Below, one piece after another: positions 1 to 64,000 of a stretch of 64,000 nucleotides of DNA. The notes beneath the pieces are model-generated. The model saw nothing but the letters and a program-made list of their open reading frames with translations, had not been told where the DNA came from and made no database searches. The first letter of the stretch is position 1, and the number at the start of each line of letters is the position of its first letter. Location: contig OZ251575.1 in the NCBI GenBank assembly GCA_965243555.1, positions 3,269,007-3,333,006 on the forward strand, given 5' to 3'. Source of the DNA: Spirochaetia bacterium. Its GTDB lineage: Bacteria > Spirochaetota > Spirochaetia > SZUA-6 > Bin103. The position numbers and the translations under genes were made by a program.

Positions 1-74
1 GAGAACGCCCGCAACGCGAAGCGCAAGACGGTACGCGACACCGACATTACCTGAAGCCGGCGCGCCGCTCCCCA

Positions 75-1424
75 TCAGGCGGCGGGATAGCGGTCGGCTT
101 CAATGGCGGGGCAGAGCGCCTCGCGCGCTTCCGCGGCGACGGCCAGCGAGCCGGTGGCGAGCACCAGGTCGTTGCCGCCGGCGGCGGCCAGTAACTGCCG
201 CAGGGTGTCCGCCACCGGGAGGGCGCCGGCGCGGGCGGCGATGCCGGCCGCCTGCAGCGCGGCGGCCAGCTCCGCGGCCGGCATGGCGCGCGGGTGGCGC
301 GAGCAGACCGCGATGATGGTGTCCGCGAGCGGCTGCAGCAGGCGTAGCGTGGCGACCGGGTCGTGACCCCGTTGGCCGCCCACCAGCGCCAGCAGCCGCG
401 GCCGCGGCCGCACCAGCCGCAGTTCGGCGGCAAGCAGCGCCATGGCGCGCGGGCAGTGGGCGCCGTCCGCTACCACCGCCTGCGGCTGCCGCTGCAGCAC
501 CTCGAAGCGCGCCGGCCAGGTGACTTGCGCCAGCCCGCGCCGGACGTCGGCAACGGTCAGCGGGGCGCCCAGCTCGATCAGCCGTTGCGCGGCGGTAATG
601 GCCACGGCGGCGTTTTCGCGCTGCACGGCGCCGCGTAGCGGCAGCGCCGCGCGGAACTCGGCGCCGCCGGGGCCGCGCCAGCGCACCTCCCGGAGCGGCT
701 GGGCCAGCGGGTCGACGGGGCGCTCCGGCGCGGGCGGCGCGACCGTTTCCAGGTCCGCCCCCTGCTGCCGCGCCTCCCGTTCGAGCACCGCCTGCACCGC
801 CGGCTCCTGCGGCGCCGTGACCACCGGCACCCCCGGCTTGATGATCCCGGCCTTGGCGTGGGCAATGTCGCGCAGGGTGCTGCCGAGCGCCGGCAGGTGA
901 TCGCGGCTGATATTGGTGATTACTGACAGCACCGGCCGCACTATATTGGTAGTGTCGTCGCGGCCGCCGACGAACGCCTCGATCACCTGGTACGCGGCTC
1001 CCACCTCCCGGAAGTGATGCAACCCCATTGCCGTCAACAGTTCCAGCGTAGTGACCTGCGGGACCGCCTGCGCGGCGGGCCACGTCTCGGCGAAGCGGGC
1101 GGCGAACTGCGCGCGGCTGATTGGCGTGAGACCGAGGCGGATGCGCTCGGTCATGGAGTGCAGGTGAGGCGAGGTGAACAGGCCACTACGCAAGCCGGCG
1201 GCGCTCAGAATCGAGGCGATCATCGCCGCGACGGAGCCCTTTCCGTTGGTGCCGGCGACGTGGATGGTGGGCACCGCCAGGTGCGGGTTGTCCAACCGTT
1301 GCAGCAGGGCGCGCAGGCGCGCGTGGCGGTGGCGCCGACGGTCGCCCGGAGCGGCGCCGCGGCGCAGGTCGGTCAGCCTCAGCAGGCGCGCGATGGCCGC
1401 CTCGTAGGCGCCGGGCTCGCTCAC
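75..1424 (-). CDS. folC: Folylpolyglutamate synthase / dihydrofolate synthase (Mur-ligase family)
   Basis: 449-aa ORF with Mur-ligase P-loop 'HVAGTNGKGSV' and FolC-like length and layout. Confidence 0.85.
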   Translation of the reverse strand: MSEPGAYEAAIARLLRLTDLRRGAAPGDRRRHRHARLRALLQRLDNPHLAVPTIHVAGTNGKGSVAAMIASILSAAGLRSGLFTSPHLHSMTERIRLGLTPISRAQFAARFAETWPAAQAVPQVTTLELLTAMGLHHFREVGAAYQVIEAFVGGRDDTTNIVRPVLSVITNISRDHLPALGSTLRDIAHAKAGIIKPGVPVVTAPQEPAVQAVLEREARQQGADLETVAPPAPERPVDPLAQPLREVRWRGPGGAEFRAALPLRGAVQRENAAVAITAAQRLIELGAPLTVADVRRGLAQVTWPARFEVLQRQPQAVVADGAHCPRAMALLAAELRLVRPRPRLLALVGGQRGHDPVATLRLLQPLADTIIAVCSRHPRAMPAAELAAALQAAGIAARAGALPVADTLRQLLAAAGGNDLVLATGSLAVAAEAREALCPAIEADRYPAA

Positions 1425-1447
1425 GGCGCGACGGTAACCGGCGCCGA

Positions 1448-2311
1448 TTGCCGTGTAAAGGCGGCGGGCGCGGCATGCTGACCGGCGGCGGCAAGGACCG
1501 CTCCTGGCTGGCGCGCACCTCCTATCCGGGGCGCGGCCTCGTGGTCGGCTGCAGTGCGGACGGCGCCGCCGGCGTGCAGCTATATTGGATCATGGGGCGC
1601 AGCAGCCGCAGCCGCAACCGGCGCCTGGTGCGGGACGATAGCGGGGCCGTGCGGGCGGTGGCGGCGGTCCCCGCGGCGCCGGCGATGGCTGTGCCCGGCG
1701 GCGGCGATGACAGCCTGATTCACTACCCGGCGACGGCGGTGGTGGCCGGCGGCGCGCCCGGTGGCACCGGGTCCGGCAGTACTTGCCACGTGATCGGCAA
1801 CGGCGACCACGTCGCGACCATCGCCGCCGGCCTGGCCGCCGGCGACTCCTTCGCGGCCGCGTTCGCGCGCCGCGACCCGGAGCCGGACCCGCCCCACTAC
1901 ACGCCGCGGATTGCCGGCCTGATTGCCGCCGGCGGCGGGGGCTACGAGCTGGCCATCATCAAGGCCGCCGCCGGCGGCGACCCGCGGCAGGTGAGCTTCC
2001 AGCACTTCACCTACCGCAGCGCGCGCCCCGGCTGGGGCCACTGCCTCACCACCTACGAGGGCGCGGGCGAGGGGGGCGGCGCGCCGCTGCCGCCGTTCGC
2101 CGGCGAGCCGTTTCCGCTGCCGCTCGCGGCTACCCCGCGGCAGGCGGTGCGGGAGCTGTGGGACTTGCTTGACCGCGACCACCGGGTGGCCGCGCTGGCA
2201 AAGTTCATTGACCGCTCCGGCGCGGTGACCACCGCGCTCGTCAACCGCCACCCGGACCCGGCCGCCGCCGGCGGGGCGGCTGCCGGCGGTGCGGCGGGAG
2301 GCGCGGGCTGA
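1448..2311 (+). CDS. PurO-like (archaeal-type) IMP cyclohydrolase family protein
   Basis: 287-aa ORF. 'YPGRGLVVG...LYWIMGRSSRSRNRRLV' and 'HYTPRIAG' resemble the PurO N-terminal and core motifs ('GR..VVG...YRVSSRSFPNR', 'TPRIA'). Start may be a few codons downstream. Assignment from memory only. Confidence 0.5.
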   Translation: MPCKGGGRGMLTGGGKDRSWLARTSYPGRGLVVGCSADGAAGVQLYWIMGRSSRSRNRRLVRDDSGAVRAVAAVPAAPAMAVPGGGDDSLIHYPATAVVAGGAPGGTGSGSTCHVIGNGDHVATIAAGLAAGDSFAAAFARRDPEPDPPHYTPRIAGLIAAGGGGYELAIIKAAAGGDPRQVSFQHFTYRSARPGWGHCLTTYEGAGEGGGAPLPPFAGEPFPLPLAATPRQAVRELWDLLDRDHRVAALAKFIDRSGAVTTALVNRHPDPAAAGGAAAGGAAGGAG

Positions 2312-2964
2312 TGGGCGAGCGCCGCCGTTGCGACTGGTGCGCGGGCGACGAGTTGATGCGGGCGTACCACGACGCCGAGTGGGGCACGCCGGTGCGCGAC
2401 GACGACCGCCTGCAGTTCGAGTTCCTGGTGCTGGAAGGGGCGCAGGCGGGGTTGAGTTGGCGCACCATCCTGCACAAGCGCGCCGGCTACCGCCGCGCCT
2501 ACGAAAACTTCGAGGTGGCGCGGGTAGCGCGCTACGGCGCGGCGCGGCAGGCGGCGTTGCTGGCCAACCCCGCCATCGTGCGCAACCGGCTCAAGGTGGC
2601 GGCGTCAATCGGCAACGCGCGCGCCTTTCTCGCGGTGCAGGAGCAATTCGGCAGCTTCTGCGCTTACCTGTGGCGCTTCGTCGACGGCCAACCCGTGGTG
2701 GGCGGGTGGCGCGCCGCCGGCGAGGTTCCGGCCGCCACCGACCTGTCGCGGCAGGTGAGCCGCGACCTGCGCGGGCGCGGCTTTCGCTTCGTGGGCCCCA
2801 CCATCGTGTACGCCCATCTGCAGGCGGTGGGAGTGGTCAACGATCACCTGGTCGACTGCTTCCGCTACGCCGAGCTCACCGCCCAATCCGTCAGTATCAT
2901 CAATACCAAATCATCAATACCAAGCAACCATCGAGGAATCCCCTATGAGTCCAACCACCAGTAG
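2311..2964 (+). CDS. tag: DNA-3-methyladenine glycosylase I
   Basis: 'CDWC..DELMRAYHDAEWGTPVRDDDRLFEFLVLEGAQAGLSWRTIL' is the canonical Tag N-terminus. The last ~20 codons read through an AT-rich spacer and overlap the next gene. Confidence 0.9.
   Translation: MGERRRCDWCAGDELMRAYHDAEWGTPVRDDDRLQFEFLVLEGAQAGLSWRTILHKRAGYRRAYENFEVARVARYGAARQAALLANPAIVRNRLKVAASIGNARAFLAVQEQFGSFCAYLWRFVDGQPVVGGWRAAGEVPAATDLSRQVSRDLRGRGFRFVGPTIVYAHLQAVGVVNDHLVDCFRYAELTAQSVSIINTKSSIPSNHRGIPYESNHQ
2897..2923. repeat. 13-bp direct repeat TCATCAATACCAA x2 (14-bp period) in an AT-rich patch just upstream of the NYN gene start
   Basis: Read directly: 2897-2909 and 2911-2923 are identical, and the surrounding ~50 nt are unusually AT-rich for this genome. 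Confidence 0.9.
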
Positions 2965-3763
2965 CGAGCGCCGCTTGGCCGTCCTGATCGACGGCGACAA
3001 CGCGCAGGCTTCGCAAATCGAACACGTCATGAAGGAAGTCGTGAAGTTCGGGGTCGTCACCATTCGCCGCATCTACGGCGACTGGACCACCCCGCAACTC
3101 GACTCCTGGAAGAGGAAGCTCCCCGTCCACGCCATTCAGCCGATCCAGCAGTTCCGCAACACGGTGGGCAAGAACGCCACCGACTCGGCGATGATCATCG
3201 ACGCCATGGACATTCTCTACAGCGATCACGTCGGCGGCTTCGTGATCGTCTCCAGCGACAGCGACTACACCAAGCTGGCGATTCGCCTGCGCGAGGCGGG
3301 CATGGAGGTGATCGGCATCGGCAAGCACCATACCCCCAAGCCGTTCGTCAACGCCTGCAACGAGTTTCGCTACGTCGAGAACATCATGAAGAGTTACGAG
3401 GGCGACCGCCGCCGCCGGCCCGCCCGGCGCCGTGGCGACAGTCCGGGAGGCGCAAGCCCCGAGCCCGCGGCCAGCGAGGCGGGCGCGAACGGCGCCATGG
3501 GCATCGAGGATGCCAGCGTGGACGCCGACCTGCTCTCCATCGTCAGCGAGGCGCACGAGATGGTGGATCAGGAGTCGGCGTGGGTGGATCTGCGCAAGAT
3601 CGCCAACAACCTCAAGAAGCTGGACCCGGCGTTCGACCCGCGTACCTACGGCTCCTCCAAGCTGGTCAAGATCATCGCCGCCCGCACCGACGCCTTCGAG
3701 GTGAAGCGGGACCGGATCCGGCAGCGCATCATGGTGCGCATCAAGGATCCGGTCGACCGCTAA
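2945..3763 (+). CDS. NYN-domain (LabA-like) protein with C-terminal OST-HTH/LOTUS-like domain
   Basis: 'LAVLIDGDNA...IRRIYGDW...VIVSSDSDYTKLAIRLREAGMEVIGIG' is the NYN/LabA pattern. The C-terminal ~70 aa ('WVDLRKIANNLKKLDPAFDPRTYGSSKLVKII') resembles OST-HTH. Confidence 0.75.
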   Translation: MSPTTSSERRLAVLIDGDNAQASQIEHVMKEVVKFGVVTIRRIYGDWTTPQLDSWKRKLPVHAIQPIQQFRNTVGKNATDSAMIIDAMDILYSDHVGGFVIVSSDSDYTKLAIRLREAGMEVIGIGKHHTPKPFVNACNEFRYVENIMKSYEGDRRRRPARRRGDSPGGASPEPAASEAGANGAMGIEDASVDADLLSIVSEAHEMVDQESAWVDLRKIANNLKKLDPAFDPRTYGSSKLVKIIAARTDAFEVKRDRIRQRIMVRIKDPVDR

Positions 3764-3773
3764 CGCCGCCGGC

Positions 3774-4208
3774 ATGGCGGCCGCGGATGGCCGGCAGGAT
3801 GGGCTGCTGCCGCGCATCGCCGCGGTGGTGGCGGCGATCCCGCGCGGGCGGGTGGCCACCTACGGCCAGGTAGCGGCGCAGGCCGGGAACGCGCGCGCGG
3901 CGCGGCAGGATGGGCTGCTGCCGCGCATCGCCGCGGTGGTGGCGGCGATCCCGTGCGGGCGGGTGGCCACCTACGGCCAGGTAGCGGCGCAGGCCGGGAA
4001 CGCGCGCGCGGCGCGGCAGGTGGCCTGGGCGTTGCGGGTCTACGCCGGCCGCGCGCTGCCCTGGCAGCGGGTGATCGGGGCAGGCGGCGTGATTCGGCTG
4101 CCGCCGGGCAACGGCCTGGAGCGGCAGCGGGCGCTGCTGCGCGCCGAAGGGGTGGCGGTCGACGCCGCCGGCCGCCTCGACCTGGCCGCCTACCAGTGGC
4201 GCCCGTGA
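3774..4208 (+). CDS. Alkyltransferase-like (ATL) / MGMT DNA-binding-domain protein lacking the acceptor Cys, with an internal 37-aa duplication
   Basis: 'IPRGRVATYGQVAAQAGNARAARQVAWAL...LPWQRVIGAGG'. Trp replaces Cys of the MGMT 'PCHRV' site, as in ATL proteins ('PWHRV'). 144 aa because residues ~7-43 are duplicated. Confidence 0.75.
   Translation: MAAADGRQDGLLPRIAAVVAAIPRGRVATYGQVAAQAGNARAARQDGLLPRIAAVVAAIPCGRVATYGQVAAQAGNARAARQVAWALRVYAGRALPWQRVIGAGGVIRLPPGNGLERQRALLRAEGVAVDAAGRLDLAAYQWRP
3792..4013 (+). repeat. Perfectly phased 111-bp tandem duplication (2 copies, 110/111 identical) inside the ATL gene
   Basis: Copy 1 is 3792-3902 and copy 2 is 3903-4013. The only mismatch is C3843 vs T3954 (Arg->Cys). 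The next 7 nt repeat the unit start. Confidence 0.95.
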
Positions 4209-4275
4209 GCATCCGCCCGGTGGCGCCCGTGAGTGTCCGCCCGGTGGCGCCCGTGAGTGTCCGCCCGGTGGCGCG
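4196..4275 (+). repeat. 24-bp tandem repeat GTGGCGCCCGTGAG(CA/TG)TCCGCCCG, ~3.3 copies, spanning the ATL stop codon and filling the intergenic spacer
   Basis: Units at 4196-4219, 4220-4243 and 4244-4267, plus a partial unit. The ATL stop TGA (4206-4208) lies inside unit 1. Confidence 0.95.
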
Positions 4276-4293
4276 CGGCGGGAGCGCCGGGCG

Positions 4294-4908
4294 GTGACCG
4301 GGAGCGCGGCCGGCGCTCCGGTGCGCTGGTGCTACGAGCAGAAGCGCTACCCCGACGGGCGCCGCAACCGGTTCCGCGCGCGTGTGCTGCTGCTGCAGCC
4401 GGGTCGCGGCGCGCTGCACTTCGCCAGCGACCGCGCCTACGAGGTGGGCGGCCTGCACCTGCCGCGCGGCACGGTAACGTTCGGCCTGTTCTGGGAGGAC
4501 CGCCCCTACAACCTGTACGCCTGGATGGCGCCCGGCCTGGCGGCGCCGCGCGGGCTCTACTTCAACGTGTGCGACCAAGTTACGTTGAGCGCCGGCCGCT
4601 TCGACTGGCGCGACCTGTGGGTAGACGTGCTGATCCTCCCGCACGCCGCGCCGCGCGTCCTCGACCGCCACGAAATCCCGCCCGCCACCGGCCCCGGCCT
4701 GCGCGCCGCCGTGGACGCCGCGGTGCGCCGCGTGCTCGCCGAACACCGCGCGGTGTTCGGCTACCTGCGGGCGCTGCTGCCCGCCCTGCGCAGCCGCAGT
4801 TGGTCGCTACCGGCGGACGAATTCACCCGCCGCGGCGCGCCCTGCCCCCCCCTTGACGGAATCGCGGCGATGGTGCATGACTCAAAACTTGCCGCGCGAC
4901 CGGACTGA
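4294..4908 (+). CDS. DUF402-family protein (FomD/Ntdp-like nucleoside di/triphosphatase fold)
   Basis: 'LYFNVCD...GRFDWRDLWVDVLILP...RVLDRHEI' fits the DUF402 core pattern (yxNi...DleLDv...vlDedE). From memory. Confidence 0.55.
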   Translation: MTGSAAGAPVRWCYEQKRYPDGRRNRFRARVLLLQPGRGALHFASDRAYEVGGLHLPRGTVTFGLFWEDRPYNLYAWMAPGLAAPRGLYFNVCDQVTLSAGRFDWRDLWVDVLILPHAAPRVLDRHEIPPATGPGLRAAVDAAVRRVLAEHRAVFGYLRALLPALRSRSWSLPADEFTRRGAPCPPLDGIAAMVHDSKLAARPD

Positions 4909-4938
4909 GGATGAGCCCGTGAAACGAAGTGACATAGT

Positions 4939-4954
4939 TGGCACGCTCCTTGCT
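4939..4954 (+). promoter_or_regulatory. Near-consensus sigma54 (RpoN) -24/-12 promoter element TGGCACG-N4-TTGCT
   Basis: 4939-4954 reads TGGCACGCTCCTTGCT, against the consensus TGGCACG-N4-TTGCW. It lies in the 45-bp gap upstream of the giant ORF. The predicted TSS (~4964-4966) falls in the poly-G tract. Confidence 0.5.
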
Positions 4955-7900
4955 TGCACCTGGGGGGGGGGGGGGGGGGGGGGGCGGCTGTCATAGCTGC
5001 GCGCCGCTCAACCACCATCGCCGGCGTAGCGGCGGCGGCCGTGCTGGCGGCGCTGCTGTGCGCGGCGGTCCCGGCCGCGGCGCAATCCGACCCCCTCTCC
5101 TTCGGTTCGGCCACCGTCGATAGCAGGCTGTACGACACCGGCACGGCGATTACGCCGATCGTGCTGCCGGAGGCGGCCGGAGGAACCGGCGCGGTGAGCT
5201 ACACGCTGGCGCCGGCCACGCTGCCGCGCGGGCTCACCTGGACCGCATCCACCCGCACCATCGCCGGCACGCCGAGCCAGGTCACCGCCGCCGCCACCTA
5301 CACCTGGACCGCCACCGACGCGGGCGGCGTCGCCGTCGCGCTCACCTTCTCCCTGCAGGTCTGGGCCCCGGCCGGACCGGCGATCAACGGCGTCGACGTG
5401 TTGGTGGAGACCGTGAACGGGGTCACCAAGTCCAACTACCAGTCCGGGGAAACGATCAAGCTGCTGCTCCAATATCCCGAGAAGGTGGCGGTCACCGGGA
5501 CGCCGCAGCTCGCCCTGGACGTCGGCGGTCGTACGCGCACGGCCGGCTACGACGCCGCCGAGACCGCGGAGCTCCGGCAGGAGTGGGCCGGCGATACCGC
5601 CGACGTACTGGCCTTCGCCTACACGGTGCGGGCGGACGACTTCGACGGCGACGGCGCCGCCGTGGCCGCGGACGCGCTCCGCCTCAACGGCGGGACCATC
5701 CGCACGGTGGCCGCCGCCACCGACGTCAAGCTCAGCCTGGGCAGTCACGCGGCGGCGAGCGGCGGCACGGTGAGCGCCAAGATGCGGGTGCGCGACACGG
5801 CGCCCTCCTTTTCACACGCTGCGTCCGCCGCCGGCCGGTCGCTGGCGCGGGGCGTGGCGACGTCCACCACACTGCCGCGGGCCACCGGCGGCGACGGCGC
5901 GCTCACCTACACCATCTCCCCGGCGCTGCCGCGCGGCCTGGCGCTCGGCAGCGCCACCGCCACCATCACCGGCACGCCCGCGGCGTCGGGCGCGACCACG
6001 CACACGCTCACCGCCGCGGACGCCGACGGCGACCGCGCGGCGCTCGGCCCGTTCACCATTACCGTGGCCGCGGCCAACGCGCCGAAGCCGAGCGCGCTCA
6101 CCATCGTGCCGCCGGTCGGATTCGACGGTGACTACGCCGCCGGCGAAGTGATCTGGGCGATCGTCACGTTCGACCGGGCGGTCACCATCACCGGCGCGCC
6201 GCAGCTCGCGCTGACCATCGGCGCCCACGTCCGTCAGGCGGCCTACAGCAGCATCAGCAGCGACCCCGACGACATCTCGTTCAAGTACACGGTGACCGCG
6301 GCGGACTTCGACGGCGACGGCATCAGCATCGGCTCCGCGGCGCTCACCCTCAACGGCGGCGGCATCACCGGCGCCGGCGACGCCGCCGTGGCCGCGGCGC
6401 GCGACCTGAGCGCCTATGACCTGGCCAACGACGGCCGCTACACGGTGCGCGACACGCAGCCGGCGTTCGGGTCCGCCTCGATAGGGAACAAGACCTACCC
6501 CACCGGCACGGCGGTGAACGAGTCGCTGCCGGCGGCCACCGGCGGCGACGGAACCGTCCGTTACTCGCTGACGCCGGCCCTGCCGGCCGGCCTCGCCTTC
6601 GACGCCGGCCGGCGCCGCATCCACGGCACGCCGACCGCCCAGGCCGCGGGCGCGGACTACACCTACCGGGCCACCGACGGCGACGGCGACGGCGCGGCGC
6701 TCACCTTCCGCCTGGCGGTGACCAGCGTCCCCACGGTGAGCGGGGTGACCGTCAGCTCCCGCCCGGCGAGCGGCAGCGCCTACGGCGTGGCGGAGACGAT
6801 CAGCGTGGAGGTGCGCTTCGACCAGGCGGTGACGGTCACCACCCCCAACCCCAGCCTGGAGCTCACCGTCGGCAGCAACGCGCGCAGCGCGGCGTTCGCC
6901 AGCAAGCCCAACGCCAGCACCCTGCGTTTCAGCTACCGGGTGCAGGCCGACGACGATGACGACGACGGCATCGGCATCGCCGCCGGCGCGCTCACGCTCA
7001 CCGGCGCCGGCACGCTGCGCGACGCGACCGGCACCCGCAACGCCAACTTGGCGCTCGGCAGCCACGCCATCGCCGCCGCCGCCGGCCACCAGGTCGATAC
7101 GCCGCCGATCATCTCCGGCGTCGCCATCACCTCCACCCCGGCCGGCGGCAACTACGCCGCCGGCGACGTGATCTCGGTGCGCCTCACGTTCACGGAGCTG
7201 GTGTTCGTGCGCAGTGATGAGCCGACCGTGGCGCTCACCATCGGCGCCGACACGCGCACCGCGGCCTGGCACAGCGGCTCCGGCGGGTCGCCGTCCACCC
7301 ATACCTTCACCTACACCGTGCAGGCGTCCGACTTCGACGGCGACGGCATCAGCATCGCCGCCGGCGCGGTGACCGCCAACGGCGGCTTCCTGACCTACTC
7401 CGGCAGCGACGATCCGTTTCGCCAGGCGCTGGTGGGGCTCGGCAGCCACGCGGTCACCGACGACGGCGATCACCGCGTGCGCGATACGGCGCCGGCGTTC
7501 AGCGCCGCGGTGCCGGCGCAGCACTACGTGGCCGGCACGGCGGCCTCGCTCACCCTGCCCACGGCCACCGGCGACGGCAGCATCTCGTATGAACTCACCA
7601 GCACGCTGCCGGGCGGCCTTGCCTACGGCAGCGCCACCCGCGCGATCAGCGGAACGCCGCAGGCCGCCGGCGCCGCCAGTGAGCAGACCTGGGTGGCCAC
7701 CGACGGCGACGGCGACGAAACGGCCCTCACCTTCACCATCACCGTGGCGTCCGCCGCCGCGCCGAAGGTGTCGGCGCTCACCTTTCTCTCCTCGCCGCGG
7801 ACCGGCGACACCTACGGCGCCGGCGAGGAGATCGCGGTCGGCCTCAAGTTCGACGAGAGCGTCACCAAGACCGGCACGCCGCGGCTGGCGCTGGCGATCG

Positions 7901-10900
7901 GCGCCCGCACCCGCTACGCCAACTACTACGCGTCGCCCTCGTCGCTCACCGGGCACCACCACGTGTTCAGCTACACCGTGCAGGGGGCCGACCGGGACGC
8001 CGACGGCATCGGCATCGGCGCCAGCGCCCTGGAGCTCAACGGCGGCAGCCTCGCGCAGTCGAGCGACGCCGGCGTCGCCGCCTCATTGGCGCTCGGCAGC
8101 TTTGCGGTCGCCGCGGCCGGCAGCCACAAGGTGGACGGCGGCGCCAACGCCGCGCCCGCGGTGCGCGCGGTCGGCATCCAGTCGCGGCCGGTGGCCGCCA
8201 GCGGCTACGCCGCCGGCGACGTGATCCGCCTCAGCGTCGGCTTTACGGAAGCGCTGACGGTGACCGGCGCGCCGCGCCTGGCCATCCGCATCGGCACCAC
8301 CACGCGGCAGGCAACCTTCGACCGGGCCGAGCTCAAGAGTCTGCACTTCCGCTACACGGTGCTGGTGTCCGACGACGACGCCAACGGCATCAGCATGGCC
8401 GCCGACGCTCTCACCCTGCCGGCCGGCGCCACGGTGCGGGACGCCCACGGCGCTGACGCCGCGCTCGGCCTGGGCACGCGCGCGTTGGCCAATCAGTTGG
8501 AACACAAGGTTCACACGCCGCCCAAGGTCACCGGGCTGTCCATCGTCTCCACGCCGCAGCAGGCCGGCACCTACACCCGCGGCGGCGTGTTCACCGCGCG
8601 GGTGAGTTACGATCAGGCGGTCACCGTGGCCGGCAGCCCCCGGCTCGCCCTCACCGTCGGCGGCCAGACCCGCGCCGCTACCGCCGCCGCCGGCAGCGGC
8701 AACGCCTACGTCGACTTCAGCTACACGGTGGCGGCTGGCGACACCGACGCCGACGGCCTCGGCATCACCGGCGCGGCGCTGACGTTGCCGACCGGCGCGA
8801 CCATCCGCGACGCCGGCGCCACCGACGCGGCGCTCGGCCTGAGCCGCTACGCCGCGACCCGCTACGCCGCCGCCAAGGTGGACGGCAGCCGCACCGGCCT
8901 GTGGCCGGACTTCGGCGTTGCCGCCGGCCCCGACCTTTCGATGCTCACCAACCGGGTGGTGAACTACGCGCTGCACTCGTCGTGCGGCCCGTTGCACGTC
9001 GGCTGCGCGCTGCCCACCTCCGCCACCGGCGACGCGCCGCTGGTCTACACGGTGTCGCCGGCGCTGCCGGCCGGCCTGTCACTCAGCCGCTCCACCGCGG
9101 TGCTGACCGGCGCCGCTACCGTAGCGGCGCCGTCTACCCGCCACACGCTCACGGTGACCGACGCCAACGGCGACACCGACGCCGTGACCTTTACCCTGGC
9201 GGTGGTGGGCGCCCGTCCCACGGTGCGCGGCGTGAGCTTCCTGTCCAGCCCGGCGGCGGACGGTACCTACGCCCGCAACGAGGAGATCCGGGTGGCGGTC
9301 CGCTTCCGGCGGCAAGGCGCCGCCGCCCTGGCGGTGACCGGAGCGCCCCGCCTGGCGCTGCAAGTGGGCGGCGCGGCGCGGCAGGCCGCCTACTACGGCG
9401 TGAGCGGCGACGAAGTGCGCTTCCGCTACACCGTGCAGGCCGCGGACCGCGACGCCGACGGCGTTGCCGTCGCCGCCGGCGCCCTGACCCTCAACGGCGG
9501 CGCCATCCGCGACGCCGCCGGCAACGCCGCGGTCCTCGGCCTGGGCCGCCACGCCCTTTCCGGCCAGGCGGCGCACAAGGTGGACGGCGGCGTGACCCGA
9601 GCGCCGAGCGTGGCCGGCGTGACCATCACCTCCCGCCCGGCCACCGGCGACACCTACAGCCGCGGCGAGACGGTCGAAGTGGCGGTGCGCTTCAGCCAGG
9701 GCGTGGGCGTGACCGGATCGCCGCGGCTCGCCTTGGGCATCGGCAGCGCCACCCGCCAGGCGGGCTACGACCGCGCCGGCGCCACCTCGGCCACGCAGTA
9801 CTTCCGCTACGTGGTGCGGCAGGCCGACGTGGACGCCGACGGGCTCAGCATCGGGAGCGGCGCGCTCACCCTCAACAACGGCGCCATCCGCAGCAACGCC
9901 GGCGCCAACGCGGCGCTCGCGCTGGGCAGCCACGCCATCACCAACGCCTCCAACGCCAAGGTGAACGGCGCCCTCAACTCGCCGGCGATCGTGACCGGCG
10001 TCGCCGTCACCTCGCGCCCGGCCACCGGCGACACCTTCCGCATCGGCGAGGAGATCCGCGTGCGGGTGACGTTCAGCAAGGCGGTGGTGGCGGCCCGGCG
10101 GACGTTCCGGCAGGGGAATCCGGGCTGGCCGCGGCTGGCGCTCACCGTCGGCAGCCACACCCGCCACGCCGCCCTGAAGGTGAGCACTCAGTACACCGAG
10201 CGGGCGCCGGCCAGCACTACCCTGGAGTTCGGCTACACGGTGCCGGCCGGCGACTACGACGGCGACGGCTTCGGCATCACGGACGGCGCGCTGGACGTGA
10301 ACCTGGGCGGCATCAGCCGCGGCGGCGTGGCGGCGACCCTCGGCCTCGGCAGCCACGCCGTCTCCGCCGCCGCGTACAAGGTGGACGGACGGCGGGCCGC
10401 CGTGTCGGGAGTGACCATCACGTCGCGGCCGAGCGCCGACAACACCTACGCCGCCGGCGAAGTGATCCGCGTGGCGGTCACGTTCAACCTGCCGATCCGC
10501 GTCACGGCCACGGCGCCCAACGTGCCGGCGCTCGGCCTGCTGGTCGGTTCCACCACGCGGCAGATGGCGTACGCCGGCGCCGGCGCCAACAGCATCGCCT
10601 TCAGCTACGCCGTGCAGGCGGCCGACCGCGACGCCGACGGAGTGAGCGTGGTGAGCCGCGGGCTGAGTCTGAACGGCGCCGTGATCGACACCGCGGCCAA
10701 CGGCAACCCGGCGGTGACCGGCCTCAGCGGTTTCTCCGTGCAGGGCGGCGCCGGCCACAAGGTGGACGGCTCCATCCGCCCGCCGGTGGTGCGATCGCTT
10801 TTGATCGGCGCGCCGCAGCGCGGATCGACCTTCGACCGCTACGAAGTGATCGGCATCAACGTCAAGTTCAGCCAGGGCGTGACGGTGACCGGCACGCCGC

Positions 10901-13900
10901 GCCTGTCCCTGGTCATCGGTTCCTCGACCAAGACGCTGGACCTGGCTTCCGCCTCCGGGTCCCAGCTCCGGTTCGAGTACGAGGTGCAGGCCGGCGACGC
11001 GGACGGCAACGGCGTCGACGTGCCGGCCAACTCGCTGGCGCTCAACGGCGGTACCATACGCAACCAATACGGCGTGAACGCGGCGCTCGGCCACGGGTCG
11101 ATACGGAACTACGTCACCAACGCCAGTACGCCGAACGTCAACGGCGCGGCGAACCATCCGCCGGTGGTGGTGAGCGCGGGGTTCGCCGGCCGGCCGGCGG
11201 GCGGCGTGTACGGCAAGGGCGACGCGATCGACGTGGTGGTCAACTGGGGCAAGCCGGTGACCGTTACCGGCACGCCGCAGCTTGCGCTCGACGTCGGCTC
11301 CGGCACCCGCCAAGCCGGGAGCCACAGCGGGAGCCAGCGCTATACCCGGTTCCGTTACGTCGTCGTGGCGGACGACCGCGACAGCGACGGCATCGGCTTC
11401 GGCAGCGGCGCGCTCACCCTCAACGGCGCCACCATCACCGGCCCCGGCGGCACCACCGCCAGCCTGACGCTGCCGGCCGTGGCCGCGGACGCCAATCGGC
11501 GGGTGGACGGACGGGTGTTGATGCAGCCGGCCTTTACCGGAACGGTGTCCGCGCGGACCTGGGTGGTCGGCTCCGCCGTCAGTTACGCGCTGCCCGCGGC
11601 CGTCGGCGCCCGCGGCGCCATCAGCTACGCGCTGCGGCCGGCGTTGCCCGACGGCCTGCAGTTCTCCGCCGCGTCGCGCACCATCTCCGGGACGCCGACC
11701 ACCGTAACCGCGCTGGCCACCTACACGCTGGAGGCGACCGACGGCGTGACCGGCGCCAAGGGCGCGCTCAGCTTTTCCATCGAGATCACGGCCAACGCCG
11801 CCCCGGTGTTCATACCCAACACCTTCGCCGCGCAGGTGTACGTCAAGGACGAGGCGATCTCCCCGGTGGCGCTGCCGGCCGCCACCGGCGGCAACGGCGC
11901 GCTGAGCTACGCGCTGACCGGGCCGGGCGCCGCCACCACCCTCACCCTGCCGGCCGGGGTGGCCTATACGGCGCCCACCGGCGCCAACACCGGCGGCACC
12001 ATCTCCGGCACCCCCACCGCGGTAGCGGCGCAGGCCAGCTACACGCTCACCGCCACCGACGCCGACGACGACCAGGCCACGCTCACCTTTACGCTGGAGG
12101 TGCAGGACGACGCGGCGCCTACCTTCGGCGCCGCCAGCGTGGCCAACCAGTCGTGGCGGCGGTACAAGGCGCTCACCGCGTTCACGCTGCCGGCCGCCAC
12201 CGGCGGCAACGGGCCCCTCACCTACACCCTCTCGCCCGCCCTGCCGGCGGGGGCGGCCAAGGACGCCAGCCACCGGATCAGCGGCGCGCCGACCGTAGCG
12301 ATGGACGCCACCACCTACACCTGGAGGGCTACGGACCGTGACGGCGACCGCGCGGAGATCACCTTTACCATCACCGTGGCGGACAACAGCCTGCCGGCAT
12401 TCACCGGCCTTGCGCCGACCAGCTACGCGTGGACGCGGTACAAGTCCGTCAGCGGCATTCTGCCGGTGGCGTTGGGCGGCGACCCGCCGTTGAGCTACGC
12501 GCTCTCGCCCGCGCTACCGGCCGGCGTGGCGCGCGCCGCCAGCCCGCGCGCCGGCGCGGAACCCGAGGAGCCGGTGGTGGACTCCCACAACCGCACGCTC
12601 GCCGGCGCGCCTACGGCGGCCATGACCAGGACGGCGTATGCCTGGACCGTCACCGACGCGGACGGCGACCGGGCGACGTGGAGCCTCGCCATCACGGTGT
12701 TGGACAACGGGCGGCCCGACTTCGGGGCGGCGACGATCCCGGACCAGTCGTGGACGCGGCGCAGGGCGATCACGGCGTTCACGTTGCCGGCCGCCACCGG
12801 GGGCGACGGGAGCGTCTCCTACGCCCTCTCGCCTGCATTGCCGTCCGGGGTGACCAAGGACGCCGGCCACCGGGTGAGCGGCGCGCCGGCGGCGGCGCTG
12901 GCGCAGACCGAGTACACCTGGACCGCCACCGACGGGGACGGCGACCAGGCGTCGCTGACGTTCGACGTGATCGTGGCGGACCGGCCGCAGGCGGCGCTGG
13001 TCCTGACGCCTTCGACCATCGCCGAGAGCGGGACCGGCAACGCGGCCACGGTGACGGCAACGCTGGACCGGGCGGTGAGCGCGGCCACCACGGTGACGGT
13101 GGCCGCCGCCGCGGGGACCAACGCCGAGGCCGGTGACTTCACCCTGAGCGCGAACAAGACGCTCACCATCGCGGCGGGTGACACCACCAGCACCGGCGCG
13201 GTGACGATCACGGCGGTGAACAACGCGGACGCCGAGCTCGACAAGTCGGTCACCGTGTCGGGCAGCGTGAGCAACCAGGACGTGGACGCCCCGGACGACG
13301 TGACCTTGACGATTACCGACGACGACCGCCCGTCCACGCCGACGCTGTTCATCGACGCGCCGAGCGTCACCGAGGGCGGGACGGGAGACGCGAATACGCT
13401 GGAGTGGACGGTGACGCTGCTGCCGGCGAGCACGCAACGGGTGCAGGTCGGCGTCGCCGTCAACTCGACCGGCACCGCGACCGTGGGGACGCTGCGGACG
13501 CGGGCGCAGAGGGGAGCCGATCACGGCTTTCCGCCGGAGCCGACGTTGGTGTTTGCGGCGGGGGTGACCACGCAGACCGTCCCCGTGACCGTGTACGGCG
13601 ACGCGACCCCGGAGCCGGACGAGACGGTGGTGATGGAGTTGAGCAACCCGTCCAACGCTTCGCTCGGCAACGCGACCGGAACCGGCACGATCCTGGATGA
13701 CGACGCGCCGGCGGTGACGCTGGCGGTGGCGGACAACGCGATCGCCGAGAACGGCGGCACCACGACGGTTACGGCGACGCTGAAACGGGCGTGGAGCGCG
13801 GCGACCACGGTGACGGTGACGGCGGTGGCGGGCGCTTACACGGTCGGCGCGGACGCCACGATCACGATTGCGGCGGGCGAGACGGCGAACGCGGCCGACA

Positions 13901-16900
13901 GCGTGACGATCACGGCGGTGGACGACGCCGTCGACAACGTCGGCGACCGGGCGGTGACGGTGACGGGAACCGCCACCGAATCGGCCCACGTGACCGGCGC
14001 GGCCCTGACGCTGACCGACGACGAGGCCACGCCGGAGGCGACGCTGGCGCTGAGCGACGCGACCATCGACGAGCACGACGGGACCAACCCCGGGTCGGCG
14101 ACGGTGACCGCAACGCTCAACCGTGCGTCGAGTGAGGCGGTAACGCTGACGGTCGCTGCGGCCGCAGGAACGAACGCGGCGGCGACGGACTTCACGTTGT
14201 CGAGCGCCAACACGTTGACGATCGCGGCGGGGGAGACGAGCAGCACCGGCACGGTGACGGTGACGGCCGTCGATAACACGGCGGACGCGCCGGACAAGCA
14301 GGTGACCGTCTCGGCGACGGTGAGCGGGAACAGCGGCGTTGCCACGCCAGCGGACGTGACGCTCACCATTGAGGACGACGAAGCGGCGCCGACGGTCGCC
14401 CTGGCGGTGGCGGACGCCTCAATCTCCGAGAACGGCGGCTCAACCACCGTGACCGCAACGCTGAGCCATGCGTCCAGTGCGGCGACCACGATCACCGTGA
14501 CGGCGGTGTCGGGGGCCTACACCGTGGGCTCGGACACGACCATCACGATCGCGGCGGGCGAGACGACAAACGCTTCGGACACGGTGACGGTGACGTCCGT
14601 GGACGACGCCATGGACAACGTGGGCGACCGCTCGACGACCGTGACGGGGACGGCGGCCAACGCGCAGGCTGCCGCCGAGTCGGCGACGGTGTCCGTAACC
14701 GGCGCGGCGCTTACCTTGACCGACGACGAAGCCACGCCGGAGGCGGCGCTTGCGTTGAGTCCGGCGACCATCGACGAGCACGACGGGACGAATACCGGGT
14801 CGGCGACGGTGACGGCCACGTTGAACCGTGCGTCCAGTGAGGCGGTCACGGTGACGGTCGGGGCGGCGGCGGGGACCAACGCGGCGTCGGGCGACTTCAG
14901 TCTGTCGAGAGCGAAGACGCTCACCATCGTCGCGGGGGACACGAGCAGCACCGGCACGGTGACGGTGACGGCGGTCGACAACACGGCGGACGCGCCGGAC
15001 AAGGAAGTGACGGTTTCGGCGGTGGTGAGCGGGAACAGCGGCGTGGCCGCCCCGTCCGCCGTGACCCTGACCATTGAGGACGACGAGGCGGCGCCGACGG
15101 TCGCGCTGGCGGTGGCGGACTCCTCGATCTCCGAGAACGGCGGCACGACGACCGTGACCGCGACCTTGAGCCATGCATCGAGCGCCGCGACGACGATCAC
15201 CGTGCAGCCGGTGTCGGGGGCCTACACGGTGGGCGCGGACGCCACGATCACGATAGCCGCCGGCGCGACCTCGAACGCCGCGGACACGGCGACGATCACG
15301 GCGGTGGATGACGCGACTGACAACGTAGGCAACCGCTCAGCGACGGTCACCGGGACGGCGCAGAATAGTCACGACGTGGGCGCGGTGACCGGGGCGGCGT
15401 TGACGCTGACCGACGACGAAACTACGCCGACGGCGACGCTGGCGCTGAGCGACGCGACGATCGACGAGTACGACGGGACCAACCCCGGGTCGGCGACGGT
15501 GACTGCCACGCTGAACCGCGCGTCTACGGAGGCGGTGACCCTGACGGTCGCCGCGGCCGCAGGGACGAACGCGGCATCGGGCGACTTCAGCTTGTCGAGC
15601 GCAGAGACGCTCACGATCGCGGCAGGGGACACGAGCAGCACCGGCACGGTGACCGTGACGTCGGTCGACAACACGGTCGACGCGCCGGACAAGCAGGTGA
15701 CCGTCTCGGCAACGGTGAGCGGGAACAGCGGCGTGGCTGACCCGGCGAGCGTGACGCTGACGATCGAAGATGACGAAGCTGCGCCGACGGTCGCGTTGGC
15801 GCTGGCGGACTCCTCAATCTCCGAGAACGGCGGTACCACGACGGTGACCGCAACGCTGAGCCATGCTTCAAGCGCAGCCACGACGATCACCGTGCAGCCG
15901 GAGGCCGGCGCCTACACGGTGGGCGCGGACGCCACGATCACGATTGCCGCCGGCGAGACCTCGAACGCCCCGGACACGGCGACGATCACGGCGGTAGACG
16001 ACGCGATCGACAACGTGGCGAACCGCACGGCGACGGTGACGGGGACGGCGGCCAACGCGCAGGCTGCCGCCGAGTCGGCGACGGTGTCCGTAACCGGCGC
16101 GGCGCTTACCTTGACCGACGACGAGGGGGCGCCGACGGCGACTCTGGCGCTGAGCGATGCGACGATCGACGAACACGACGGGACCAACCCGGGATCGGCG
16201 ACGGTGACCGCCACGCTGAACCGCGCGTCTACGGAAGCGGTAACGCTGACGGTAGCCACCACCGCGGGAACGAACGCGGTCGCGTCAGACTTCAGTCTGT
16301 CGAGCGCGAAGACGCTCACCATCGCGGCTGGGGACACCAGCAGCACCGGCACGGTGACGGTGACCGCGGTCGACAACACGGCGGACGCGCCCGACAAGCA
16401 GGTGACCGTCTCGGCAACGGTGAGCGGCAACAGCGGCGTGGCGGACCCGGCGAGCGTGACGCTGACGATCGAGGACGACGAAGCGGCGCCGACGGTCGCA
16501 CTGGCGCTGGCGGACTCCTCAATTTCCGAGAACGGCGGCTCAACCACCGTGACCGCAACGCTGAGCCATCCGTCGAGCGCCGCGACGACGATCACCGTGC
16601 AGCCGGAGGCCGGCGCTTACACCGTGGGGGCGGACGCGACGATCACGATTGCTGCCGGCGAGACCTCGAATGCCGCGGACACGGCGACGATCACGGCGGT
16701 GGATGACGCGACTGACAACGTAGTTAACCGCTCAGCGACGGTCACCGGGACCGCGCAGAACAGTCACGACGTGGGCGCGGTGACCGGAGCGGCGTTGACG
16801 CTGACCGACGACGAAACTACGCCGACGGCGACGCTGGCGCTGAGCGATGCGACGATCGACGAGCACGACGGGACCAACCCCGGGTCGGCGACGGTGACCG

Positions 16901-19900
16901 CGACGCTGAACCGAGCATCAAGCGAGGCGGTGACACTGACCGTGGCCGTAGCGGCCGGAACCAATGCGGCGGCGACCGACTACAACCTGTCGAGCGCGAA
17001 GACGCTCACGATCGCGGCGGGGGACACGAGCAGCACCGGCACGGTGACGGTGACGGCGGTTAACAACACGGTGGACGCGCCGGACAAGCAGGTGACCGTC
17101 TCGGCAACGGCAAGCGGGAACAGCGGCGTGGCTGACCCGTCGAGCGTGACCCTGACAATTGAGGACGACGAAGCCGCGCCGACGGTCACCCTGGCGGTGG
17201 CGGACGCCTCGATCTCCGAGAACGGCGGCGCGACGACGGTGACGGCCACGCTGAGCCATGCGTCAAGCGCAGCCACGACGGTGACGGTGACGGCCGTAGC
17301 CGGCGCCTACACGGTGGGCGCGGACGCGACGATCACGATTGCAGCGGGCGAGACGACGAACGCGACCGACAGCGTGACGATCACGGCGGTGAACGACGCC
17401 GTAGACAACGTGGGCGACCGGGCCGTGACGGTGACGGGAACGGCGGCCAACGCGCAGGCTGCCGCCGAGTCGCAGACGGTGACCGTGACCGGCGTGGCGC
17501 TGACGTTGACCGACGACGAGACCACGCCGACGGCGACGCTGGCGCTGAGCGATGCGACGATCGACGAACACGACGGGACGAATCCGGGGGCAAGCACGGT
17601 CACGGCGACGCTGAATCGTGCGTCGACTGAGGCGGTGACGCTGACCGTGGCGGCGACGGCCGGGACGAACGCGGCGTCGGGAGACTTCAGCCTGTCGAGC
17701 GCGAAGACGCTCACCATCGCCGCCGGGGACACGACCAGCACCGGCACGGTGACGGTGACGGCGGTCGACAACACGGTCGACGCGCCGGACAAGCAGGTGA
17801 CCGTCTCGGCAACGGTGAGCGGGAACAGCGGCGTGGCCGCCCCGGCGAGCGTCACGCTGACGATCGAAGATGACGAAGCCGCGCCGACGGTCGCCCTGGC
17901 GGTGGCGGACGCCGCAATCTCCGAGAACGGCGGCACGAGCACGGTGACGGCCACGCTGAGCCACGCGTCAAGCGCGGCCACCACGGTCACCGTGCAGCCG
18001 GAGGCCGGCGCCTACACAGTGGGCGCGGACGCGACGATCACGATTGCCGCTGGCGAGACATCGAACGCGACCGACAGCGTGACGATCACGGCCGTCGACG
18101 ACTCGATCGACAACGTGGCCAACCGCTCGACGACGGTGAGCGGGACGGCGCAGAACAGCCACGACGTGGGTACGGTCACGGGCGCGAGCCTCACTTTGAC
18201 CGACGACGAGGGAGCGCCGACGGCGACGCTGGCGCTGAGCGATGCGACAATCGACGAACACGACGGGACCAACCCCGGGTCGGCTACGGTGACGGCGACG
18301 CTGAACCGGGCCTCGACCGAGGCGGTAACGCTGACCGTGGCCGCGTCCGCTGGGACGAACGCGGCGTCGGGCGACTTCAGTCTGTCGAGTGCGAAGACGC
18401 TCACCATCGTCGCGGGGGACACGAGCAGCACCGGCACGGTGACGGTGACGGCGGTAGACAACACGGCGGACGCGCCGGACAAGGAAGTGACGGTTTCGGC
18501 GGTGGTGAGCGGGAACAGCGGCGTGGCCGCCCCGTCCGCCGTGACCCTGACCATCAAGGACGACGAAGCGGCGCCGACGGTTGTGTTGGCGGTCGCGGAC
18601 GCCATGATCTCCGAGAACGGCGGCTCAACCACTGTGACCGCAACGCTGAGCCATGCGTCGAGCGCCGCGACGACGATCACCGTGCAGCCGGTGTCGGGGG
18701 CCTACACGGTGGGCGCGGACGCCACGATCACGATAGCCGCCGGCGCGACCTCGAACGCCGCGGACACGGCGACGATCACGGCGGTGGATGACGCGACTGA
18801 CAACGTAGGCAACCGCTCAGCGACGGTCACCGGGACGGCGCAGAACAGTCACGACGTGGGCGCGGTGACCGGGGCGGCGTTGACGCTGACCGACGACGAG
18901 ACTACGCCGACGGCGACGCTGGCGCTGAGCGACGCGACGATCGACGAGCACGACGGGACGAACGCGGGGTCGGCGACGGTGACCGCGACGCTGAACCGGG
19001 CGTCGAGCGAGGCGGTAACGCTGACCGTGGCGGCGGCAGGGACGAACGCGGCGTCGGGCGACTTCAGTCTGTCCACCACAAAGACGCTCACGATTGCGGC
19101 GGGGAACACGAGCAGCACCGGCACGGTGACGGTGACCGCAGTCGATAACACGGTGGACGCGCCCGACAAGCAGGTGACGGTCTCGGCAGCCGTGAGCGGG
19201 AACAGCGGCGTGGCCGACCCTTCGAGCGTCACGCTGACGATCGAGGATGACGAAGCTACGCCGACGGTCGCTCTGGCGGTAGCGGACAGCGCGATCTCCG
19301 AGAACGGCGGCACGACGACGGTGACCGCAACGCTGAGCCATGCGTCCAGCGCCGCGACGACGATCACCGTGCAGCCGGAGGCCGGCGCTTACACGGTGGG
19401 CGCGGACGCGACGATCACGATAGCCGCCGGCGAGACCTCGAACGCCGCGGACACGGCGACGATCACGGCGGTAGATGACGCGACTGACAACGTAGTCAAC
19501 CGCTCAGCGACGGTCACCGCGACGGCGCAGAACAGTCACGACGTGGGCGCGGTGACCGGAGCGGCGTTGACGCTGACCGACGACGAAGCTACGCCGACGG
19601 CGACGCTGGCGCTAAGTCCGGCGACGATCGATGAACACGACGGGACGAATCCGGGTTCGAGCACGGTGACGGCGACGCTGAACCGCGCTTCCAGTGAGGC
19701 GGTGACGCTGACCGTGGCGGCGGCCGCCGGGACCAACGCGGCGTCGGGCGACTTCAGTCTGTCGTCCGCACAGACGCTCACCATCGCGGCGGGGGACACG
19801 AGCAGCACCGGGACCGTGACCGTGACCGCAGTCGACAACACGGTTGACGCGCCCGACAAGCAAGTGACCGTCTCGGCAACGGTGAGCGGCGACAGCGGCG

Positions 19901-22900
19901 TTGCCACTCCGTCGAGCGTGACCCTCACCATCGAGGACGACGAAGCGGCGCCGAAGGTGACGCTGGTTCTGTCCCCGTCGTCCATTTCGGAGGACGGCGG
20001 CCAGGCGACGGTAACGGCGACGCTCTCGCACGCATCGAGCGCGGCGACCACGGTAACGGTGGCGGCCGCGGCGGGGGCGCACACGGCGGCGGCGGACTTC
20101 AGCTTGAGCGCGAACAAGGTGCTGGCCATCGCGGCGGGGACGACGACGAGCACCGGCGCGGTGACGATTTCGGCGGTGGACGACGACGATGACGCCCCCA
20201 ACGACAAGACGGTGAGCGTGTCGGCGACGGCGGCCAACAGCCACGGCGCCGGTAACCCGAACGCGGTGATCCTGACGATCACGGACGACGACGTGGACCT
20301 GAAGCCGACGTTTGGCGGCGCGCAGGTCGCCAGCCGGCTGTGGCTGACCGCCACCGTGATTCCGCGCCTGGTGCTGCCGCGGGCGACGGGCGGAGATGGG
20401 ACGCTCACCTACACGTTGTCGCCGGCGTTGCCTTCGTGGCTGTCGCGGAACGGGTTCCTGGTGACGGGCACGACGCCGGGCGATCCGACGAGCCAGGTGG
20501 AATACACCTGGAAGGTGGAGGACGAGGACGGGGACGAGGACTCGGTGAAGTTCCTGGCGGCGGTGATTCGTCCGGGCGACCCGCCTCTGCTGGTCAACCC
20601 GCCGGGGATCGTCGTGAACACGGGAGATCTGCCGGCACTGGCGCTGTCGTCGCCGCGGGTGACGGAGGGGGCGTCGGGGACGACGTCGGCGCTGACGTGG
20701 ACGGTGACGTTGAGCAAGGCGAGCACCGCGCAGGTGACGGTGAAGTACGCGGACGCGGGTACGGGGACGGCGGCCTCCGGGACCGACTACGCGGCGCTCA
20801 GTGGCGGGACGTTGACGTTTGCGCCCGGTGAGACGAGCAAGACGGTGACGGTGACGGTGACCGGTGACGGAGTGGACGAACCGAACGAGACGGTGAAGGT
20901 GTCGCTGAGCGAGCCGGTGAACGCGAGACTCCCGGTGAGCGCCGCGACGGGGACGGGAACGATCGAGGACGACGATGCGGCCCCGGCGGTGACGCTGGCG
21001 GTGGCGGACAGCGCGATTTCCGAGAACGGCGGCACGACGACGGTGACCGCGACGTTGAGCCATGCATCGAGCGCGGCGACCGCGATCACCGTGACGGCGG
21101 TGTCGGGGGCCTACACGGTGGGGGCGGACGCAACGATCACGATTGCGGCGGGCGAGACGACGAACGCTACGGACACGGCGACGGTGACGGCGGTGAACGA
21201 CGCCATCGACAACGTGGGCAACCGGGCCGTGACGGTGACGGGGACGGCGGCCAACGCGCAGGCTGCCGCCGATTCGGCGACGGTGTCGGTGACCGGCGCG
21301 GCGCTGACACTGACCGACGACGAAGCCACGCCGGAGGTGACCCTGGCGTTGAGCCCGGCGGCGATCGACGAGCACGACGGGACCAACCCCGGGTCGGCGA
21401 CGGTGACGGCGACGTTGAACCGGGCGTCCAGTGAGGCGGTAACGCTGACGGTAGCCGCCGCCGCGGGAACGAACGCGGCGGCGGGCGACTTCAGCCTGTC
21501 GAGCGCGAAGACGCTCACCATCGCCGCCGGGGACACGAGCAGCACCGGCACGGTAACGGTGACTGCGGTCGACAACACGGTGGACGCCCCGGACAAGGAA
21601 GTGACCGTCTCGGCAACGGTGAGCGGGAACAGCGGCGTGGCCGCCCCGTCCGCCGTGACCCTGACCATCGAGGACGACGACGCGGCGCCGGCGGTGACGC
21701 TGGTGGTGGCGGACAGCGCGATCTCCGAGAACGGCGGTACGACCACGGTAACGGCCACGCTGAGCCACGCGTCGAGCGCGGCGACCACGATCACCGTGAC
21801 GGCGGTGTCGGGGGCCTACACGGTGGGGGCGGACGCGACGATCGCGATTGCGGCGGGCGCAACGTCAAACGCGGCGGACACGGTCACGATCACGGCGGTC
21901 AACGACGCCATCGACAACGTGGTCAACCGCTCGACGACGGTGACGGGCACGGCGGCCAACGCCCAGGCTGCAGCCGAATCGCAGACGGTGGCGGTGACCG
22001 GCGCGGCGCTGACTTTGACCGACGACGAGGGAGCGCCGACGGCGACGCTGGCGCTGAGCGATGCGGCGATTGACGAGCACGACGGGACGAATCCTGGGGC
22101 GAGTACGGTGACGGCGACGTTGAACCGTGCCTCGACCGAGGCGGTGACCCTGACCGTGGAGGCGACGGCCGGGACGAACGCGGCGTCGGGCGACTTCAGT
22201 CTGTCGAGCGCGAAGACGCTCACCATCGCGGCAGGAGACACGAGCAGCACCGGCACGGTGACGGTGACCGCGGTCGATAACACGGTGGATGGGCCGGACA
22301 AGCAGGTGACCGTCTCGGCAACGGTGAGCGGGAACAGCGGGGTGGCCGCCCCGTCCGCCGTGACCCTGACCATCGAGGACGACGAAGACGCGCCGACGGT
22401 CACCCTGGCGGTGGCGGACAGCGCGATCTCCGAGAACGGCGGCACGACGACGGTGACCGCGACCTTGAGCCATGCATCGAGCGCGGCGACCACGAGCACC
22501 GTGACGGCGGTGTCGGGGGCCTACACGGTGGGCTCGGACGCGACGATCACGATTGCGGCGGGCGAAACGTCGAATGCGGCGGACAGCGTGACGATCGCGG
22601 CGGTAGACGACGCGATCGACAACGTGGGCGACCGGACGGTGACCGTGACCGGAACGGCGCAGAACGAGCACGACGTTGGAGAGGTGACAGGAGCGACTCT
22701 GACCCTCACCGACGACGAGGGAGCGCCGGAGGTGACGTTGGCGCTGAGCCCGGCGGCGATCGACGAACACGACGGGACGAATCCTGGGGCGAGTACGGTG
22801 ACGGCGACGTTGAACCGTGCCTCGACCGAGGCGGTAACGCTGACGGTGGCGGCAGCGGCCGGGACCAACACGGTGGCCGCCGACTTCGCGCTGTCGGACA

Positions 22901-25851
22901 CCCCGGCGCTCACCATTGCGGCAGGCGAGACGACCAGCACCGGCACGGTGACCGTGACCGCGGTCGACAACACGGCGGACGCGCCGGACAAGCAGGTGAC
23001 CGTCTCCGCAACGGTCAGCGGCGACAGCGGCGTGGCGGCCCCGGCGGACCTGACGCTGACCATCAAGGACGACGAGGCGGCGCCGACCGTAACGCTGGCG
23101 CTATCCCACGGCGCCATCGACGAGAGCGGCGGCGCGACGACGGTCACCGCCACGCTGAGCCATCCATCGAGCGCCGCGACGACGATCACGGTCCCGGCGA
23201 TGGAGCGGGCCTACACGGTGGGGACGGACGCGACGATCACCATTGCCGCAGGCGAGACCGCAAACGCGGCGGACGACGTGACGATCACGGCCATCGACAA
23301 CGACGTACGTAGCGGCGACCGCGCGGTGCCCGTGACGGGGACGGTCGAGAACAGCCACGGCGCGGGGACGGTGACCGGCGCGGCGCTCACCATCCGCGAC
23401 GACGACGGCGGAACCGGATTCGCGCTGAACGGCTGGGTGGAAGATCAGCAGTGGACCCAGGGCCAGCCGATCACGCCGTTCACCTTGCCGGCCGCGGTCG
23501 GCGGCAGCGGCGACGTGAGCTACGCGCTGGCGCCGGAGCTGCCGGCCGGCGTGAGCCGGGACGCTGACACCCGCGAGGTAACGGGCGCGCCGGCGGCGGC
23601 CCGTGCGGAGACCGAGTACACCTGGACCGCCACCGACAGCGTGGGCGCTACGGTGAGCGTCACGTTCACGATCGAGGTCGCCGCCAGTTCCGGCCAGACC
23701 GATACCCCGCCGCGCAGGCCACCGCCGCCGGGGGGCTCGGCTCCGCCCGCTGCCGCGGCGGCGGTTCCGGTCACGGTGTCGATCGGCGACGCGTCGATCA
23801 TGGAGGGCAACGGGACCACGGTCGAAGCCGAGTTCACGGTGACGTTGGACCGGGAGAGCCCGGTGCCGGTCACGGTGTCGTTCGTCACCAAGGACGACAC
23901 CGCCATCGCCGGGGCCGACTACGAGCACTGCGACGGCGTCGTGACCTTCGCGCCCGGCCAGACCAGGCAGATGATCACGGTGCCGGTGCTGCCCGACACG
24001 ACGGTGGAGGCGAACGAGGAGTTCATGGTGGCGCTGGCCGGGGAGGAGCACGTGCTGCTGGAACGGGAGGTCGCCCGCGGCCGGATCGGCGACAACGACG
24101 TGGCGCTGCTGGCGATCGACGACACCCGGGTCAAGGAGGGCGACCGCGGCGCGGCGGCGGCGTGGTTCGAGGTGCGGATGATCTCCAAGACCGAGCGGCC
24201 GGTGCTGCTCCGCTACGCGACCATGGACGGGACGGCGCGCGCGGGCCAGGACTACCGGGCGGCCGGCGACGTGCTGGTGTTTGCGCCGGGCGAGGCGGCC
24301 AAGCGGTTTGCGGTGACGGTGCTGGGCGACACCGAGCCGGAGGAGCACGAGACGTTCGGCGTGACCCTGTACGACGCCGAACAGCAGGACGCGAGCGCCG
24401 GGCTGGCCGCCGAGGGGACGATCGAAGACGACGACCGGGCACGCCTGCAGCGCGCGCTGCGGCGCGCCCACGCGGAGTTTGCGCGGGTGGTGGCCACCGA
24501 GGCGGTGGCCGTGATCGGGGAGCGGTTCGCGGCGGGTGGGGCGGCCGAATCGCAAGTTACCCTGCACGGCCAGCGGCTGGCGCCGACAGCGGAACAAGGG
24601 GCTCCCGCCACCGAGTGGCCGCCGGCGGCGGAGGACGGCGCATCAATGAGTCAGGTGCCGCTGGGCGAGTACCTGGCCGCGAGCTCCTTCGACCTGGTGG
24701 GGCCGGCGCCGGGACCGGAGTGGAGCATTTGGAGCCGCGGCTCACTCGGCTATTACGGCGGCGGGCAGAACGAACCGCAGAGCGCAACCTGGGACGGCGG
24801 AATCTACGGCGGCTATCTGGGAGCGGATATCCGAGTGGCGGATCCGCTGGTGCTGGGGTTGGCGGTGTCGTTCAACGCCGGCTCGATGGCGTATCAGGAG
24901 AGTGACGCCGGCGGCGCCAAGCACGAGGTGAACGTGGGCACGTGGCTTACCGGCGTGCTGCCCTACGCGCACTGGACGCCGGCGGAGAGCGTGGACCTGT
25001 GGACGCTGGCCGGGGCGGGACTGGGCGTCAGCGACGTAACCCGGAACCAGCACCGCTGGCAGACCAACAACCTGTTGTGGCTGGGCGCGGCGGGAGGCCG
25101 CGTAACCGTGTTGTCCGGGAACTGGCTGGACCTGGCGCTGGCGACGGACGGCTACTACGCCTCGCTGAGCGCGGAGTCGCAGGACGACGCGTGGCTGACG
25201 CAGGGCCTGGAGCCCGCCGGGGTGGGCCGCGTGCGTCTGCTGGCGGACGCGCGCTTCGACTGGCAGCTAGCGGCCGACTCGCGGCTGGGACTGAACCTGG
25301 AGGTGGGCGGCCGCTGGGACGCCGGCGCCGCCGCGCAGGGGTTCGGCGCCGAACTTGGGGGCGGTCTGGACTACCTGTACACCGCGCTGGGGCTGGGGGT
25401 GCGGGCGAACGGGCGCTTGTTGCTGGCGCATCAGGAGCGCGAGTTCCGCGACTGGGGAGCGAGCGCGGCGCTGACCTTCGATCCGGGCGCTCCGGGCCGC
25501 GGGCTGGCGCTGGCGGTGACGCCGGCGTGGGGGGCGCCGAGCAGCCAGGCGGCGGAGGTATGGAACGCGGCGCCGCTGGCCGCGACCACCGCCGGGGCGG
25601 CGCGCGACGGCGCCGGGCTGCGCCCGGACCGGCTGGACGCGGAGCTGAGTTACGGCATCGAGACGCCCGGCGCGGGGCTGGTGACCGTATACGGCGCCCT
25701 CTCCCAGGGTCCGCCGGACAGCACCGGCTACCGGGTCGGCAGCCGCCTGGCCCTCGGCGGGCTCAACCTCGACCTGTCAGCGGACCTCCGGGAACACCCC
25801 GGCAGTCCGCCCGACCACCGCCTCGCCCTCGCCGGCACTCTCCACTGGTAA
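4954..25851 (+). CDS. Giant (6965 aa) secreted repeat protein: signal peptide, Ig-like/He_PIG domains, ~110-aa D-x-D-x-DG modules, Calx-beta-like tandem array, C-terminal autotransporter-type beta-barrel
   Basis: Signal peptide 'RRSTTIAGVAAAAVLAALLCAAVPAAA|QS'. Repeated 'LP.ATGG.G...Y.L.PALP.GL......ISGTP......Y.W.ATD.DGD' (putative Ig). Canonical Calx-beta ('GTDY....GTLTF.PGETSKTVTV.V.GD...EPNETV...L......G.G.IEDDD'). Terminal ~375 aa alternate hydrophobic residues and end 'LALAGTLHW'. The start codon is uncertain (see findings). Confidence 0.9.
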   Translation: MHLGGGGGGGAAVIAARRSTTIAGVAAAAVLAALLCAAVPAAAQSDPLSFGSATVDSRLYDTGTAITPIVLPEAAGGTGAVSYTLAPATLPRGLTWTASTRTIAGTPSQVTAAATYTWTATDAGGVAVALTFSLQVWAPAGPAINGVDVLVETVNGVTKSNYQSGETIKLLLQYPEKVAVTGTPQLALDVGGRTRTAGYDAAETAELRQEWAGDTADVLAFAYTVRADDFDGDGAAVAADALRLNGGTIRTVAAATDVKLSLGSHAAASGGTVSAKMRVRDTAPSFSHAASAAGRSLARGVATSTTLPRATGGDGALTYTISPALPRGLALGSATATITGTPAASGATTHTLTAADADGDRAALGPFTITVAAANAPKPSALTIVPPVGFDGDYAAGEVIWAIVTFDRAVTITGAPQLALTIGAHVRQAAYSSISSDPDDISFKYTVTAADFDGDGISIGSAALTLNGGGITGAGDAAVAAARDLSAYDLANDGRYTVRDTQPAFGSASIGNKTYPTGTAVNESLPAATGGDGTVRYSLTPALPAGLAFDAGRRRIHGTPTAQAAGADYTYRATDGDGDGAALTFRLAVTSVPTVSGVTVSSRPASGSAYGVAETISVEVRFDQAVTVTTPNPSLELTVGSNARSAAFASKPNASTLRFSYRVQADDDDDDGIGIAAGALTLTGAGTLRDATGTRNANLALGSHAIAAAAGHQVDTPPIISGVAITSTPAGGNYAAGDVISVRLTFTELVFVRSDEPTVALTIGADTRTAAWHSGSGGSPSTHTFTYTVQASDFDGDGISIAAGAVTANGGFLTYSGSDDPFRQALVGLGSHAVTDDGDHRVRDTAPAFSAAVPAQHYVAGTAASLTLPTATGDGSISYELTSTLPGGLAYGSATRAISGTPQAAGAASEQTWVATDGDGDETALTFTITVASAAAPKVSALTFLSSPRTGDTYGAGEEIAVGLKFDESVTKTGTPRLALAIGARTRYANYYASPSSLTGHHHVFSYTVQGADRDADGIGIGASALELNGGSLAQSSDAGVAASLALGSFAVAAAGSHKVDGGANAAPAVRAVGIQSRPVAASGYAAGDVIRLSVGFTEALTVTGAPRLAIRIGTTTRQATFDRAELKSLHFRYTVLVSDDDANGISMAADALTLPAGATVRDAHGADAALGLGTRALANQLEHKVHTPPKVTGLSIVSTPQQAGTYTRGGVFTARVSYDQAVTVAGSPRLALTVGGQTRAATAAAGSGNAYVDFSYTVAAGDTDADGLGITGAALTLPTGATIRDAGATDAALGLSRYAATRYAAAKVDGSRTGLWPDFGVAAGPDLSMLTNRVVNYALHSSCGPLHVGCALPTSATGDAPLVYTVSPALPAGLSLSRSTAVLTGAATVAAPSTRHTLTVTDANGDTDAVTFTLAVVGARPTVRGVSFLSSPAADGTYARNEEIRVAVRFRRQGAAALAVTGAPRLALQVGGAARQAAYYGVSGDEVRFRYTVQAADRDADGVAVAAGALTLNGGAIRDAAGNAAVLGLGRHALSGQAAHKVDGGVTRAPSVAGVTITSRPATGDTYSRGETVEVAVRFSQGVGVTGSPRLALGIGSATRQAGYDRAGATSATQYFRYVVRQADVDADGLSIGSGALTLNNGAIRSNAGANAALALGSHAITNASNAKVNGALNSPAIVTGVAVTSRPATGDTFRIGEEIRVRVTFSKAVVAARRTFRQGNPGWPRLALTVGSHTRHAALKVSTQYTERAPASTTLEFGYTVPAGDYDGDGFGITDGALDVNLGGISRGGVAATLGLGSHAVSAAAYKVDGRRAAVSGVTITSRPSADNTYAAGEVIRVAVTFNLPIRVTATAPNVPALGLLVGSTTRQMAYAGAGANSIAFSYAVQAADRDADGVSVVSRGLSLNGAVIDTAANGNPAVTGLSGFSVQGGAGHKVDGSIRPPVVRSLLIGAPQRGSTFDRYEVIGINVKFSQGVTVTGTPRLSLVIGSSTKTLDLASASGSQLRFEYEVQAGDADGNGVDVPANSLALNGGTIRNQYGVNAALGHGSIRNYVTNASTPNVNGAANHPPVVVSAGFAGRPAGGVYGKGDAIDVVVNWGKPVTVTGTPQLALDVGSGTRQAGSHSGSQRYTRFRYVVVADDRDSDGIGFGSGALTLNGATITGPGGTTASLTLPAVAADANRRVDGRVLMQPAFTGTVSARTWVVGSAVSYALPAAVGARGAISYALRPALPDGLQFSAASRTISGTPTTVTALATYTLEATDGVTGAKGALSFSIEITANAAPVFIPNTFAAQVYVKDEAISPVALPAATGGNGALSYALTGPGAATTLTLPAGVAYTAPTGANTGGTISGTPTAVAAQASYTLTATDADDDQATLTFTLEVQDDAAPTFGAASVANQSWRRYKALTAFTLPAATGGNGPLTYTLSPALPAGAAKDASHRISGAPTVAMDATTYTWRATDRDGDRAEITFTITVADNSLPAFTGLAPTSYAWTRYKSVSGILPVALGGDPPLSYALSPALPAGVARAASPRAGAEPEEPVVDSHNRTLAGAPTAAMTRTAYAWTVTDADGDRATWSLAITVLDNGRPDFGAATIPDQSWTRRRAITAFTLPAATGGDGSVSYALSPALPSGVTKDAGHRVSGAPAAALAQTEYTWTATDGDGDQASLTFDVIVADRPQAALVLTPSTIAESGTGNAATVTATLDRAVSAATTVTVAAAAGTNAEAGDFTLSANKTLTIAAGDTTSTGAVTITAVNNADAELDKSVTVSGSVSNQDVDAPDDVTLTITDDDRPSTPTLFIDAPSVTEGGTGDANTLEWTVTLLPASTQRVQVGVAVNSTGTATVGTLRTRAQRGADHGFPPEPTLVFAAGVTTQTVPVTVYGDATPEPDETVVMELSNPSNASLGNATGTGTILDDDAPAVTLAVADNAIAENGGTTTVTATLKRAWSAATTVTVTAVAGAYTVGADATITIAAGETANAADSVTITAVDDAVDNVGDRAVTVTGTATESAHVTGAALTLTDDEATPEATLALSDATIDEHDGTNPGSATVTATLNRASSEAVTLTVAAAAGTNAAATDFTLSSANTLTIAAGETSSTGTVTVTAVDNTADAPDKQVTVSATVSGNSGVATPADVTLTIEDDEAAPTVALAVADASISENGGSTTVTATLSHASSAATTITVTAVSGAYTVGSDTTITIAAGETTNASDTVTVTSVDDAMDNVGDRSTTVTGTAANAQAAAESATVSVTGAALTLTDDEATPEAALALSPATIDEHDGTNTGSATVTATLNRASSEAVTVTVGAAAGTNAASGDFSLSRAKTLTIVAGDTSSTGTVTVTAVDNTADAPDKEVTVSAVVSGNSGVAAPSAVTLTIEDDEAAPTVALAVADSSISENGGTTTVTATLSHASSAATTITVQPVSGAYTVGADATITIAAGATSNAADTATITAVDDATDNVGNRSATVTGTAQNSHDVGAVTGAALTLTDDETTPTATLALSDATIDEYDGTNPGSATVTATLNRASTEAVTLTVAAAAGTNAASGDFSLSSAETLTIAAGDTSSTGTVTVTSVDNTVDAPDKQVTVSATVSGNSGVADPASVTLTIEDDEAAPTVALALADSSISENGGTTTVTATLSHASSAATTITVQPEAGAYTVGADATITIAAGETSNAPDTATITAVDDAIDNVANRTATVTGTAANAQAAAESATVSVTGAALTLTDDEGAPTATLALSDATIDEHDGTNPGSATVTATLNRASTEAVTLTVATTAGTNAVASDFSLSSAKTLTIAAGDTSSTGTVTVTAVDNTADAPDKQVTVSATVSGNSGVADPASVTLTIEDDEAAPTVALALADSSISENGGSTTVTATLSHPSSAATTITVQPEAGAYTVGADATITIAAGETSNAADTATITAVDDATDNVVNRSATVTGTAQNSHDVGAVTGAALTLTDDETTPTATLALSDATIDEHDGTNPGSATVTATLNRASSEAVTLTVAVAAGTNAAATDYNLSSAKTLTIAAGDTSSTGTVTVTAVNNTVDAPDKQVTVSATASGNSGVADPSSVTLTIEDDEAAPTVTLAVADASISENGGATTVTATLSHASSAATTVTVTAVAGAYTVGADATITIAAGETTNATDSVTITAVNDAVDNVGDRAVTVTGTAANAQAAAESQTVTVTGVALTLTDDETTPTATLALSDATIDEHDGTNPGASTVTATLNRASTEAVTLTVAATAGTNAASGDFSLSSAKTLTIAAGDTTSTGTVTVTAVDNTVDAPDKQVTVSATVSGNSGVAAPASVTLTIEDDEAAPTVALAVADAAISENGGTSTVTATLSHASSAATTVTVQPEAGAYTVGADATITIAAGETSNATDSVTITAVDDSIDNVANRSTTVSGTAQNSHDVGTVTGASLTLTDDEGAPTATLALSDATIDEHDGTNPGSATVTATLNRASTEAVTLTVAASAGTNAASGDFSLSSAKTLTIVAGDTSSTGTVTVTAVDNTADAPDKEVTVSAVVSGNSGVAAPSAVTLTIKDDEAAPTVVLAVADAMISENGGSTTVTATLSHASSAATTITVQPVSGAYTVGADATITIAAGATSNAADTATITAVDDATDNVGNRSATVTGTAQNSHDVGAVTGAALTLTDDETTPTATLALSDATIDEHDGTNAGSATVTATLNRASSEAVTLTVAAAGTNAASGDFSLSTTKTLTIAAGNTSSTGTVTVTAVDNTVDAPDKQVTVSAAVSGNSGVADPSSVTLTIEDDEATPTVALAVADSAISENGGTTTVTATLSHASSAATTITVQPEAGAYTVGADATITIAAGETSNAADTATITAVDDATDNVVNRSATVTATAQNSHDVGAVTGAALTLTDDEATPTATLALSPATIDEHDGTNPGSSTVTATLNRASSEAVTLTVAAAAGTNAASGDFSLSSAQTLTIAAGDTSSTGTVTVTAVDNTVDAPDKQVTVSATVSGDSGVATPSSVTLTIEDDEAAPKVTLVLSPSSISEDGGQATVTATLSHASSAATTVTVAAAAGAHTAAADFSLSANKVLAIAAGTTTSTGAVTISAVDDDDDAPNDKTVSVSATAANSHGAGNPNAVILTITDDDVDLKPTFGGAQVASRLWLTATVIPRLVLPRATGGDGTLTYTLSPALPSWLSRNGFLVTGTTPGDPTSQVEYTWKVEDEDGDEDSVKFLAAVIRPGDPPLLVNPPGIVVNTGDLPALALSSPRVTEGASGTTSALTWTVTLSKASTAQVTVKYADAGTGTAASGTDYAALSGGTLTFAPGETSKTVTVTVTGDGVDEPNETVKVSLSEPVNARLPVSAATGTGTIEDDDAAPAVTLAVADSAISENGGTTTVTATLSHASSAATAITVTAVSGAYTVGADATITIAAGETTNATDTATVTAVNDAIDNVGNRAVTVTGTAANAQAAADSATVSVTGAALTLTDDEATPEVTLALSPAAIDEHDGTNPGSATVTATLNRASSEAVTLTVAAAAGTNAAAGDFSLSSAKTLTIAAGDTSSTGTVTVTAVDNTVDAPDKEVTVSATVSGNSGVAAPSAVTLTIEDDDAAPAVTLVVADSAISENGGTTTVTATLSHASSAATTITVTAVSGAYTVGADATIAIAAGATSNAADTVTITAVNDAIDNVVNRSTTVTGTAANAQAAAESQTVAVTGAALTLTDDEGAPTATLALSDAAIDEHDGTNPGASTVTATLNRASTEAVTLTVEATAGTNAASGDFSLSSAKTLTIAAGDTSSTGTVTVTAVDNTVDGPDKQVTVSATVSGNSGVAAPSAVTLTIEDDEDAPTVTLAVADSAISENGGTTTVTATLSHASSAATTSTVTAVSGAYTVGSDATITIAAGETSNAADSVTIAAVDDAIDNVGDRTVTVTGTAQNEHDVGEVTGATLTLTDDEGAPEVTLALSPAAIDEHDGTNPGASTVTATLNRASTEAVTLTVAAAAGTNTVAADFALSDTPALTIAAGETTSTGTVTVTAVDNTADAPDKQVTVSATVSGDSGVAAPADLTLTIKDDEAAPTVTLALSHGAIDESGGATTVTATLSHPSSAATTITVPAMERAYTVGTDATITIAAGETANAADDVTITAIDNDVRSGDRAVPVTGTVENSHGAGTVTGAALTIRDDDGGTGFALNGWVEDQQWTQGQPITPFTLPAAVGGSGDVSYALAPELPAGVSRDADTREVTGAPAAARAETEYTWTATDSVGATVSVTFTIEVAASSGQTDTPPRRPPPPGGSAPPAAAAAVPVTVSIGDASIMEGNGTTVEAEFTVTLDRESPVPVTVSFVTKDDTAIAGADYEHCDGVVTFAPGQTRQMITVPVLPDTTVEANEEFMVALAGEEHVLLEREVARGRIGDNDVALLAIDDTRVKEGDRGAAAAWFEVRMISKTERPVLLRYATMDGTARAGQDYRAAGDVLVFAPGEAAKRFAVTVLGDTEPEEHETFGVTLYDAEQQDASAGLAAEGTIEDDDRARLQRALRRAHAEFARVVATEAVAVIGERFAAGGAAESQVTLHGQRLAPTAEQGAPATEWPPAAEDGASMSQVPLGEYLAASSFDLVGPAPGPEWSIWSRGSLGYYGGGQNEPQSATWDGGIYGGYLGADIRVADPLVLGLAVSFNAGSMAYQESDAGGAKHEVNVGTWLTGVLPYAHWTPAESVDLWTLAGAGLGVSDVTRNQHRWQTNNLLWLGAAGGRVTVLSGNWLDLALATDGYYASLSAESQDDAWLTQGLEPAGVGRVRLLADARFDWQLAADSRLGLNLEVGGRWDAGAAAQGFGAELGGGLDYLYTALGLGVRANGRLLLAHQEREFRDWGASAALTFDPGAPGRGLALAVTPAWGAPSSQAAEVWNAAPLAATTAGAARDGAGLRPDRLDAELSYGIETPGAGLVTVYGALSQGPPDSTGYRVGSRLALGGLNLDLSADLREHPGSPPDHRLALAGTLHW
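4962..4984 (+). repeat. Homopolymeric G tract, 23 nt
   Basis: Counted directly as 9+10+4 G between T4961 and C4985. It starts 6 nt after the only in-frame canonical start (TTG 4954) of the giant ORF. Confidence 0.98.
11521..12975 (+). other. Cluster of 5 consecutive putative-Ig (He_PIG / dystroglycan-cadherin-like) domains within the giant ORF
   Basis: Five ~85-100-aa units, each with 'LPAATGG(N/D)G.(L/V)SY.L.PALP.G.......(I/V)SG.PT......Y.(W/L).ATD.D.D'. Confidence 0.7.
13698..23410 (+). repeat. Tandem coding array of ~12 near-identical double units (A ~110-117 aa, B ~118 aa; 690/705-bp period) of Calx-beta-like domains, interrupted at ~19950-20985
   Basis: The junction 'TLTDDE..P..TLALS.A.IDEHDGTN' recurs 12 times. 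Equal-length 227-aa antisense shadow ORFs recur at 14517, 15912, 17307, 21111 and 21816, which shows the nucleotide-level periodicity. Confidence 0.9.
23761..24435 (+). other. Two canonical Calx-beta domains preceding the translocator region of the giant ORF
   Basis: 'IMEGNGTTVEAEFTVTLDRES...GADYEHCDGVVTFAPGQTRQMITVPVLPDT..EANEEF' and 'VKEGDRG...GQDYRAAGDVLVFAPGEAAKRFAVTVLGDTEPEEHETF...GTIEDDD'. Confidence 0.75.
24721..25851 (+). other. Autotransporter-like (type Va) outer-membrane beta-barrel domain of the giant ORF
   Basis: Preceded by a helical linker 'ARLQRALRRAHAEFARVVATEAVAVIGERF'. Contains 'WSIWSRGSLGYYGG...GGIYGGYLGADIRV...GLAVSFN' and dyad-repeat beta-strand patterns, and ends in an aromatic residue (...TLHW). 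Confidence 0.7.
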
Positions 25852-25862
25852 CGCACCCGGAT

Positions 25863-27083
25863 TCAGCCGGATAGGCCGAATTGCGGCCGGACTTGCCCGC
25901 TGCCGACGAATTGGGACAACAGCCGATAGTTCCGGCGCTCGTACCGAACCCTCCCGGCTATCGTGGCCGGATGGACCCGCAGGCGCTGGGCCAGGCTCGT
26001 GACCGCCAGCGGTGTCGGCGCCTCCCGCACCGTGCTCGTTTCCCAGACCGCGCGCGGGATGAGCGCCTCCGCGGCCCATGCGTCCGCCTCCGCCTCGCGC
26101 CGGTCTTCCATTGCCGCCTCCGGCGTGCGCAGTGACTGGTCGTCGACGAAGGTGGCGCCGGCATCGTCGGCCAAGTGGCGGCCGACGTGCGCGAGCTCGT
26201 GCAATAGACAGAACCAGAAGCCGTCAATGCGGTCGTAGCGCAGGGTCAGCGCTACCACCGGCCGGCCGTCGCCGAGGCGCAGCGCCGCGCCGTCGAGATG
26301 GGTGCGCGGCAGGTGCCGCTCAATGACCAGCGGGATGCCGTGCGCCGCCAAGTACGCTTGTGCGAGCCGCGGGCCATCCTCCTTGCAACTCAGCCGCGCG
26401 ACCCGCCGGAGGAAATCCGGGGTGACCGTTCCTGGCGTGTAGCTCGCTTCCGACGGTTTCCGATTGGCCGTCGCTAACACCTGCCAGCACCACGCCTGCA
26501 GTGCGTACCGGTCGGTCTTGGCGTTGGTGCGCAAGCGGTCGTTCTTGCGGTACAGGGCGGCAGGCGCCACGCCCCGGCCGCCGGCGCGCTCAATCAGATT
26601 GCCGAGCAGCTCCTCCGCCCGCCGCGCGAGGTCAGGGAGATTCGGAATCCATTGCCGCTTGGCCATTTCTCTGAGCGGAAACCGGCTCCACTCGATGTCC
26701 GCCAACGATTGCTCGGCGGCTGGCGCCGGCTCGCGCAGCAGCACGTCCGCCGGAATCCCCAGATGCCGGTGGAGGGCGCGCGCCATCGGCATGGTGATGG
26801 CGCGCTTGCCGGAGAGCACCTCCGACACCTTGGCGCGGCTGCCGATGTAGGGGACCAGATCGCGCGGCGTCAGCCCCGCCTGATCCATGCGGAACTCGAG
26901 CGCGGCGATGGGGCTCGGGGGCTCCATCGGCACGTGCTTGTTCTCGTAGGACTCGACCAGGTCGACCAGCACGTCGAGCTCCTCGCCCTCCGGGGTCCCG
27001 AACTCCGCATCCATCAGTTCATCGACCCGGGCGAGCGCGGCCGCATAGTCCGCTTCGGTCCGGATCGGCTTGACCTCGGCCAT
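25863..27083 (-). CDS. higA: HigA-type XRE antitoxin fused to an ImmA/IrrE (COG2856) HEXXH metallopeptidase domain
   Basis: The N-terminal ~120 aa match HigA ('IRTEADYAAALARVDELM...SRAKVSEVLSGKRAITMPMARALHRHLGIPADVLL'). The C-terminal ~285 aa carry 'FCLLHELAHVGRH'. The start lies 2 nt after the higB stop, preceded by GGAGGAGG. Confidence 0.85.
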   Translation of the reverse strand: MAEVKPIRTEADYAAALARVDELMDAEFGTPEGEELDVLVDLVESYENKHVPMEPPSPIAALEFRMDQAGLTPRDLVPYIGSRAKVSEVLSGKRAITMPMARALHRHLGIPADVLLREPAPAAEQSLADIEWSRFPLREMAKRQWIPNLPDLARRAEELLGNLIERAGGRGVAPAALYRKNDRLRTNAKTDRYALQAWCWQVLATANRKPSEASYTPGTVTPDFLRRVARLSCKEDGPRLAQAYLAAHGIPLVIERHLPRTHLDGAALRLGDGRPVVALTLRYDRIDGFWFCLLHELAHVGRHLADDAGATFVDDQSLRTPEAAMEDRREAEADAWAAEALIPRAVWETSTVREAPTPLAVTSLAQRLRVHPATIAGRVRYERRNYRLLSQFVGSGQVRPQFGLSG

Positions 27084-27085
27084 TT

Positions 27086-27379
27086 CTACACCTCCTCCAC
27101 GTTCACGGCGTCATATTCGGCGTGGGTCCCCACGAACCGCACGTAGACGGTGCGGTATCGATAGTTGATCTTCGCCACCAGCCGGTAGGCGTTGCCCTTG
27201 ACGTTGAACACCACGCGGTTGCCGGCGACGATGCTGGCGCTTGGATAGCGCGCCTTCACCTTGGCGGTCGTATCCCAATCTGCCTGCCGTACTTCTTGGT
27301 ACCAAGCGCGCAACGGCTGCTCCGCCTCCCGGTGACGCTCCCAGAACTCCCGCAACGTCCTCTTGGTGAGTACCCTCAT
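27086..27379 (-). CDS. higB: HigB-family (RelE-fold) mRNA interferase toxin
   Basis: 97 aa. 'VFNVKGNAYRLVAKINYRYRTVYVRFVGTHAEYD' closely parallels E. coli HigB 'VFNVGGNELRVVAMVFF...CYIREVMTHKEYD'. Confidence 0.9.
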   Translation of the reverse strand: MRVLTKRTLREFWERHREAEQPLRAWYQEVRQADWDTTAKVKARYPSASIVAGNRVVFNVKGNAYRLVAKINYRYRTVYVRFVGTHAEYDAVNVEEV

Positions 27380-27482
27380 TCAATATACTTCGCTCCCAAA
27401 ACCAATGCAAGTACCAGGATAGGAAATAGTGCCGCATTGGTCGAGGGCCCGCGGCGACCGGTCCCCCTTTGCTCTGCGCGGC

Positions 27483-30400
27483 CTACTCCGGTGACGGCCT
27501 CGTGGCCGGCGGCGCCGGCGCGCGGGGCCGCGTCGGCGGGCCGGCGCGGACGGGCTTCCAGGTCCTTGCGGCGTCTGCCGGGAGGCTGAGGGCGGCGGTC
27601 TCCGAGTAGAAGAACGTTTCGTAGTAGTCGCCGAGGCGTTCTTCAAAGTCCGGGTCGACTTCGTTGTGCCATTGCTTGAGCCAGGGCAGGTTTTCGTGGA
27701 TGACCGCGAGCAGCGGGGCGAGCCGGTCGGCGTCCCAGCGTTCCTTGATCTTGGCGTCGATGTAGTACGTGCCGACGGCCTGGCAAAGGGTCAGGGCGTC
27801 CCAGCCGGCCCAGCCGAGCAGGAGGGTGGGATCGTCGTCCCGGCTCATCGCCGGGAAGCTGACGAAGCGCTCCCTGGGCACGTCGAGGGCGCCGCGCAGG
27901 CGCCAGTAGCTCGGCTTGAGGAAGTCGGCGGCGCGGTACTTCGGCGGCGGCACCAGGTCCGCCGGCGGAGGGGCGTCCGCTTCCGTTTCGGCGGCGAGTT
28001 CGTCTTGGCGGCGCTGAGCGGTCCAGACCGCCTCCCAGTCGGCGCGCTTGGCGAGGCCGGAGGGCTTGTAGCGCTGCGCCGGCAGCGCCGGCACGTGCTC
28101 GCCAGCGACCAGGTCGGCGATCATCCGGGTGTGGTCGGGGTAGAGGTCTTCCCACAAGCGATCCGCGACCTTGTGGAAGGCCGCATCGTCGCCGGCCAGT
28201 ATGGCGAGGTCGCGGACGGTGGCGAGGCGCGGTTCCGGCCAGTAGTGCGGGGACTCCAGGCGGTCGAGCAACCAGCCGCGCAGGGCGCGCCGTTCCTGCT
28301 CCTGCCACGACTCGACGTTCCAGCGGCGCTTGTACTCCGGCCGTTCAAGCAGGCCGATGAAGCGGTGGGACTCGATCAGTTCGATGCGCCGCGCGACGAG
28401 GGCGCGGTAATCCTCCGGCCAGTGGGCGGGCAGGTCGGTGACCGGCGCGGAGCCGTGGCGCTTGAACCACCGGGTTTCCAGTTCGCCGGCCGCCATCCGC
28501 CGCGCCATGACGATCTCGAACGCCCGCTCGCCCAACGCCAGCGGCGGCGGTTCGGCGGCGCGGTCGCCGGGGCCGTTCGCGTAGCGGCAGTCTTCGTCGA
28601 GGACTCCGTAGAGCCGGTAGCACTCCCAGTCCAGTTCCTCCTGCAGGGCGATCATGCGCGCCAGGAGTCCGGCAGCCGCGTCTCGGTGCTCGTCAAGCTC
28701 CTCCCTCGTCAAGGGAAGGCGCCCGGCCAGTGACGCCGGCAGATGGGACTCCCGCTCGGTGCCGAGCCGATCGACTGCTTCCGACAATTCGACCGGATTT
28801 TCCGCCGGAAGCGGAATCTCCTTCACCTTCGTCGCGTTGAACTGAAAGAAGTTTTCGAACGTGTCGGTTGTTTGGCGTGCGCCCTTCGCATCGACCGTGC
28901 TTCCCTTGTTGTGCGATACTTGCTTCAGCCAGAAGCAAACCACGGAGCTATTGAGCGTGCCTGCCAGGGCAAGATGATCCGCTCCGCTCGCATCTATCGG
29001 CAGCTTGATAACGGGGGCGGTTTGGGAGAAGACTTTGCCGCCGCGGTCGAACGTGAAGTGATTGTGCGTGGCCACTTCGGCAAACGCGATTAAGCGGGGA
29101 TCGGCGTACCGTTTGGGAATCCAGCGATACCACGTCCACCAATCATCACCGGATTCGAGCCGGGTCTTGCCCCCGAACGACTTCATTCCTCCAATCGTAG
29201 TACGGTATCGCCACAGGTATTTTCCCCATGCACTCTCACCGTCGTACGCGAGGGGTTCGTTATCGCTATCGTACGGCACGAGCGCAACCGCTGATCCTTC
29301 ATAGGACCAGTCGCGGATCAGCTCGCCGACAACGTAGCCGCGTACCAACCCGGAATCCACGAGCAAGCGTCGAAACAGGTCCGCCGGCGCCACGAATGCA
29401 TCGTCGGTTCCGGTAAAGCTGGCGGGACCAATTGAAGTTGCCGCGTTGCCGAGACGATTCCGGTTCCGCTCCAACCGGAGCTTGAGCTCGTTCGCCAACG
29501 TGTCGGACACCGACCACGGGTGGCCGGCGAACGTGGCTCGAGGGACGTCAGCTACGTCAATCCATTCGTTGCCGCTGCCGGGTTCTTCTGCGTGGGTCAG
29601 GATTGACCGCCAGACCTTCCCCTCCTCCGGCTTCGCGGGAGGCGTCGGCTCGCCGCGGCGACCCATCACCACGCGCACGGCGGGCCGATCCGGAGCACGA
29701 TTGCGGCCGACGAGAATCACCGTCGGCGTGCCGTGACCGGGGATGTACGCGCCCGACGTGTCGATGACGTGGGTCAGGTCGACACTTGGGAAAAAGGACT
29801 CGATCAGCTTCCTGCCGAACTCGCGCTTCATGAACGAGTTGGCCGTGATCTGGCCAACGTAGCCGGCCGCGCCGCTTCGCCCGCCGGGGAGCGCCAACTC
29901 GAACAGTCGCTCGGCAAACGGAACGCTCATCGCGTACTTCATGTAGCAGCTCGGGTAGCGCGACCGATACAGTTGCCGCACCGCCGGGTCCTTCGGCGTG
30001 ACGTAGGGCGGGTTCCCTACCACGGCGTGGTAGTGCTGGCCGAGAATGCGGTTCAGGTCATCGAGGTCCTCGGACCGGAAGGCGTGGGAGAATTGGGAAC
30101 GGCCGGCGAGCTGCTGCTCCGCGCCGCTGCCCAGGTCCAGCTCGCCGAAGCGGCGGCCGTGGAGCAGGCTGTCGCCGACGGCTACGTTGATCTCGAACGG
30201 CGGGGCGTCCTCCAGGCGCTCGATGCCGCTCGCCCGCAGCGCCGCCAGCGCCAGGCGGAAGCGCGCGATCTCCGCCGCGAACGGATTGACGTCCACGCCG
30301 TAGACCGCGCGCAACGCGCGCTGCACCCGCTCGCACACCGGCGCGCCGGCTTTGCGCCACCGCTCAAGCAGCCGGTGGAAGGCGCCGAGCAGGAAGTGGC

Positions 30401-31115
30401 CGGAACCGCAGGCCGGATCAATGAGCCGGGTGTCCTCCAGCCCGAACTCACAGAGCGCCGGAGTGAGCGTGCGCTCCAGGATAAACTCCTCCACGAACAC
30501 CGGCGTCTGCAACAGGGCGTAGCGCTTCTTGGCGTCCTCGGAGAGGTCCTGGTACAGGTCGCCGAGGAAGCGGGTGTCCCAGGTGGGATCGGTAAAGTCG
30601 TGGTGCAGCAGGTTGGTGTCGGGGTCCACCAAGCGCCAGAACCACAGCAAGTCGCGCGCGGCGTCGCCGGAGATGCCGAGGCGCCACACCGGGTTGTGGC
30701 GCCGGTCGTAGAGCTTGGCCAGCGCGGGCAGGCGGGCGACCGAGGAAAAGCAGTGGAGCAGGTAGTCGCGGAAGGTAGCGGTGGGATGGTCTTGGAAGTA
30801 GAAACTCTGGCCTTCGGCGGCGTCCCGGTCGCGGGGGTGGGGGCCGCTGATCAGGGGTTCGTCGATCAGCCGGTTGTCCTCGATGAAACGCACGAACACG
30901 CAGCCGAGCAGCCACGCGACGGAAGCCTGGGTCAGTTCGCCGGCGCGCCAGACGCTGAAGGTCGCCGCGGTGCGCTCCGCCTCCCGCGCCGCCCGGTACT
31001 CAGCCTCCAGCGCGGCGGCCATCTCCGGCACGCTGGCAGCGCGTTGGGCCAGGTCCCGCTCCAGCAGCCGGAGCTGCCGCCGCAGGTCGCCCACCAGCGC
31101 CTGACGATCGATCAC
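27483..31115 (-). CDS. PglX-like large (1210 aa) N6-adenine DNA methyltransferase (BREX/Pgl-type), without partner genes
   Basis: GTG start. Motif I '[15 protein letters not shown]' and motif IV '[12 protein letters not shown]'. The N-terminal helical region '[38 protein letters not shown]' is what I recall for PglX-type enzymes. Size is typical of PglX. Confidence 0.75.
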
Positions 31116-31266
31116 TTCACGTCCTTGGCCGGCCGCGGCAGGTCGTGCCGCGGGTCGGCGAGATGCCGGAACGAGTCGGGAACGAACCTGTCGAGCGGCG
31201 CTGCCGGACCCACGGGGCGCGAGTATAGCGCGAACCCGGCAAGCAGGTCGGCGGACCGCCGGCGGT

Positions 31267-31296
31267 TTGACGGCGGCGGCGTTGCGTCGTTACTCT
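31267..31296 (+). promoter_or_regulatory. Possible sigma70-type promoter for trpS (TTGACG - 18 nt - TACTCT), implying a very short leader
   Basis: TTGACG at 31267-31272 and TACTCT at 31291-31296, with the ATG at 31308. The -10 element is weak. Confidence 0.3.
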
Positions 31297-31307
31297 GATA
31301 GTGCGTC

Positions 31308-32354
<1,047 letters not shown>

Positions 32355-32442
32355 GCGCCGGCCCCCGGCGGCGCCCAACGCGCCCGGCCCGCCCCGGGTC
32401 GCTAAGAAAACGCTGAACAAGGACGGAACGCAAGAGCAGACA

Positions 32443-34317
32443 ATGGCCAAGCATCGCTTCAAGACCGAGGTCAGCCAACTGCTGGACCTCATCATCCACT
32501 CGCTGTACTCGCACCAGGAGATCTTTCTGCGCGAGCTGGTCTCCAACGCCTCCGACGCGTTGGACAAGCTGCGCTACCTGACCCTCACCGACGCCGACTT
32601 CAAGGGGGCGCCGTTCACGCCGCGCATCGACATCTCGTTCGACTCCGAGGCCGCGCCCAAGACCCTGACCATCGCCGACTCCGGCATCGGCATGAGCGCC
32701 GGCGAGCTGCGCGACAACCTGGGCACCATCGCGCGCTCCGGGACCAAGCGGTTCCTCGACGCGATGCGCAAGGAGGCGAAGGAGGGGGCGCCCGGCGACA
32801 GCAACCTGATCGGGCAGTTCGGCGTGGGGTTCTACTCCAGCTTCATGGCGGCCGACCGGGTGGAGGTGCTCAGCCTGCGCGCCGGCGACGACCAGGCCCA
32901 CCTGTGGACCAGCGACGGCCGCGGCTCCTATGAAGTCACCCCGGCGGAGCGCACCGGCGCCGGCACCACCGTCACCCTGCAGCTCAACGAAGGCGGCGCC
33001 GAGTTCGCCTCGCGCTGGCAGATCGACTCGCTGGTCAAGAAGTACTCCAACCACATCCCCTACCCGATCCACCTTCACTACACCGAGAGCAGCGGCGACA
33101 AGACCGAGCCGCGCAGCGAGCAGATCAACGCCGCCTCGGCGCTGTGGAAGCGGCCCAAGTCGGAGCTGAGCGACGCCGACTACTACGAGTTCTACCGCTC
33201 CCTGACGCACGACGACGAGGAGCCGCTGCACTACGTTCACACCCACGCCGAGGGCACCCAGGAGTACACCACGCTGTTCTTCGTGCCGCGGAAGGCGCCG
33301 CCCGATCTCTACTACACGGACTACCGGCCCGGCGTGAAGCTGTACGTAAAGCGGGTGTTCATAACCGATGACGACCGGGAGTTGCTGCCCACCTGGCTGC
33401 GCTTCGTACGCGGGGTAATCGACTCCGAAGACCTGCCGCTCAACGTGAGCCGCGAGCTGCTGCAGAAGAACCGCCTGTTGACCAGCATCCGCAACGCCTC
33501 GGTCAAGAAGCTGCTGAGTGAATTCCAGGGCTTGACCAACAACCCCGAGCGTTACCGCAAGTTCGTGGCCGAGTTCGGGCGTCCGCTCAAGGAGGGACTG
33601 TACCAGGACTTCGCCAACCGCGAGACGCTGCTGGAGCTGGTCCGCTTTCGCACCACCGCCGGCGAGGATGACCTGACCAGCCTGAAGGACTATGTCGGGC
33701 GCATGCAGCCGGAGCAGAAGGCGATCTACTATCTCACCGGCGAGCGTGGCGCCAATTTGCGCCGGTCGCCGCTGCTGGAGGTGTACCGGGAGCAGAGGAT
33801 CGAGGTGCTGTTGATGGACGACGAGATCGACGCCTTCGTGATCCCGGCCATCGGCAAGTATCAGGAGCACGAGCTCAAGTCGGTCAACCGCAGCGACACC
33901 GCCGACGACCTGAAGACCGACGTGTCCAAGGAACGCGCCCGCACGGTCGAACCGCTGCTCAAGCGGATCAAGCAGGTGCTCGGCGACGAGGTAAAGGAGG
34001 TGAAGGCCAGCGCCCGGCTGAGCGATTCGCCGAGCTGCATCGTGGCCGACGAGAGCGACCCCACGGTGTCGATGCAGAGCGTGCTGCGGGCGCTGGGGCA
34101 GGAGGCGGAACAGTTCAAGCCGGTGCTGGAGATCAACCCCGACCACGCCATCGTGACCAAGCTGGAGGCGCTGCCGGAGGAGGGTGCGGAGGAAGTGCTG
34201 GAGGACACCAGCCGCCTGCTGCTGGAGCAGGCGCTGCTGATCGAGGGCGCGCAGCTCGCCGATCCGGTGGCCTTCGCCGCGCGCCTCAACCGGTCGTTGG
34301 ATCGCGCGCTGGCATGA
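32443..34317 (+). CDS. htpG: Molecular chaperone HtpG (Hsp90)
   Basis: '[40 protein letters not shown]' is the canonical Hsp90 N-terminus; 624 aa. Confidence 0.95.
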
Positions 34318-35552
34318 CCGCGGGCGGCGCGCTGCAGTGGGCGGCGGCGGCGCTGTGCGCGTCGATGCTGCTCACCCACGGCGCGCTCGCCGCCGGCATC
34401 CTGCGCGCCCGCCGGCGCGACCGGCGCGCGTTGCGGACGGCCCGCGCGACGTCGGCGGCCGTGACGGCGCCGCCGGTGTCGGTGTCGGTGGTGGTGGCGG
34501 CGATGAACGAGCAGGAGGCGCTGCCCCACCTATTGGCCTCGCTGGCCGCGCAGACTACTACCGCCTTCGAGTTGGTGCTGGTGGATGACCGTTCGAGCGA
34601 CGCCACCGCGGCGATCATGGAGCGGCATCGCGCGGCCGCGCCCTATCCCGTGCGGGTAGTGCGCAACCGGCGCCCGCCGGCGGCCTGCACCGGCAAGCAG
34701 CAGGCGCTGGATCTGGGGGTGGCCGCGGCCGGCGGCGAGCTGCTGCTGTTTACCGACGCCGACTGCATCCTGCCGGCCACCTGGGTAGAGCGGCTGGCGG
34801 CCTACTTCGGCGCCGACCCCGGCGGCGCGCTGGGGGTGGTGTTCGGGCAGTTGGCGGTGCGCAGGGGCGCGGCCGGGGCGCCGCGGCGCGGCGGGTTTCT
34901 GGAGCGCTACCAGGCGTTCGAGCAGCCGCTGGTGCACCAGTACTCCACCGGCAGCGCGGGGCTGGGCCAGCCGACCGGCTGCTTCGGCAACAACCTGGCG
35001 TTGCGCGCGCCGGTGTTGGCCCGGCTCGGCGGCTTCCGCTCGCTCGGTTACACGCTGACCGAGGACGCGGCGCTCATTGGCGCGGTGAGCCGCGCCGGCT
35101 GGCGGGTGCGCCCCGCTACCCTGCCGGCCACGCAGATCAGCACCGCGCCGCAACCGAGCTGGCGCGGCTTTATCAACCAGCACGTGCGCTGGAACGGCGG
35201 CGCGTTTTTCAGCAGTGACCGCGCCGCGGCCTGGGGCTACCGCTACGTGACGCTGTTTCTGATCGCCAGCGTGGCGGCGGCGCCGGCGGCGCTGCTGGCG
35301 CCGTGGCTGGCGGTGCTGCCGTGCACGTCGCTGCTCAGCATCGGCACCCTGGCCACGCTGGAGGCGCTGCTGTACCACCGCCGCCGCGGGCGGGCCCTGG
35401 CGCGGGTGGTGCCCTATACGTTGTTCTTCATGGGGTTTTACGCCTACATCACGCTGCTGGCGATTGCCGGCGTGCGCACCGACTGGAAGGGGTCGCGGCT
35501 GGCGGCGACGCAGGCCCCGGTGGCGCCGAACGCGGACGCCGGTTCCGGGTAG
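34314..35552 (+). CDS. Membrane-bound family-2 glycosyltransferase
   Basis: 'VSVVVAAMNEQEALPHLLASL..Q....FELVLVDDRSSDAT' and 'LLLFTDADCILP' (DxD), with C-terminal hydrophobic helices. ATGA overlap with the htpG stop. Confidence 0.75.
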   Translation: MTAGGALQWAAAALCASMLLTHGALAAGILRARRRDRRALRTARATSAAVTAPPVSVSVVVAAMNEQEALPHLLASLAAQTTTAFELVLVDDRSSDATAAIMERHRAAAPYPVRVVRNRRPPAACTGKQQALDLGVAAAGGELLLFTDADCILPATWVERLAAYFGADPGGALGVVFGQLAVRRGAAGAPRRGGFLERYQAFEQPLVHQYSTGSAGLGQPTGCFGNNLALRAPVLARLGGFRSLGYTLTEDAALIGAVSRAGWRVRPATLPATQISTAPQPSWRGFINQHVRWNGGAFFSSDRAAAWGYRYVTLFLIASVAAAPAALLAPWLAVLPCTSLLSIGTLATLEALLYHRRRGRALARVVPYTLFFMGFYAYITLLAIAGVRTDWKGSRLAATQAPVAPNADAGSG

Positions 35553-35571
35553 GGAGGTTCCGGGTAGGCGG

Positions 35572-36276
35572 GTGGCGGCGCCGGCAAACAACCGCATTCT
35601 GGTGGTGGAGGATAACGCCGACATCATGGAGCTGATCCGCTTCAACTGCGAGAAGGAGGGGTTCGTCACGCTGGCCGCGGCCAGCGCCGAGCAGGCCCTC
35701 AAGGTAGTGGAGCGGGTCTCGGTGGCGCTGATCCTGGTGGACATCATGCTGCCGGGCAGGGACGGCCTGGCGCTGTGCCGGTTGCTGAAGGCCAACGTCA
35801 TGACGCGCGGCGTGCCGATCGTGATGGTGTCGGCCAAGGGCGAGGAGGCGGACATCGTGGCCGGCCTGGAACAGGGCGCCGAGGACTACGTCACCAAACC
35901 GTTCAGCCCCCGGGTGCTGATTGCGCGCCTCAAGGCGGTGCTGCGCCGCCACGGCGCCGAGGTGCGCGACGAGCAGGCGCCGCTGACCATCGGCGAGCTG
36001 ACCATTCACCCCGGCAAGCGCGCCGTGCGTCATGCCGGCCAGCCGGTGCGCCTCACCGCGACCGAGTTCGCGGCGCTGCAGTTTCTCGCCCGCCAACCCG
36101 GCTGGGTGTTTACCCGCAACCAGCTCGTGGCCGCCGTGCACGGCCCCGACTATCCGGTGACCGACCGTTCCATCGACGTGCTGATCGCCGGGGTGCGCAA
36201 GAAGCTGGGCGCCGGGAGCGGGCTGATCGAGACGGTGCGCGGGGTCGGCTACCGCTTCTCGGAGCCGGAGCCGTAG
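35572..36276 (+). CDS. OmpR/PhoB-family response regulator
   Basis: Receiver 'RILVVEDNADI...LILVDIMLPGRDG...PIVMVSAKG' and winged helix 'LTATEFAALQFL...IETVRGVGYRF'. I moved the start to GTG 35572, because the upstream part of the tracked ORF (35464-) overlaps the GT2 gene. Confidence 0.85.
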   Translation: MAAPANNRILVVEDNADIMELIRFNCEKEGFVTLAAASAEQALKVVERVSVALILVDIMLPGRDGLALCRLLKANVMTRGVPIVMVSAKGEEADIVAGLEQGAEDYVTKPFSPRVLIARLKAVLRRHGAEVRDEQAPLTIGELTIHPGKRAVRHAGQPVRLTATEFAALQFLARQPGWVFTRNQLVAAVHGPDYPVTDRSIDVLIAGVRKKLGAGSGLIETVRGVGYRFSEPEP

Positions 36277-36284
36277 GGGCGCCC

Positions 36285-37772
36285 GTGGAGCGCCGGGCGG
36301 GCGCGGCGCCGGGGTGGGCGTCCGGGTGGGAGCCGGCGTTGCGGCTGGCGGCGGTGGCCGGCAGCTTGGCGGCGGTCGCCGCGCTGGGCGTGGTGACCGG
36401 TGTTGCCGCCGGTTCGCCGGAGCGGTCGCCGGCGGTAGTGGCGGCGGCCGCGGCGTTGCTGGCCGCCGCGGGGGCGGCGGGGCTGGCGGTATGGCGGCTC
36501 TACGCGCGTCCGGCGGCGCGTAGCGCGCGGCTGCTGGCCGCGGCGGCCGGGCACGGCGGCGGGCCGGCGCCGCCGCCGGAGGCGGCCGCGGCCGCGGCGC
36601 AGGCGCGGCTGGGCCGCCTGGAGCAGGCCAATCAGCGCCTGAGCGCGGTGATCGGCGGCCTGCCGCAGGGGGTGCTGGTGTTCGGCCGCGACGGCTCGCT
36701 GCAGGAGATCAACCCAGCCGGCTGGGAGCTGTTGGGCGCCGCCGGGGGCGCGGCCGGTGCGGCCGCCGGGGACGGCATAGGCCGTACGGGCGAAGCGAGC
36801 AGCGAGGACGGCCGGGATGGCGCCGGCGGCGAGGCGGGCGTGCGCGCCACGGCCGGGGCGGCGGCCGGCGGCGGCCGGCTCAGCGCGGCGAGCGAGCTGC
36901 TGCAGGCGCACGGCGTGGCCGCGGTGGCGGAGCCGGCGCTGTATCAGGGCGAGGGCGCTGAGGCCGACGTGCGCGTTCCCGGCCCCGAACCGCGCTGGCT
37001 GCAGGCGCAGAGCCAGCCGTTCGCCGGCGCCGGCGGCGAACCGGGCGCCCTGGTGGTGCTGCGCGACGTGACCCGCCTGCGCCATCTGGAGCAGATGCGG
37101 CGCGACTTCGTGGCCAACGTCTCCCACGAGCTGCGCACTCCGGTCACCTCCATCAGCGGGTTCGTGGAGACCCTGCTGGACAACGAGATGTGCGGCGACG
37201 CGGAGGCGCGGCGCTTTCTGCAGATCATTCAGCGGCAGTCGTTGCGCCTGGGGGCGATCATCGACGACCTGCTGAGCCTGGCCGACATCGAGTTGGGCGA
37301 GGAGCGCAGCAGCATCACCTTCGCCGACACGGCGTTGGCGCCGGTCATCTCCTCCGCCCTGTTGTCGTGCGGGCACGCCGCCGCGGCGCGCGGGGTGGCG
37401 CTGCAGGTTGCCTGCGACGCCGACCTGACCTGCCGCATGAACGCGCAGCTCGTGGAGCAGGCGGTCACCAACCTGCTCGACAACGCCATCAACTACGGCA
37501 GCCGCGGCGCGCCGGTGGCGGTGCGCGCCCGGCGCGCCGCCGGCGCCGTGCTGATCGAGGTAACCGACGCCGGCAGCGGCATTGCGCCCGAGCACCGGGA
37601 GCGCATCTTCGAGCGCTTCTACCGCGTGGACCGCGCCCGCAGCCGCGACTACGGCGGCACCGGTCTCGGCCTCGCCATCGTCAAGCACATTGCGCAGGCG
37701 CACGACGGCGAGGTGAGCGTGCGCAGCAGCGTCGGGCGCGGCAGCACCTTTACCCTGCGCCTGCCCGGGTAG
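36285..37772 (+). CDS. PhoR-like sensor histidine kinase
   Basis: H-box 'FVANVSHELRTPVTSISGF', N-box 'NLLDNAINYG', G-box 'GGTGLGLAIVKHI', two N-terminal hydrophobic segments and a PAS-like segment. The start is set at in-frame GTG 36285; the 35775-36284 part of the tracked ORF overlaps the regulator. Confidence 0.8.
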   Translation: MERRAGAAPGWASGWEPALRLAAVAGSLAAVAALGVVTGVAAGSPERSPAVVAAAAALLAAAGAAGLAVWRLYARPAARSARLLAAAAGHGGGPAPPPEAAAAAAQARLGRLEQANQRLSAVIGGLPQGVLVFGRDGSLQEINPAGWELLGAAGGAAGAAAGDGIGRTGEASSEDGRDGAGGEAGVRATAGAAAGGGRLSAASELLQAHGVAAVAEPALYQGEGAEADVRVPGPEPRWLQAQSQPFAGAGGEPGALVVLRDVTRLRHLEQMRRDFVANVSHELRTPVTSISGFVETLLDNEMCGDAEARRFLQIIQRQSLRLGAIIDDLLSLADIELGEERSSITFADTALAPVISSALLSCGHAAAARGVALQVACDADLTCRMNAQLVEQAVTNLLDNAINYGSRGAPVAVRARRAAGAVLIEVTDAGSGIAPEHRERIFERFYRVDRARSRDYGGTGLGLAIVKHIAQAHDGEVSVRSSVGRGSTFTLRLPG

Positions 37773-37807
37773 TGGCGCAGCCGGCGGGCTGAGGGTATGA
37801 TCGGCGC

Positions 37808-39175
37808 GTGGGGACGATGGGCGATGACTGGAAACAGCGCGTGCGCGATCCGGTGCACGGTCTCATCGTGTTCGGCGGGCGCGACGATCGCGGGAACGAG
37901 ATCGACCGGATCGCTTGGCGCCTGCTCGACACCAGGGAGTTCCAGCGTCTGCGCCGCATCCGCCAACTTGGCTTCGCCGATCTGGTCTATCCCGGCGCGA
38001 CCCACACCCGCTTCGCCCACAGCATCGGCGTCTACCACGTAGCGCGCCGATTGATCGCCGTGATTGCGCGCCACCGGGGATCGGAGCACGATGGCGACCG
38101 CGCGCGCGTTGCGCTCCTGGCGGCCTTGCTGCATGACGTCGGGCATGGGCCGTTCAGTCACGTGTTCGAGAGCGCGGCCAAGGCGGTGATGAAACAGACC
38201 AGACGACACGAGGAATGGAGCGCCGAAATTGTCCAAGGCGACACCGAGGTCAACCGCGTGCTGCGCGACGTCGACGAGCAACTGCCGGACCAGGTCGCCA
38301 CGCTGCTCAAGGAGGAGGAGGCGAAGGACATCTACTCCGCCGTCGTGTCCAGCCAGTTCGACGCCGACCGGATCGACTACATCCAACGTGACCGGATGAT
38401 GAGCGGCGTCCAATTCGGCCACGTCGACAGCGAATGGCTGCTCGATTGCCTGCAGGTCGGTTCGATCAGCGTCGGCGCCTCCGACTACGTAACGGTGCCA
38501 TGCATGTATCTCGGCGCCAAGGGGCTGGCAATTGCCGAGGAATATCTGGAGGCGAGGTTCCGGCTCTACCGGACGGTATACGTGCACAAGACGACGCGGT
38601 CGGCGGAGAAGATGCTGGAGGCTTTGTTGCGGTCGGCGGCGTCTTCGCTGCGGGGGAGCTGCCTGGCCCAGCGGGAGCCGGTGTTGCGGTATCTCACGGC
38701 GGAGGGCCCGGCGCTCGACGCGTACCTGCGGCTCGACGACGCGGCGATCTGGGCCGCGTTTGCCGAATACGCCGCCTGCCCGCAGCCTCGCGTCGCCGAG
38801 CTGGCCGCCCGGTTGCGCGATCGCAACCTCTACAAGTGCCTGGAGATCGGATCGCTGGACGAACGTAAGGGCAACCTGTACGAGCGGTTCCGGCGGCGGT
38901 TGCAAGAACGCAACCTCGCGTGGAGCGACGAGCTGCTGTTCGATGACTCTACGATCGCGCCGTACACCTGGTACAACTTCAATGAAGCATCGGCGCTCAG
39001 CAAGGTTCTCGTGAAGGTCGACGCGACGATGGACGAGCCGCGGGACATCGCCGAAGTCTCCGCGGTCGTGACGGCGCTCCATGACGAAGGGGTCAGCCGG
39101 GTGCAGCGCGTCTACGCACCTGACAGGGAAAAAAGGGCCGAACTCTACGACGTCCTCAAGGAGGTGAGAACGTGA
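37808..39175 (+). CDS. SAMHD1/EF1143-like HD-domain dNTP triphosphohydrolase family protein
   Basis: 'VRDPVHGLI...TREFQRLRRIRQLG...THTRFAHSIGVYHVA', 'LLHDVGHGPFSH' and 'FDADRIDYIQRDR' give the H...HD...D metal-site pattern of SAMHD1-type HD hydrolases. Alternative start ATG 37817. Confidence 0.8.
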   Translation: MGTMGDDWKQRVRDPVHGLIVFGGRDDRGNEIDRIAWRLLDTREFQRLRRIRQLGFADLVYPGATHTRFAHSIGVYHVARRLIAVIARHRGSEHDGDRARVALLAALLHDVGHGPFSHVFESAAKAVMKQTRRHEEWSAEIVQGDTEVNRVLRDVDEQLPDQVATLLKEEEAKDIYSAVVSSQFDADRIDYIQRDRMMSGVQFGHVDSEWLLDCLQVGSISVGASDYVTVPCMYLGAKGLAIAEEYLEARFRLYRTVYVHKTTRSAEKMLEALLRSAASSLRGSCLAQREPVLRYLTAEGPALDAYLRLDDAAIWAAFAEYAACPQPRVAELAARLRDRNLYKCLEIGSLDERKGNLYERFRRRLQERNLAWSDELLFDDSTIAPYTWYNFNEASALSKVLVKVDATMDEPRDIAEVSAVVTALHDEGVSRVQRVYAPDREKRAELYDVLKEVRT

Positions 39176-39717
39176 ACTTCGAGGAGTTTGAAGATATTGT
39201 CGTCAACCTGATCGCGCTGCATGATGGCGGTGAATTGGTCGGGAGGGCTCGGCTGCAGTGGGAAGCGTATCTCTTGCACCGCAGCGGAGCGAATTTTGAT
39301 CTGCCGGACCCGTTCACCTATCACGACTATGGGCCGTACTCCGGTGCCCTCGTCTACGGGCTGCTTGACGCCCGCGCCAACGACCGGATCGAGATCGAGG
39401 AAGCGCTCGGGCGCTACGCAATCCGTTATGAGATCTTCCGATTGAAGGGAGACCGGGACGGACATGGTGACCTCGGCGACCTGCCGGCCGGCCATGCCCG
39501 GCCGCTGGTGCGGGAGCTGCAGGAGGTCTCCGACCTCGTCCTGGAGCTGGCCGCGGCCATCGTCTTTCTGCGCGAAGAGTGGGGCTACGGACCTGACGCG
39601 GAGGCCGAGACGGCGGTGCGCAAGCCGCTCAAGGCGACGGAGGAACGCATGGGGAAGGCGCTCGATCTGCTAAGCAAACTCGGTCTGCGGCGCGAGGCGG
39701 GCGCAGTTACCGCCTGA
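39172..39717 (+). CDS. Small protein with DUF4065/Panacea-like core, translationally coupled to the HD gene
   Basis: GTG 39172 overlaps the HD stop (GTGA), and a strong SD AAGGAGGTGA lies 6 nt upstream. 'RLQWEAYLL...FTYHDYGPYSGALVYGL' resembles the DUF4065 core 'KLQKLLY...W.YGPV....Y'. Family call from memory. Confidence 0.45.
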   Translation: MNFEEFEDIVVNLIALHDGGELVGRARLQWEAYLLHRSGANFDLPDPFTYHDYGPYSGALVYGLLDARANDRIEIEEALGRYAIRYEIFRLKGDRDGHGDLGDLPAGHARPLVRELQEVSDLVLELAAAIVFLREEWGYGPDAEAETAVRKPLKATEERMGKALDLLSKLGLRREAGAVTA

Positions 39718-39812
39718 ATCACGCGCAGGGACCTCGCGCGGCGCCCCCGGGCGCGGGGACGGAACCCGGCGCAACGCCGCCGCCGCCGCAGCGGCAGCAG
39801 TAGCGGGTCTGC

Positions 39813-39841
39813 TTGCTCGGTAGGGAACGGCGCCCTATACT
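39813..39841 (+). promoter_or_regulatory. Likely sigma70-type promoter of gltA (TTGCTC - 17 nt - TATACT)
   Basis: -35 at 39813-39818 and -10 at 39836-39841, with the ATG at 39857, so the leader is short. Confidence 0.45.
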
Positions 39842-39856
39842 TGTAGTGGACTATTC

Positions 39857-41152
39857 ATGAACGACAGGGACGCGGCGCGGATCTCGATCCGGGGGGCCGA
39901 CTACAGGTTGCCGTTGGTATGCGGCAGCGAGGGCGAGATTGCGGTGGACGTTTCGCGGTTGCGCAGTGAGGCGGGGGTAACCACGATCGATCCCGGGTAC
40001 GGCAACACCGCGGCGTGCCGTAGCGGCGTCACCTTCATTGACGGTGAGCGCGGCATTTTGCGTTACCGTGGCGTGCCGATCGAGCAGCTTGCCGAGCACA
40101 GCACCTTTCTGGAGGCGGCGTGGCTGCTGATGGAGGGCGAGCTGCCGAGCCGGGAGCAACTCGCCGCCTTCATTGACCACATCACCCACCACACCATGAT
40201 CCACGAGGACGTGAAGCGGTTCTACGCCGGGTTCCCGCACCAGGCCCACCCCATGGCCATCACCGGCGCCGTGGTCGGCGCGCTCTCCACCTTCTATCCC
40301 GACTCGATGGAGGTGACCGACGACCGCGAGATGGAAATCGCCATCCACCGGCTCATCGCCAAGGTGCCGACCATCGTCGCCTACTCCTACAAGCACTCCA
40401 ACGGCCAGCCGTTCATGTCGCCGCTCAACAAGCTCGACTACGCCTCCAACTTCCTGCACATGATGTTCGCCACGCCGGCGGAGGAGTACGTGGTCGATCC
40501 GGTGGTGGCGCGCACCATGGACCTGATCTTCCTGCTGCACGCCGACCACGAGCAGAACTGCTCGGCGAGCACGGTGCGCATGGTGGGCAGCTCACAGGCC
40601 AACCTGTTCTCTGCCATCTCGGCCGGCGTGCACGCCCTGTGGGGGCCGCTGCACGGCGGCGCCAACCAGGCGGTGGTGGAAATGCTGCAGCAGATCCTGG
40701 CCACCGGCGACGACGGCCGCCAGTTCCTGGACAAGGTCAAGAACAAGCGCGCCGGCACGCGGCTCATGGGCTTCGGCCACCGCGTGTACAAGAACTTCGA
40801 CCCGCGCGCCACCATCATCAAGCGCGCCTGTTTCGAGGTGCTGGAACGGCTCAACGTCGCCAACCCGCTGCTCGACCTGGCGGTGCAGCTCGAGGAGACC
40901 GCCTTGCGCGACGAATACTTCATCTCCCGCAAGCTCTATCCCAACGTCGACTTCTACTCCGGCATCATCCTGCAGGCGCTCGGCGTACCGGTGAACATGT
41001 TCACCACCCTGTTCGCCATCGGCCGCCTGCCGGGCTGGATTGCCCACTGGGTGGAGATGATCCACGATCCCGACACCAAGATCGCCCGCCCGCGCCAGAT
41101 CTACACCGGCGCCCGGGAACGCCCCTACGTTCCCATGGAGCAGCGCGCCTAA
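39857..41152 (+). CDS. gltA: Citrate synthase
   Basis: 'GFGHRVYKNFDPRA', 'LHADHEQNCSASTVR' and 'NVDFYSGII' are citrate synthase signatures; 431 aa. Confidence 0.95.
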   Translation: MNDRDAARISIRGADYRLPLVCGSEGEIAVDVSRLRSEAGVTTIDPGYGNTAACRSGVTFIDGERGILRYRGVPIEQLAEHSTFLEAAWLLMEGELPSREQLAAFIDHITHHTMIHEDVKRFYAGFPHQAHPMAITGAVVGALSTFYPDSMEVTDDREMEIAIHRLIAKVPTIVAYSYKHSNGQPFMSPLNKLDYASNFLHMMFATPAEEYVVDPVVARTMDLIFLLHADHEQNCSASTVRMVGSSQANLFSAISAGVHALWGPLHGGANQAVVEMLQQILATGDDGRQFLDKVKNKRAGTRLMGFGHRVYKNFDPRATIIKRACFEVLERLNVANPLLDLAVQLEETALRDEYFISRKLYPNVDFYSGIILQALGVPVNMFTTLFAIGRLPGWIAHWVEMIHDPDTKIARPRQIYTGARERPYVPMEQRA

Positions 41153-41715
41153 CGGCTTGCCGGCGGCGGCGGCTCCTGCTGCCGGTCGAGGTGGACGCGG
41201 CTGCCGACCGCGCCCGGCTGGTGCTGGTACTTGCCGCGGTAGGGGTGGGCCGTGCTGCGGTCCAGTTGCGCGAACACGATTTGGCAGATGCGCCGCCCGG
41301 CGCGCAGCCGAATGGGCAGGCGGTTGGCGTTGAACAGCTCCAAGGTGAGGATGCCGTCGAAGCCGGGGTCCACCCAGCCGGCATTCTGAATGAACAGGCC
41401 GAGGCGCCCGATCGAGCTGCGGCCCTCCACGAACGCGGTGACGTTGCGCGGCAGCCTGATGCGCTCGCGGGTCTCGGCGAGCAGAAACGAGAGCGGCGGA
41501 ATCACGATCTCGCCGCTCGTGCCGGTGCGCAGCTCGGTGTAGCGCAGCTCGGTATCCAGGGTGATGCGGTCGACGGCGTTCTCGTCCACCTTGAGGAAGT
41601 GGTCGCCCAGGGTGAGGTCGATGGAGGCGGGCTGTAGCTGATCCGGCGCCAGCGGCTCCACCACCACCTCGCCGCGGTCCATCAGCTCCCGCAGGGTCTC
41701 CTGCGAAACGATCAC
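41149..41715 (-). CDS. dcd: dCTP deaminase
   Basis: 188 aa with GTG start. 'LQPASIDLTLG' and 'NAGWVDPGFDGILTLEL' are the canonical Dcd pattern. Confidence 0.9.
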   Translation of the reverse strand: MIVSQETLRELMDRGEVVVEPLAPDQLQPASIDLTLGDHFLKVDENAVDRITLDTELRYTELRTGTSGEIVIPPLSFLLAETRERIRLPRNVTAFVEGRSSIGRLGLFIQNAGWVDPGFDGILTLELFNANRLPIRLRAGRRICQIVFAQLDRSTAHPYRGKYQHQPGAVGSRVHLDRQQEPPPPASR

Positions 41716-41727
41716 GCCGTACTCACT

Positions 41728-41800
41728 TGGAGGATAGGGGACTCGAACCCCTGACCTATTGATTGCGAACCAATCGCTCTACCACCTGAGCTAATCCCCC
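41728..41800 (-). tRNA. tRNA-Ala (anticodon CGC)
   Basis: The minus strand reads GGGGGATTAGCTCAGGTGGTAGAGCGATTGGTTCGCAATCAATAGGTCAGGGGTTCGAGTCCCCTATCCTCCA. It folds as a cloverleaf with the G3:U70 Ala identity pair and anticodon loop TTCGCAA. CCA is not encoded. Confidence 0.9.
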
Positions 41801-41888
41801 GGTTGCGGGCCCACGCCGCGCGGCGGCCCGGACACCCCGTACAATATGCCAAAGATCGCGCGCGACGGCCATACTATACTACGACGGC

Positions 41889-43940
41889 ATGGGTGTTGGC
41901 GACACGGCAACGGTGGCCGAGCAGCCGGCCCGGCCGGACCTGCCGCGCATGGTGCGCGACCTGCCGCGCGCGCCCGGCGTCTACCTGCTCAAGGACCGCC
42001 GTGGCCAAGTGCTGTACGTGGGCAAGTCCAAGAACCTGCGCGCCCGGGTCGGCACCTACTTCAACGCCGCCGGCCCCGGCGCGGCACGCGATATCAAGAC
42101 CCTCGTGCTGGTGAGCAAGGTGGCGGACTTCGAGGTGATCGTGACCCACAGCGAGTTCGAGGCGCTGCTGCTGGAGAACTCGCTCATCAAGGACCGCGCT
42201 CCGCGCTACAACGTAAATCTCAAGGATGGCAAGTCCTATCCCGTCATCCGCCTCACCAACGAGGAGTACCCGAAGGTGTTCCGCACCCGCACCATCGTCC
42301 TCGACGGCTCCGAGTACTTCGGCCCCTTTCCCAAGGTCAACCAGATCGACGTCTACCTCAACCTGATCGACAAGCTGTTTCCGTTGCGCAAGCGCGGTGA
42401 GGTGTTCAAGCGCCGCGACCAGCCCTGCCTGAACCATCACATCGGGCGTTGCGCGGCGCCCTGCGTGGGCCGCATCGAGGCGCCGGCCTACCGGCGGCGG
42501 GTCGCCGCGGTGCGCAAGCTGCTTACCGGCAACAGCGCCGACCTGATCCGCGAGCTGCGTACCCTGATGTTGCAGGACGCGGCCGCGTTGCGCTTCGAGC
42601 GCGCCGCCGAGTACCGCGATCAGATTCGCGCCATCGGCGAGGTGGTCGACAGCCAGCAGGACGTGGTGGACTTCTCGCGCGAGGCGCGCGACTACGTGGG
42701 CTGCCATCAGGACGGCGCTCACCACACCATCACCCTGCTGCCAATCCGGCACGGCAAGTTGCTGGGCAAGGAGCGCTTCCGGCTCACCGATCCGGCGCCG
42801 CCGGAGGAGGTGCTGCCCAGCTTCCTGCTGCAGTACTACGCCGGCCTGCAGACGCGCCCGCGCAGCGTGTTCCTGCGCCTGCCCGCGGGCGCCGCGGATC
42901 TGCTGCAGCGCGCCCTTGACCGCACCGTGCTCGGCGCCGAGGCGGGCGCCGGCGTCGGAGCGGAGGCCGGCGCAGAAACGGAGGCGGACGCGGAGTCCGG
43001 GGCGGGCGCGGAAGCGGCACCTGCCGTAGCGTCGGAGGAGGCGCCGCCGGGCGCCGCGCGCGCGCCGCGCCGCGGCCGGCGCCCGGCGCGGCTGGTGGTA
43101 AAGGTGCCGCAGCGTGGCAAGCACGTCCGCTTCCTGCGCCTGGCGGAACACAACGCGCGCGTGGACTGGGACACCGGCAAACAGCAGCGCGCCGACCGCG
43201 ACGCGAAGCTGCGCGCCCTGGAAGCGCTGCGCGAGGCGCTGCACCTGGATGCGCTGCCGCGCCGCATCGAGGCGTTCGACATCTCCCATCTGCAGGGCCG
43301 CGACACGGTGGCCTCGCTGGTGGTGTTCGTGGACGGGCACCCGGAAAAACAGTCGTACCGCCACTTCAAGCTGCGCACCCTGGGCGGCCAGGTGGACGAC
43401 TTCGCGGCCATGCGCGAGGTGATCGCGCGGCGCTACACCCGCGCCATCAACGACAACCGCGCGCTGCCCGACCTGGTGCTGGTGGACGGCGGCAAGGGCC
43501 AGGTCAGCGCCGCGGTGGGCATCCTGCGCGCGCTCGAACTGGACCACCTGCCGGTCGCCGGACTGGCCAAGCGGAACGAGGAGATCTTCCTGCCGGGGCG
43601 ATCCCAACCGGTAATCCTGCCGGCCGCGTCGCCGGCGTTGCGCGTGCTGCAGGGCGCCCGTGACGAGTCGCACCGCTTCGCCACCGGCTTCAACCGCCGC
43701 CTGCGCAGCAAGCGGGTCGCGCCGGCGCTGCTGGAGTCGGTGCCCGGTATCGGCCGCGCCCGCAGCCGGCGCCTGCTGGAGGTGTTCGGCTCAGTGGAGG
43801 CGATCCTGGCCGCGTCGCCGGAGACCATCGCCTCCCGCGCCGGCATCACACGCGAAACTGCCGCCACGCTCCTCGCCCGCCTCGCGCAACAACATGATAG
43901 AGCAGGAGCTGCAGCAGCGGCTCCGTCAACTCCTGACTGA
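41889..43940 (+). CDS. uvrC: Excinuclease ABC subunit C
   Basis: GIY-YIG 'PGVYLLKDRRGQVLYVGKSKNLRARV', UVR domain, endonuclease V-like region and C-terminal (HhH)2. Contains an Ala/Glu/Gly-rich linker insertion. Confidence 0.95.
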   Translation: MGVGDTATVAEQPARPDLPRMVRDLPRAPGVYLLKDRRGQVLYVGKSKNLRARVGTYFNAAGPGAARDIKTLVLVSKVADFEVIVTHSEFEALLLENSLIKDRAPRYNVNLKDGKSYPVIRLTNEEYPKVFRTRTIVLDGSEYFGPFPKVNQIDVYLNLIDKLFPLRKRGEVFKRRDQPCLNHHIGRCAAPCVGRIEAPAYRRRVAAVRKLLTGNSADLIRELRTLMLQDAAALRFERAAEYRDQIRAIGEVVDSQQDVVDFSREARDYVGCHQDGAHHTITLLPIRHGKLLGKERFRLTDPAPPEEVLPSFLLQYYAGLQTRPRSVFLRLPAGAADLLQRALDRTVLGAEAGAGVGAEAGAETEADAESGAGAEAAPAVASEEAPPGAARAPRRGRRPARLVVKVPQRGKHVRFLRLAEHNARVDWDTGKQQRADRDAKLRALEALREALHLDALPRRIEAFDISHLQGRDTVASLVVFVDGHPEKQSYRHFKLRTLGGQVDDFAAMREVIARRYTRAINDNRALPDLVLVDGGKGQVSAAVGILRALELDHLPVAGLAKRNEEIFLPGRSQPVILPAASPALRVLQGARDESHRFATGFNRRLRSKRVAPALLESVPGIGRARSRRLLEVFGSVEAILAASPETIASRAGITRETAATLLARLAQQHDRAGAAAAAPSTPD

Positions 43941-44976
43941 GCAGGCGGGCGCGGGTGTCGAACTCGACCAGCAGGCGGTAGATCGGCTCCATCTCCGCGT
44001 CCGGATAGCGGCGATGCGCCTCCCGGTAGGTGCTCTGCAGGCGCTTGCCGGTAATGCGCAGTTTTTGCATGGCGGCCGCCTCGCCGGTGCGCCCGGCCAG
44101 CAGCTCCTTGAGTTGGGTCAGACGCTGAAACTGACTCAACAGCACGCCGATAATCTGCACCGCGTCGCCGCGCCGCGACAGCAGCAGGGTGGTCACCGTC
44201 TCCAGGCAGCCTTGCAGGTCGCGCTCCGCCACCCGGTCGAACAGCGAGAACACGGTCTCTTCCTTGCTATGGTACAGGAACTGGTCGATGTCGGGCGCCG
44301 AAATGGAGGCTCCGGCGCCGAAGAAGCTCGCCAGGCTGCCGCATAGCGCCTCCAGCGAGGCCACGTCGGCGGGCACCAGTTCCAGGATCAGGTCGCAGGC
44401 CGCGGCGTCGATGCGGATGTCGCGGCTGCGGAAGAAGTGCAGCAGCCAGCCCTGCTTCTCGCTGTCGAACATCTCCCAGAAGATGCGGGTGCGTTCCTTG
44501 CTCACGGCGCGGGTGAGGGCGGCCGGCAGGTCGCGCGCCATGCCGTTGGCGGTCAGGATCAGGGTACTGGCCGGGGCCGGGTCCTGGCAGTAGGCGGCCA
44601 GCGCCGTGAGCTGGTTCCCGGCGCGCAGATCCTGCGCCTCCTGCAGCAATACGACCTGGTGGGTGACGAACAGGCCCGGCGTGCTCATGGTCGCCACCAG
44701 ATCGATCAGGTCGCTGTCGTAGGGGAAGGCGCGCAGCACCTCGACGTTGCCGTGGCGCGCCTCCGCGGCGGCCACGATCTGCTCCACGAAGGCGCGCTTG
44801 CGGCCCGCCTCCGGGCCGAGCAGCAGGTGGACCCCGCCGCTCAGATTCCCGCCGCGGCGCGCCGGCGCGGCGGCGCGCGTCCGGCTGCCGCGCGCGCCTG
44901 CCCCGCGCGCCGTTGCCCCGCGTGCCCCGGTACCGCGCACGCCGGTGCCGCGCCCCCGGCGCCGTTCGGTCGCCAT
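43846..44976 (-). CDS. holA: DNA polymerase III subunit delta
   Basis: 'VHLLLGPEAGRKRAFVEQI...FPYDSDLIDLVATMSTPGLF..HQVVLLQEAQDL' is HolA-like. The N-terminal ~45 aa are an Arg/Gly-rich extension. The ATG overlaps the lexA stop (ATGA). Confidence 0.8.
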   Translation of the reverse strand: MATERRRGRGTGVRGTGARGATARGAGARGSRTRAAAPARRGGNLSGGVHLLLGPEAGRKRAFVEQIVAAAEARHGNVEVLRAFPYDSDLIDLVATMSTPGLFVTHQVVLLQEAQDLRAGNQLTALAAYCQDPAPASTLILTANGMARDLPAALTRAVSKERTRIFWEMFDSEKQGWLLHFFRSRDIRIDAAACDLILELVPADVASLEALCGSLASFFGAGASISAPDIDQFLYHSKEETVFSLFDRVAERDLQGCLETVTTLLLSRRGDAVQIIGVLLSQFQRLTQLKELLAGRTGEAAAMQKLRITGKRLQSTYREAHRRYPDAEMEPIYRLLVEFDTRARLLSQELTEPLLQLLLYHVVARGGRGAWRQFRV

Positions 44977-45587
44977 CAGTAGGTCCGCTGCACCAGCCGC
45001 AGCGTGCCGAGGATGCGCAGATTGCGGGTAAAGATCGTCCGAAAGGCCGGGTTCCGGTTGGCGGGCTGCAGCCGGACCCGGTTGGCTTCCCGGAAGAACC
45101 GCTTCAAGGTCGCCTCCTGGTCGATCATCACGGCCACGATGTTACCGTTGTTGGCGTCCTGCTGGCGCCGCAGAACGGCCACGTCTCCGTCGAGGATGCC
45201 GGCCTCCTGCATGCTTTCTCCCCGCACGCGCAACGCGAAGTGTTCCCCGGATCCCAGCAGCGTGGCGGGCACTTCCACCGTCCCCTCGAAGTTCTCCTCC
45301 GCCAGCACCGGAGCGCCCGCCGCCACGGCGCCGAGCAGGGGTACGCGCACCAGCTCCCGCGGCGGTTCCGGAGTGCCGCTGTCGAGCACCTCGATGGCCC
45401 GCGACCGCCCCTCGCCGCCGCGAATAAAGCCCTTCTTGCCCAGCGCCTTGAGGTGATCGGACGCGCCGCGGACGGAAATCGCAAAGTGACCGGCGAGCTC
45501 GCGCACCGTCGGCGGATACTTGCGCCGGCCGATGAACCCGTTGATGAACTCCAGCACCTCGCGCTGGCGCAGCGTCAGCCCTTGCAC
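44976..45587 (-). CDS. lexA: LexA repressor
   Basis: wHTH 'LTLRQREVLEFI...PTVRELA', cleavage site 'VAAGAP', and catalytic 'GESM' and 'ATLKRF'. GTG start. Confidence 0.9.
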   Translation of the reverse strand: MQGLTLRQREVLEFINGFIGRRKYPPTVRELAGHFAISVRGASDHLKALGKKGFIRGGEGRSRAIEVLDSGTPEPPRELVRVPLLGAVAAGAPVLAEENFEGTVEVPATLLGSGEHFALRVRGESMQEAGILDGDVAVLRRQQDANNGNIVAVMIDQEATLKRFFREANRVRLQPANRNPAFRTIFTRNLRILGTLRLVQRTY

Positions 45588-45859
45588 TACGCCTCCTGAT
45601 CTTCGAAGCGGCGCGCGAACAGATCGGTCAGCGCGGCCACCGCGGCGCCTTCGTCGGCGCCGTCGGCAATGATCTTGACCGTGGTCTGATAGGTCGCTCC
45701 CAACGTGATGATGCCCATGATCGACTTGCCGTTGACCCGTTCGCCGTCGCTTTCCAGAAAAACGTCACAGGAAAAGGCGCTGGCAGTCTGTACCAGCTTG
45801 GCCGCCGGCCGGGCGTGGATGCCTGCCCGGTTGATGATGCGAACTTCGCGCTCGATCAG
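45587..45859 (-). CDS. ptsH: Phosphocarrier protein HPr (not in the supplied ORF track; probable CTG start)
   Basis: Manual translation gives (L/M)IEREVRIINRAGIHARPAAKLVQTASAFSCDVFLESDGERVNGKSIMGIITLGATYQTTVKIIADGADEGAAVAALTDLFARRFEDQEA*. With CTG 45857-45859 as codon 1, His15 and Ser46 fall at the canonical positions. GGAG lies ~10 nt upstream. There is no in-frame ATG/GTG/TTG after the upstream stop. Confidence 0.8.
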   Translation of the reverse strand: MIEREVRIINRAGIHARPAAKLVQTASAFSCDVFLESDGERVNGKSIMGIITLGATYQTTVKIIADGADEGAAVAALTDLFARRFEDQEA

Positions 45860-45863
45860 TGTC

Positions 45864-46838
45864 TTACCACTCCTCTATGGTGACGGCCCGCGGCCGGCCG
45901 CCGTCCGTCCGGCGGGCGCCGCCGTGGTTGAACTCGGCCGCCGCGTGATAGCCCATGTACTTGAGCCGTTCGTTCATCGCCGCGGTCTCGATCAGGATCC
46001 AGATCGGGCGCCCGGGCCGCACCGGAATCAGCACCTCGCGCACGCCCACGCCGAGATACTCCACGCTGTGCTCGTCGAGTCCCAGCCGGTCGTAATCGGT
46101 GGCCGGGTTCCAGTCCTCCAGCCGCACCACGAGTTGCACGTTCTTGGATTCCAGGACCGCGCCCACCCCGAACAGATAGGAGATGTTGATGATGCCCAGA
46201 CCGCGGATCTCCATGTGGTGAGGGCTGGCATCGCGCGGCCCGCGGCCGTGCAGCGCGTTCCCCACCAGGCGCAGCTCTACCAGGTCGTCGGCCACCAGCC
46301 GGTGGCCGCGCTCCACCAGCGCCAGCGCGGCTTCGCTCTTGCCTACGCCGCTGGGGCCCACGATCAGCACGCCCATGCCGAACACCTCCAGCATCACGCC
46401 GTGCTCCTGCGCCGCCGGGGCGAACATGAGCGCCAGATTGCGCACCACGCGCGAGGTGAAGTCAGCGGTGCTCAACGGCGTCTGCAACACCGCCCGCCCC
46501 GCCTCCTCGGACAGGCGCAGGAAGTCCTCCGTAGGGTCGATGCCATGCGTAAATACGCTGCAGGGAAGGTCATAGCAAAACATCTCGCGCAACGGTTCGG
46601 TGCCGCCCTCGGCGGCGAGCTTCAACAGGTAGGCGCTCTCGCCGCGCCCGAACACCTGCAGGCGCTGGTAGGCGAAGTTGTCGAAGAAGCCGCCGAGGGC
46701 GAGCCCGGGCCGGTTCAGCTCCGCGCCGTGCAGCAGCGCCGTGAGCCCGCGGCGGCCGCCGACGCAACGCAACTCCAGCGGCTCGTGCTCCCTGGGGTCG
46801 AGTTGGAGCAGGTCGAGAACGGTAATCCGGTGCGCCAT
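45864..46838 (-). CDS. hprK: HPr kinase/phosphorylase
   Basis: Walker A 'GVLIVGPSGVGKSEAALALVERGHRLVADD' and 'EIRGLGIINI' are HprK signatures. Confidence 0.95.
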   Translation of the reverse strand: MAHRITVLDLLQLDPREHEPLELRCVGGRRGLTALLHGAELNRPGLALGGFFDNFAYQRLQVFGRGESAYLLKLAAEGGTEPLREMFCYDLPCSVFTHGIDPTEDFLRLSEEAGRAVLQTPLSTADFTSRVVRNLALMFAPAAQEHGVMLEVFGMGVLIVGPSGVGKSEAALALVERGHRLVADDLVELRLVGNALHGRGPRDASPHHMEIRGLGIINISYLFGVGAVLESKNVQLVVRLEDWNPATDYDRLGLDEHSVEYLGVGVREVLIPVRPGRPIWILIETAAMNERLKYMGYHAAAEFNHGGARRTDGGRPRAVTIEEW

Positions 46839-46864
46839 TCCGCCGCGCGCGCCGCGTTCGCCGC

Positions 46865-47206
46865 TTAGCCGCGCGACGCGGCGCGGTGCGGATCGCCGTG
46901 CGAGGTAATCCGGCTCTTTTCCTTGGTAACCTTGGCGTGGACCTTGTCGAACAGCCGGTCAACGGCCTCGATCAGTTCGTAACTGCTCGCCTTGAGATGG
47001 GTGATTGCGCCCCACCTGAAGTGCAGCGACGCCTCGGCGTGGAACAGGTTGCGCTCCCGGGTGAGGGTCACGCCCAGATCCACCAGGTAGTCGCGCGCAA
47101 AGGCGAGCCGCTGCACGCCCCGGTCGAGATGCTGGCGCGGCTGCTCGCCGAGCTCGAAGTGAACCGCTTTTACTTGAAGCTGCATCGTTGGTTGCTCCTG
47201 GGTCAT
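46865..47206 (-). CDS. hpf: Ribosome hibernation promoting factor (short HPF/RaiA type)
   Basis: ~105-113 aa immediately downstream of rpoN. 'MQLQVKAVHFELGEQPRQHLDRGVQRL' is HPF-like. The start may be the internal ATG at 47185. Confidence 0.85.
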   Translation of the reverse strand: MTQEQPTMQLQVKAVHFELGEQPRQHLDRGVQRLAFARDYLVDLGVTLTRERNLFHAEASLHFRWGAITHLKASSYELIEAVDRLFDKVHAKVTKEKSRITSHGDPHRAASRG

Positions 47207-47217
47207 CAGAATTTGTC

Positions 47218-48600
47218 TCAGGTACGGCGATAGGAACTGTCGATAGCCAGCTCCTTGCGATACTTTGCCACCGTGCGCCGGGCGATCTTCACTCCCTTTT
47301 CGGCGAGGATCTCGGCGATGCGGCTGTCGGACAGCGGCTTGCCGGGCGCGCCGCCGGTCGTGCCGGCGCCGGTGACGATCTCGCGGACCATCTCCTTGAC
47401 GCCGTTCTTCGAATAGCGGGAACCCTTGGAGCCCGCTCCGGAGATCGAGTTGGTAAAGAAGTAGCGCAACTCGAAGACGCCGAACTCGGTTTGCACGTGC
47501 TTGCCGTTGGCCAGCCGCGAAACCGTGGCTTCGTGGACGCCGACCACGGCCGCCACGTCCTTGAGCGTGAGCGGCACCAGGTACTTGGGGCCGCGGCGAA
47601 AGAACTCGCTCTGCACCGCCACCACCGCGGCGGTGACCTTGCGCAGGGAGCGGTTGCGTTCATCGATGCTGCGCATGAACGAACGCGCGTCCTGCAGATG
47701 GCGGTTGACGAACTTCTTGTCTTCGCGGTCGGGGTTGTTGCGGCTCAGTTGTTCGAACAGCCCGTTGATTCCCAGTACCGGAATCTGCTCGTCGTTGAGC
47801 AGCACCCGGAGCTCGCCGTCGACCTGCTTGACGGTGATGTCCGGGGTTACGTAGCGCACCTGTTCGGCGCTGTAGTTGCGTCCCGGAATCGGATCCAGCG
47901 TGCGCACGAAGTCCAGGATGGCGCGCACCCGTTCCTCGGAGACGCCCATACCGCGCGCGATCTCGCCGAGCTTGCCCCGCTCCGCCGGTTGCATGTAGGT
48001 GCGCACCAGGTCGGCGCTGCCCGGTTCCGGGCGCGGGTGCACCCGAATCTGGGCCAGCAGCGACTCGGTAAAGTCGCGGGTGCAGCAGCCGGGTGGGTCG
48101 AAGCCCTGGATCATCTCAATCAGCTTGCGCAGCCGCGGCGCCGGGGCGGCGGGGTCCAGGATCTCCGGTTCCTCCAGCGTGAACCCGTTGTGGTCCAGGT
48201 TGCGAATCAGCAGCTCGCCGAGCTCGAACTCCGGCGGGGTGAGCGGCTGCAGGCGGAGCTGCCACAGCAGATGCTCCTGCAGCGTCTCCGGGCGCGCCAG
48301 CGCCCCCTCCAGGAACATGCGCTTGGCGTCGTCGTCCGCGCCGCCGCGGCTGCCGTTCAGGTAGCCGGGGTCGGAGGACTCGGCAAAGACGCTCTCCTCC
48401 GCGGTGGCCTCGGGACCGGTGTCCAGGGAGACGGTGGAGTTGTCCTCCAGCACCTCCAGCGCCGGGTTGCTCATCAGCTCCTCCCGGATGGTGACCTGCA
48501 GCTCCTGGACCGGCAGCGCCATGATGCGGATCGCCTGATAGAGCTGCGGGGTCATCTTGAGCCCCTGCACCTGGCGCAGATCGGTCCGTTGCGACAACAT
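47218..48600 (-). CDS. rpoN: RNA polymerase sigma-54 factor
   Basis: 'LKMTPQLYQAIRIMALPVQEL' (region I) and the C-terminal RpoN box 'ARRTVAKYR'. I prefer the start at ATG 48600 (MLSQR...); the tracked ORF extends to 48615 and would overlap the upstream methylase. Confidence 0.95.
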   Translation of the reverse strand: MLSQRTDLRQVQGLKMTPQLYQAIRIMALPVQELQVTIREELMSNPALEVLEDNSTVSLDTGPEATAEESVFAESSDPGYLNGSRGGADDDAKRMFLEGALARPETLQEHLLWQLRLQPLTPPEFELGELLIRNLDHNGFTLEEPEILDPAAPAPRLRKLIEMIQGFDPPGCCTRDFTESLLAQIRVHPRPEPGSADLVRTYMQPAERGKLGEIARGMGVSEERVRAILDFVRTLDPIPGRNYSAEQVRYVTPDITVKQVDGELRVLLNDEQIPVLGINGLFEQLSRNNPDREDKKFVNRHLQDARSFMRSIDERNRSLRKVTAAVVAVQSEFFRRGPKYLVPLTLKDVAAVVGVHEATVSRLANGKHVQTEFGVFELRYFFTNSISGAGSKGSRYSKNGVKEMVREIVTGAGTTGGAPGKPLSDSRIAEILAEKGVKIARRTVAKYRKELAIDSSYRRT

Positions 48601-48604
48601 GGCG

Positions 48605-50470
48605 TTACCCCGCATGATGGGCTAGGCGGCTCCCGGCTGTCAACCGCCAGCTGCTCATAGTCCGTAGACCCTTCGGCATCGCACTGAGCGCACGGACACC
48701 GATCCGCTCACCGGCAGAAACGACCAAGCCGAACGCCTCCCAGACCAGTGAGTTGATCTCCTCACGGCTGGAATCATCATCTTCCGACGGAATAGCGTCG
48801 TACAACAATTTAGCGCTGGCAATGATCTTCTTTCCGACCGTCCCGTGGGGATCGGGTAGCGGAAATTTCTCCACGTACTGCGTCATGAATCGCCGGCGCC
48901 CCGAATAGAGCTTGTTGTTGAAGCGATAGTCGTAAAAACGTTCAATGAACGTTGAATTGCCAACCGCTGCGGCAAGCCACAACAGGTCGGATTGTTCCGG
49001 GTCGTCACAAGTCAACCAATAGCAGTCTCCGTTGACGACCGACCCATCCAGATCAAGCCAGAACGTGGGCTGCTCGACGATATCGCGAAAAACCAACTTG
49101 GGATGCTGCCACAAGTCCGGGTTTTGTGGCACCCATATTTCATACCACCTGCGTCCCGCGGCCAGGACGTAATGGCGAGCTTCGAGCGTGGCACGATGTC
49201 GTTCAAGGTAGGCTCGACTGCACGGGTAGCTGGTCAGGTCCACGGCTCTGCGGCGCCCCCGCACCCGTTCGTGCGGATACAGAATCCGGGGAGACCGAGG
49301 CCCACCGCAAGGCTTGAAGCGGCGCGCCGCGTGATGGGACGTAAGCGGCCTCAACAGCTCAGGGCACTTCGCCCCGGTGACTTCCTCCCAGTCATCCCGG
49401 ACAAACACGCTATCGGCGCAGGTCTTTACTCCGACGCGGATCTTTCCGACTCGCCGAAACGTCGACCAGGTATTATCATCGACGCGGGATAGCCATGCGT
49501 CGGCACTTCCATTGGCAAGGCGCCAGACCCCGTCTGCGGCGCCGTTCGTGTCGAGTATTCCGTGTCGGACGTGGAACCGCCGACCGTCGTCAGTGCGGAC
49601 GCAGCCGTCGTGACTGAGGGCGGAGACCGGGTCGGTTGACCGGTGCGTAGCCGGCTTGGCGGTCTCATATATTGTCGTAAAAGTGGAACGGGATACGTGG
49701 CCGCGATCTTTGCCGGGGCAATCCTTGCCGTCGAGAATCAATACCGCGGGGAGAACTGCGGCATCAAATAACTTGGTGTCCCCAAGGTCCCACGCGCTGC
49801 GAACGTTCAGTTGCTCCATGAGGGCCTTCCGTACGATGGCTCCGGACTTCACCGTCATGAAGCGGTTGGAGACGATCAGTCCGGCCGTGCCGTGGGGCTT
49901 GAGGGCGCGCGCAATGGCGAGAATAAAAGCATAGTAGAGGTCCAATCTTCCGGAAAGGCCGAATTGTCGGGCAAGCGCTTGCGCTTGCCGGGCTCCCATG
50001 ATCTGGGTCCGCACGTATGGCGGATTGGCAATTATCATGTCATAGCGCTTGCCTCCGGCATCGCGAAAGAGATCACTTTGGTGGTTCGATGCAAAGCGAT
50101 CCATGGCAAACTTGAGGAAGTTGCCGTGCCGCAGATGGAGTCGTGATTCAGGAACCTGTTGCTCCAGTCTTGAGCGCGCGAATTGAAGCGCCTCCAAACT
50201 GGTCTCGAAACCATGGACCTCAAGGTTCATGTCGCCGCCGCACTCGCGCAGGCGTTGAAGCAGTTTTACAAGGAGTTCTCCGTGACCGAGAGCGGGGTCC
50301 AGGATTCGCGTCGGGTGGTCTTCGGAGGGTGTTCCTCTGGCTTGGACGATCTGGCGGGCGACGAAATCGGCGAGCAGGCTGGGAGTATACGTGACTCCGT
50401 CTGATTTACGCCGGCTCACGCCGGCGTATCGTTCCGCGCGGCGCGGCCTACCAAGGGTTCCGCTGCTCAT
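48605..50470 (-). CDS. Stand-alone gamma-class N6-adenine DNA methyltransferase (Eco57I/TaqI-like, with TaqI_C-like target-recognition domain)
   Basis: 'YTPSLLADFVARQIV', motif I 'ILDPALGHGELL' and motif IV 'IIANPPYVRTQ'. C-terminal 'IRVGVKTCADSVFV' is TRD-like. Spot GC ~57%. No nuclease partner is recognisable nearby. Confidence 0.8.
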   Translation of the reverse strand: MSSGTLGRPRRAERYAGVSRRKSDGVTYTPSLLADFVARQIVQARGTPSEDHPTRILDPALGHGELLVKLLQRLRECGGDMNLEVHGFETSLEALQFARSRLEQQVPESRLHLRHGNFLKFAMDRFASNHQSDLFRDAGGKRYDMIIANPPYVRTQIMGARQAQALARQFGLSGRLDLYYAFILAIARALKPHGTAGLIVSNRFMTVKSGAIVRKALMEQLNVRSAWDLGDTKLFDAAVLPAVLILDGKDCPGKDRGHVSRSTFTTIYETAKPATHRSTDPVSALSHDGCVRTDDGRRFHVRHGILDTNGAADGVWRLANGSADAWLSRVDDNTWSTFRRVGKIRVGVKTCADSVFVRDDWEEVTGAKCPELLRPLTSHHAARRFKPCGGPRSPRILYPHERVRGRRRAVDLTSYPCSRAYLERHRATLEARHYVLAAGRRWYEIWVPQNPDLWQHPKLVFRDIVEQPTFWLDLDGSVVNGDCYWLTCDDPEQSDLLWLAAAVGNSTFIERFYDYRFNNKLYSGRRRFMTQYVEKFPLPDPHGTVGKKIIASAKLLYDAIPSEDDDSSREEINSLVWEAFGLVVSAGERIGVRALSAMPKGLRTMSSWRLTAGSRLAHHAG

Positions 50471-50622
50471 GGACCACCACCATAGCAGAGCCGCCGGCCC
50501 GGTGCGACTCCGCGCCGCCGCGCCGCCGCGCCGCGGCGCCGTGCGCGGTGCTTGACCGCGAACGTATGCACCCGTATGCTGCCGGAAGGTCGGGTGGCGC
50601 CGGTGGGTACGGTCATCATCAC

Positions 50623-50787
50623 GGGTATATCGCGCTCTCCCCCGGTTGGGTCAAGACCGACATGGGCGGCGCCAACGCGCGGCTCACGGTAGCGGAATCA
50701 ACCGCGCTGATCGTGCAGCGGATTGCCGAGCACCGCGCGGAGGACGCTCCCTTTATCAGCCATACCGGCGACTCGCTCAGGTGGTAG
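50623..50787 (+). pseudogene. 3' remnant (~55 codons) of a short-chain dehydrogenase/reductase gene
   Basis: 'GYIALSPGWVKTDMGGANARLTVAESTALIVQRI....FISHTGDSLRW*' matches only the C-terminal end of CsgA-like SDRs ('PGWV.TDMGG'). No Rossmann or catalytic part lies upstream. Confidence 0.6.
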
Positions 50788-50887
50788 GCCCCGCGCGTCG
50801 CGGCGCCGGGAACAGGATCGCGCTCCCCGGAGATACTTCATGCAACCTGCTGCTGCCATTCGCCACCGAAATCCGATCCTTCCTCTC

Positions 50888-51427
50888 CTAAACTACACGG
50901 CCCTGATACGTTGTTGTCACAGCGTCGGCAATCAGGTTACCCACCAGCGCTGCCCGGGATGAATCTCTCGGCAACCCAAGAATCTCACAATGAGACGGAT
51001 CTTCTTCGTAGTTTCCTTCTGCAGGAAGTGGACGGAGCTCAAAACTTAGATCAACGTAGCCACGAACTCTCTGCTTCGTTTCCCCGACTTCCAACTCTGC
51101 AAAGCGTCCGTTACGACTCAAGGTAATGCGCGACAGTCTCCGAATTCGATCGAGCTGATCTTCTCTAGTGACACCAAAATAGTCTAGCCAATTGACTGAC
51201 AGACCGTCCTCGCCGTCTCGCAGACGAAACGCCGCCCCATCGATGCTTCCATCGTCCCGGACCAGCCGGGGCCGGACGTACCGCACGACATGGTTCCCAT
51301 CAGATATTTCGCTGCCTGCTGAATAATTCACTCCAGGATCGAAGTCAGTCCCGACAACTTGATTTGCCCTATAATCTCGTCGAGTGTGTCTCGACCCGCC
51401 GTAGGTTTCAGGGTTTCGGTGCGCCAC
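50888..51427 (-). CDS. Hypothetical protein (low-GC cassette, gene 3)
   Basis: 179-aa ORF that overlaps the upstream ORF by 100 nt, so the true start may be GTG at 51286 (133 aa). No family recognised. Spot GC ~43-50%. Confidence 0.5.
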   Translation of the reverse strand: MAHRNPETYGGSRHTRRDYRANQVVGTDFDPGVNYSAGSEISDGNHVVRYVRPRLVRDDGSIDGAAFRLRDGEDGLSVNWLDYFGVTREDQLDRIRRLSRITLSRNGRFAELEVGETKQRVRGYVDLSFELRPLPAEGNYEEDPSHCEILGLPRDSSRAALVGNLIADAVTTTYQGRVV

Positions 51428-51732
51428 ATCACGTACTCGGCATTTTGGTCCCCGAGGAACTCTATCCCAAGGTGTTCGTAACTCCCTCTACGCCAAACGA
51501 TACGCAGATTACCATCATCAGTAACTACAACATTAGCTCTACGTGCCATCGGCATTGACCGTATGAACGTCCAGAAATCTTGTTCGGACTTCTCTCTGAC
51601 GACTATATCATCCATCTCGGCGTAGTTTTTCAGCGTTTCAATTCGGGCCTGATACGCATGCTTATGCCGTAACGCATGATTAGAGCGACGAGACGCCTTA
51701 TTGAACGTTGGCTTTCTGAAGTGGACTGACAT
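51328..51732 (-). CDS. Hypothetical protein (low-GC cassette, gene 2)
   Basis: 134-aa ORF. Its ATG overlaps the stop of the 60-aa ORF upstream (TGATG). No family recognised. Confidence 0.5.
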   Translation of the reverse strand: MSVHFRKPTFNKASRRSNHALRHKHAYQARIETLKNYAEMDDIVVREKSEQDFWTFIRSMPMARRANVVVTDDGNLRIVWRRGSYEHLGIEFLGDQNAEYVMWRTETLKPTAGRDTLDEIIGQIKLSGLTSILE

Positions 51733-51914
51733 CAGACTGCAGGCCCAATCATCCCTGCGAACACTACCGAAACGGCTACACGCATGACCAAGAGAGCATA
51801 GCGGATTATTGTGCGGAGTGCAAGCACTGATTCGCAGCAGTGGAGTGCGACGGTAACTAACGTTATAGTAACGAAGTACACTATCCCGGACGCTCGGCCA
51901 GGGCGATATTTCAT
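51732..51914 (-). CDS. Possible small two-helix membrane protein (low-GC cassette, gene 1)
   Basis: 60-aa ORF with two hydrophobic stretches ('IVYFVTITLVTVAL', 'ALLVMRVAVSVVFAGMIG'), coupled to the next ORF. It could equally be a 5' leader. Confidence 0.25.
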   Translation of the reverse strand: MKYRPGRASGIVYFVTITLVTVALHCCESVLALRTIIRYALLVMRVAVSVVFAGMIGPAV

Positions 51915-51927
51915 ATGCCGGCCCGCG

Positions 51928-51996
51928 TTACATTTTGCCGGTTGTAAGCATTACATACGACCGGTTATAGTTGTTACATATGGCCGGTCAGGCTAC
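51928..51996. repeat. Three phased 23-bp direct repeats, TTACAT-N4-CCGGT-N8, in the divergent promoter region; the third overlaps the ATPase ATG
   Basis: Units at 51928-51950, 51951-51973 and 51974-51996. TTACAT and CCGGT sit at identical offsets (0 and 10) in all three. Confidence 0.85.
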
Positions 51997-53263
51997 CTAC
52001 CACGCCAGGATCGGCGACGCCGAGCTGGCTCGCCGGCTGGAGTCGGCCGGTGCGGTGCTGATCGAAGGCCCCCGCGCCTGCGGCAAGACCGAGACCGCCC
52101 GCCAACTCGCCGCCAGCGAAGTGCTGCTGGACGTGGACGCCGACGCCCGCCGCGCCGTCGAAGTCGCGCCGGCGTTGGTGTTGGCGGGGGATACGCCGCG
52201 GCTGATCGACGAATGGCAGACCGCCCCGGCACTGTGGAACCACGTCCGGCGGGCCGTCGATGACCGGGGCGCCGGGCCGGGAACGGGGAGCGGGCTGTTC
52301 ATCCTCACCGGCTCAATGGCGCCGGCGGACGACGTAACCCGTCACACCGGGGCGGGACGCATCTCGCGGCTGCGGCTGCGCACCATGACGCTGCAGGAGA
52401 CCGGCGTTTCCAGCGGGGCGGTGTCACTGCGTGAGCTGCTGCAGGGCCGCTTCAAGGGCTGCGCCGACCCCGGCCTGCCGCTGCCGGAGCTGGTCGCGCA
52501 ACTGTGCCGGGGAGGCTGGCCGGGCGACCTGCACCGTTCCGACGCCGCCTGCCAGGACGCCCGCGTCGACTACCTGGAGGAGATTCGCCGCGCCGATGTC
52601 TCCCGCGTGGACGGCATCCGGCGCGACCCCGAGAACGTCGGCCGGGTGATCCGCTCGCTGGCGCGCAACCTGGCGACCACGGTCAGCGCCCGGACCATCG
52701 CCGCGGACGCCGGCGGCGCCGACGGACCCCTGGACGGCGACACGGTGCGCGGCTACCTGGACGCCCTGCGCCGGCTGATGGTCTACGAGGAGCAGCCGGC
52801 GTGGGCGCCGCATCTGCGCTCCCGGTCGCTGTTGCGCCGCGCGCCGAAGCGGCACTTCGTCGATCCGTCCCTGGCCGCGGCGGCGCTCGGCGCGACCCCG
52901 GAGCGGCTGTTGGCCGGCCCGGAGATGGAGCTTCTGGGGTGCCTGTTCGAGTCCCTGGTCTACCGCGAGCTCGCGGTCTATTCCCGCGCCTGCGACGCGG
53001 CGGTCTATCACTACCGCGACAACACCGGCCTCGAAGTGGACGCGGTGGTGGAAGACCGGCGCGGCGACTGGTGCGCCTTCGAGATAAAGTTGGGCGGGGG
53101 CCAGATTGACGCCGCGGCGCGCACCCTGCTGAAGTTCCGCGACCGGGTGGATGCCGAGCACCCCGGCCTGCCCCGCACCCTGGGCGTGATCGTGAGCGCC
53201 GGCTACGGCTACCGCCGCCCCGACGGCGTGGCCGTCATCCCCATCGCCGCGCTGGGCCCATGA
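51971..53263 (+). CDS. AAA-family ATPase with DUF4143 C-terminal domain (AAA_14/DUF4143 family)
   Basis: Walker A 'GPRACGKTETARQ'. The C-terminal 'ESLVYRELAVYS.....VYHYRDNTGLEVDAVVE...W.AFEIKLGG' is the typical DUF4143 (PD-(D/E)xK-like) end. The likely start is ATG 51980. Confidence 0.8.
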   Translation: MLHMAGQATYHARIGDAELARRLESAGAVLIEGPRACGKTETARQLAASEVLLDVDADARRAVEVAPALVLAGDTPRLIDEWQTAPALWNHVRRAVDDRGAGPGTGSGLFILTGSMAPADDVTRHTGAGRISRLRLRTMTLQETGVSSGAVSLRELLQGRFKGCADPGLPLPELVAQLCRGGWPGDLHRSDAACQDARVDYLEEIRRADVSRVDGIRRDPENVGRVIRSLARNLATTVSARTIAADAGGADGPLDGDTVRGYLDALRRLMVYEEQPAWAPHLRSRSLLRRAPKRHFVDPSLAAAALGATPERLLAGPEMELLGCLFESLVYRELAVYSRACDAAVYHYRDNTGLEVDAVVEDRRGDWCAFEIKLGGGQIDAAARTLLKFRDRVDAEHPGLPRTLGVIVSAGYGYRRPDGVAVIPIAALGP

Positions 53264-53420
53264 ATCGAGATTTCGCTTCGCCATGGTGCACGGGGGGCAA
53301 GGGTTTGATAGGATGCTCACGTGCTTGCGCCCGCCGCGTCGCTCCCGGCGCCACAGGTCGTCACCGCAACCGCGCTCAAGGCGGGTGCCCGAAGCGGCGC
53401 AATTGAGCCGCGCTTCGTGA

Positions 53421-54440
53421 ATGCCAGTGGACGATAGCGCCCCCGCGCCCGGGGGCGCTCGACCGGCCTCGCCGGCGGCCGTTCCGCAGCGCCTGATCCT
53501 CGGCACGGCCCGGCTCGCGTTGCGCCCCACGCCGCGGCCGCGCTCGGTGTGGGGAGCGCGGGCGTTCGCGTACCTGGACCGCGCGTTCGAGCTGGGCGTC
53601 CGCACGCTCGATACCGCGGCAATCTATCAGTTCGGCAGCAGCGAGCGGGTGATCGGCGAGTGGCTGCGGCGCACCGGGAACCGCGACCGGGTCCTCCTGA
53701 TCAGCAAGGGCGGTCACCCGTCGCTGCTGGGTCCGTCGCTCAGTGGCCGGTCACGGCTGGGCCGAGGCGACCTGGAGCACGACCTGCAGGGATCGCTGCG
53801 GCGGCTGCGCATCGATCGCCTGGACCTCTACCTGCTGCATTATGACGCGCCCGGAGCGCCGCTTGAGCCGATTGCGGAAACGCTCTGGTCATTTGTGGCC
53901 AGCGGGCGCGTTCGTGCCTACGGAGTATCCAACTGGACCGACGAGCGGTTCGCGGCGTTGCGGGCGCTGTCGGCGAGCCGGGGAATGCCGGCGCCGGCCG
54001 CCAGCAGCCCGCAGTTCAGCCTGCCGCAGTGCGTGGTCCCGCCTTATCCGGGCTGCGTGTCGATCGGCGGAGCGGCCGGCGCGAGCGCGTTGCGCGCGTA
54101 TCGGGAGGCCGGCGCCGCGGTCCTCGCGTGGTCGCCGCTCGGCAACGGTTGGCTGCGCGCGCCCGGCCGCGACGCGCGCAGCCGGGCCTACCGGGGCAGC
54201 GCCAACGACGCGCGCCTGTCCCGGCTGCACGCGTTGGCGGAACGGATCGGCTGCACGCCGGCGCAAGCGGCGCTGGCCTGGGTGCTGGCGCACGGGAACA
54301 ACGTGCACGCGGTGGTGGGCACGCAGCGGCCGCAACGGCTCGCCGAGCTGCAGGCGGCCGTGGCGCTGACCCTCAGCCCCGAGCAGGTCGCGTGGCTGGC
54401 CGACGGCGGCAGCCGTAGCGTCCCGGCGGCCGGTTCGTGA
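53421..54440 (+). CDS. Aldo/keto reductase
   Basis: 'LDTAAIYQFGSSERVIGEWL', 'RDRVLLISKGG' and 'IDRLDLYLLH' give the AKR pattern. Confidence 0.85.
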   Translation: MPVDDSAPAPGGARPASPAAVPQRLILGTARLALRPTPRPRSVWGARAFAYLDRAFELGVRTLDTAAIYQFGSSERVIGEWLRRTGNRDRVLLISKGGHPSLLGPSLSGRSRLGRGDLEHDLQGSLRRLRIDRLDLYLLHYDAPGAPLEPIAETLWSFVASGRVRAYGVSNWTDERFAALRALSASRGMPAPAASSPQFSLPQCVVPPYPGCVSIGGAAGASALRAYREAGAAVLAWSPLGNGWLRAPGRDARSRAYRGSANDARLSRLHALAERIGCTPAQAALAWVLAHGNNVHAVVGTQRPQRLAELQAAVALTLSPEQVAWLADGGSRSVPAAGS

Positions 54441-56075
54441 ACCGCACGCACGACGCCGACGCGATCGTAGTCGGCTCCGGTGCGGCCGGCGGCTGGGCGG
54501 CCAAGGAACTGACCGAGGCGGGGTTGCGCGTGCTACTGCTGGAAGCGGGACCGGAGCGGAATCCGGCCGGCGCCGTCCGCGCCTGGGCGACGCGGCTGTG
54601 GCGTCACGCGCGCGGCGCCCAAACGGTGCAGCAGTTGAAACCGGAGTACTGGATCAAGGATCCCGACCTTTTCGTGAACGACGCGGAGCAGCCATACTCC
54701 ACGCCGCCGGACCAGCCGTTCACCTGGATCCGCGGCCGCCAGCTTGGCGGGCGCACGCTGCTCTGGGGCGGGGTGACGCTACGCCTGTCTGACTATGAGC
54801 TGGCGGCAGCCGAGCGCGACGGCTGCGGACCGTCGTGGCCGATTCGTTACCGCGATCTGGCTCCCTGGTACGACCGGGTCGAGCGCTTCTTGTACGTCCA
54901 CGGCACGCGGGAGGGCCTGCCACAGCTTCCGGACGGCGACTTTGTGGGGGCGCGCCCGCTGACGCGGGCAGAGCGCGCGCTACGCGACGGAGTGACGGCG
55001 GTCTGGCCGGACCGGCGTTTGATCCCGTCGCGTGGGTTGGCGCTGGGACGTCACGACGGCCGCGAGACCGGGATGACGAGCGTGGCCACCAGCATCGCGG
55101 CGGCGCGGGCTACGGGCCGCCTGCGCGTCCGCACCGGCGCGGTGGTCAGTCACTTGATTCCCGGCCGGGGGGCGGGGGGGGGGGGGGGGGGGGGTAGCGG
55201 ATGGAGTCTGTTTCGTGGATGCCGCCACCGGCCAGGCGCACGCGGTGCGGGCGCGTCTGATCGTGCTGTGCGCCTCCACGATCGAGACAATCCGCATTCT
55301 GCTCAACACGCGGATGGAGCATCCCGAGTTGCCGGCGAGCGAGTCGGACTGCCTGGGCCGCTACCTGATGGACCACGTGATGTTGGGAACCTCGGTGGAG
55401 ATTAACGGGGTGCCCTACGAGGCGCCGGCGGCGTTCACGGGCGCGGACTCGTTCCTGGTGCCGCGGTTTCAGAATCTTGCTGCGGCCCGGTGCGAGCCGT
55501 ATTTACGCGGCTTCGGCCTCTGGGGCGCGATCCAGCGTCGCGGATTGGCCGGAAGCCGCGGGCGACCGGCGCTCGGCCTGCTCATTGCTCAGGGAGAGAT
55601 GCTGCCGCGGTACGAAAACCGGGTGGAGCTCGACGGGACCTCTGGCGCGGACGGGCTGCCCGGGGTACGCATCAGTTGCGCGTGGGGCGATAACGAGCGG
55701 ATGATGCATGAGGCGATGGGCTCGGCGGTCCAGGAAATCGTGCGCGCCGGCGGTGCGCGAACGATCCGGCGGTTCGGGGCTCTCGCTCGCCTGCCCAGTC
55801 TGCTGAGTTTTCCGGCGCGGTTGGAGGCATTCTGGTTGGCTCCGCCGCCGGGGGCGTACGTACACGAGGTGGGCGGCGCGCGCATGGGCAGCGATCCGGG
55901 GACGTCGGTGGTCGATGCGCGCAACCGCTGCTGGAGGATGCCTAACGTCCTGATTACCGACGGCGCATGCTGGCCGACTTCCGGGTGGCAAAACCCGGCG
56001 CTGACGATCATGGCGCTCTCCGCCCGCGCCTGCTCGCTGGCGGTGGACGACATGCGCCGCGGTGACCTCCGCTAA
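54437..56075 (+). pseudogene. GMC-family FAD oxidoreductase, split into two frames by the poly-G tract (frameshifted or phase-variable)
   Basis: The N-terminal part (54437-) has 'DAIVVGSGAAGGWAAKELTEAGLRVLLLEAG'. The C-terminal part (frame of 55215-56075) has 'YVHEVGGARMG....VVD......NVLITDGACWPTSGWQNPALTIMALSARA'. The downstream frame already reads 'VADGVCFVDAATGQAHAVRARLIVLCAS' directly after the G tract. Confidence 0.85.
55174..55194 (+). repeat. Homopolymeric G tract, 21 nt (preceded by GGGGGGC)
   Basis: Counted directly as 7+10+4 G. The upstream and downstream GMC frames differ by +1, so 20 or 23 G would restore a single ORF. Confidence 0.98.
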
Positions 56076-56116
56076 ATGGACTGCGATGAGTAGAGACCTG
56101 CTGCCGCCATTCATAC

Positions 56117-56863
56117 GTGAGCATTACGAGATCCACGAGCGGAAGCATGCATGTGCAATTCTATCGTATTCGGCATCGGGAAGTCGTTGTACGTGGAGTA
56201 CGAATAGCGAGCGTGTCGAATGACTTGTTGACTGCGGTCGGCGACAGGAGATTCGGTACCGTTCTGGCTGATCCGCCGTGGCAATTCCAGAATCGAACGG
56301 GGAAAGTGGCGCCCGAACACCGGCGGTTGTCACGCTACCCTACCATGTCGTTCGAGAGTATAGGGAAGCTGCCCATAGCGGACATCGTAGCGGATTGCGC
56401 CCACTTGTATCTCTGGATTCCGAACGCCCTGCTGCCGTACGGATTGGACACCATGAAACGGTGGGGGTTCACCTACAAGACCAACCTGATCTGGTACAAG
56501 GTGCGCAAGGACGGCGGCCCGGATCGGCGCGGGGTGGGATTCTACTTCCGCAACGTAACGGAGATAATCCTGTTCGGCATCCGCGGCAGCGACTGCCGGA
56601 CGTTGGCGCCGGGAAGAAGCCAGGAAAACATGATCATCTCTCAAAAACGGGAACACAGCAAGAAGCCGGATGAGCAGTTTGATCTCATCGAGTCCTGTAG
56701 TCCCGGGCCGTTCATCGAGCTGTTTGCGCGGGGCACCAGACCCGGCTGGTTTGCATGGGGCGACCAAGCGCTCGACTACGCACCCGACTGGCAAACCTAC
56801 GCCAATCACTCGCAGTCCTCACGCCACCAGCCCGAACTGTTCACAAGTACGCCCGGAACCTGA
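56117..56863 (+). CDS. MT-A70-family (beta-class) N6-adenine methyltransferase
   Basis: 'FGTVLADPPWQFQNR' (DPPW catalytic motif) and 'HLYLWIPNALLPYGLDTMKRWGFTYKTNLIWYK'. Spot GC ~52%. The start may be ATG 56147. Confidence 0.85.
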   Translation: MSITRSTSGSMHVQFYRIRHREVVVRGVRIASVSNDLLTAVGDRRFGTVLADPPWQFQNRTGKVAPEHRRLSRYPTMSFESIGKLPIADIVADCAHLYLWIPNALLPYGLDTMKRWGFTYKTNLIWYKVRKDGGPDRRGVGFYFRNVTEIILFGIRGSDCRTLAPGRSQENMIISQKREHSKKPDEQFDLIESCSPGPFIELFARGTRPGWFAWGDQALDYAPDWQTYANHSQSSRHQPELFTSTPGT

Positions 56864-56913
56864 CGGGGCCGGCCCCCTCGCGGGGAGTAGACCGGTAAAG
56901 AGGCGAACTGATC

Positions 56914-57615
56914 TCAGAAGGGAAGCTCGTCTCCATGAGTTCGGGCGAGGACGTCGTCAAGCGTTCTCGACAGGTTGTCGTCGTTCAGAATCGCAGCTCC
57001 ATACTGCATGAGATCGCGTATCCATTGAGCGCACGTCGGCGAGACTGCGGATTCGAGGAAGAACAGCGGGCGGCCCAGTCGGATCGCTTCCCGTCCCTGA
57101 TGCCGGGTTCCGCTGTTCTCATCCGCTTCCACAACCACGGTGGCGGCGGAAAGCAAGGCCATCGTTCGGTTGCGAAGTGCAAAGTTCATCTTCCGAATCG
57201 GCGTTCCCGGCGGGAACTGGGTCACCGCTACGTGATTACGGATGATATGCCGTTGCAACGCCGAGTTTTCGGGCGGAGTAACACGGTCCAACGGCGTCGC
57301 GAGCACCGCGACCGTGCGCCCGCCACGCTCAATGGCGGTCCTGTGGGCTACGGTGTCGATTCCGAGCGCCAAGCCGCTCACTACGACCACGTCTCGTTGG
57401 ACCAACTCCCGTGCGAGCCGGCGCGCGCGGCGGATCCCCTCCGGCGACGCCGCGCGCGACCCCACCACGGAAATCAGAGTGCCGGCCGCAAAGATCGATG
57501 CATCACCGCCAACCCACACGCGCTTCGGGGCGGACTTGCGCTCCACTTTGTTGAGCGGCCCGAGAAGCTCCTCGATTGCAACCTCCGCTCCCTCCTTGAC
57601 TTCGCCGCCGTCCAC
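56914..57615 (-). CDS. DprA/Smf-like Rossmann (SLOG-superfamily) domain protein, short form (233 aa)
   Basis: 'VVVSGLALGIDTVAHRTAIERGGRTVAVLATPLDRVTPPEN..L...I......VTQFPPGT......FALRNRTMALLSAATVVVEA...SGTRHQG' matches the DprA core. It lacks the SAM and C-terminal winged-helix extensions of canonical ~360-400-aa DprA. Confidence 0.75.
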   Translation of the reverse strand: MDGGEVKEGAEVAIEELLGPLNKVERKSAPKRVWVGGDASIFAAGTLISVVGSRAASPEGIRRARRLARELVQRDVVVVSGLALGIDTVAHRTAIERGGRTVAVLATPLDRVTPPENSALQRHIIRNHVAVTQFPPGTPIRKMNFALRNRTMALLSAATVVVEADENSGTRHQGREAIRLGRPLFFLESAVSPTCAQWIRDLMQYGAAILNDDNLSRTLDDVLARTHGDELPF

Positions 57616-57702
57616 GGAATCCCAGTAACCTTACCGCAGACCGCGGTGGTGTCCAAACGATGCCGCGATGATGAGGCCATGGCGGGACGCGCTGACTGCC
57701 GG

Positions 57703-58407
57703 TCAGGGGCGGGGACGGCTGGCGGCTCTGAGGAGGCGGCCGACGGCGCCGGCGAGCAGGGCGCCGGTGACCGGCCCCACGAAGTAGATCCACAGGTGGC
57801 GGAGCGGGTCGCCGGCGAACAGCGCCGGGGCCAGCGAGCGCGCCGGATTCATCGAGGCGCCGCTGGTGGGGCCGGCGAACCAGATCGCGAGCGCCACCAC
57901 CGCGCCGACCGCCAGGCCGGAGGAGGGTTGCCGGTTGACGGCGGCCGCCGCCGGCGCCGCGTTGAGGTACCCGGACACGCCGAGAATGACGAACATCAGG
58001 AAAAAGGTGAGGATGATCTCCATCACCACGGAAGCGGCCGCGGGCAGCGCCGGCACGTGCGCCCCCATTGAGCCGCGGTCATCCGGCAGCAGCAGCCACA
58101 GCGCCAGGCTGGCCAACAGCGCTCCCGTGATCTGGCTCAGCAGGTAGGGCGCCACCAGGCGCGCCGGCAGGCGCCCGACGCTCCAGAAGCCGATGGTCAC
58201 CGCCGGGTTGAAGTGGGCCGCCGAAATATCGCCCACCGCGTAGATCATGGCCGCCACCACCAAGCCGGGCGCGGCGGCAATGCCGACGTGGGTAACCACC
58301 CCGCCGGACAGATCGTTGACCATGATCGAGCCGGTGGCGGCGAACACCAGCGCAAAGGTGCCCACCGCTTCCACAATGAGCGCGTCGAGCCGCTTGTCGT
58401 TCGGCAC
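57703..58407 (-). CDS. MIP-family channel (aquaporin/glycerol facilitator-like)
   Basis: Two NPA boxes ('HFNPAVT', 'SMNPARS') and six hydrophobic segments; 234 aa. Confidence 0.9.
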   Translation of the reverse strand: MPNDKRLDALIVEAVGTFALVFAATGSIMVNDLSGGVVTHVGIAAAPGLVVAAMIYAVGDISAAHFNPAVTIGFWSVGRLPARLVAPYLLSQITGALLASLALWLLLPDDRGSMGAHVPALPAAASVVMEIILTFFLMFVILGVSGYLNAAPAAAAVNRQPSSGLAVGAVVALAIWFAGPTSGASMNPARSLAPALFAGDPLRHLWIYFVGPVTGALLAGAVGRLLRAASRPRP

Positions 58408-58607
58408 GCGAGTTCCCGGAGCCCCAGTCTGACGGAGCCGCCTTTAGCGGCGTGTTAGACGCCGGTTAGTGTTGTATGAGCCCGCCGGGCGCCGGAGCCG
58501 CCGCCGGGTCAGCGACTGCGGCAGCCACTACCTGACAGACGCGCGGATCGGTGGTATCTTCCTGTCGGCCAAGCCTGCGGCGCTTCGTGGCTGCGGGCGG
58601 AGGATAG

Positions 58608-59990
58608 ATGGCTATCGACGTCAAACTCCCGGAACTTGGTGAGAACATAGAGGCTGGCGACGTGGCCGCCGTGCTGGTGAGCCCCGGCGACCAGGTAGCG
58701 AAGGACGCGCCGCTGCTGGAGTTGGAGACCGACAAGGCGGTGGTGGAGGTGCCGGCCCCGGAAGCGGGGGTGGTGGCCGCGGTCCACGTCAAGGCCGGCG
58801 ACACCATCAACGTAGGCGACACCATCGCCAGTCTGGACCCTGCCGGTACGGACGGTGCCGGTACGGACGGCGCTGGCGCGGAGAACGGCGCAGGCGTGGA
58901 GGCTGCCGGAGACATCGGCGCCTCCGCGGCGGCGCCCGCTGCCACGCCGGCGCCCGCACCGCCGGCGGAACCCGAACCGGAGCCCCCTGCGCCGGTGCCG
59001 GCCGCCGTCACGCCCAGCCCCGCGGCCGATGCCGGCGCCGCCCCGCAACCGATGCCGGCGCCGCCGCCGGCTGCCGGGGAGCCTGCCGGCGGGCGCCCCA
59101 TTCCCGCCACCCCGGCGGTGCGCCGCCTGGCGCGCGAGATCGGCGTCGCGATCGACGCCGTTACCGGTACCGGCCCCGGCGGCCGCATCCTGCCGGACGA
59201 CGTCAAGGCCACTGCCAAGCGGTTGCTGCAGGCGCCCGCCGCCGGCCCCGCGCCGGCCGCGCCGCCGCTGCCCGACTTCGCGCAATGGGGGCCGGTCGAG
59301 CGCGCCGCGCTGAACGCCGTGCGCCGCACCTCCGCCGCGCACCTCACCGGCGTATGGCAGACCGTGCCGGCGGTGACCCAGCAGGACAAGGCGGACGTTA
59401 CCGAGCTGGAGCGGCTGCGCAAGCACTACGGCCCGCGCGTCGAGGCCGCCGGGGGCAAGCTCACGGTCACCGCGATTCTGGTCAAGGTGGTCGCCGCCGC
59501 GCTCAAGGTGTTCCCGCAGTTCAACGCCAGCATCGACCTGCCGCGCTCCGAGGTGGTGTACAAGCGCTACTACCACGTCGGCATCGCCGTCGACACCGAA
59601 CACGGCCTGCTGGTGCCGGTGATCCGCGACGCCGACCAACTGAACGTCATCGCCATCGCCCGCGCGCTGGGCGACCTCTCCGCCCGCGCCCGGGCGCGCA
59701 AGCTCAGCCTGGCGGAGATGCAGGGCGGCACCTTTACCATCTCCAATCTGGGCGGCATCGGCGGTTCCCACTTCACGCCGATCATCAACGCGCCGGAGGC
59801 CGCGATTCTGGGCGTCTCGCGCGCCGCCTGGGAGCCGGTGTGGCAGGATGGCGCCTTCGTACCGCGCCTGCGCCTGCCGCTGTCGCTCACCTACGATCAC
59901 CGGCTGATCGACGGCGCCGACGGCATCCGCTTCCTGCGCTGGGTGGCGGAGGCGCTGGAGCAGCCGCTGCTGCTGGCGTTGGAGGGCTAA
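58608..59990 (+). CDS. 2-oxoacid dehydrogenase E2 component (dihydrolipoamide acyltransferase)
   Basis: Lipoyl domain 'LELETDKAVVEVPAP', Ala/Pro linker, subunit-binding domain 'ATPAVRRLAREIGV...GTGPGGRI', and catalytic 'LSLTYDHRLIDGADG'. Confidence 0.9.
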   Translation: MAIDVKLPELGENIEAGDVAAVLVSPGDQVAKDAPLLELETDKAVVEVPAPEAGVVAAVHVKAGDTINVGDTIASLDPAGTDGAGTDGAGAENGAGVEAAGDIGASAAAPAATPAPAPPAEPEPEPPAPVPAAVTPSPAADAGAAPQPMPAPPPAAGEPAGGRPIPATPAVRRLAREIGVAIDAVTGTGPGGRILPDDVKATAKRLLQAPAAGPAPAAPPLPDFAQWGPVERAALNAVRRTSAAHLTGVWQTVPAVTQQDKADVTELERLRKHYGPRVEAAGGKLTVTAILVKVVAAALKVFPQFNASIDLPRSEVVYKRYYHVGIAVDTEHGLLVPVIRDADQLNVIAIARALGDLSARARARKLSLAEMQGGTFTISNLGGIGGSHFTPIINAPEAAILGVSRAAWEPVWQDGAFVPRLRLPLSLTYDHRLIDGADGIRFLRWVAEALEQPLLLALEG

Positions 59991-59996
59991 AGGCCG

Positions 59997-61406
59997 ATGG
60001 CGGAGCGCTCTCACTTGGCCGTGGTCGGGGCCGGCCCCGGCGGCTACGCGGCGGCGTTCATGGCCGCCGACCAGGGGTTGCAGGTCACCCTGATCGATGC
60101 CGAGCCCAACCCCGGCGGGGTCTGTCTGTACCGCGGCTGCATTCCCTCCAAGGCGTTGCTGCACGTGGCCAAGCTGCTGCACGAGGCCCGGGCGGCTAGC
60201 GAGTGGGGCGTAACGTTCGGCGAACCCGACGTCGACCTGCCGCGGCTGCGGGCCTGGAAAGACGGCGTGGTGAGCAAGATGACCGGCGGGCTGGGCACCC
60301 TGAGCGCGCAACGCAAGGTGAGTTACCTGCAGGGCCGCGCGTGCTTCAGCGCACCCGGCACGCTGCTGGTAACCGGCAGCGCCGGGCGCCGGAGCGTGAC
60401 TTTTGATCACGCCGTTATCGCCACCGGCTCGCGGCCGGCGCGCGTCCCGTCGCTGTGGCTGGACAGCGAGCGGATGATGGACTCCACCGCCGCGCTGGAG
60501 CTGCCGGACGTGCCGGGGTCGTTGCTGGTGATCGGCGGCGGCTACATCGGCCTGGAGTTGGGCACCGTCTACGCGGCGCTCGGCTCCCGGGTCACGGTGG
60601 TGGAGATGCTCCCCGGGCTGCTGCCGGGCGCCGACCGCGACTTGGCCGGCGTGCTGGCGCGAGACCTCGCCGGCCGCTTCGCCAAGGTGCACGTCAACAC
60701 CCGGGTGGAGTCGCTGCAGGAAACCGCCGCCGGCGTCACCGCCTCCCTGGCGACCCCGGACGGCGCCGTCACCGAGACCTTCGACAAGGTGCTGATGAGC
60801 GTGGGGCGCACCCCCAACACCGAGGACCTCGGCCTGGAGCAGATCGGCATCGCCCCCGACGAGCGCGGCTTCATAACGGTCGACGAGAAGCGCGAGACCG
60901 CCTGCGCGGGGGTGTTCGCGATTGGCGACGTGGCCGGCGAGCCGGGCCTGGCGCACAAGGCTACCCACGAGGGGCGCACCGCGGCGGAAGCCGCGGCCGG
61001 GCTGAAGGTGGCGTTCGAGCCGCAGGCGATCCCGGCGGTGGTGTTCACCGACCCGGAGGTGGCGTGGTGCGGCCTCACTGAGAACGCCGCCCGCGAGCAG
61101 GGCCGCGAGGTGAGCGTGCTGCGCTTCCCGTGGGCCGCCTCCGGCCGCGCCGCCACCATGGGCCGCCCCGCCGGCCTCACCAAGCTGCTGGTCGATCCCG
61201 GTACCGAGCGGGTGCTGGGGATGGGCGTGGTGGGCGCCGGCGCCGGCGAGTTGATCGCCGAGGGGGTGCTGGCGGTGGAGATGGCCGCGCTCGCCACCGA
61301 CCTGCGGCTGTCGATTCATCCCCACCCCACGCTCAGCGAGACGGTGATGGAGGCCGCGGACGTGTTCTTCGGCCAGAGCACCCATATCTACCGCCCGCGG
61401 CCGTAG
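59997..61406 (+). CDS. lpdA: Dihydrolipoyl dehydrogenase (E3)
   Basis: '[13 protein letters not shown]', redox disulfide '[13 protein letters not shown]' and C-terminal 'HPHPTLSE'. Confidence 0.95.
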
Positions 61407-61412
61407 CGGCAA

Positions 61413-62597
61413 GTGACCAGCGCGGCGCAGGAGGCTCCGCCCGCGGCGCGCGCCGGCGCGGCCTCGGCCCCAACCGCGGATACGGCTGCCGTCTCGCCGT
61501 CCGCGCTCACCCCCGGCGCGGCCCCACCCGGCGCCCCCGGCGCACTGAAAACGCCGCGGCGCGCCGCCACCGGCCTGAGTGCGGCGGAGTGGGCGGCCTA
61601 CTTGGCAGCGGCCGGGGTGCCTGCCTACCGCGCCGGCCAGATCCGACGCCACCTGTTCCGCCGCCACACCGCCTCGTTCGCGGCCATGTCCGAGCTGCCG
61701 GCCGCGTTGCGCGAGCGCTTGGCCCGCGACCTCACCCCCTACGGCCTGAGCGAACGCAGCCGTAGCGTCTCCCGCGACCGGCTCACCGGCAAGCTGTTGC
61801 TGCAGGCCGCCGACGGCCAACTGATGGAAACGGTCTCGATCGCCGAGGGCGCGCGCCACACGGCATGCGTGAGCAGCCAGGTGGGCTGCGCCATGGGCTG
61901 CATCTTCTGTGCCTCCGGTCTGCAGGGACTGGCTCGCAACCTCACCGCCGGCGAGCTGCTGGACCAGGCGGCCATCGTGCAGCGCGAGTTCGGTCCGCTC
62001 ACCAACCTGGTGTTCATGGGCATGGGGGAGCCGCTGGCCAACCTGCCGGCCTTGCGCCGCGCCCTGCCGCTGCTGTGCTCGGACGCCGGGTTCGGCTTCG
62101 GCGCGCGGCGCGTCACGGTCAGCACCGTGGGCCTGGTATCCGGGATCGAACGGCTGGCGGGCCTCGGTCTGCCGGTGGGCTTGGCGGTCAGCCTGCACGC
62201 CGCGGACGACCGGCTGCGGCGCCGCCTGGTGCCCACCGCCGGGCGCTGGCCAGTAGCCGCGATCGCCGCCGCGGCCGCGGCCTACGCGCGCAGCAGCGGG
62301 CGCAGCGTGACCTTCGAGTACGTGTTGCTGGACGGCGTCAACGACTCCGACGCGGACGCGCGGCGGTTGGCGTGCCTGCTGCGGGAACGGTGCCGCGCGC
62401 CGGCGAAGGTAAACGTCATTCCCTACAACCCGGTGCCGGGGTTGGACGAGCTGCGGCGGCCGCCGTCACGCCGCGTCCACGGCTTCGTGCGGACCCTGCG
62501 CCGCGCCGCCATTCCGGTCACCGTGCGCAAGGAGAAGGGGCAGGAGGTGGCCGCCGCCTGCGGTCAACTGCGCCGCCACGCCCACGCCTGCCGCTGA
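61413..62597 (+). CDS. rlmN: 23S rRNA/tRNA (adenine-C2)-methyltransferase, radical SAM
   Basis: 'CVSSQVGCAMGCIFCASG' (CxxxCxxC), 'FMGMGEPLAN' and 'NVIPYNPV'. Has an Ala-rich N-terminal extension. Confidence 0.9.
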   Translation: MTSAAQEAPPAARAGAASAPTADTAAVSPSALTPGAAPPGAPGALKTPRRAATGLSAAEWAAYLAAAGVPAYRAGQIRRHLFRRHTASFAAMSELPAALRERLARDLTPYGLSERSRSVSRDRLTGKLLLQAADGQLMETVSIAEGARHTACVSSQVGCAMGCIFCASGLQGLARNLTAGELLDQAAIVQREFGPLTNLVFMGMGEPLANLPALRRALPLLCSDAGFGFGARRVTVSTVGLVSGIERLAGLGLPVGLAVSLHAADDRLRRRLVPTAGRWPVAAIAAAAAAYARSSGRSVTFEYVLLDGVNDSDADARRLACLLRERCRAPAKVNVIPYNPVPGLDELRRPPSRRVHGFVRTLRRAAIPVTVRKEKGQEVAAACGQLRRHAHACR

Positions 62598-62641
62598 CTG
62601 ACGCTCAGCCGCGGCGCCGCGCCGGCCGAGGGGTCCGGCGC

Positions 62642-63682
62642 TTACGAAGCGTAGCGCGCGGCCATCTGCGTCAGCGTCACCACCGGTACGCGGGTCGCGT
62701 TGCCGGCCTGGCCGAAGGAGGTCATACGCGCCGCGCACACCTCCTGCATCGCGGCGCGGGCGGCCTTGAGGTAGTCGCGCGGATCGAACCCGGCGGCGTC
62801 CTCCTGCAGCACCTTGCGCACCGCGCCGGTCATCGCCAGCCGATTGTCGGTGTCCACGTTGATCTTGCGCACGCCGTGGCGGATGCCGCGCCGGATCTCC
62901 GCCACCGGCACCCCCCAGGTCTGGCGGATGGCGCCGCCGTAGGCGTTGAACAGATCCTGCAGCTCCTGCGGTACCGACGACGAGCCGTGCATCACCAGAT
63001 GGGTGTTGGGCAGCCGCCGGTGGATCTCCTCGATGCGGGCCATGGCCAGCACCTCGCCGTCGGGCTGGTGCGAGAACTTGTAGGCGCCGTGGCTGGTGCC
63101 GATCGCCACCGCCAGGGCGTCCACGCCGGTGTCGGCCACGAACCGCTCCGCTTCGCCGGGGTCGGTCAGCAGTTGCTCGCGGGTGAGGCTGCCTTCGGCG
63201 CCGTGGCCGTCCTCCTGCTCGCCGGTTCCGGTCTCCAGCGAACCGAGCACGCCAATTTCCCCTTCCACCGTGACGCCGCGGGCATGCGCCAGCGCCACCA
63301 CCTCGCGCGTGACGCGCACGTTGTAGGCGTAGTCGGTGGTGGTCTTGGCGTCCTCGGCCAGGGAGCCGTCCATCATCACCGAGGTAAAGCCCTGGTCGAT
63401 GGCGCTGCGGCAGGTGGCCGGGCTGTTGCCGTGGTCCTGGTGCATGGCGATCGGAATCTGCGGATGCAGCTCCACCGCCGCCAGAATCATGTGCCGCAGG
63501 TACGCTTCCTGGGCATAGCTGCGCGCGCCGCGCGAGGCCTGAATGATGACCGGCGATTCGGTGGCCGCGGCCGCGGCCATGATCGCCTGAACCTGTTCCA
63601 TGTTGTTGACGTTGAACGCCGCCAGTCCGTAGTCGTTTTCGGCGGCGTGATCGAGCAGGACGCGCATTGGTACCAGAGGCAT
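62642..63682 (-). CDS. fba: Class II fructose-1,6-bisphosphate aldolase
   Basis: '[22 protein letters not shown]', 'HQDHG', 'GTSHGAYKF' and '[10 protein letters not shown]'. Start set at ATG 63682 (MPLVPM...), dropping 56 Arg/Gly/Ala-rich codons of the tracked ORF. Confidence 0.9.
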
Positions 63683-63848
63683 GGCACCCCGATTATAGCC
63701 GGTAGCGGCACTCCGGCAACAGCCCCACGCCCACGACCGCCACGCACGCCCGCGCCGCCCCGCCCCCGCCGCCCCGCGGCCCCGCCCGGCCGGCGGCGCG
63801 GGGTTTGACGCCGGGGCGCGGTTTGCCGTAGGGTCCGGGGCGGCGCCC

Positions 63849-64000
63849 ATGGAAGACTACTTCGCCGGCATCGAACCGATCCGCTACGCGGGGCCCGACT
63901 CCCGCGACCCCTTGAGCTACCGCTACTACCAGCCCGAACGGGTGGTCGCGGGCAAGACCATGGCCGAGCACTTCCGCTTCTCGGTGGCCTACTGGCACAC
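63849..64000 (+). CDS. xylA: Xylose isomerase, 5' end (runs off the window)
   Basis: Manual translation '[50 protein letters not shown]' parallels E. coli XylA 'YF..L..VRYEG..S.NPLAFR.Y.P......GK.MEEHLRFA.CYWH'. Confidence 0.8.

Follow-up and report, generated by a model that had tools for sequence, protein, structure and literature searches.

Does a DNA methyltransferase gene that stands in line with a toxin–antitoxin-like pair form one functional unit with that pair, or did separate modules come to lie side by side? The question is raised by a three-gene block within the 64-kb stretch of DNA analyzed here (64,000 nucleotides; hereafter the window) from a Spirochaetia bacterium, in which the methyltransferase is of the PglX type, whose usual home is the six-gene BREX type 2 phage-defense system. 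We favor, with a probability of roughly 0.68, the reading that the block comprises two independent modules, a live solitary PglX and an autonomous higB–B pair, which are chance neighbors in a variable slot of the chromosome. In the ORF listing of the window the three minus-strand genes run in one direction, namely the PglX-like gene, higB after a gap of 103 bp, and the HTH-peptidase gene (hereafter B) after a further 2 bp; the giant gene is convergent with B, with 11 bp between its end and the stop of B, and trpS is divergent from PglX:

4294..4908, plus strand: DUF402 gene, conserved left edge of the variable slot as judged by synteny
4954..25851, plus strand: giant surface-protein gene (adhesin; 6965 aa), further cargo of the DUF402–trpS slot
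25863..27083, minus strand: fusion of a HigA-like HTH and an ImmA/IrrE (M78) metallopeptidase (406 aa), of the PD-λ-2 component B type
27086..27379, minus strand: HigB-like gene (97 aa), of the PD-λ-2 component A type
27483..31115, minus strand: solitary BREX type 2 PglX, a predicted N6-adenine DNA methyltransferase (1210 aa, GTG start)
31308..32354, plus strand: trpS (Pfam tRNA-synt_1b, E 6e-77), conserved right edge of the variable slot

The coordinates, strand and both gaps, like the placement of the block between the giant adhesin gene and trpS, are exactly as the original prediction had them. The lower GC that it reported is also present, but the dip is modest (63-70% versus 70-75% elsewhere in 1-kb windows) and the values for PglX (67.6%) and higB–B (68.0%) are like that of the core genes trpS–htpG (67.6%); the clearer signal is GC3, at 0.85-0.86 in PglX and B versus 0.92-0.94 in the neighbors.

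As judged from profile matches, the large gene encodes a complete PglX of BREX type 2, solitary at its locus. It matches the NCBIfam equivalog BREX_2_MTaseX (NF033451) over its full length with 1551 bits (cut-off 400) and the PADLOC PglX model PDLC02529 with 1600 bits, and its Pfam matches are Eco57I, MmeI_Mtase and DUF7008; the type is that exemplified by SCO6627 of Streptomyces coelicolor. An N-terminal helical domain, an N6-MTase with NPPY, a target-recognition domain (TRD) and a C-terminal DUF7008 follow one another in the same order as in BREX-2 PglX, the order being taken from PMC12839542, where the N-terminus is described as a helical bundle like the N-terminal domain of M.EcoKI and is proposed as the interface with the BREX complex. 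The parts of the protein map as follows:

30003..30419, minus strand: PglX catalytic core, spanning motif I (DPACGSG, residues 233-239) through motif IV (NPPY, residues 368-371)
28776..29705, minus strand: variable central segment (residues ~471-780), the presumed TRD, as suggested by its replacement in the relative L168, by alignment and by read depth
27543..28655, minus strand: C-terminal DUF7008 region (residues 821-1191; Pfam PF22654, E 1e-138)

In an alignment of 26 sequences motifs I and IV are invariant and the central segment is the least conserved stretch of the family; the profile matches and motif positions thus confirm the predicted PglX-like methylase with these two motifs. Unlike a BREX-2 locus, the 64-kb window holds no pglW, pglY, pglZ, brxD, brxHI or other BREX/Pgl gene besides PglX. 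The search was based on a listing of all window ORFs with coding-like GC3, most of which, including all larger ones outside the block, were scanned by Pfam and/or PADLOC, those outside these scans lying within the conserved syntenic flanks; PglX and the giant gene are the only such ORFs above 700 aa. On this basis we agree with the earlier view of PglX as an orphan locally. It also differs from S. coelicolor pglX in having no G-tract phase switch, and the host differs in not being an actinomycete, since σ54 is present.

The other two genes are, going by their homologs, the A+B core of an already described defense-associated system, PD-λ-2, without its component C. HigB matches Pfam HigB_toxin (E 4e-33), PADLOC PD-Lambda-2_A over its full length (E 4e-40) and E. 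coli HigB (5IFG_A, E 1e-6); B matches PADLOC PD-Lambda-2_B across 1-402/402 (E 2e-143), E. coli HigA (5IFG_B, E 4e-8) and, both weakly, Pfam Peptidase_M78 and HTH_3. Hence the HigB and HigA-peptidase identities given to the pair earlier stand, and its membership of the described PD-λ-2 A/B family had gone unrecognized. PD-λ-2 defends E. coli against phage (Vassallo et al. 2022, PMC9519451); its C gene product, described as ‘related to a P4 phage antitoxin’, is needed against λvir (PMC9519451). The block resembles it in the full-length matches to both models and the order A then B, but differs in having no C, which is also absent beside B in the relatives checked. The two-gene A+B form is far commoner than A+B+C in environmental genomes.

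HigB and the N-terminal part of B (first ~115 residues) are homologous in both sequence and fold to HigB and HigA of E. coli K-12 (PDB 5IFG, 6KML), and the toxin gene comes first, with an inverted repeat in the promoter that recalls HigA autoregulation. Unlike classical HigA, B carries a C-terminal extension of ~290 residues with an intact metallopeptidase motif:

26187..26201, minus strand: HExxH motif of B (residues 295-299), invariant

The AF2 model of B (pLDDT 74.5) resembles HigA (6JQ4) together with CapP (7T5T), PprI (8SLM) and IrrE (3DTI), and its C-terminal half would accordingly adopt an M78 fold nearest CapP (7T5T) and PprI/IrrE (8SLM, 3DTI). The pairing of an M78 peptidase with an Xre-type HTH is that of the CapP/CapH, IrrE(PprI)/DdrO and ImmA/ImmR switches; unlike these, B has protease and HTH in one chain, coupled to a HigB homolog. 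Both genes are constrained (ω 0.22-0.27 for higB and 0.17-0.25 for B).

Comparison with relatives bears on whether the block is one unit. L003, L004 and L005 are syntenic with the window on both sides, and in them higB–B directly adjoins trpS and there is no PglX; window positions 1-4800 are syntenic with the region past higB–B in L003 and L005, and the ~3.85-kb difference between the window and these two spans the PglX gene alone. The giant gene is present in L006 and L168 (96-98% identity), its ortholog in L006 having He_PIG and Calx-beta domains, and is missing from L003 and L005. In L006, the same locus retains a PglX that is 95% identical, whereas higB and codons ~120-406 of B are gone. 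The A–B cassette is found alone in L001, in an unrelated context, at 89% nucleotide identity. This distribution characterizes the DUF402–trpS interval as a variable chromosomal slot with PglX, higB–B and the giant gene as separate cargo. The spacer upstream of higB further holds what appear to be its own signals:

27380..27482, minus strand: 103-bp spacer with the promoter-like element of higB and an inverted repeat
27444-27439, minus strand: putative -35 (TCGACC), separated by 17 nt from the -10
27421-27416, minus strand: putative -10 (TATCCT)
27413-27409 and 27390-27386, minus strand: inverted repeat TACTT and AAGTA, the presumed HTH operator

The promoter-like element, which a consensus promoter scan of the spacer missed, and the inverted repeat are kept upstream of higB in L001, L002, L003 and L005, all without PglX, and likewise in L168; we infer that higB has its own promoter and operator, independent of PglX.

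The original prediction had also raised the idea that PglX and the HigBA-peptidase pair form a single three-gene unit, in which toxin would be released upon attack on methylation or the antitoxin; in another version of such a unit, the pair would buffer PglX toxicity. The trio is indeed co-directional and tightly spaced, no terminator is predicted in the 103-bp gap, so that read-through from PglX into higB–B is possible, and the S. coelicolor PglX acts as a toxin (PMC4365076). The window and L168 both keep the trio as well, but the two represent a single locus by descent (the right flank is 96.7% identical), and the adjacency is confined to one narrow lineage (the window, L168 and, ancestrally, L006). 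In the homolog survey, the 80 PglX loci from reference genomes all lack HigB and B within 10 kb, and PglX is likewise missing from every one of the 85 B loci (for 25 of which the upstream sequence extends over 4.2 kb or more). PglX instead keeps company with PglW (70/82 loci), PglY (59/82) and PglZ (53/82), most gaps reflecting short flanks and the 82 scored loci being the 80 reference-genome ones plus L006 and L007, and HigB lies directly upstream of B at all 85 B loci. A different DNA methyltransferase (N6_N4) does adjoin higB–B in L003–L005, a point in favor of the unit, but it occurs at just four of the 85 B loci, three of them from one lineage. Finally, the L006 PglX is under purifying selection after the loss of higB and the peptidase domain, and the conserved promoter-like element and operator belong to higB. 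By the test of conserved adjacency that the original prediction itself had set, the survey and L006 thus largely refute the single unit, which we regard as highly unlikely; a functional link between PglX and higB–B specific to this lineage is possible, all three genomes with the adjacency sharing one ancestor.

If PglX is a module of its own, what might it do? That it is a decaying remnant, the last gene of a lost BREX-2 locus with no present function, is improbable. In line with decay, no partner genes lie within 64 kb, the DUF7008 region is less constrained (ω 0.53), the C-terminal tail is variable, and L168 has lost the stop codon, with read-through of 23 codons into the higB promoter. Against it, PglX is a single-gene difference from syntenic relatives, with no pglW, pglY or pglZ scars at its site relative to L003 and L005; the motifs are intact, and ω versus the L006 ortholog is 0.19-0.24 over codons 1-820 (N-terminal, MTase and TRD parts). 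The earlier suggestion of a decayed BREX remnant is weakened because three genomes keep the 1210-codon ORF uninterrupted, overall ω is 0.32, indicating purifying selection, and the L168 TRD has been replaced in frame (34-49% amino acid identity versus 84-96% on both sides). Across four metagenomes, the constant segments of PglX are 3-9x deeper than the flanks, whereas the TRD has single-copy depth; the TRD segment is missing from metagenome run X7. These patterns mark PglX as a live gene, not a decaying one, with a specificity that appears to be diversifying by TRD exchange. Least probable of all is a stand-alone type IIG/IIL (MmeI-like) enzyme that both cuts and methylates. The full-length match to PADLOC REase_MTase_IIG (PDLC03617, 1062 bits), the Pfam MmeI_Mtase and Eco57I matches and the solitary, single-gene organization point that way, and PglX shares with MmeI and DrdV, as with orphan γ-class MTases such as CamA, a related MTase core, recognition and methylation in one polypeptide and change of specificity via the TRD. 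However, the PglX models score higher (1600 and 1551 bits), the same architecture recurs within about 70 canonical BREX-2 loci, and PglX has no recognizable nuclease domain: residues 1-190 match no Pfam nuclease-domain family, and the N-terminus is described as an M.EcoKI-like helical bundle (PMC12839542). Its nearest relatives belong to BREX-2 systems rather than to the R-M enzymes.

Two readings of a live PglX come closer to one another. The one we prefer is that it acts in trans, lending a further or a different specificity to a BREX-2 core (PglW/Y/Z) elsewhere in the genome; it would recognize a specific DNA sequence and methylate it through its γ-class N6-adenine MTase core, with a swappable TRD that is apparently traded with other PglX copies through recombination. 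This is favored because type 1 BrxX alone gives no methylation in vitro or in vivo and requires BrxB, BrxC and BrxZ (PMC11842806), PglX of S. coelicolor is toxic when PglZ is missing (PMC4365076), residues 101-300 share 93-97% identity with the PglX of L169, which lies within a BREX-2 locus, and BREX-2 loci carrying two PglX genes are found. A more distant homolog (L007, 73% identical) likewise sits in a canonical PglY-PglZ-PglW-PglX locus. A possible, near-equal alternative is a self-sufficient orphan that would methylate an asymmetric host motif without a BREX partner, change specificity via TRD swaps and serve epigenetic regulation or protection against foreign restriction systems. Solitary PglX copies are intermixed with canonical ones in the tree, with at least three origins in one PglX subclade and in unrelated gene contexts, the gene is under purifying selection, and weak stand-alone activity in vitro is reported for S. 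coelicolor PglX (PMC4365076) and for E. coli BrxX. None of the genomes with a solitary PglX has shown a BREX-2 core; a 4.60-Mb chromosome with a solitary PglX carries four or more PglX genes or gene fragments, and PglZ is listed neither on the 4.60-Mb/4.56-Mb chromosomes (L008-L010) nor on the sister contig, an unreliable negative and hence weak evidence for a stand-alone role, as the search also missed two positive controls. Besides the inactivity of BrxX alone and the toxicity noted above, the orphan reading sits uneasily with the constraint (ω 0.24) on the very N-terminal domain proposed as the BREX interface.

The higB–B module would act as a two-gene operon under its own promoter and operator, encoding a homolog of the HigB-type ribosome-dependent RNases and a protein B in which a HigA antitoxin/repressor domain is fused with a CapP/IrrE-like M78 metallopeptidase. 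By analogy with CapP/IrrE, the peptidase probably senses a stress or infection cue, e.g., damaged or single-stranded DNA, and its response might shift the HigA–HigB balance. This mechanism is tentative because the polarity of toxicity in E. coli PD-λ-2 is opposite to that of classical HigBA, B being toxic and A neutralizing it (PMC9519451). The locus is found in sponge metagenomes, the bacterium being sponge-associated with a GC content of ~70%.

The ORF calls place the three genes of the block, and the spacers of 103 bp between PglX and higB and of 2 bp between higB and B (the HigA-HTH–M78 peptidase fusion), exactly where the original prediction had put them:

Features of the locus (window positions)
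4954-25851, plus strand: giant gene, 6965 aa, convergent with the block
25863-27083, minus strand: B gene, 406 aa
27086-27379, minus strand: higB, 97 aa
27483-31115, minus strand: PglX gene, 1210 aa
31308-32354, plus strand: trpS, divergent from PglX

The identities proposed for these genes were likewise borne out, PglX by NCBIfam and PADLOC profiles and the small genes by family models. PglX matches NF033451 (BREX type 2 PglX, equivalog level) with 1551 bits against a cut-off of 400, and its product scores 1600 bits with the PADLOC PglX model; Pfam recognizes Eco57I, MmeI_Mtase and DUF7008 in it, and both motif I (residue 233) and the NPPY of motif IV (residue 368) are intact. Going by these profile matches, the product of the large gene belongs to the BREX type 2 PglX family at equivalog level. 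A G-tract phase switch in the style of S. coelicolor pglX was ruled out, as every homopolymer tract in the gene is shorter than 6 nt. The GC dip at the block is modest (63-70% in 1-kb windows); the third-position GC (GC3), which is 0.85-0.86 in PglX and B as against 0.92-0.94 in the neighbours, is the better sign of a foreign origin.

The original prediction had also entertained the methylase and the HigBA-peptidase pair as one functional unit, and had suggested surveying homologues for the co-occurrence of PglX-like genes with higBA; the combination is present in none of the surveyed loci. By tblastn, HigB and B were found in the 10-kb flanks of 0/80 PglX loci, and PglX near B in 0/85 loci of a B-centred survey (80 metagenome loci and five found by genomic context), 25 of which have at least 4.2 kb of upstream sequence. 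The gene order of the window is shared on both sides by three relatives without PglX (L003, L004 and L005), namely dcd-gltA-HK-RR-GT2-htpG-trpS on the right and DUF402-MGMT-…-Mur ligase on the other side; in all three higB-B directly abuts trpS, and what distinguishes the window from them is a segment of ~3.85 kb (31256-27400) with PglX as its only gene. In the sister locus L006, a 95%-identical PglX lies between trpS and the same giant gene, higB has been lost, and of B the first ~119 codons (the HigA part) remain. Further, the A-B cassette stands alone in an unrelated context in L001, at 89% nucleotide identity. Each module occurs without the other, and we conclude from these comparisons that the adjacency arose once, in one narrow lineage. 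Given these surveys, the PglX-free relatives and the sister locus, a three-gene unit of PglX and higB-B strikes us as very improbable.

The close relative L168, which keeps all three genes, was ruled out as an independent recurrence of the trio, its right flank being 96.7% and its HigB 100% identical to those of the window; its 4-bp PglX/higB overlap is the PglX tail reading through into the higB promoter. At the other end of PglX, L168 has a polyprenyl synthase gene whose end lies 4 bp ahead of the start codon (L168:3095-3100), and homology to the window begins exactly at that codon, which reflects either a rearrangement or a metagenome assembly chimera. The 103-bp spacer of the window carries a promoter-like element, TCGACC-17 nt-TATCCT, together with a TACTT…AAGTA inverted repeat, and an alignment reveals both to be conserved upstream of higB in loci lacking PglX; a scan of 25700-31400 for promoter and terminator consensus sequences found nothing, the higB promoter-like element being visible by alignment only. 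Judged by these conserved elements, higB-B seems to be transcribed as a unit of its own. That higB-B might be linked with DNA methyltransferases in general, as the N6_N4 MTase beside the pair in L003-L005 suggested, was also ruled out, because such a neighbour occurs in just 4/85 loci.

The interval from DUF402 to trpS (window 4294-31308) is a variable slot, holding the 21-kb giant surface-protein gene, higB-B and PglX in the window, and higB-B with an N6_N4 DNA methyltransferase, with or without a DDE transposase and a PhdYeFM antitoxin, in L003 and L005. The L006 orthologue of the giant 6965-aa ORF has He_PIG and Calx-beta repeats; in the window, high-GC3 antisense ORFs of ~225 aa recur at regular intervals along this ORF (4954-25851), a sign of long tandem repeats inside it.

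The profile matches assign the two small genes to an already known family, PD-λ-2 A/B. PD-λ-2 is a three-gene anti-phage system of E. coli (PMC9519451). It consists of the HigB-like A; of B, in which a HigA-like HTH is joined to a peptidase and which by itself is toxic but is rescued by A; and of C, 'related to a P4 phage antitoxin', on which defence depends. The higB product matches PADLOC PD-Lambda-2_A (PDLC03979; E 4e-40, 1-97/97) and B matches PD-Lambda-2_B (PDLC03982; E 2e-143, 1-402/402). The former also matches the HigB toxin family PF09907 (E 4e-33) and is homologous to E. coli K-12 HigB (5IFG_A, E 1e-6), just as residues 7-112 of B are to E. coli K-12 HigA (5IFG_B, E 4e-8). An AlphaFold model of B (pLDDT 74.5) resembles HigA at its N-terminus and the M78 proteases CapP, PprI and IrrE at its C-terminus, and the HExxH motif is invariant. 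The layout is that of HigBA, with the gene for a RelE-fold HigB toxin followed, after 2 bp, by that for a HigA HTH antitoxin; HigB lies directly upstream of B in 85/85 loci of the B-centred survey, where the modal spacing is the 2 bp of the window, and both genes are under purifying selection (dN/dS, hereafter ω, 0.17-0.27).

Components A and B of PD-λ-2 are both present here, whereas component C was not found. PD-Lambda-2_C was not among the PADLOC matches listed for any of the window proteins scanned (for PglX, the best 25 of 43; giant gene excluded), nor was it found by PADLOC next to B in L001, L003 or L005; with 11 bp separating the stop codon of B from the convergent giant gene, a C gene would not fit there. 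The comparison with type II HigBA is tempered by the toxicity polarity, which is reversed in the E. coli PD-λ-2 homologue. We envisage this module as an autonomous HigB/HigA-M78 operon. Its peptidase, if CapP and IrrE are a guide, probably detects a signal of stress or infection and shifts the HigA-HigB balance; in view of the reversed polarity, it is a model that we infer. A 129-aa HigA-only ORF in L006 (13853-14242) is what is left there after the loss of higB and the peptidase half of B; it still looks constrained (ω 0.20 against the window), and its dS of 0.17, above that of the flanks, may mark it as a different allele.

The other module would be PglX itself, acting as a live, sequence-specific N6-adenine methyltransferase and DNA-recognition protein. 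It is locally an orphan, as had been stated from the outset. All window ORFs with coding-like GC3 were listed, and most, among them every larger ORF outside the block, were compared with Pfam and/or PADLOC, the others lying in the conserved syntenic flanks; the neighbours scanned are housekeeping genes (trpS, htpG, a GT2 glycosyltransferase, a histidine kinase, an HD protein, gltA, uvrC, holA, hprK and rpoN). No PglZ alkaline-phosphatase-fold protein was found in the 64-kb window or within 10 kb of the L006 locus, no PglY/BrxC ATPase in the window by PADLOC or Pfam match, where PglX and the giant gene are the only ORFs of more than 700 aa with coding-like GC3, and no PglW kinase, BrxD ATPase or BrxHI helicase in the window by ORF listing and Pfam/PADLOC scans. 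Across the family, an alignment yielded 572 relatives among GTDB species representatives, of which the best 80 loci were kept with 10-kb flanks; adding L006 and L007 (a homologue in a canonical BREX-2 locus), tblastn detected PglW, immediately upstream of PglX, in 70/82 loci, PglY in 59/82 and PglZ in 53/82, most of the misses being due to short flanks.

PglX also bears marks of selection. Between the window and L006, its dN/dS is 0.32 (60 non-synonymous and 60 synonymous changes), with ω rising from 0.19-0.24 in the N-terminal, MTase and central parts to 0.53 in DUF7008; trpS, htpG and GT2 give 0.11-0.18 in the same comparison. This selection has acted in the L006 lineage, where higB and the peptidase are missing. 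An in-frame replacement covers the central ~310 codons (residues ~471-780) in L168, with amino acid identity to the window of 34-49% within the segment and 84-96% on either side; the position is that of the target-recognition segment (TRD) in the published PglX/BrxX domain map (PMC12839542). The central segment of the window resembles those of L007, the solitary L010 and P0123 (71-81%).

How, then, would a PglX without local partners function? We favour, over all rivals and with a probability of roughly 0.4, action in trans with a BREX-2 core elsewhere in the genome. A partner requirement is indicated by type 1 BrxX, which shows no activity by itself, in vitro or in vivo, and depends on BrxB, BrxC and BrxZ (PMC11842806), and by S. 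coelicolor PglX, which is toxic when PglZ is missing, also in ΔpglW or ΔpglY strains (PMC4365076); likewise, the N-terminal domain, the proposed interface with the BREX complex, is highly conserved, being 93-97% identical to that of one PglX within a BREX-2 locus. On the other side, stand-alone activity in vitro has been reported for two PglX/BrxX proteins, and in a search for PglZ no match was listed on the chromosomes of the solitary copies L008-L010, a result that weighs little as the search missed two positive controls. These observations leave a self-sufficient orphan methylase, which the original prediction had also considered, a possible if less likely reading. That PglX is a remnant, also raised there, we regard as improbable, bearing in mind the intact motifs and the selection on the gene. 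Least probable of all is a type IIG enzyme of the MmeI kind: the PADLOC IIG model PDLC03617 does match PglX over its full length, but it scores below the PglX model, and Pfam matched no nuclease family to residues 1-190. The AF2 model of the sister orthologue P0121 (pLDDT 48.9, pTM 0.29) was too poor for a fold search.

Beyond action in trans, the distribution of solitary copies allows a more doubtful extension: as intact paralogues at scattered chromosomal sites, they might form a dispersed multi-copy family of specificity cassettes that swap TRDs with each other and with BREX-2 PglX by gene conversion, one BREX core thereby using several rapidly changing specificities, a BREX analogue of the type I hsdS shufflons. 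Compatible with it are the multi-copy constant regions as against the single-copy TRD, the mosaic TRDs, the presence of at least four copies in one genome and of two PglX in one BREX-2 locus, and at least three solitary origins. The PglX/higB-B locus occurs in sponge metagenomes, and for a ~70% GC genome with rpoN (σ54) and HPr kinase this makes an uncultured sponge symbiont, rather than an actinomycete, the probable source. In four of these metagenomes the N-terminal/MTase and C-terminal segments of PglX are 3-9x deeper than the flanks, and the central segment is at flank depth and absent in one run, from which it follows that the constant parts are multi-copy in these communities and the recognition segment allele-specific. 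When the constant regions are placed in a tree, L169 (a BREX-2-type locus) adjoins the window, L006 and L168, whereas the canonical L007 adjoins the solitary L008 and L009, and the canonical L170 the solitary L010; these solitary origins lie within one subclade, with none among ~70 more distant loci, and the genes beside one solitary copy bear no relation to those beside another. The 4.60-Mb chromosome OZ251573.1 (labelled as a Spirochaetia MAG, ~70% GC), which carries L008 and L009, is the one with four or more PglX genes or fragments. L008 and L009 share 93.5% identity, which is confined to the ORF ±45 bp; as inter-copy homology goes no further and neither terminal or flanking repeats nor conserved non-coding DNA around PglX were convincing, there is no evidence for PglX as a mobile element with defined ends. 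The L169 locus (1545-23651) has two full-length PglX genes along with a 1028-aa N6_Mtase, a TIR/ORC-Cdc6-like protein, GmrSD genes and PglY; of PglZ, its contig has fragments only.

As the coupling of a methylase to a toxin-antitoxin-protease sensor is not upheld, no new kind of defence system is indicated, and nothing at the locus is categorically new. The significance lies in its two parts: (i) the higB/HigA-M78 pair is a widespread and obligate (85/85 loci) two-gene core of PD-λ-2, usually without component C, which bears on how that system is defined and detected; (ii) one BREX-2 PglX subclade repeatedly turns solitary, stays under selection and swaps recognition segments. Since in the systems studied PglX either is toxic when PglZ is missing or has no activity apart from the BREX complex, solitary live copies pose a testable question as to what PglX can do outside the canonical locus and how BREX specificity diversifies.

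A second small, defence-like islet lies ~20 kb away (48605-53263). It encodes a type II N6-adenine MTase (Eco57I/N6_Mtase/TaqI_C; PADLOC MTase_II, 606 bits), beside which a 51% GC patch contains two minus-strand ORFs without a family match (50888-51427 and 51328-51732), followed by an AAA_14/DUF4143 ATPase matching the PADLOC candidate system PDC-S01. An HD-domain protein (HD and HD_assoc_2; 37808-39175), with a weak PADLOC dGTPase match (E 2e-9), is encoded in a lower-GC stretch of ~65%, and rpoN (σ54) and the HPr kinase gene are found at 45864-48615 of this ~70% GC genome.

Follow-up and report, generated by a model that had tools for sequence, protein, structure and literature searches.

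What might a gene for a SAMHD1-like HD phosphohydrolase be doing when its last bases overlap the gene for a small partner protein, and when the two genes sit between a kinase gene and a citrate synthase gene? This question was raised by a stretch of 64,000 nucleotides from the Spirochaetia bacterium contig OZ251575.1 (the window, hereafter), for which a first-pass annotation had proposed a dNTP-hydrolysing enzyme kept inactive by a Panacea (DUF4065)-like antitoxin and released on infection or stress. The analysis of this gene pair, or cassette, yielded family assignments, catalytic residues, the coupling of the genes, a patchy and non-syntenic spread, and embedding in restriction-modification (RM) operons.

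Layout and composition of the gene pair

The features of the cassette in the window are as follows.

37808..39175, + strand: HD dNTP triphosphohydrolase-like gene of the EF1143/SAMHD1 type, 455 aa when read from the GTG at 37808
39158..39167, + strand: Shine-Dalgarno-like AAGGAGGTGA in the 3' end of the HD gene, read from the sequence
39172..39175, + strand: GTGA overlap of the small gene's GTG (39172) with the HD gene's TGA (39173-39175), read from the sequence
39172..39717, + strand: 181-aa partner gene of the YwgA / DarG-C-terminal-domain-like family, assigned from homologues, an AF2 model, and the DarG profile
39718..39856, no strand: 139-nt spacer from the small gene to gltA, the downstream boundary of the cassette, read from the sequence

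In its layout the locus agrees with the first-pass annotation. Both open reading frames lie where it had placed them (37808..39175 and 39172..39717), the HD motifs that it had quoted (RFAHSIGVYH, LLHDVGHGPFSH, and FDADRIDYIQRDR) are all found in the larger frame, the GTG/GTGA overlap with its Shine-Dalgarno AAGGAGGTGA is seen at 39158-39175, and the pair is flanked by a HisKA/HATPase kinase gene and the citrate synthase gene gltA. The GGAGG core of the Shine-Dalgarno ends 7 nt ahead of the small gene's start, and the GTGA overlap of the HD stop with that start implies translational coupling. Homologues and an independent gene call (L080) make the ATG at 37817 the likelier start of the HD gene, which would give a protein of 452 aa. 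Judged by their database matches and homologues, neither ORF is a chance ORF. A promoter and terminator scan of 37500-39950 returned no consensus terminator and no sigma-70 promoter, and no operator-like repeat or promoter consensus was found upstream of the pair.

The pair had also been described as visibly lower in GC than its flanks, and this is right in part only. The GC content of 500-nt windows across the pair is 61.8-67.2%, as against 70-82% in the upstream kinase gene, and the 52-58% that had been quoted is never reached; downstream, gltA is similar to the pair at 64-66%. A marked GC dip as a sign of recent insertion was considered and rejected because the dip is modest and the GC of gltA is similar. 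The clearer composition signal is GC3, which is 0.85 in the HD gene and 0.78 in the small gene, compared with 0.93-0.94 in gltA, dcd, htpG, and a glycosyltransferase gene and with a window median of 0.885.

Conservation and distribution of the pair

In 76 of 79 genome loci the gene immediately preceding the small gene is an HD gene, and in most of the related loci the upstream HD match stops no more than ~30 nt from where the small-gene match begins. The reciprocal test agrees, i.e., the close metagenome relatives of the HD protein with sufficient downstream DNA all adjoin the small gene, and more distant HD proteins in the metagenomes are mostly solo. The pair is thus conserved and translationally coupled, which supports the first-pass interpretation. 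Core-genome synteny was considered and rejected, since the window's flanks are common to none of the 79 related loci, and the pair is accessory, again in support of the first-pass interpretation. Close relatives of the window's genome do have the same flanks, at 91-99% nucleotide identity; in every other lineage the flanks differ.

Across many phyla the distribution of the pair is patchy, and the tree of the HD proteins does not follow taxonomy, the window's clade being sister to a clade embedded in type I RM operons. Two genomes each carry two copies of the pair, and three prophage-type contigs in IMG/VR carry it as well. A tblastn search with small-protein homologues found nothing in the phage and PLSDB plasmid collections. 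Among the carriers that are in culture are Chelatococcus asaccharovorans DSM 6462, Methylocystis borbori 9N, Mesorhizobium ciceri LMG 14989, Brevundimonas halotolerans MCS24, and Labrys okinawensis DSM 18385. At ~10 loci the small gene is intact but the HD gene has been deleted, cut short, or interrupted by an insertion; this excess carries an ascertainment bias, since the search for loci went through the small gene. The architecture is that of a type II toxin-antitoxin (TA)-like system: an adjacent, co-oriented, overlapping, and conserved pair with a patchy, mobile distribution.

Restriction-modification and housekeeping neighbourhoods

In 22-24 of the 79 loci (~30%), the pair is located inside an RM operon, which supports the defence-type context that had been envisaged for it; genes nested within type I RM operons frequently prove to be defence systems. 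Type I embedding was seen in 13 loci, with the order hsdR-hsdM-[pair]-hsdS, and type III embedding in 9 loci, with the order mod-[pair]-res. The commonest neighbour families are Methylase_S, ResIII, Eco57I, N6_Mtase, and N6_N4_Mtase. Other copies adjoin tyrosine integrases, TIR, HicA, HipA, Mrr, an IS element, or a Zeta-toxin-like kinase, and at one locus (L174) the neighbours are TIR and HicA genes. More than half of the pairs have no RM neighbour of any kind. The window's own copy is among those outside any RM operon and has no defence-operon embedding; its neighbourhood consists of housekeeping and DNA metabolism genes (the kinase gene, gltA, dcd, and uvrC). In several other loci the immediate neighbours are also housekeeping genes (DAO and RlmN; DctM and MgsA), and a single stable non-defence context, with a DAO gene downstream, recurs in six Spirochaetia loci. 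The pair is not among the systems in PADLOC v2. Its occurrence in RM operons in ~30% of related genomes suggests that the cassette is probably an anti-phage or TA-like module and not a housekeeping pair.

A housekeeping role, which we consider unlikely but deserving of a full hearing, would make the HD protein a nucleotide-pool enzyme for routine or stress conditions whose task is to trim or sanitise the dNTP pool, a role put forward for EF1143 and Bacillus subtilis YwfO. The small protein would then be its dedicated YwgA-like allosteric or assembly regulator, with no TA or immune role, and the RM neighbourhoods would reflect co-transfer of islands or a link to DNA metabolism. Members of the small-protein family are annotated as 'YwgA' by JGI, and so the family probably includes the uncharacterised YwgA of B. 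subtilis, encoded next to YwfO, an adjacency that we take from the order of the gene names. The naming and the adjacency together make a non-defence regulatory role possible. The ywfO HD phosphohydrolase has been treated as housekeeping (PMC4993169). The presence of dcd and uvrC near the window's pair, the stable DAO context of the six Spirochaetia loci, and the retention of flanks among close relatives of the window's genome would all be at home in such a reading. It is at odds, however, with the patchy spread across phyla and the incongruence of the tree with taxonomy, with flanks that differ in every other lineage, with the 22-24 loci in RM operons and the copies next to integrases, IS elements, and TA genes, with duplicate copies in single genomes, and with the repeated loss of the HD gene. 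Moreover, the nearest characterised relative of the partner is a toxin-neutralising domain.

The small partner is a homologue of the DarG C-terminal domain

A word-indexed search with the small ORF retrieved 71 homologues down to E 3.6e-16, and an exhaustive search expanded the family to 1,674 representative clusters at 50% identity. On its own, the small protein had no match in Pfam, NCBIfam, or the PDB sequences. The first-pass annotation had taken it for a DUF4065/Panacea-like protein and had stated that its idea would fail if the small protein had no significant match to that family. Formally, this is what was found: PF13274 gave no match to the window's protein at E<=1, none at E<=10 among 43 close family members, one that was not significant (0.026) among 51 diverse members, and none among 7 distant members. 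Strict membership in DUF4065/Panacea therefore fails, as the partner has no Pfam match, and 'Panacea-domain protein' was dropped as a membership claim. The sequence resemblance behind that claim (RLQ[KW]..YLL ... YGPYS) does reflect real homology, namely to the C-terminal domain of DarG. Residue 30 of the window's protein is a W, in place of the RLQK-motif K found in at least 90% of the family.

The AF2 model of the small protein (pLDDT 91.2) has 7 helices plus hairpins, with a winged-helix-like part at the N-terminus followed by a helical bundle at the C-terminus. In Foldseek its top PDB match is the DarG C-terminal domain, 7yk3_B (E 8.1e-4, probability 1.0, TM 0.54, 191 columns), which is the only PDB fold match at E<=0.001 and the only full-length one with a probability of 1.0. 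Profile comparisons point the same way. The PADLOC DarG profile is matched by all 51 of the family members compared with it (best 2e-13; 0.012 for the window's protein alone), and the family profile matches the 7yk3_B sequence at E 2.1e-4, with the shared motifs IQK..Y...F...YGPYSE, EL.A, and RK..K. The whole 181-aa partner is aligned with the C-terminal domain of DarG by structure and by profile, starting from positions 169-217 of the 329-position DarG profile, at an identity of only ~18%. No macrodomain match was found in the 181 aa. Foldseek against viral structures retrieved only unnamed Sulfolobus-virus proteins and was uninformative.

As for Panacea, the fold has been described as compact, with helices alpha1-alpha7 plus a beta1-beta2 hairpin (PMC10440598), and the model of the small protein, with its 7 helices plus hairpins, resembles that description. 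Neither fold library searched gave a match named Panacea or DUF4065, and one family member is named 'DUF4065 domain-containing protein' in UniRef. The DarG toxin-binding domain has been described as homologous to DUF4065 proteins (PMC13621843, 2026), so the link to Panacea is an indirect one by way of DarG, and 'Panacea-like' is probably right, at the superfamily level only. The partner is a free-standing protein homologous to the C-terminal domain of DarG, probably in the same superfamily as the Panacea/DUF4065 antitoxin domains.

It is improbable that the small protein is instead a winged-helix DNA-binding autoregulator that makes no contact with the enzyme and leaves the HD protein to be controlled by nucleotides alone. 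Type II antitoxins do commonly double as repressors, and the N-terminal half of the model resembles PadR, weakly, in Foldseek (probability 0.6-0.94, target-normalised TM ~0.45-0.5). The PadR matches, however, have E>0.3 and partial coverage, and the sole full-length match in the PDB at probability 1.0 is the toxin-binding domain of DarG, which to our knowledge has not been described as a DNA-binding regulator. The 4-nt overlap and the near-obligate co-occurrence of the two genes fit a stoichiometric protein partner better, and the scan upstream of the pair gave neither an operator-like repeat nor a promoter consensus.

The large protein: an HD enzyme of the SAMHD1/EF1143 family

The HD protein matches the Pfam families HD (4.8e-12) and HD_assoc_2 (1.6e-10). 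Its best PDB match is EF1143 (2o6i), at E 1.1e-42 over residues 35-438, i.e., the full length, and SAMHD1 is matched over the N-terminal half, residues 31-170, at E 1e-17 to 1e-22. Across 30 diverse partnered homologues, H71, H109-D110, H113, H118, H134, D185/D187, Y191, and D195 are invariant, and so is an FQRLRR segment. By SAMHD1 numbering, we take these residues to be its catalytic and substrate-binding set, the FQRLRR segment to align with its guanine allosteric site, and the longer invariant FQRLRR.RQLG to correspond to its allosteric and substrate sites. The EF1143 match and the conservation in the 30 homologues confirm the first assignment of the large protein to the SAMHD1/EF1143 family with its catalytic set intact, and the most likely reaction of the enzyme is the hydrolysis of dNTPs, with deoxynucleosides and triphosphate as products.

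With EF1143 (2o6i/3irh/4lrl) and SAMHD1 the window's HD protein has in common the HD fold and the motifs H..HD..D, HDxGHGPFSH, and FDADRxDY, and with EF1143 also the C-terminal HD-associated region (full-length match at 1e-42). We know of no description of a DarG-like partner gene for either; in contrast, the clade of the window's protein is strictly coupled to one. Unlike SAMHD1, the window's protein has no SAM domain, and dNTP hydrolysis with allosteric nucleotide activation and tetramer formation would be predictions from its conserved residues. Its similarity to the defensive dGTPases is slight. Only the N-terminal ~100 residues match the PADLOC dGTPase profile (1.8e-9) and the NCBIfam model of the anti-phage dGTPase (1.6e-5, or 24 bits where the cut-off is 400), and the Shewanella dGTPase 9p8w is matched at only 1.5e-5. 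The related HD proteins likewise match no more than the generic N-terminal portion of the dGTPase profile. By these comparisons the HD protein is outside the defensive dGTPase/CloA family and belongs to a different branch of the HD dNTPases.

It is very doubtful that the HD protein acts as an RM accessory on some other substrate (modified or signalling nucleotides, or nucleic-acid ends) with the small protein as a recruiting adaptor. In favour of such a role are the chemical diversity of the HD superfamily, weak partial matches of the HD proteins to Cas3-HD and PbeC profiles, and the position of the pair in the hsdM-hsdS or mod-res interval, which suggests that it is functionally integrated with the RM complexes. 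Against it, the protein resembles the dNTPase EF1143 and SAMHD1 over its full length, HD_assoc_2 region included, and has kept the residues that we take for the catalytic and substrate-binding set of SAMHD1; the Cas3-HD matches are marginal (E 1e-3 to 1e-4), and more than half of the pairs have no RM neighbour.

Comparison with known systems

The closest characterised relative of the small protein belongs to the DarTG system. The C-terminal domain of DarG neutralises its toxin through direct binding, as the title of Deep et al. 2023 has it, and has been reported as a nucleic-acid mimic. The cassette contains neither a macrodomain nor DarT, and the enzyme next to the DarG-like protein is an HD phosphohydrolase (76 of 79 loci) where that of DarTG is an ADP-ribosyltransferase.

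The pairing had been thought undescribed. This did not hold, since Dataset S1 of Kurata et al. 2022 already lists an 'HD domain-containing protein (CDD YdhJ)' with PanA as a predicted TA-like cluster, pT33/T34. As listed there, T34 comprises 5 Clostridia genomes, one of which has a -4 overlap; its genes are arranged T|A, and one of its pairs is WP_115792121.1 with WP_115792120.1. Compared by description, T34 and the cassette both consist of an HD phosphohydrolase and a small protein, PanA in T34 and a probable Panacea-superfamily member in the cassette, in the order toxin then antitoxin and with short overlaps (-4, 0, and -17 in T34). The PanA core motif is of the same kind as that of the partner (.LQK..Y... 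/ YGP); PanA is PF13274, whereas the partner family of the window falls below the PF13274 model. RM embedding, as seen for the cassette, was not seen in the account of T34.

A parallel is also proposed with Clover, in which the CloA dGTPase is highly toxic when the restraining partner CloB is missing (PMC12265719). Clover (CloA dGTPase and CloB nucleotidyltransferase) likewise combines an HD dNTP-hydrolysing effector with a second gene that restrains its toxicity, and Clover and the defensive dGTPases share the logic of antiviral nucleotide depletion with the role proposed for the cassette. CloA and the single-gene defensive dGTPases are Dgt-like, however, and the window's HD protein is in the other branch. 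The restraint also differs: in Clover it is an enzyme-made small-molecule signal, p3diT, and in the cassette the partner is a homologue of a non-enzymatic binding domain.

PrrC, TgvAB, and the PDC candidates of PADLOC are embedded in type I RM operons, and relatives of the cassette are likewise embedded in RM operons, but the cassette has a dNTPase-like HD effector in place of an anticodon nuclease or GmrSD enzyme. Among the PDC candidates, the PDC-M19 A profile is matched by 39 of 51 small-protein homologues (best 7.9e-7). PDC-M19 is a two-gene cassette embedded in RM and BREX loci that came from a guilt-by-embedding screen (Payne et al. 2024, whose supplement gives the family numbers). The HD partners had no match to PDC-M19B or to any of the PDC profiles. 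A search of the literature on YwgA, ywfO, and PDC-M19 found nothing functional.

Proposed mechanism

On balance we lean, with some reserve, towards the pair being a horizontally mobile accessory module in which a dNTP-depleting HD effector would be restrained by its DarG-like binding partner. For this module we infer dNTPase activity, toxicity, physical binding, a trigger, and phage protection. In uninfected cells, the small protein would bind the dNTPase and either keep it inactive or gate its allosteric activation. Phage infection, loss of a labile partner, or interference with an adjacent restriction system could then free the enzyme, and the collapse of the dNTP pool would halt the replication of both phage and cell DNA.

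A more specific version is a long shot. The HD and DarG-like pair might be a second-line guard within RM complexes, comparable to PrrC, in which the small protein, possibly as a nucleic-acid mimic, senses anti-restriction activity or the loss of RM and frees the SAMHD1-like dNTPase, with dNTP collapse to follow. The free-standing copies, the window's among them, would then be autonomous abortive-infection or TA descendants, and YwfO-YwgA of B. subtilis would be part of the same system.

Significance

If the proposed mechanism is true, the cassette would be a SAMHD1-branch counterpart to the Dgt-branch nucleotide-depletion defences of bacteria, and its effector would be restrained by a protein of the DarG/Panacea superfamily and not by a nucleotide signal as in Clover. 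With its 1,674 clusters the partner family is large, and Pfam does not recognise it; the pair spans many phyla and is absent from PADLOC v2. Because it is repeatedly found inserted in the hsdM-hsdS and mod-res intervals, the pair is a further, well-defined example for the guilt-by-embedding view of defence systems. Should B. subtilis YwgA and YwfO belong to the family, they would provide a tractable entry point to it.

The gene pair and its enzyme

Both ORFs of the first-pass annotation, which had proposed a SAMHD1-like dNTPase with a Panacea (DUF4065)-like partner as a toxin-antitoxin or abortive-infection module, are present in the window and were read from the sequence as follows.

37808..39175, + strand: HD gene, 455 aa
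39158-39167: AAGGAGGTGA
39172..39717, + strand: small gene, 181 aa

The GTG start of the small gene at 39172 shares bases with the TGA stop of the HD gene (GTGA). Homologues and an independent gene call place the start of the HD protein at an ATG at 37817, yielding a 452 aa product that begins MGDDWKQR.

The HD protein matches the Pfam families HD (4.8e-12) and HD_assoc_2 (1.6e-10), and its best match among PDB sequences is the E. faecalis dNTP triphosphohydrolase EF1143 (2o6i/3irh/4lrl; E 1.1e-42, residues 35-438), followed by two uncharacterised HD structures; SAMHD1 is matched over the N-terminal half at 1e-17 to 1e-22. Across 30 partnered homologues (39-81% identity), H66, R68, H71, H109-D110, H113, H118, and H134 are invariant, as are D185, D187, R188, D190, Y191, R194, D195, and the FQRLRR.RQLG segment; we take these to be the SAMHD1 metal ligands, catalytic histidines, substrate contacts, and part of the guanine-specific allosteric site. 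The matches and the invariant residues together place the HD protein in the EF1143/SAMHD1 branch as a presumably active enzyme with its active-site residues intact, which bears out the complete metal site claimed earlier. The window's HD family carries the JGI name “HD superfamily phosphohydrolase”, presumably the name of COG1078/YdhJ. Membership in the Dgt-like branch, which holds the defensive dGTPases and CloA, was ruled out by the weak and partial nature of the dGTPase matches: the defensive Shewanella dGTPase 9p8w was matched at only 1.5e-5, and the PADLOC and NCBIfam dGTPase profiles over only ~100 N-terminal residues, far under their curated cut-offs. The HD protein also matches PDB 9mr6, a 483-aa “HD domain-containing protein”, at 5.5e-26 over residues 9-346.

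The small partner is a DarG-like protein

Searched alone, the small protein retrieved no match in Pfam, NCBIfam, or PDB sequences, and the PADLOC DarG profile was the only one matched, weakly (0.012). A word-indexed search found 71 homologues, and an exhaustive profile search expanded the family to 1,674 representative clusters at 50% identity (E<=1e-3), with the consensus GRTRLQKEAYLL...F.YHHYGPYS..L ... LELAAT ... RKPLKAT. The match to the DUF4065 profile that the first-pass annotation had put forward as a test failed to appear: PF13274 was reached by 0 of 43 close and 0 of 7 distant family members, and by one of 51 diverse members at a non-significant 0.026.

A confident AlphaFold2 model built from the family alignment (pLDDT 91.2, pTM 0.88) combines a winged-helix-like unit at the N terminus with a helical bundle at the C terminus. 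The sole PDB structural match at E<=0.001, and the sole full-length one with probability 1.0, is 7yk3 chain B (E 8.1e-4, TM 0.54/0.52, 191 columns), the C-terminal DarT-binding domain of M. tuberculosis DarG; PadR-type regulators come next at E>0.3. Sequence profiles support the DarG match independently, in that the PADLOC DarG profile is matched by all 51 diverse members (best 2e-13) and the family profile matches the 7yk3_B sequence at 2.1e-4, pairing RLQK..YLL...F.YhhYGPYSe with EIQKLMYF...FTPGRYGPYSE, LELAAT with ELLAST, and RKPeKA with RKWTK. DUF4065 proteins are themselves reported to be homologous to the DarG C-terminal domain, at a marginal E (~1e-3) against 7YK3 (PMC13621843, 2026). 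One family member is named “DUF4065 domain-containing protein” in UniRef, and many carry the JGI name “uncharacterized protein YwgA”. The partner is thus a stand-alone DarG-C-terminal-domain/YwgA-family protein, related to Panacea at the superfamily level and outside the Pfam family; the DUF4065-like motif seen earlier reflects real homology, via the DarG domain, but not PF13274 membership. We would like to note that codon 30 of the small gene (39259-39261) encodes Trp (RLQW), a position held in at least 90% of the family by the Lys common with DarG (RLQK); Trp at this position also occurs in one other homologue, P0069.

Coupling of the two genes

Scanning a single genome from each species yielded 79 loci, spread over Spirochaetia, Alpha- and Gammaproteobacteria, Latescibacterota, Acidobacteriota, Rhodothermales, Bacteroidota, and Chloroflexota; in 76 of these, the gene immediately before the small gene encodes an HD homologue. 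The reciprocal test, in which metagenomic HD proteins were scored against a partnered-HD profile, was concordant: above ~430 bits, the small gene came next in every case with enough downstream DNA, while HD proteins at 200-300 bits were mostly solo, a few having a more distant small homologue up- or downstream. Since both directions agree, the two genes form a co-inherited unit, and the gene-neighbourhood conservation proposed as a check holds. Of the two, the small protein changes faster: identity in the same loci is about 36-71% for it and about 38-81% for the HD protein. Two genomes hold two copies each (L003 and L053, both on OZ244929.1; L020 and L036, both in CBDATE01), and in each the second copy is divergent, with a small protein at 42-50% identity to that of the window.

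Some ten loci keep the small gene intact but have lost the HD gene, hold a truncated form of it, or carry an insertion of 1-1.3 kb within it; this excess hints at a costly effector but is ascertainment-biased, because the loci were located via the small gene. Gene calls in the loci were greedy ORF picks, and many loci come from long-read MAGs, where single frameshifts may be assembly errors. Inserts of about 1.0-1.3 kb, possibly IS elements, split the HD gene in L007 (3303-5986) and L037 (3608-5983) upstream of an intact small gene.

Genomic context

The seven genes that flank the pair in the window recur in none of the 79 loci, and the position is kept only in very close relatives (91-99% nucleotide identity). 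Among 130 immediate neighbours from 66 loci (two nearest ORFs per locus), the commonest Pfam families were Methylase_S (9), ResIII (7), Eco57I (7), N6_Mtase (6), and N6_N4_Mtase (5), and PADLOC assigned the corresponding restriction-modification (RM) profiles. Clustering and representative scans revealed two recurrent architectures, hsdR-hsdM-[HD-small]-hsdS (e.g., L036) and mod-[HD-small]-res (e.g., L056); in a homology sweep, 13 loci had the type I architecture, two more kept remnants of it, and nine had the type III architecture, placing the pair within an RM operon in 22-24 of 79 loci. Other contexts include a Rhizobium plasmid copy with HipA, Ku, and an IS element as neighbours, a phage-integrase fragment with an Mrr gene, a Zeta-toxin-like kinase gene, and IMG/VR prophage-type contigs with two tyrosine integrases or with a TIR protein and HicA. 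Searched with small-protein homologues, the phage and PLSDB plasmid collections yielded nothing. In L091 (8555-9064, +) and L092, the Zeta_toxin/AAA_33 kinase-like gene follows the pair by 48 nt and could represent a third component within this lineage. A quick neighbour-joining distance tree of HD proteins, rough and built without bootstrap, is incongruent with taxonomy; in it, the Spirochaetia clade of the window and the type-I-embedded clade are sisters, and the type-III-embedded clade branches more distantly.

Around the window's own copy, the genes are plainly of the housekeeping kind. Upstream lies a HisKA/HATPase_c kinase gene, itself after its response regulator gene; downstream are citrate synthase (gltA), then dCTP deaminase, uvrC, holA, and lexA. 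The nearest downstream genes and the two type IIG-like RM genes that flank the pair at about 7-9 kb on either side are as follows.

39857-41152, + strand: citrate synthase gene
41149-41715, - strand: dCTP deaminase gene (DCD_N/DCD), convergent with the citrate synthase gene
27486-31115, - strand: RM gene, MmeI_Mtase/Eco57I/DUF7008 match (L080 gene calls)
48608-50470, - strand: RM gene, N6_Mtase/Eco57I/TaqI_C match (L080 gene calls), GC3 0.67

The dCTP deaminase gene, whose 3' end overlaps that of the citrate synthase gene by 4 nt, puts a second dNTP-metabolism gene right beside the pair, an adjacency found in no related locus. The low GC3 of the second RM gene suggests a foreign origin, and a 134-codon ORF adjoining it at 51331-51732 (-; GC 0.50, GC3 0.55, against 70% GC for the window) is probably left over from horizontally acquired DNA. 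A single frame of some 6,965 codons at 4954-25848 (+) fills one third of the window; its GC3 of 0.92 makes it very likely that this is a genuine giant gene.

The lower GC reported for the pair holds relative to the GC-rich kinase gene and was otherwise overstated: in 500-nt windows, the pair lies at 61.8-67.2%, the kinase gene at 70-82%, and gltA at 64-66%. The N-terminal part of the kinase gene (36250-37000, +) is an Ala/Gly/Arg-rich low-complexity stretch reaching 82% GC, which makes the drop into the HD gene look larger than it otherwise would. Third-position GC is the cleaner signal: the HD gene has 0.85 and the small gene 0.78, against a window median of 0.885 and 0.93-0.94 for gltA, dcd, htpG, and a glycosyltransferase gene. 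These values fit, and do not prove, an acquired and largely ameliorated cassette.

Proposed function and novelty

The best-supported reading is that the HD enzyme would act as an effector that depletes dNTPs and that the partner would bind it and keep it in check. The effector role follows from homology and the intact catalytic residues. Restraint is suggested by the translational coupling of the genes, by the partner's sole characterised relative being a toxin-binding, toxin-blocking domain (Deep et al. 2023, as relayed in PMC13621843), and by the precedent of Clover, in which the dGTPase CloA has a restraining partner and becomes >10,000-fold toxic once that partner is inactivated (PMC12265719). 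Embedding in RM operons is the basis for reading the pair as a putative defence module; such embedding repeatedly marks real defence systems, as with TgvAB (PMC11411939) and a guilt-by-embedding screen (Payne et al. 2024). The A protein of PDC-M19, a candidate from that screen, is homologous to the small partner (39/51 members, best 8e-7), and its B protein has no match to HD proteins, so the DarG-like module seems, by homology, to pair with different effectors, like Panacea.

The main rival reading, in which the enzyme serves dNTP-pool housekeeping and the small protein is its regulatory subunit, stays alive. It draws on three housekeeping contexts, namely the window's own surroundings, the DAO and RlmN-like genes common to six Spirochaetia loci, and the DctM and MgsA genes of the Rhodothermales context, and on the YwgA label, which points to B. 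subtilis ywgA. From the naming convention, ywgA presumably follows ywfO in systematic gene order. The ywfO product is an HD phosphohydrolase treated as housekeeping (PMC4993169).

The pairing had been thought undescribed, but Dataset S1 of Kurata et al. 2022 already catalogues an “HD domain-containing protein” (CDD YdhJ) with PanA as predicted cluster pT33/T34, in five Clostridia genomes in the order T|A with gaps of -4, 0, -17, -17, and +23, marked “notest”. The pair is absent from PADLOC v2 and receives no discussion in the Panacea and NetFlax main texts. Within searchable limits, what appears new is the Proteobacteria/Spirochaetia/Latescibacterota partner outside Pfam DUF4065, best called DarG-C-terminal-domain-like, along with the very large size of its family, its near-obligate coupling to one HD sub-clade, and the recurrent insertion of the pair in type I and type III RM operons. 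A dNTP-depleting effector with a restraining partner would belong with the nucleotide-depletion or toxin-antitoxin-like modules that have one, which is plausible rather than startling. The pair is directly testable, and it touches an uncharacterised B. subtilis gene pair, ywfO/ywgA.
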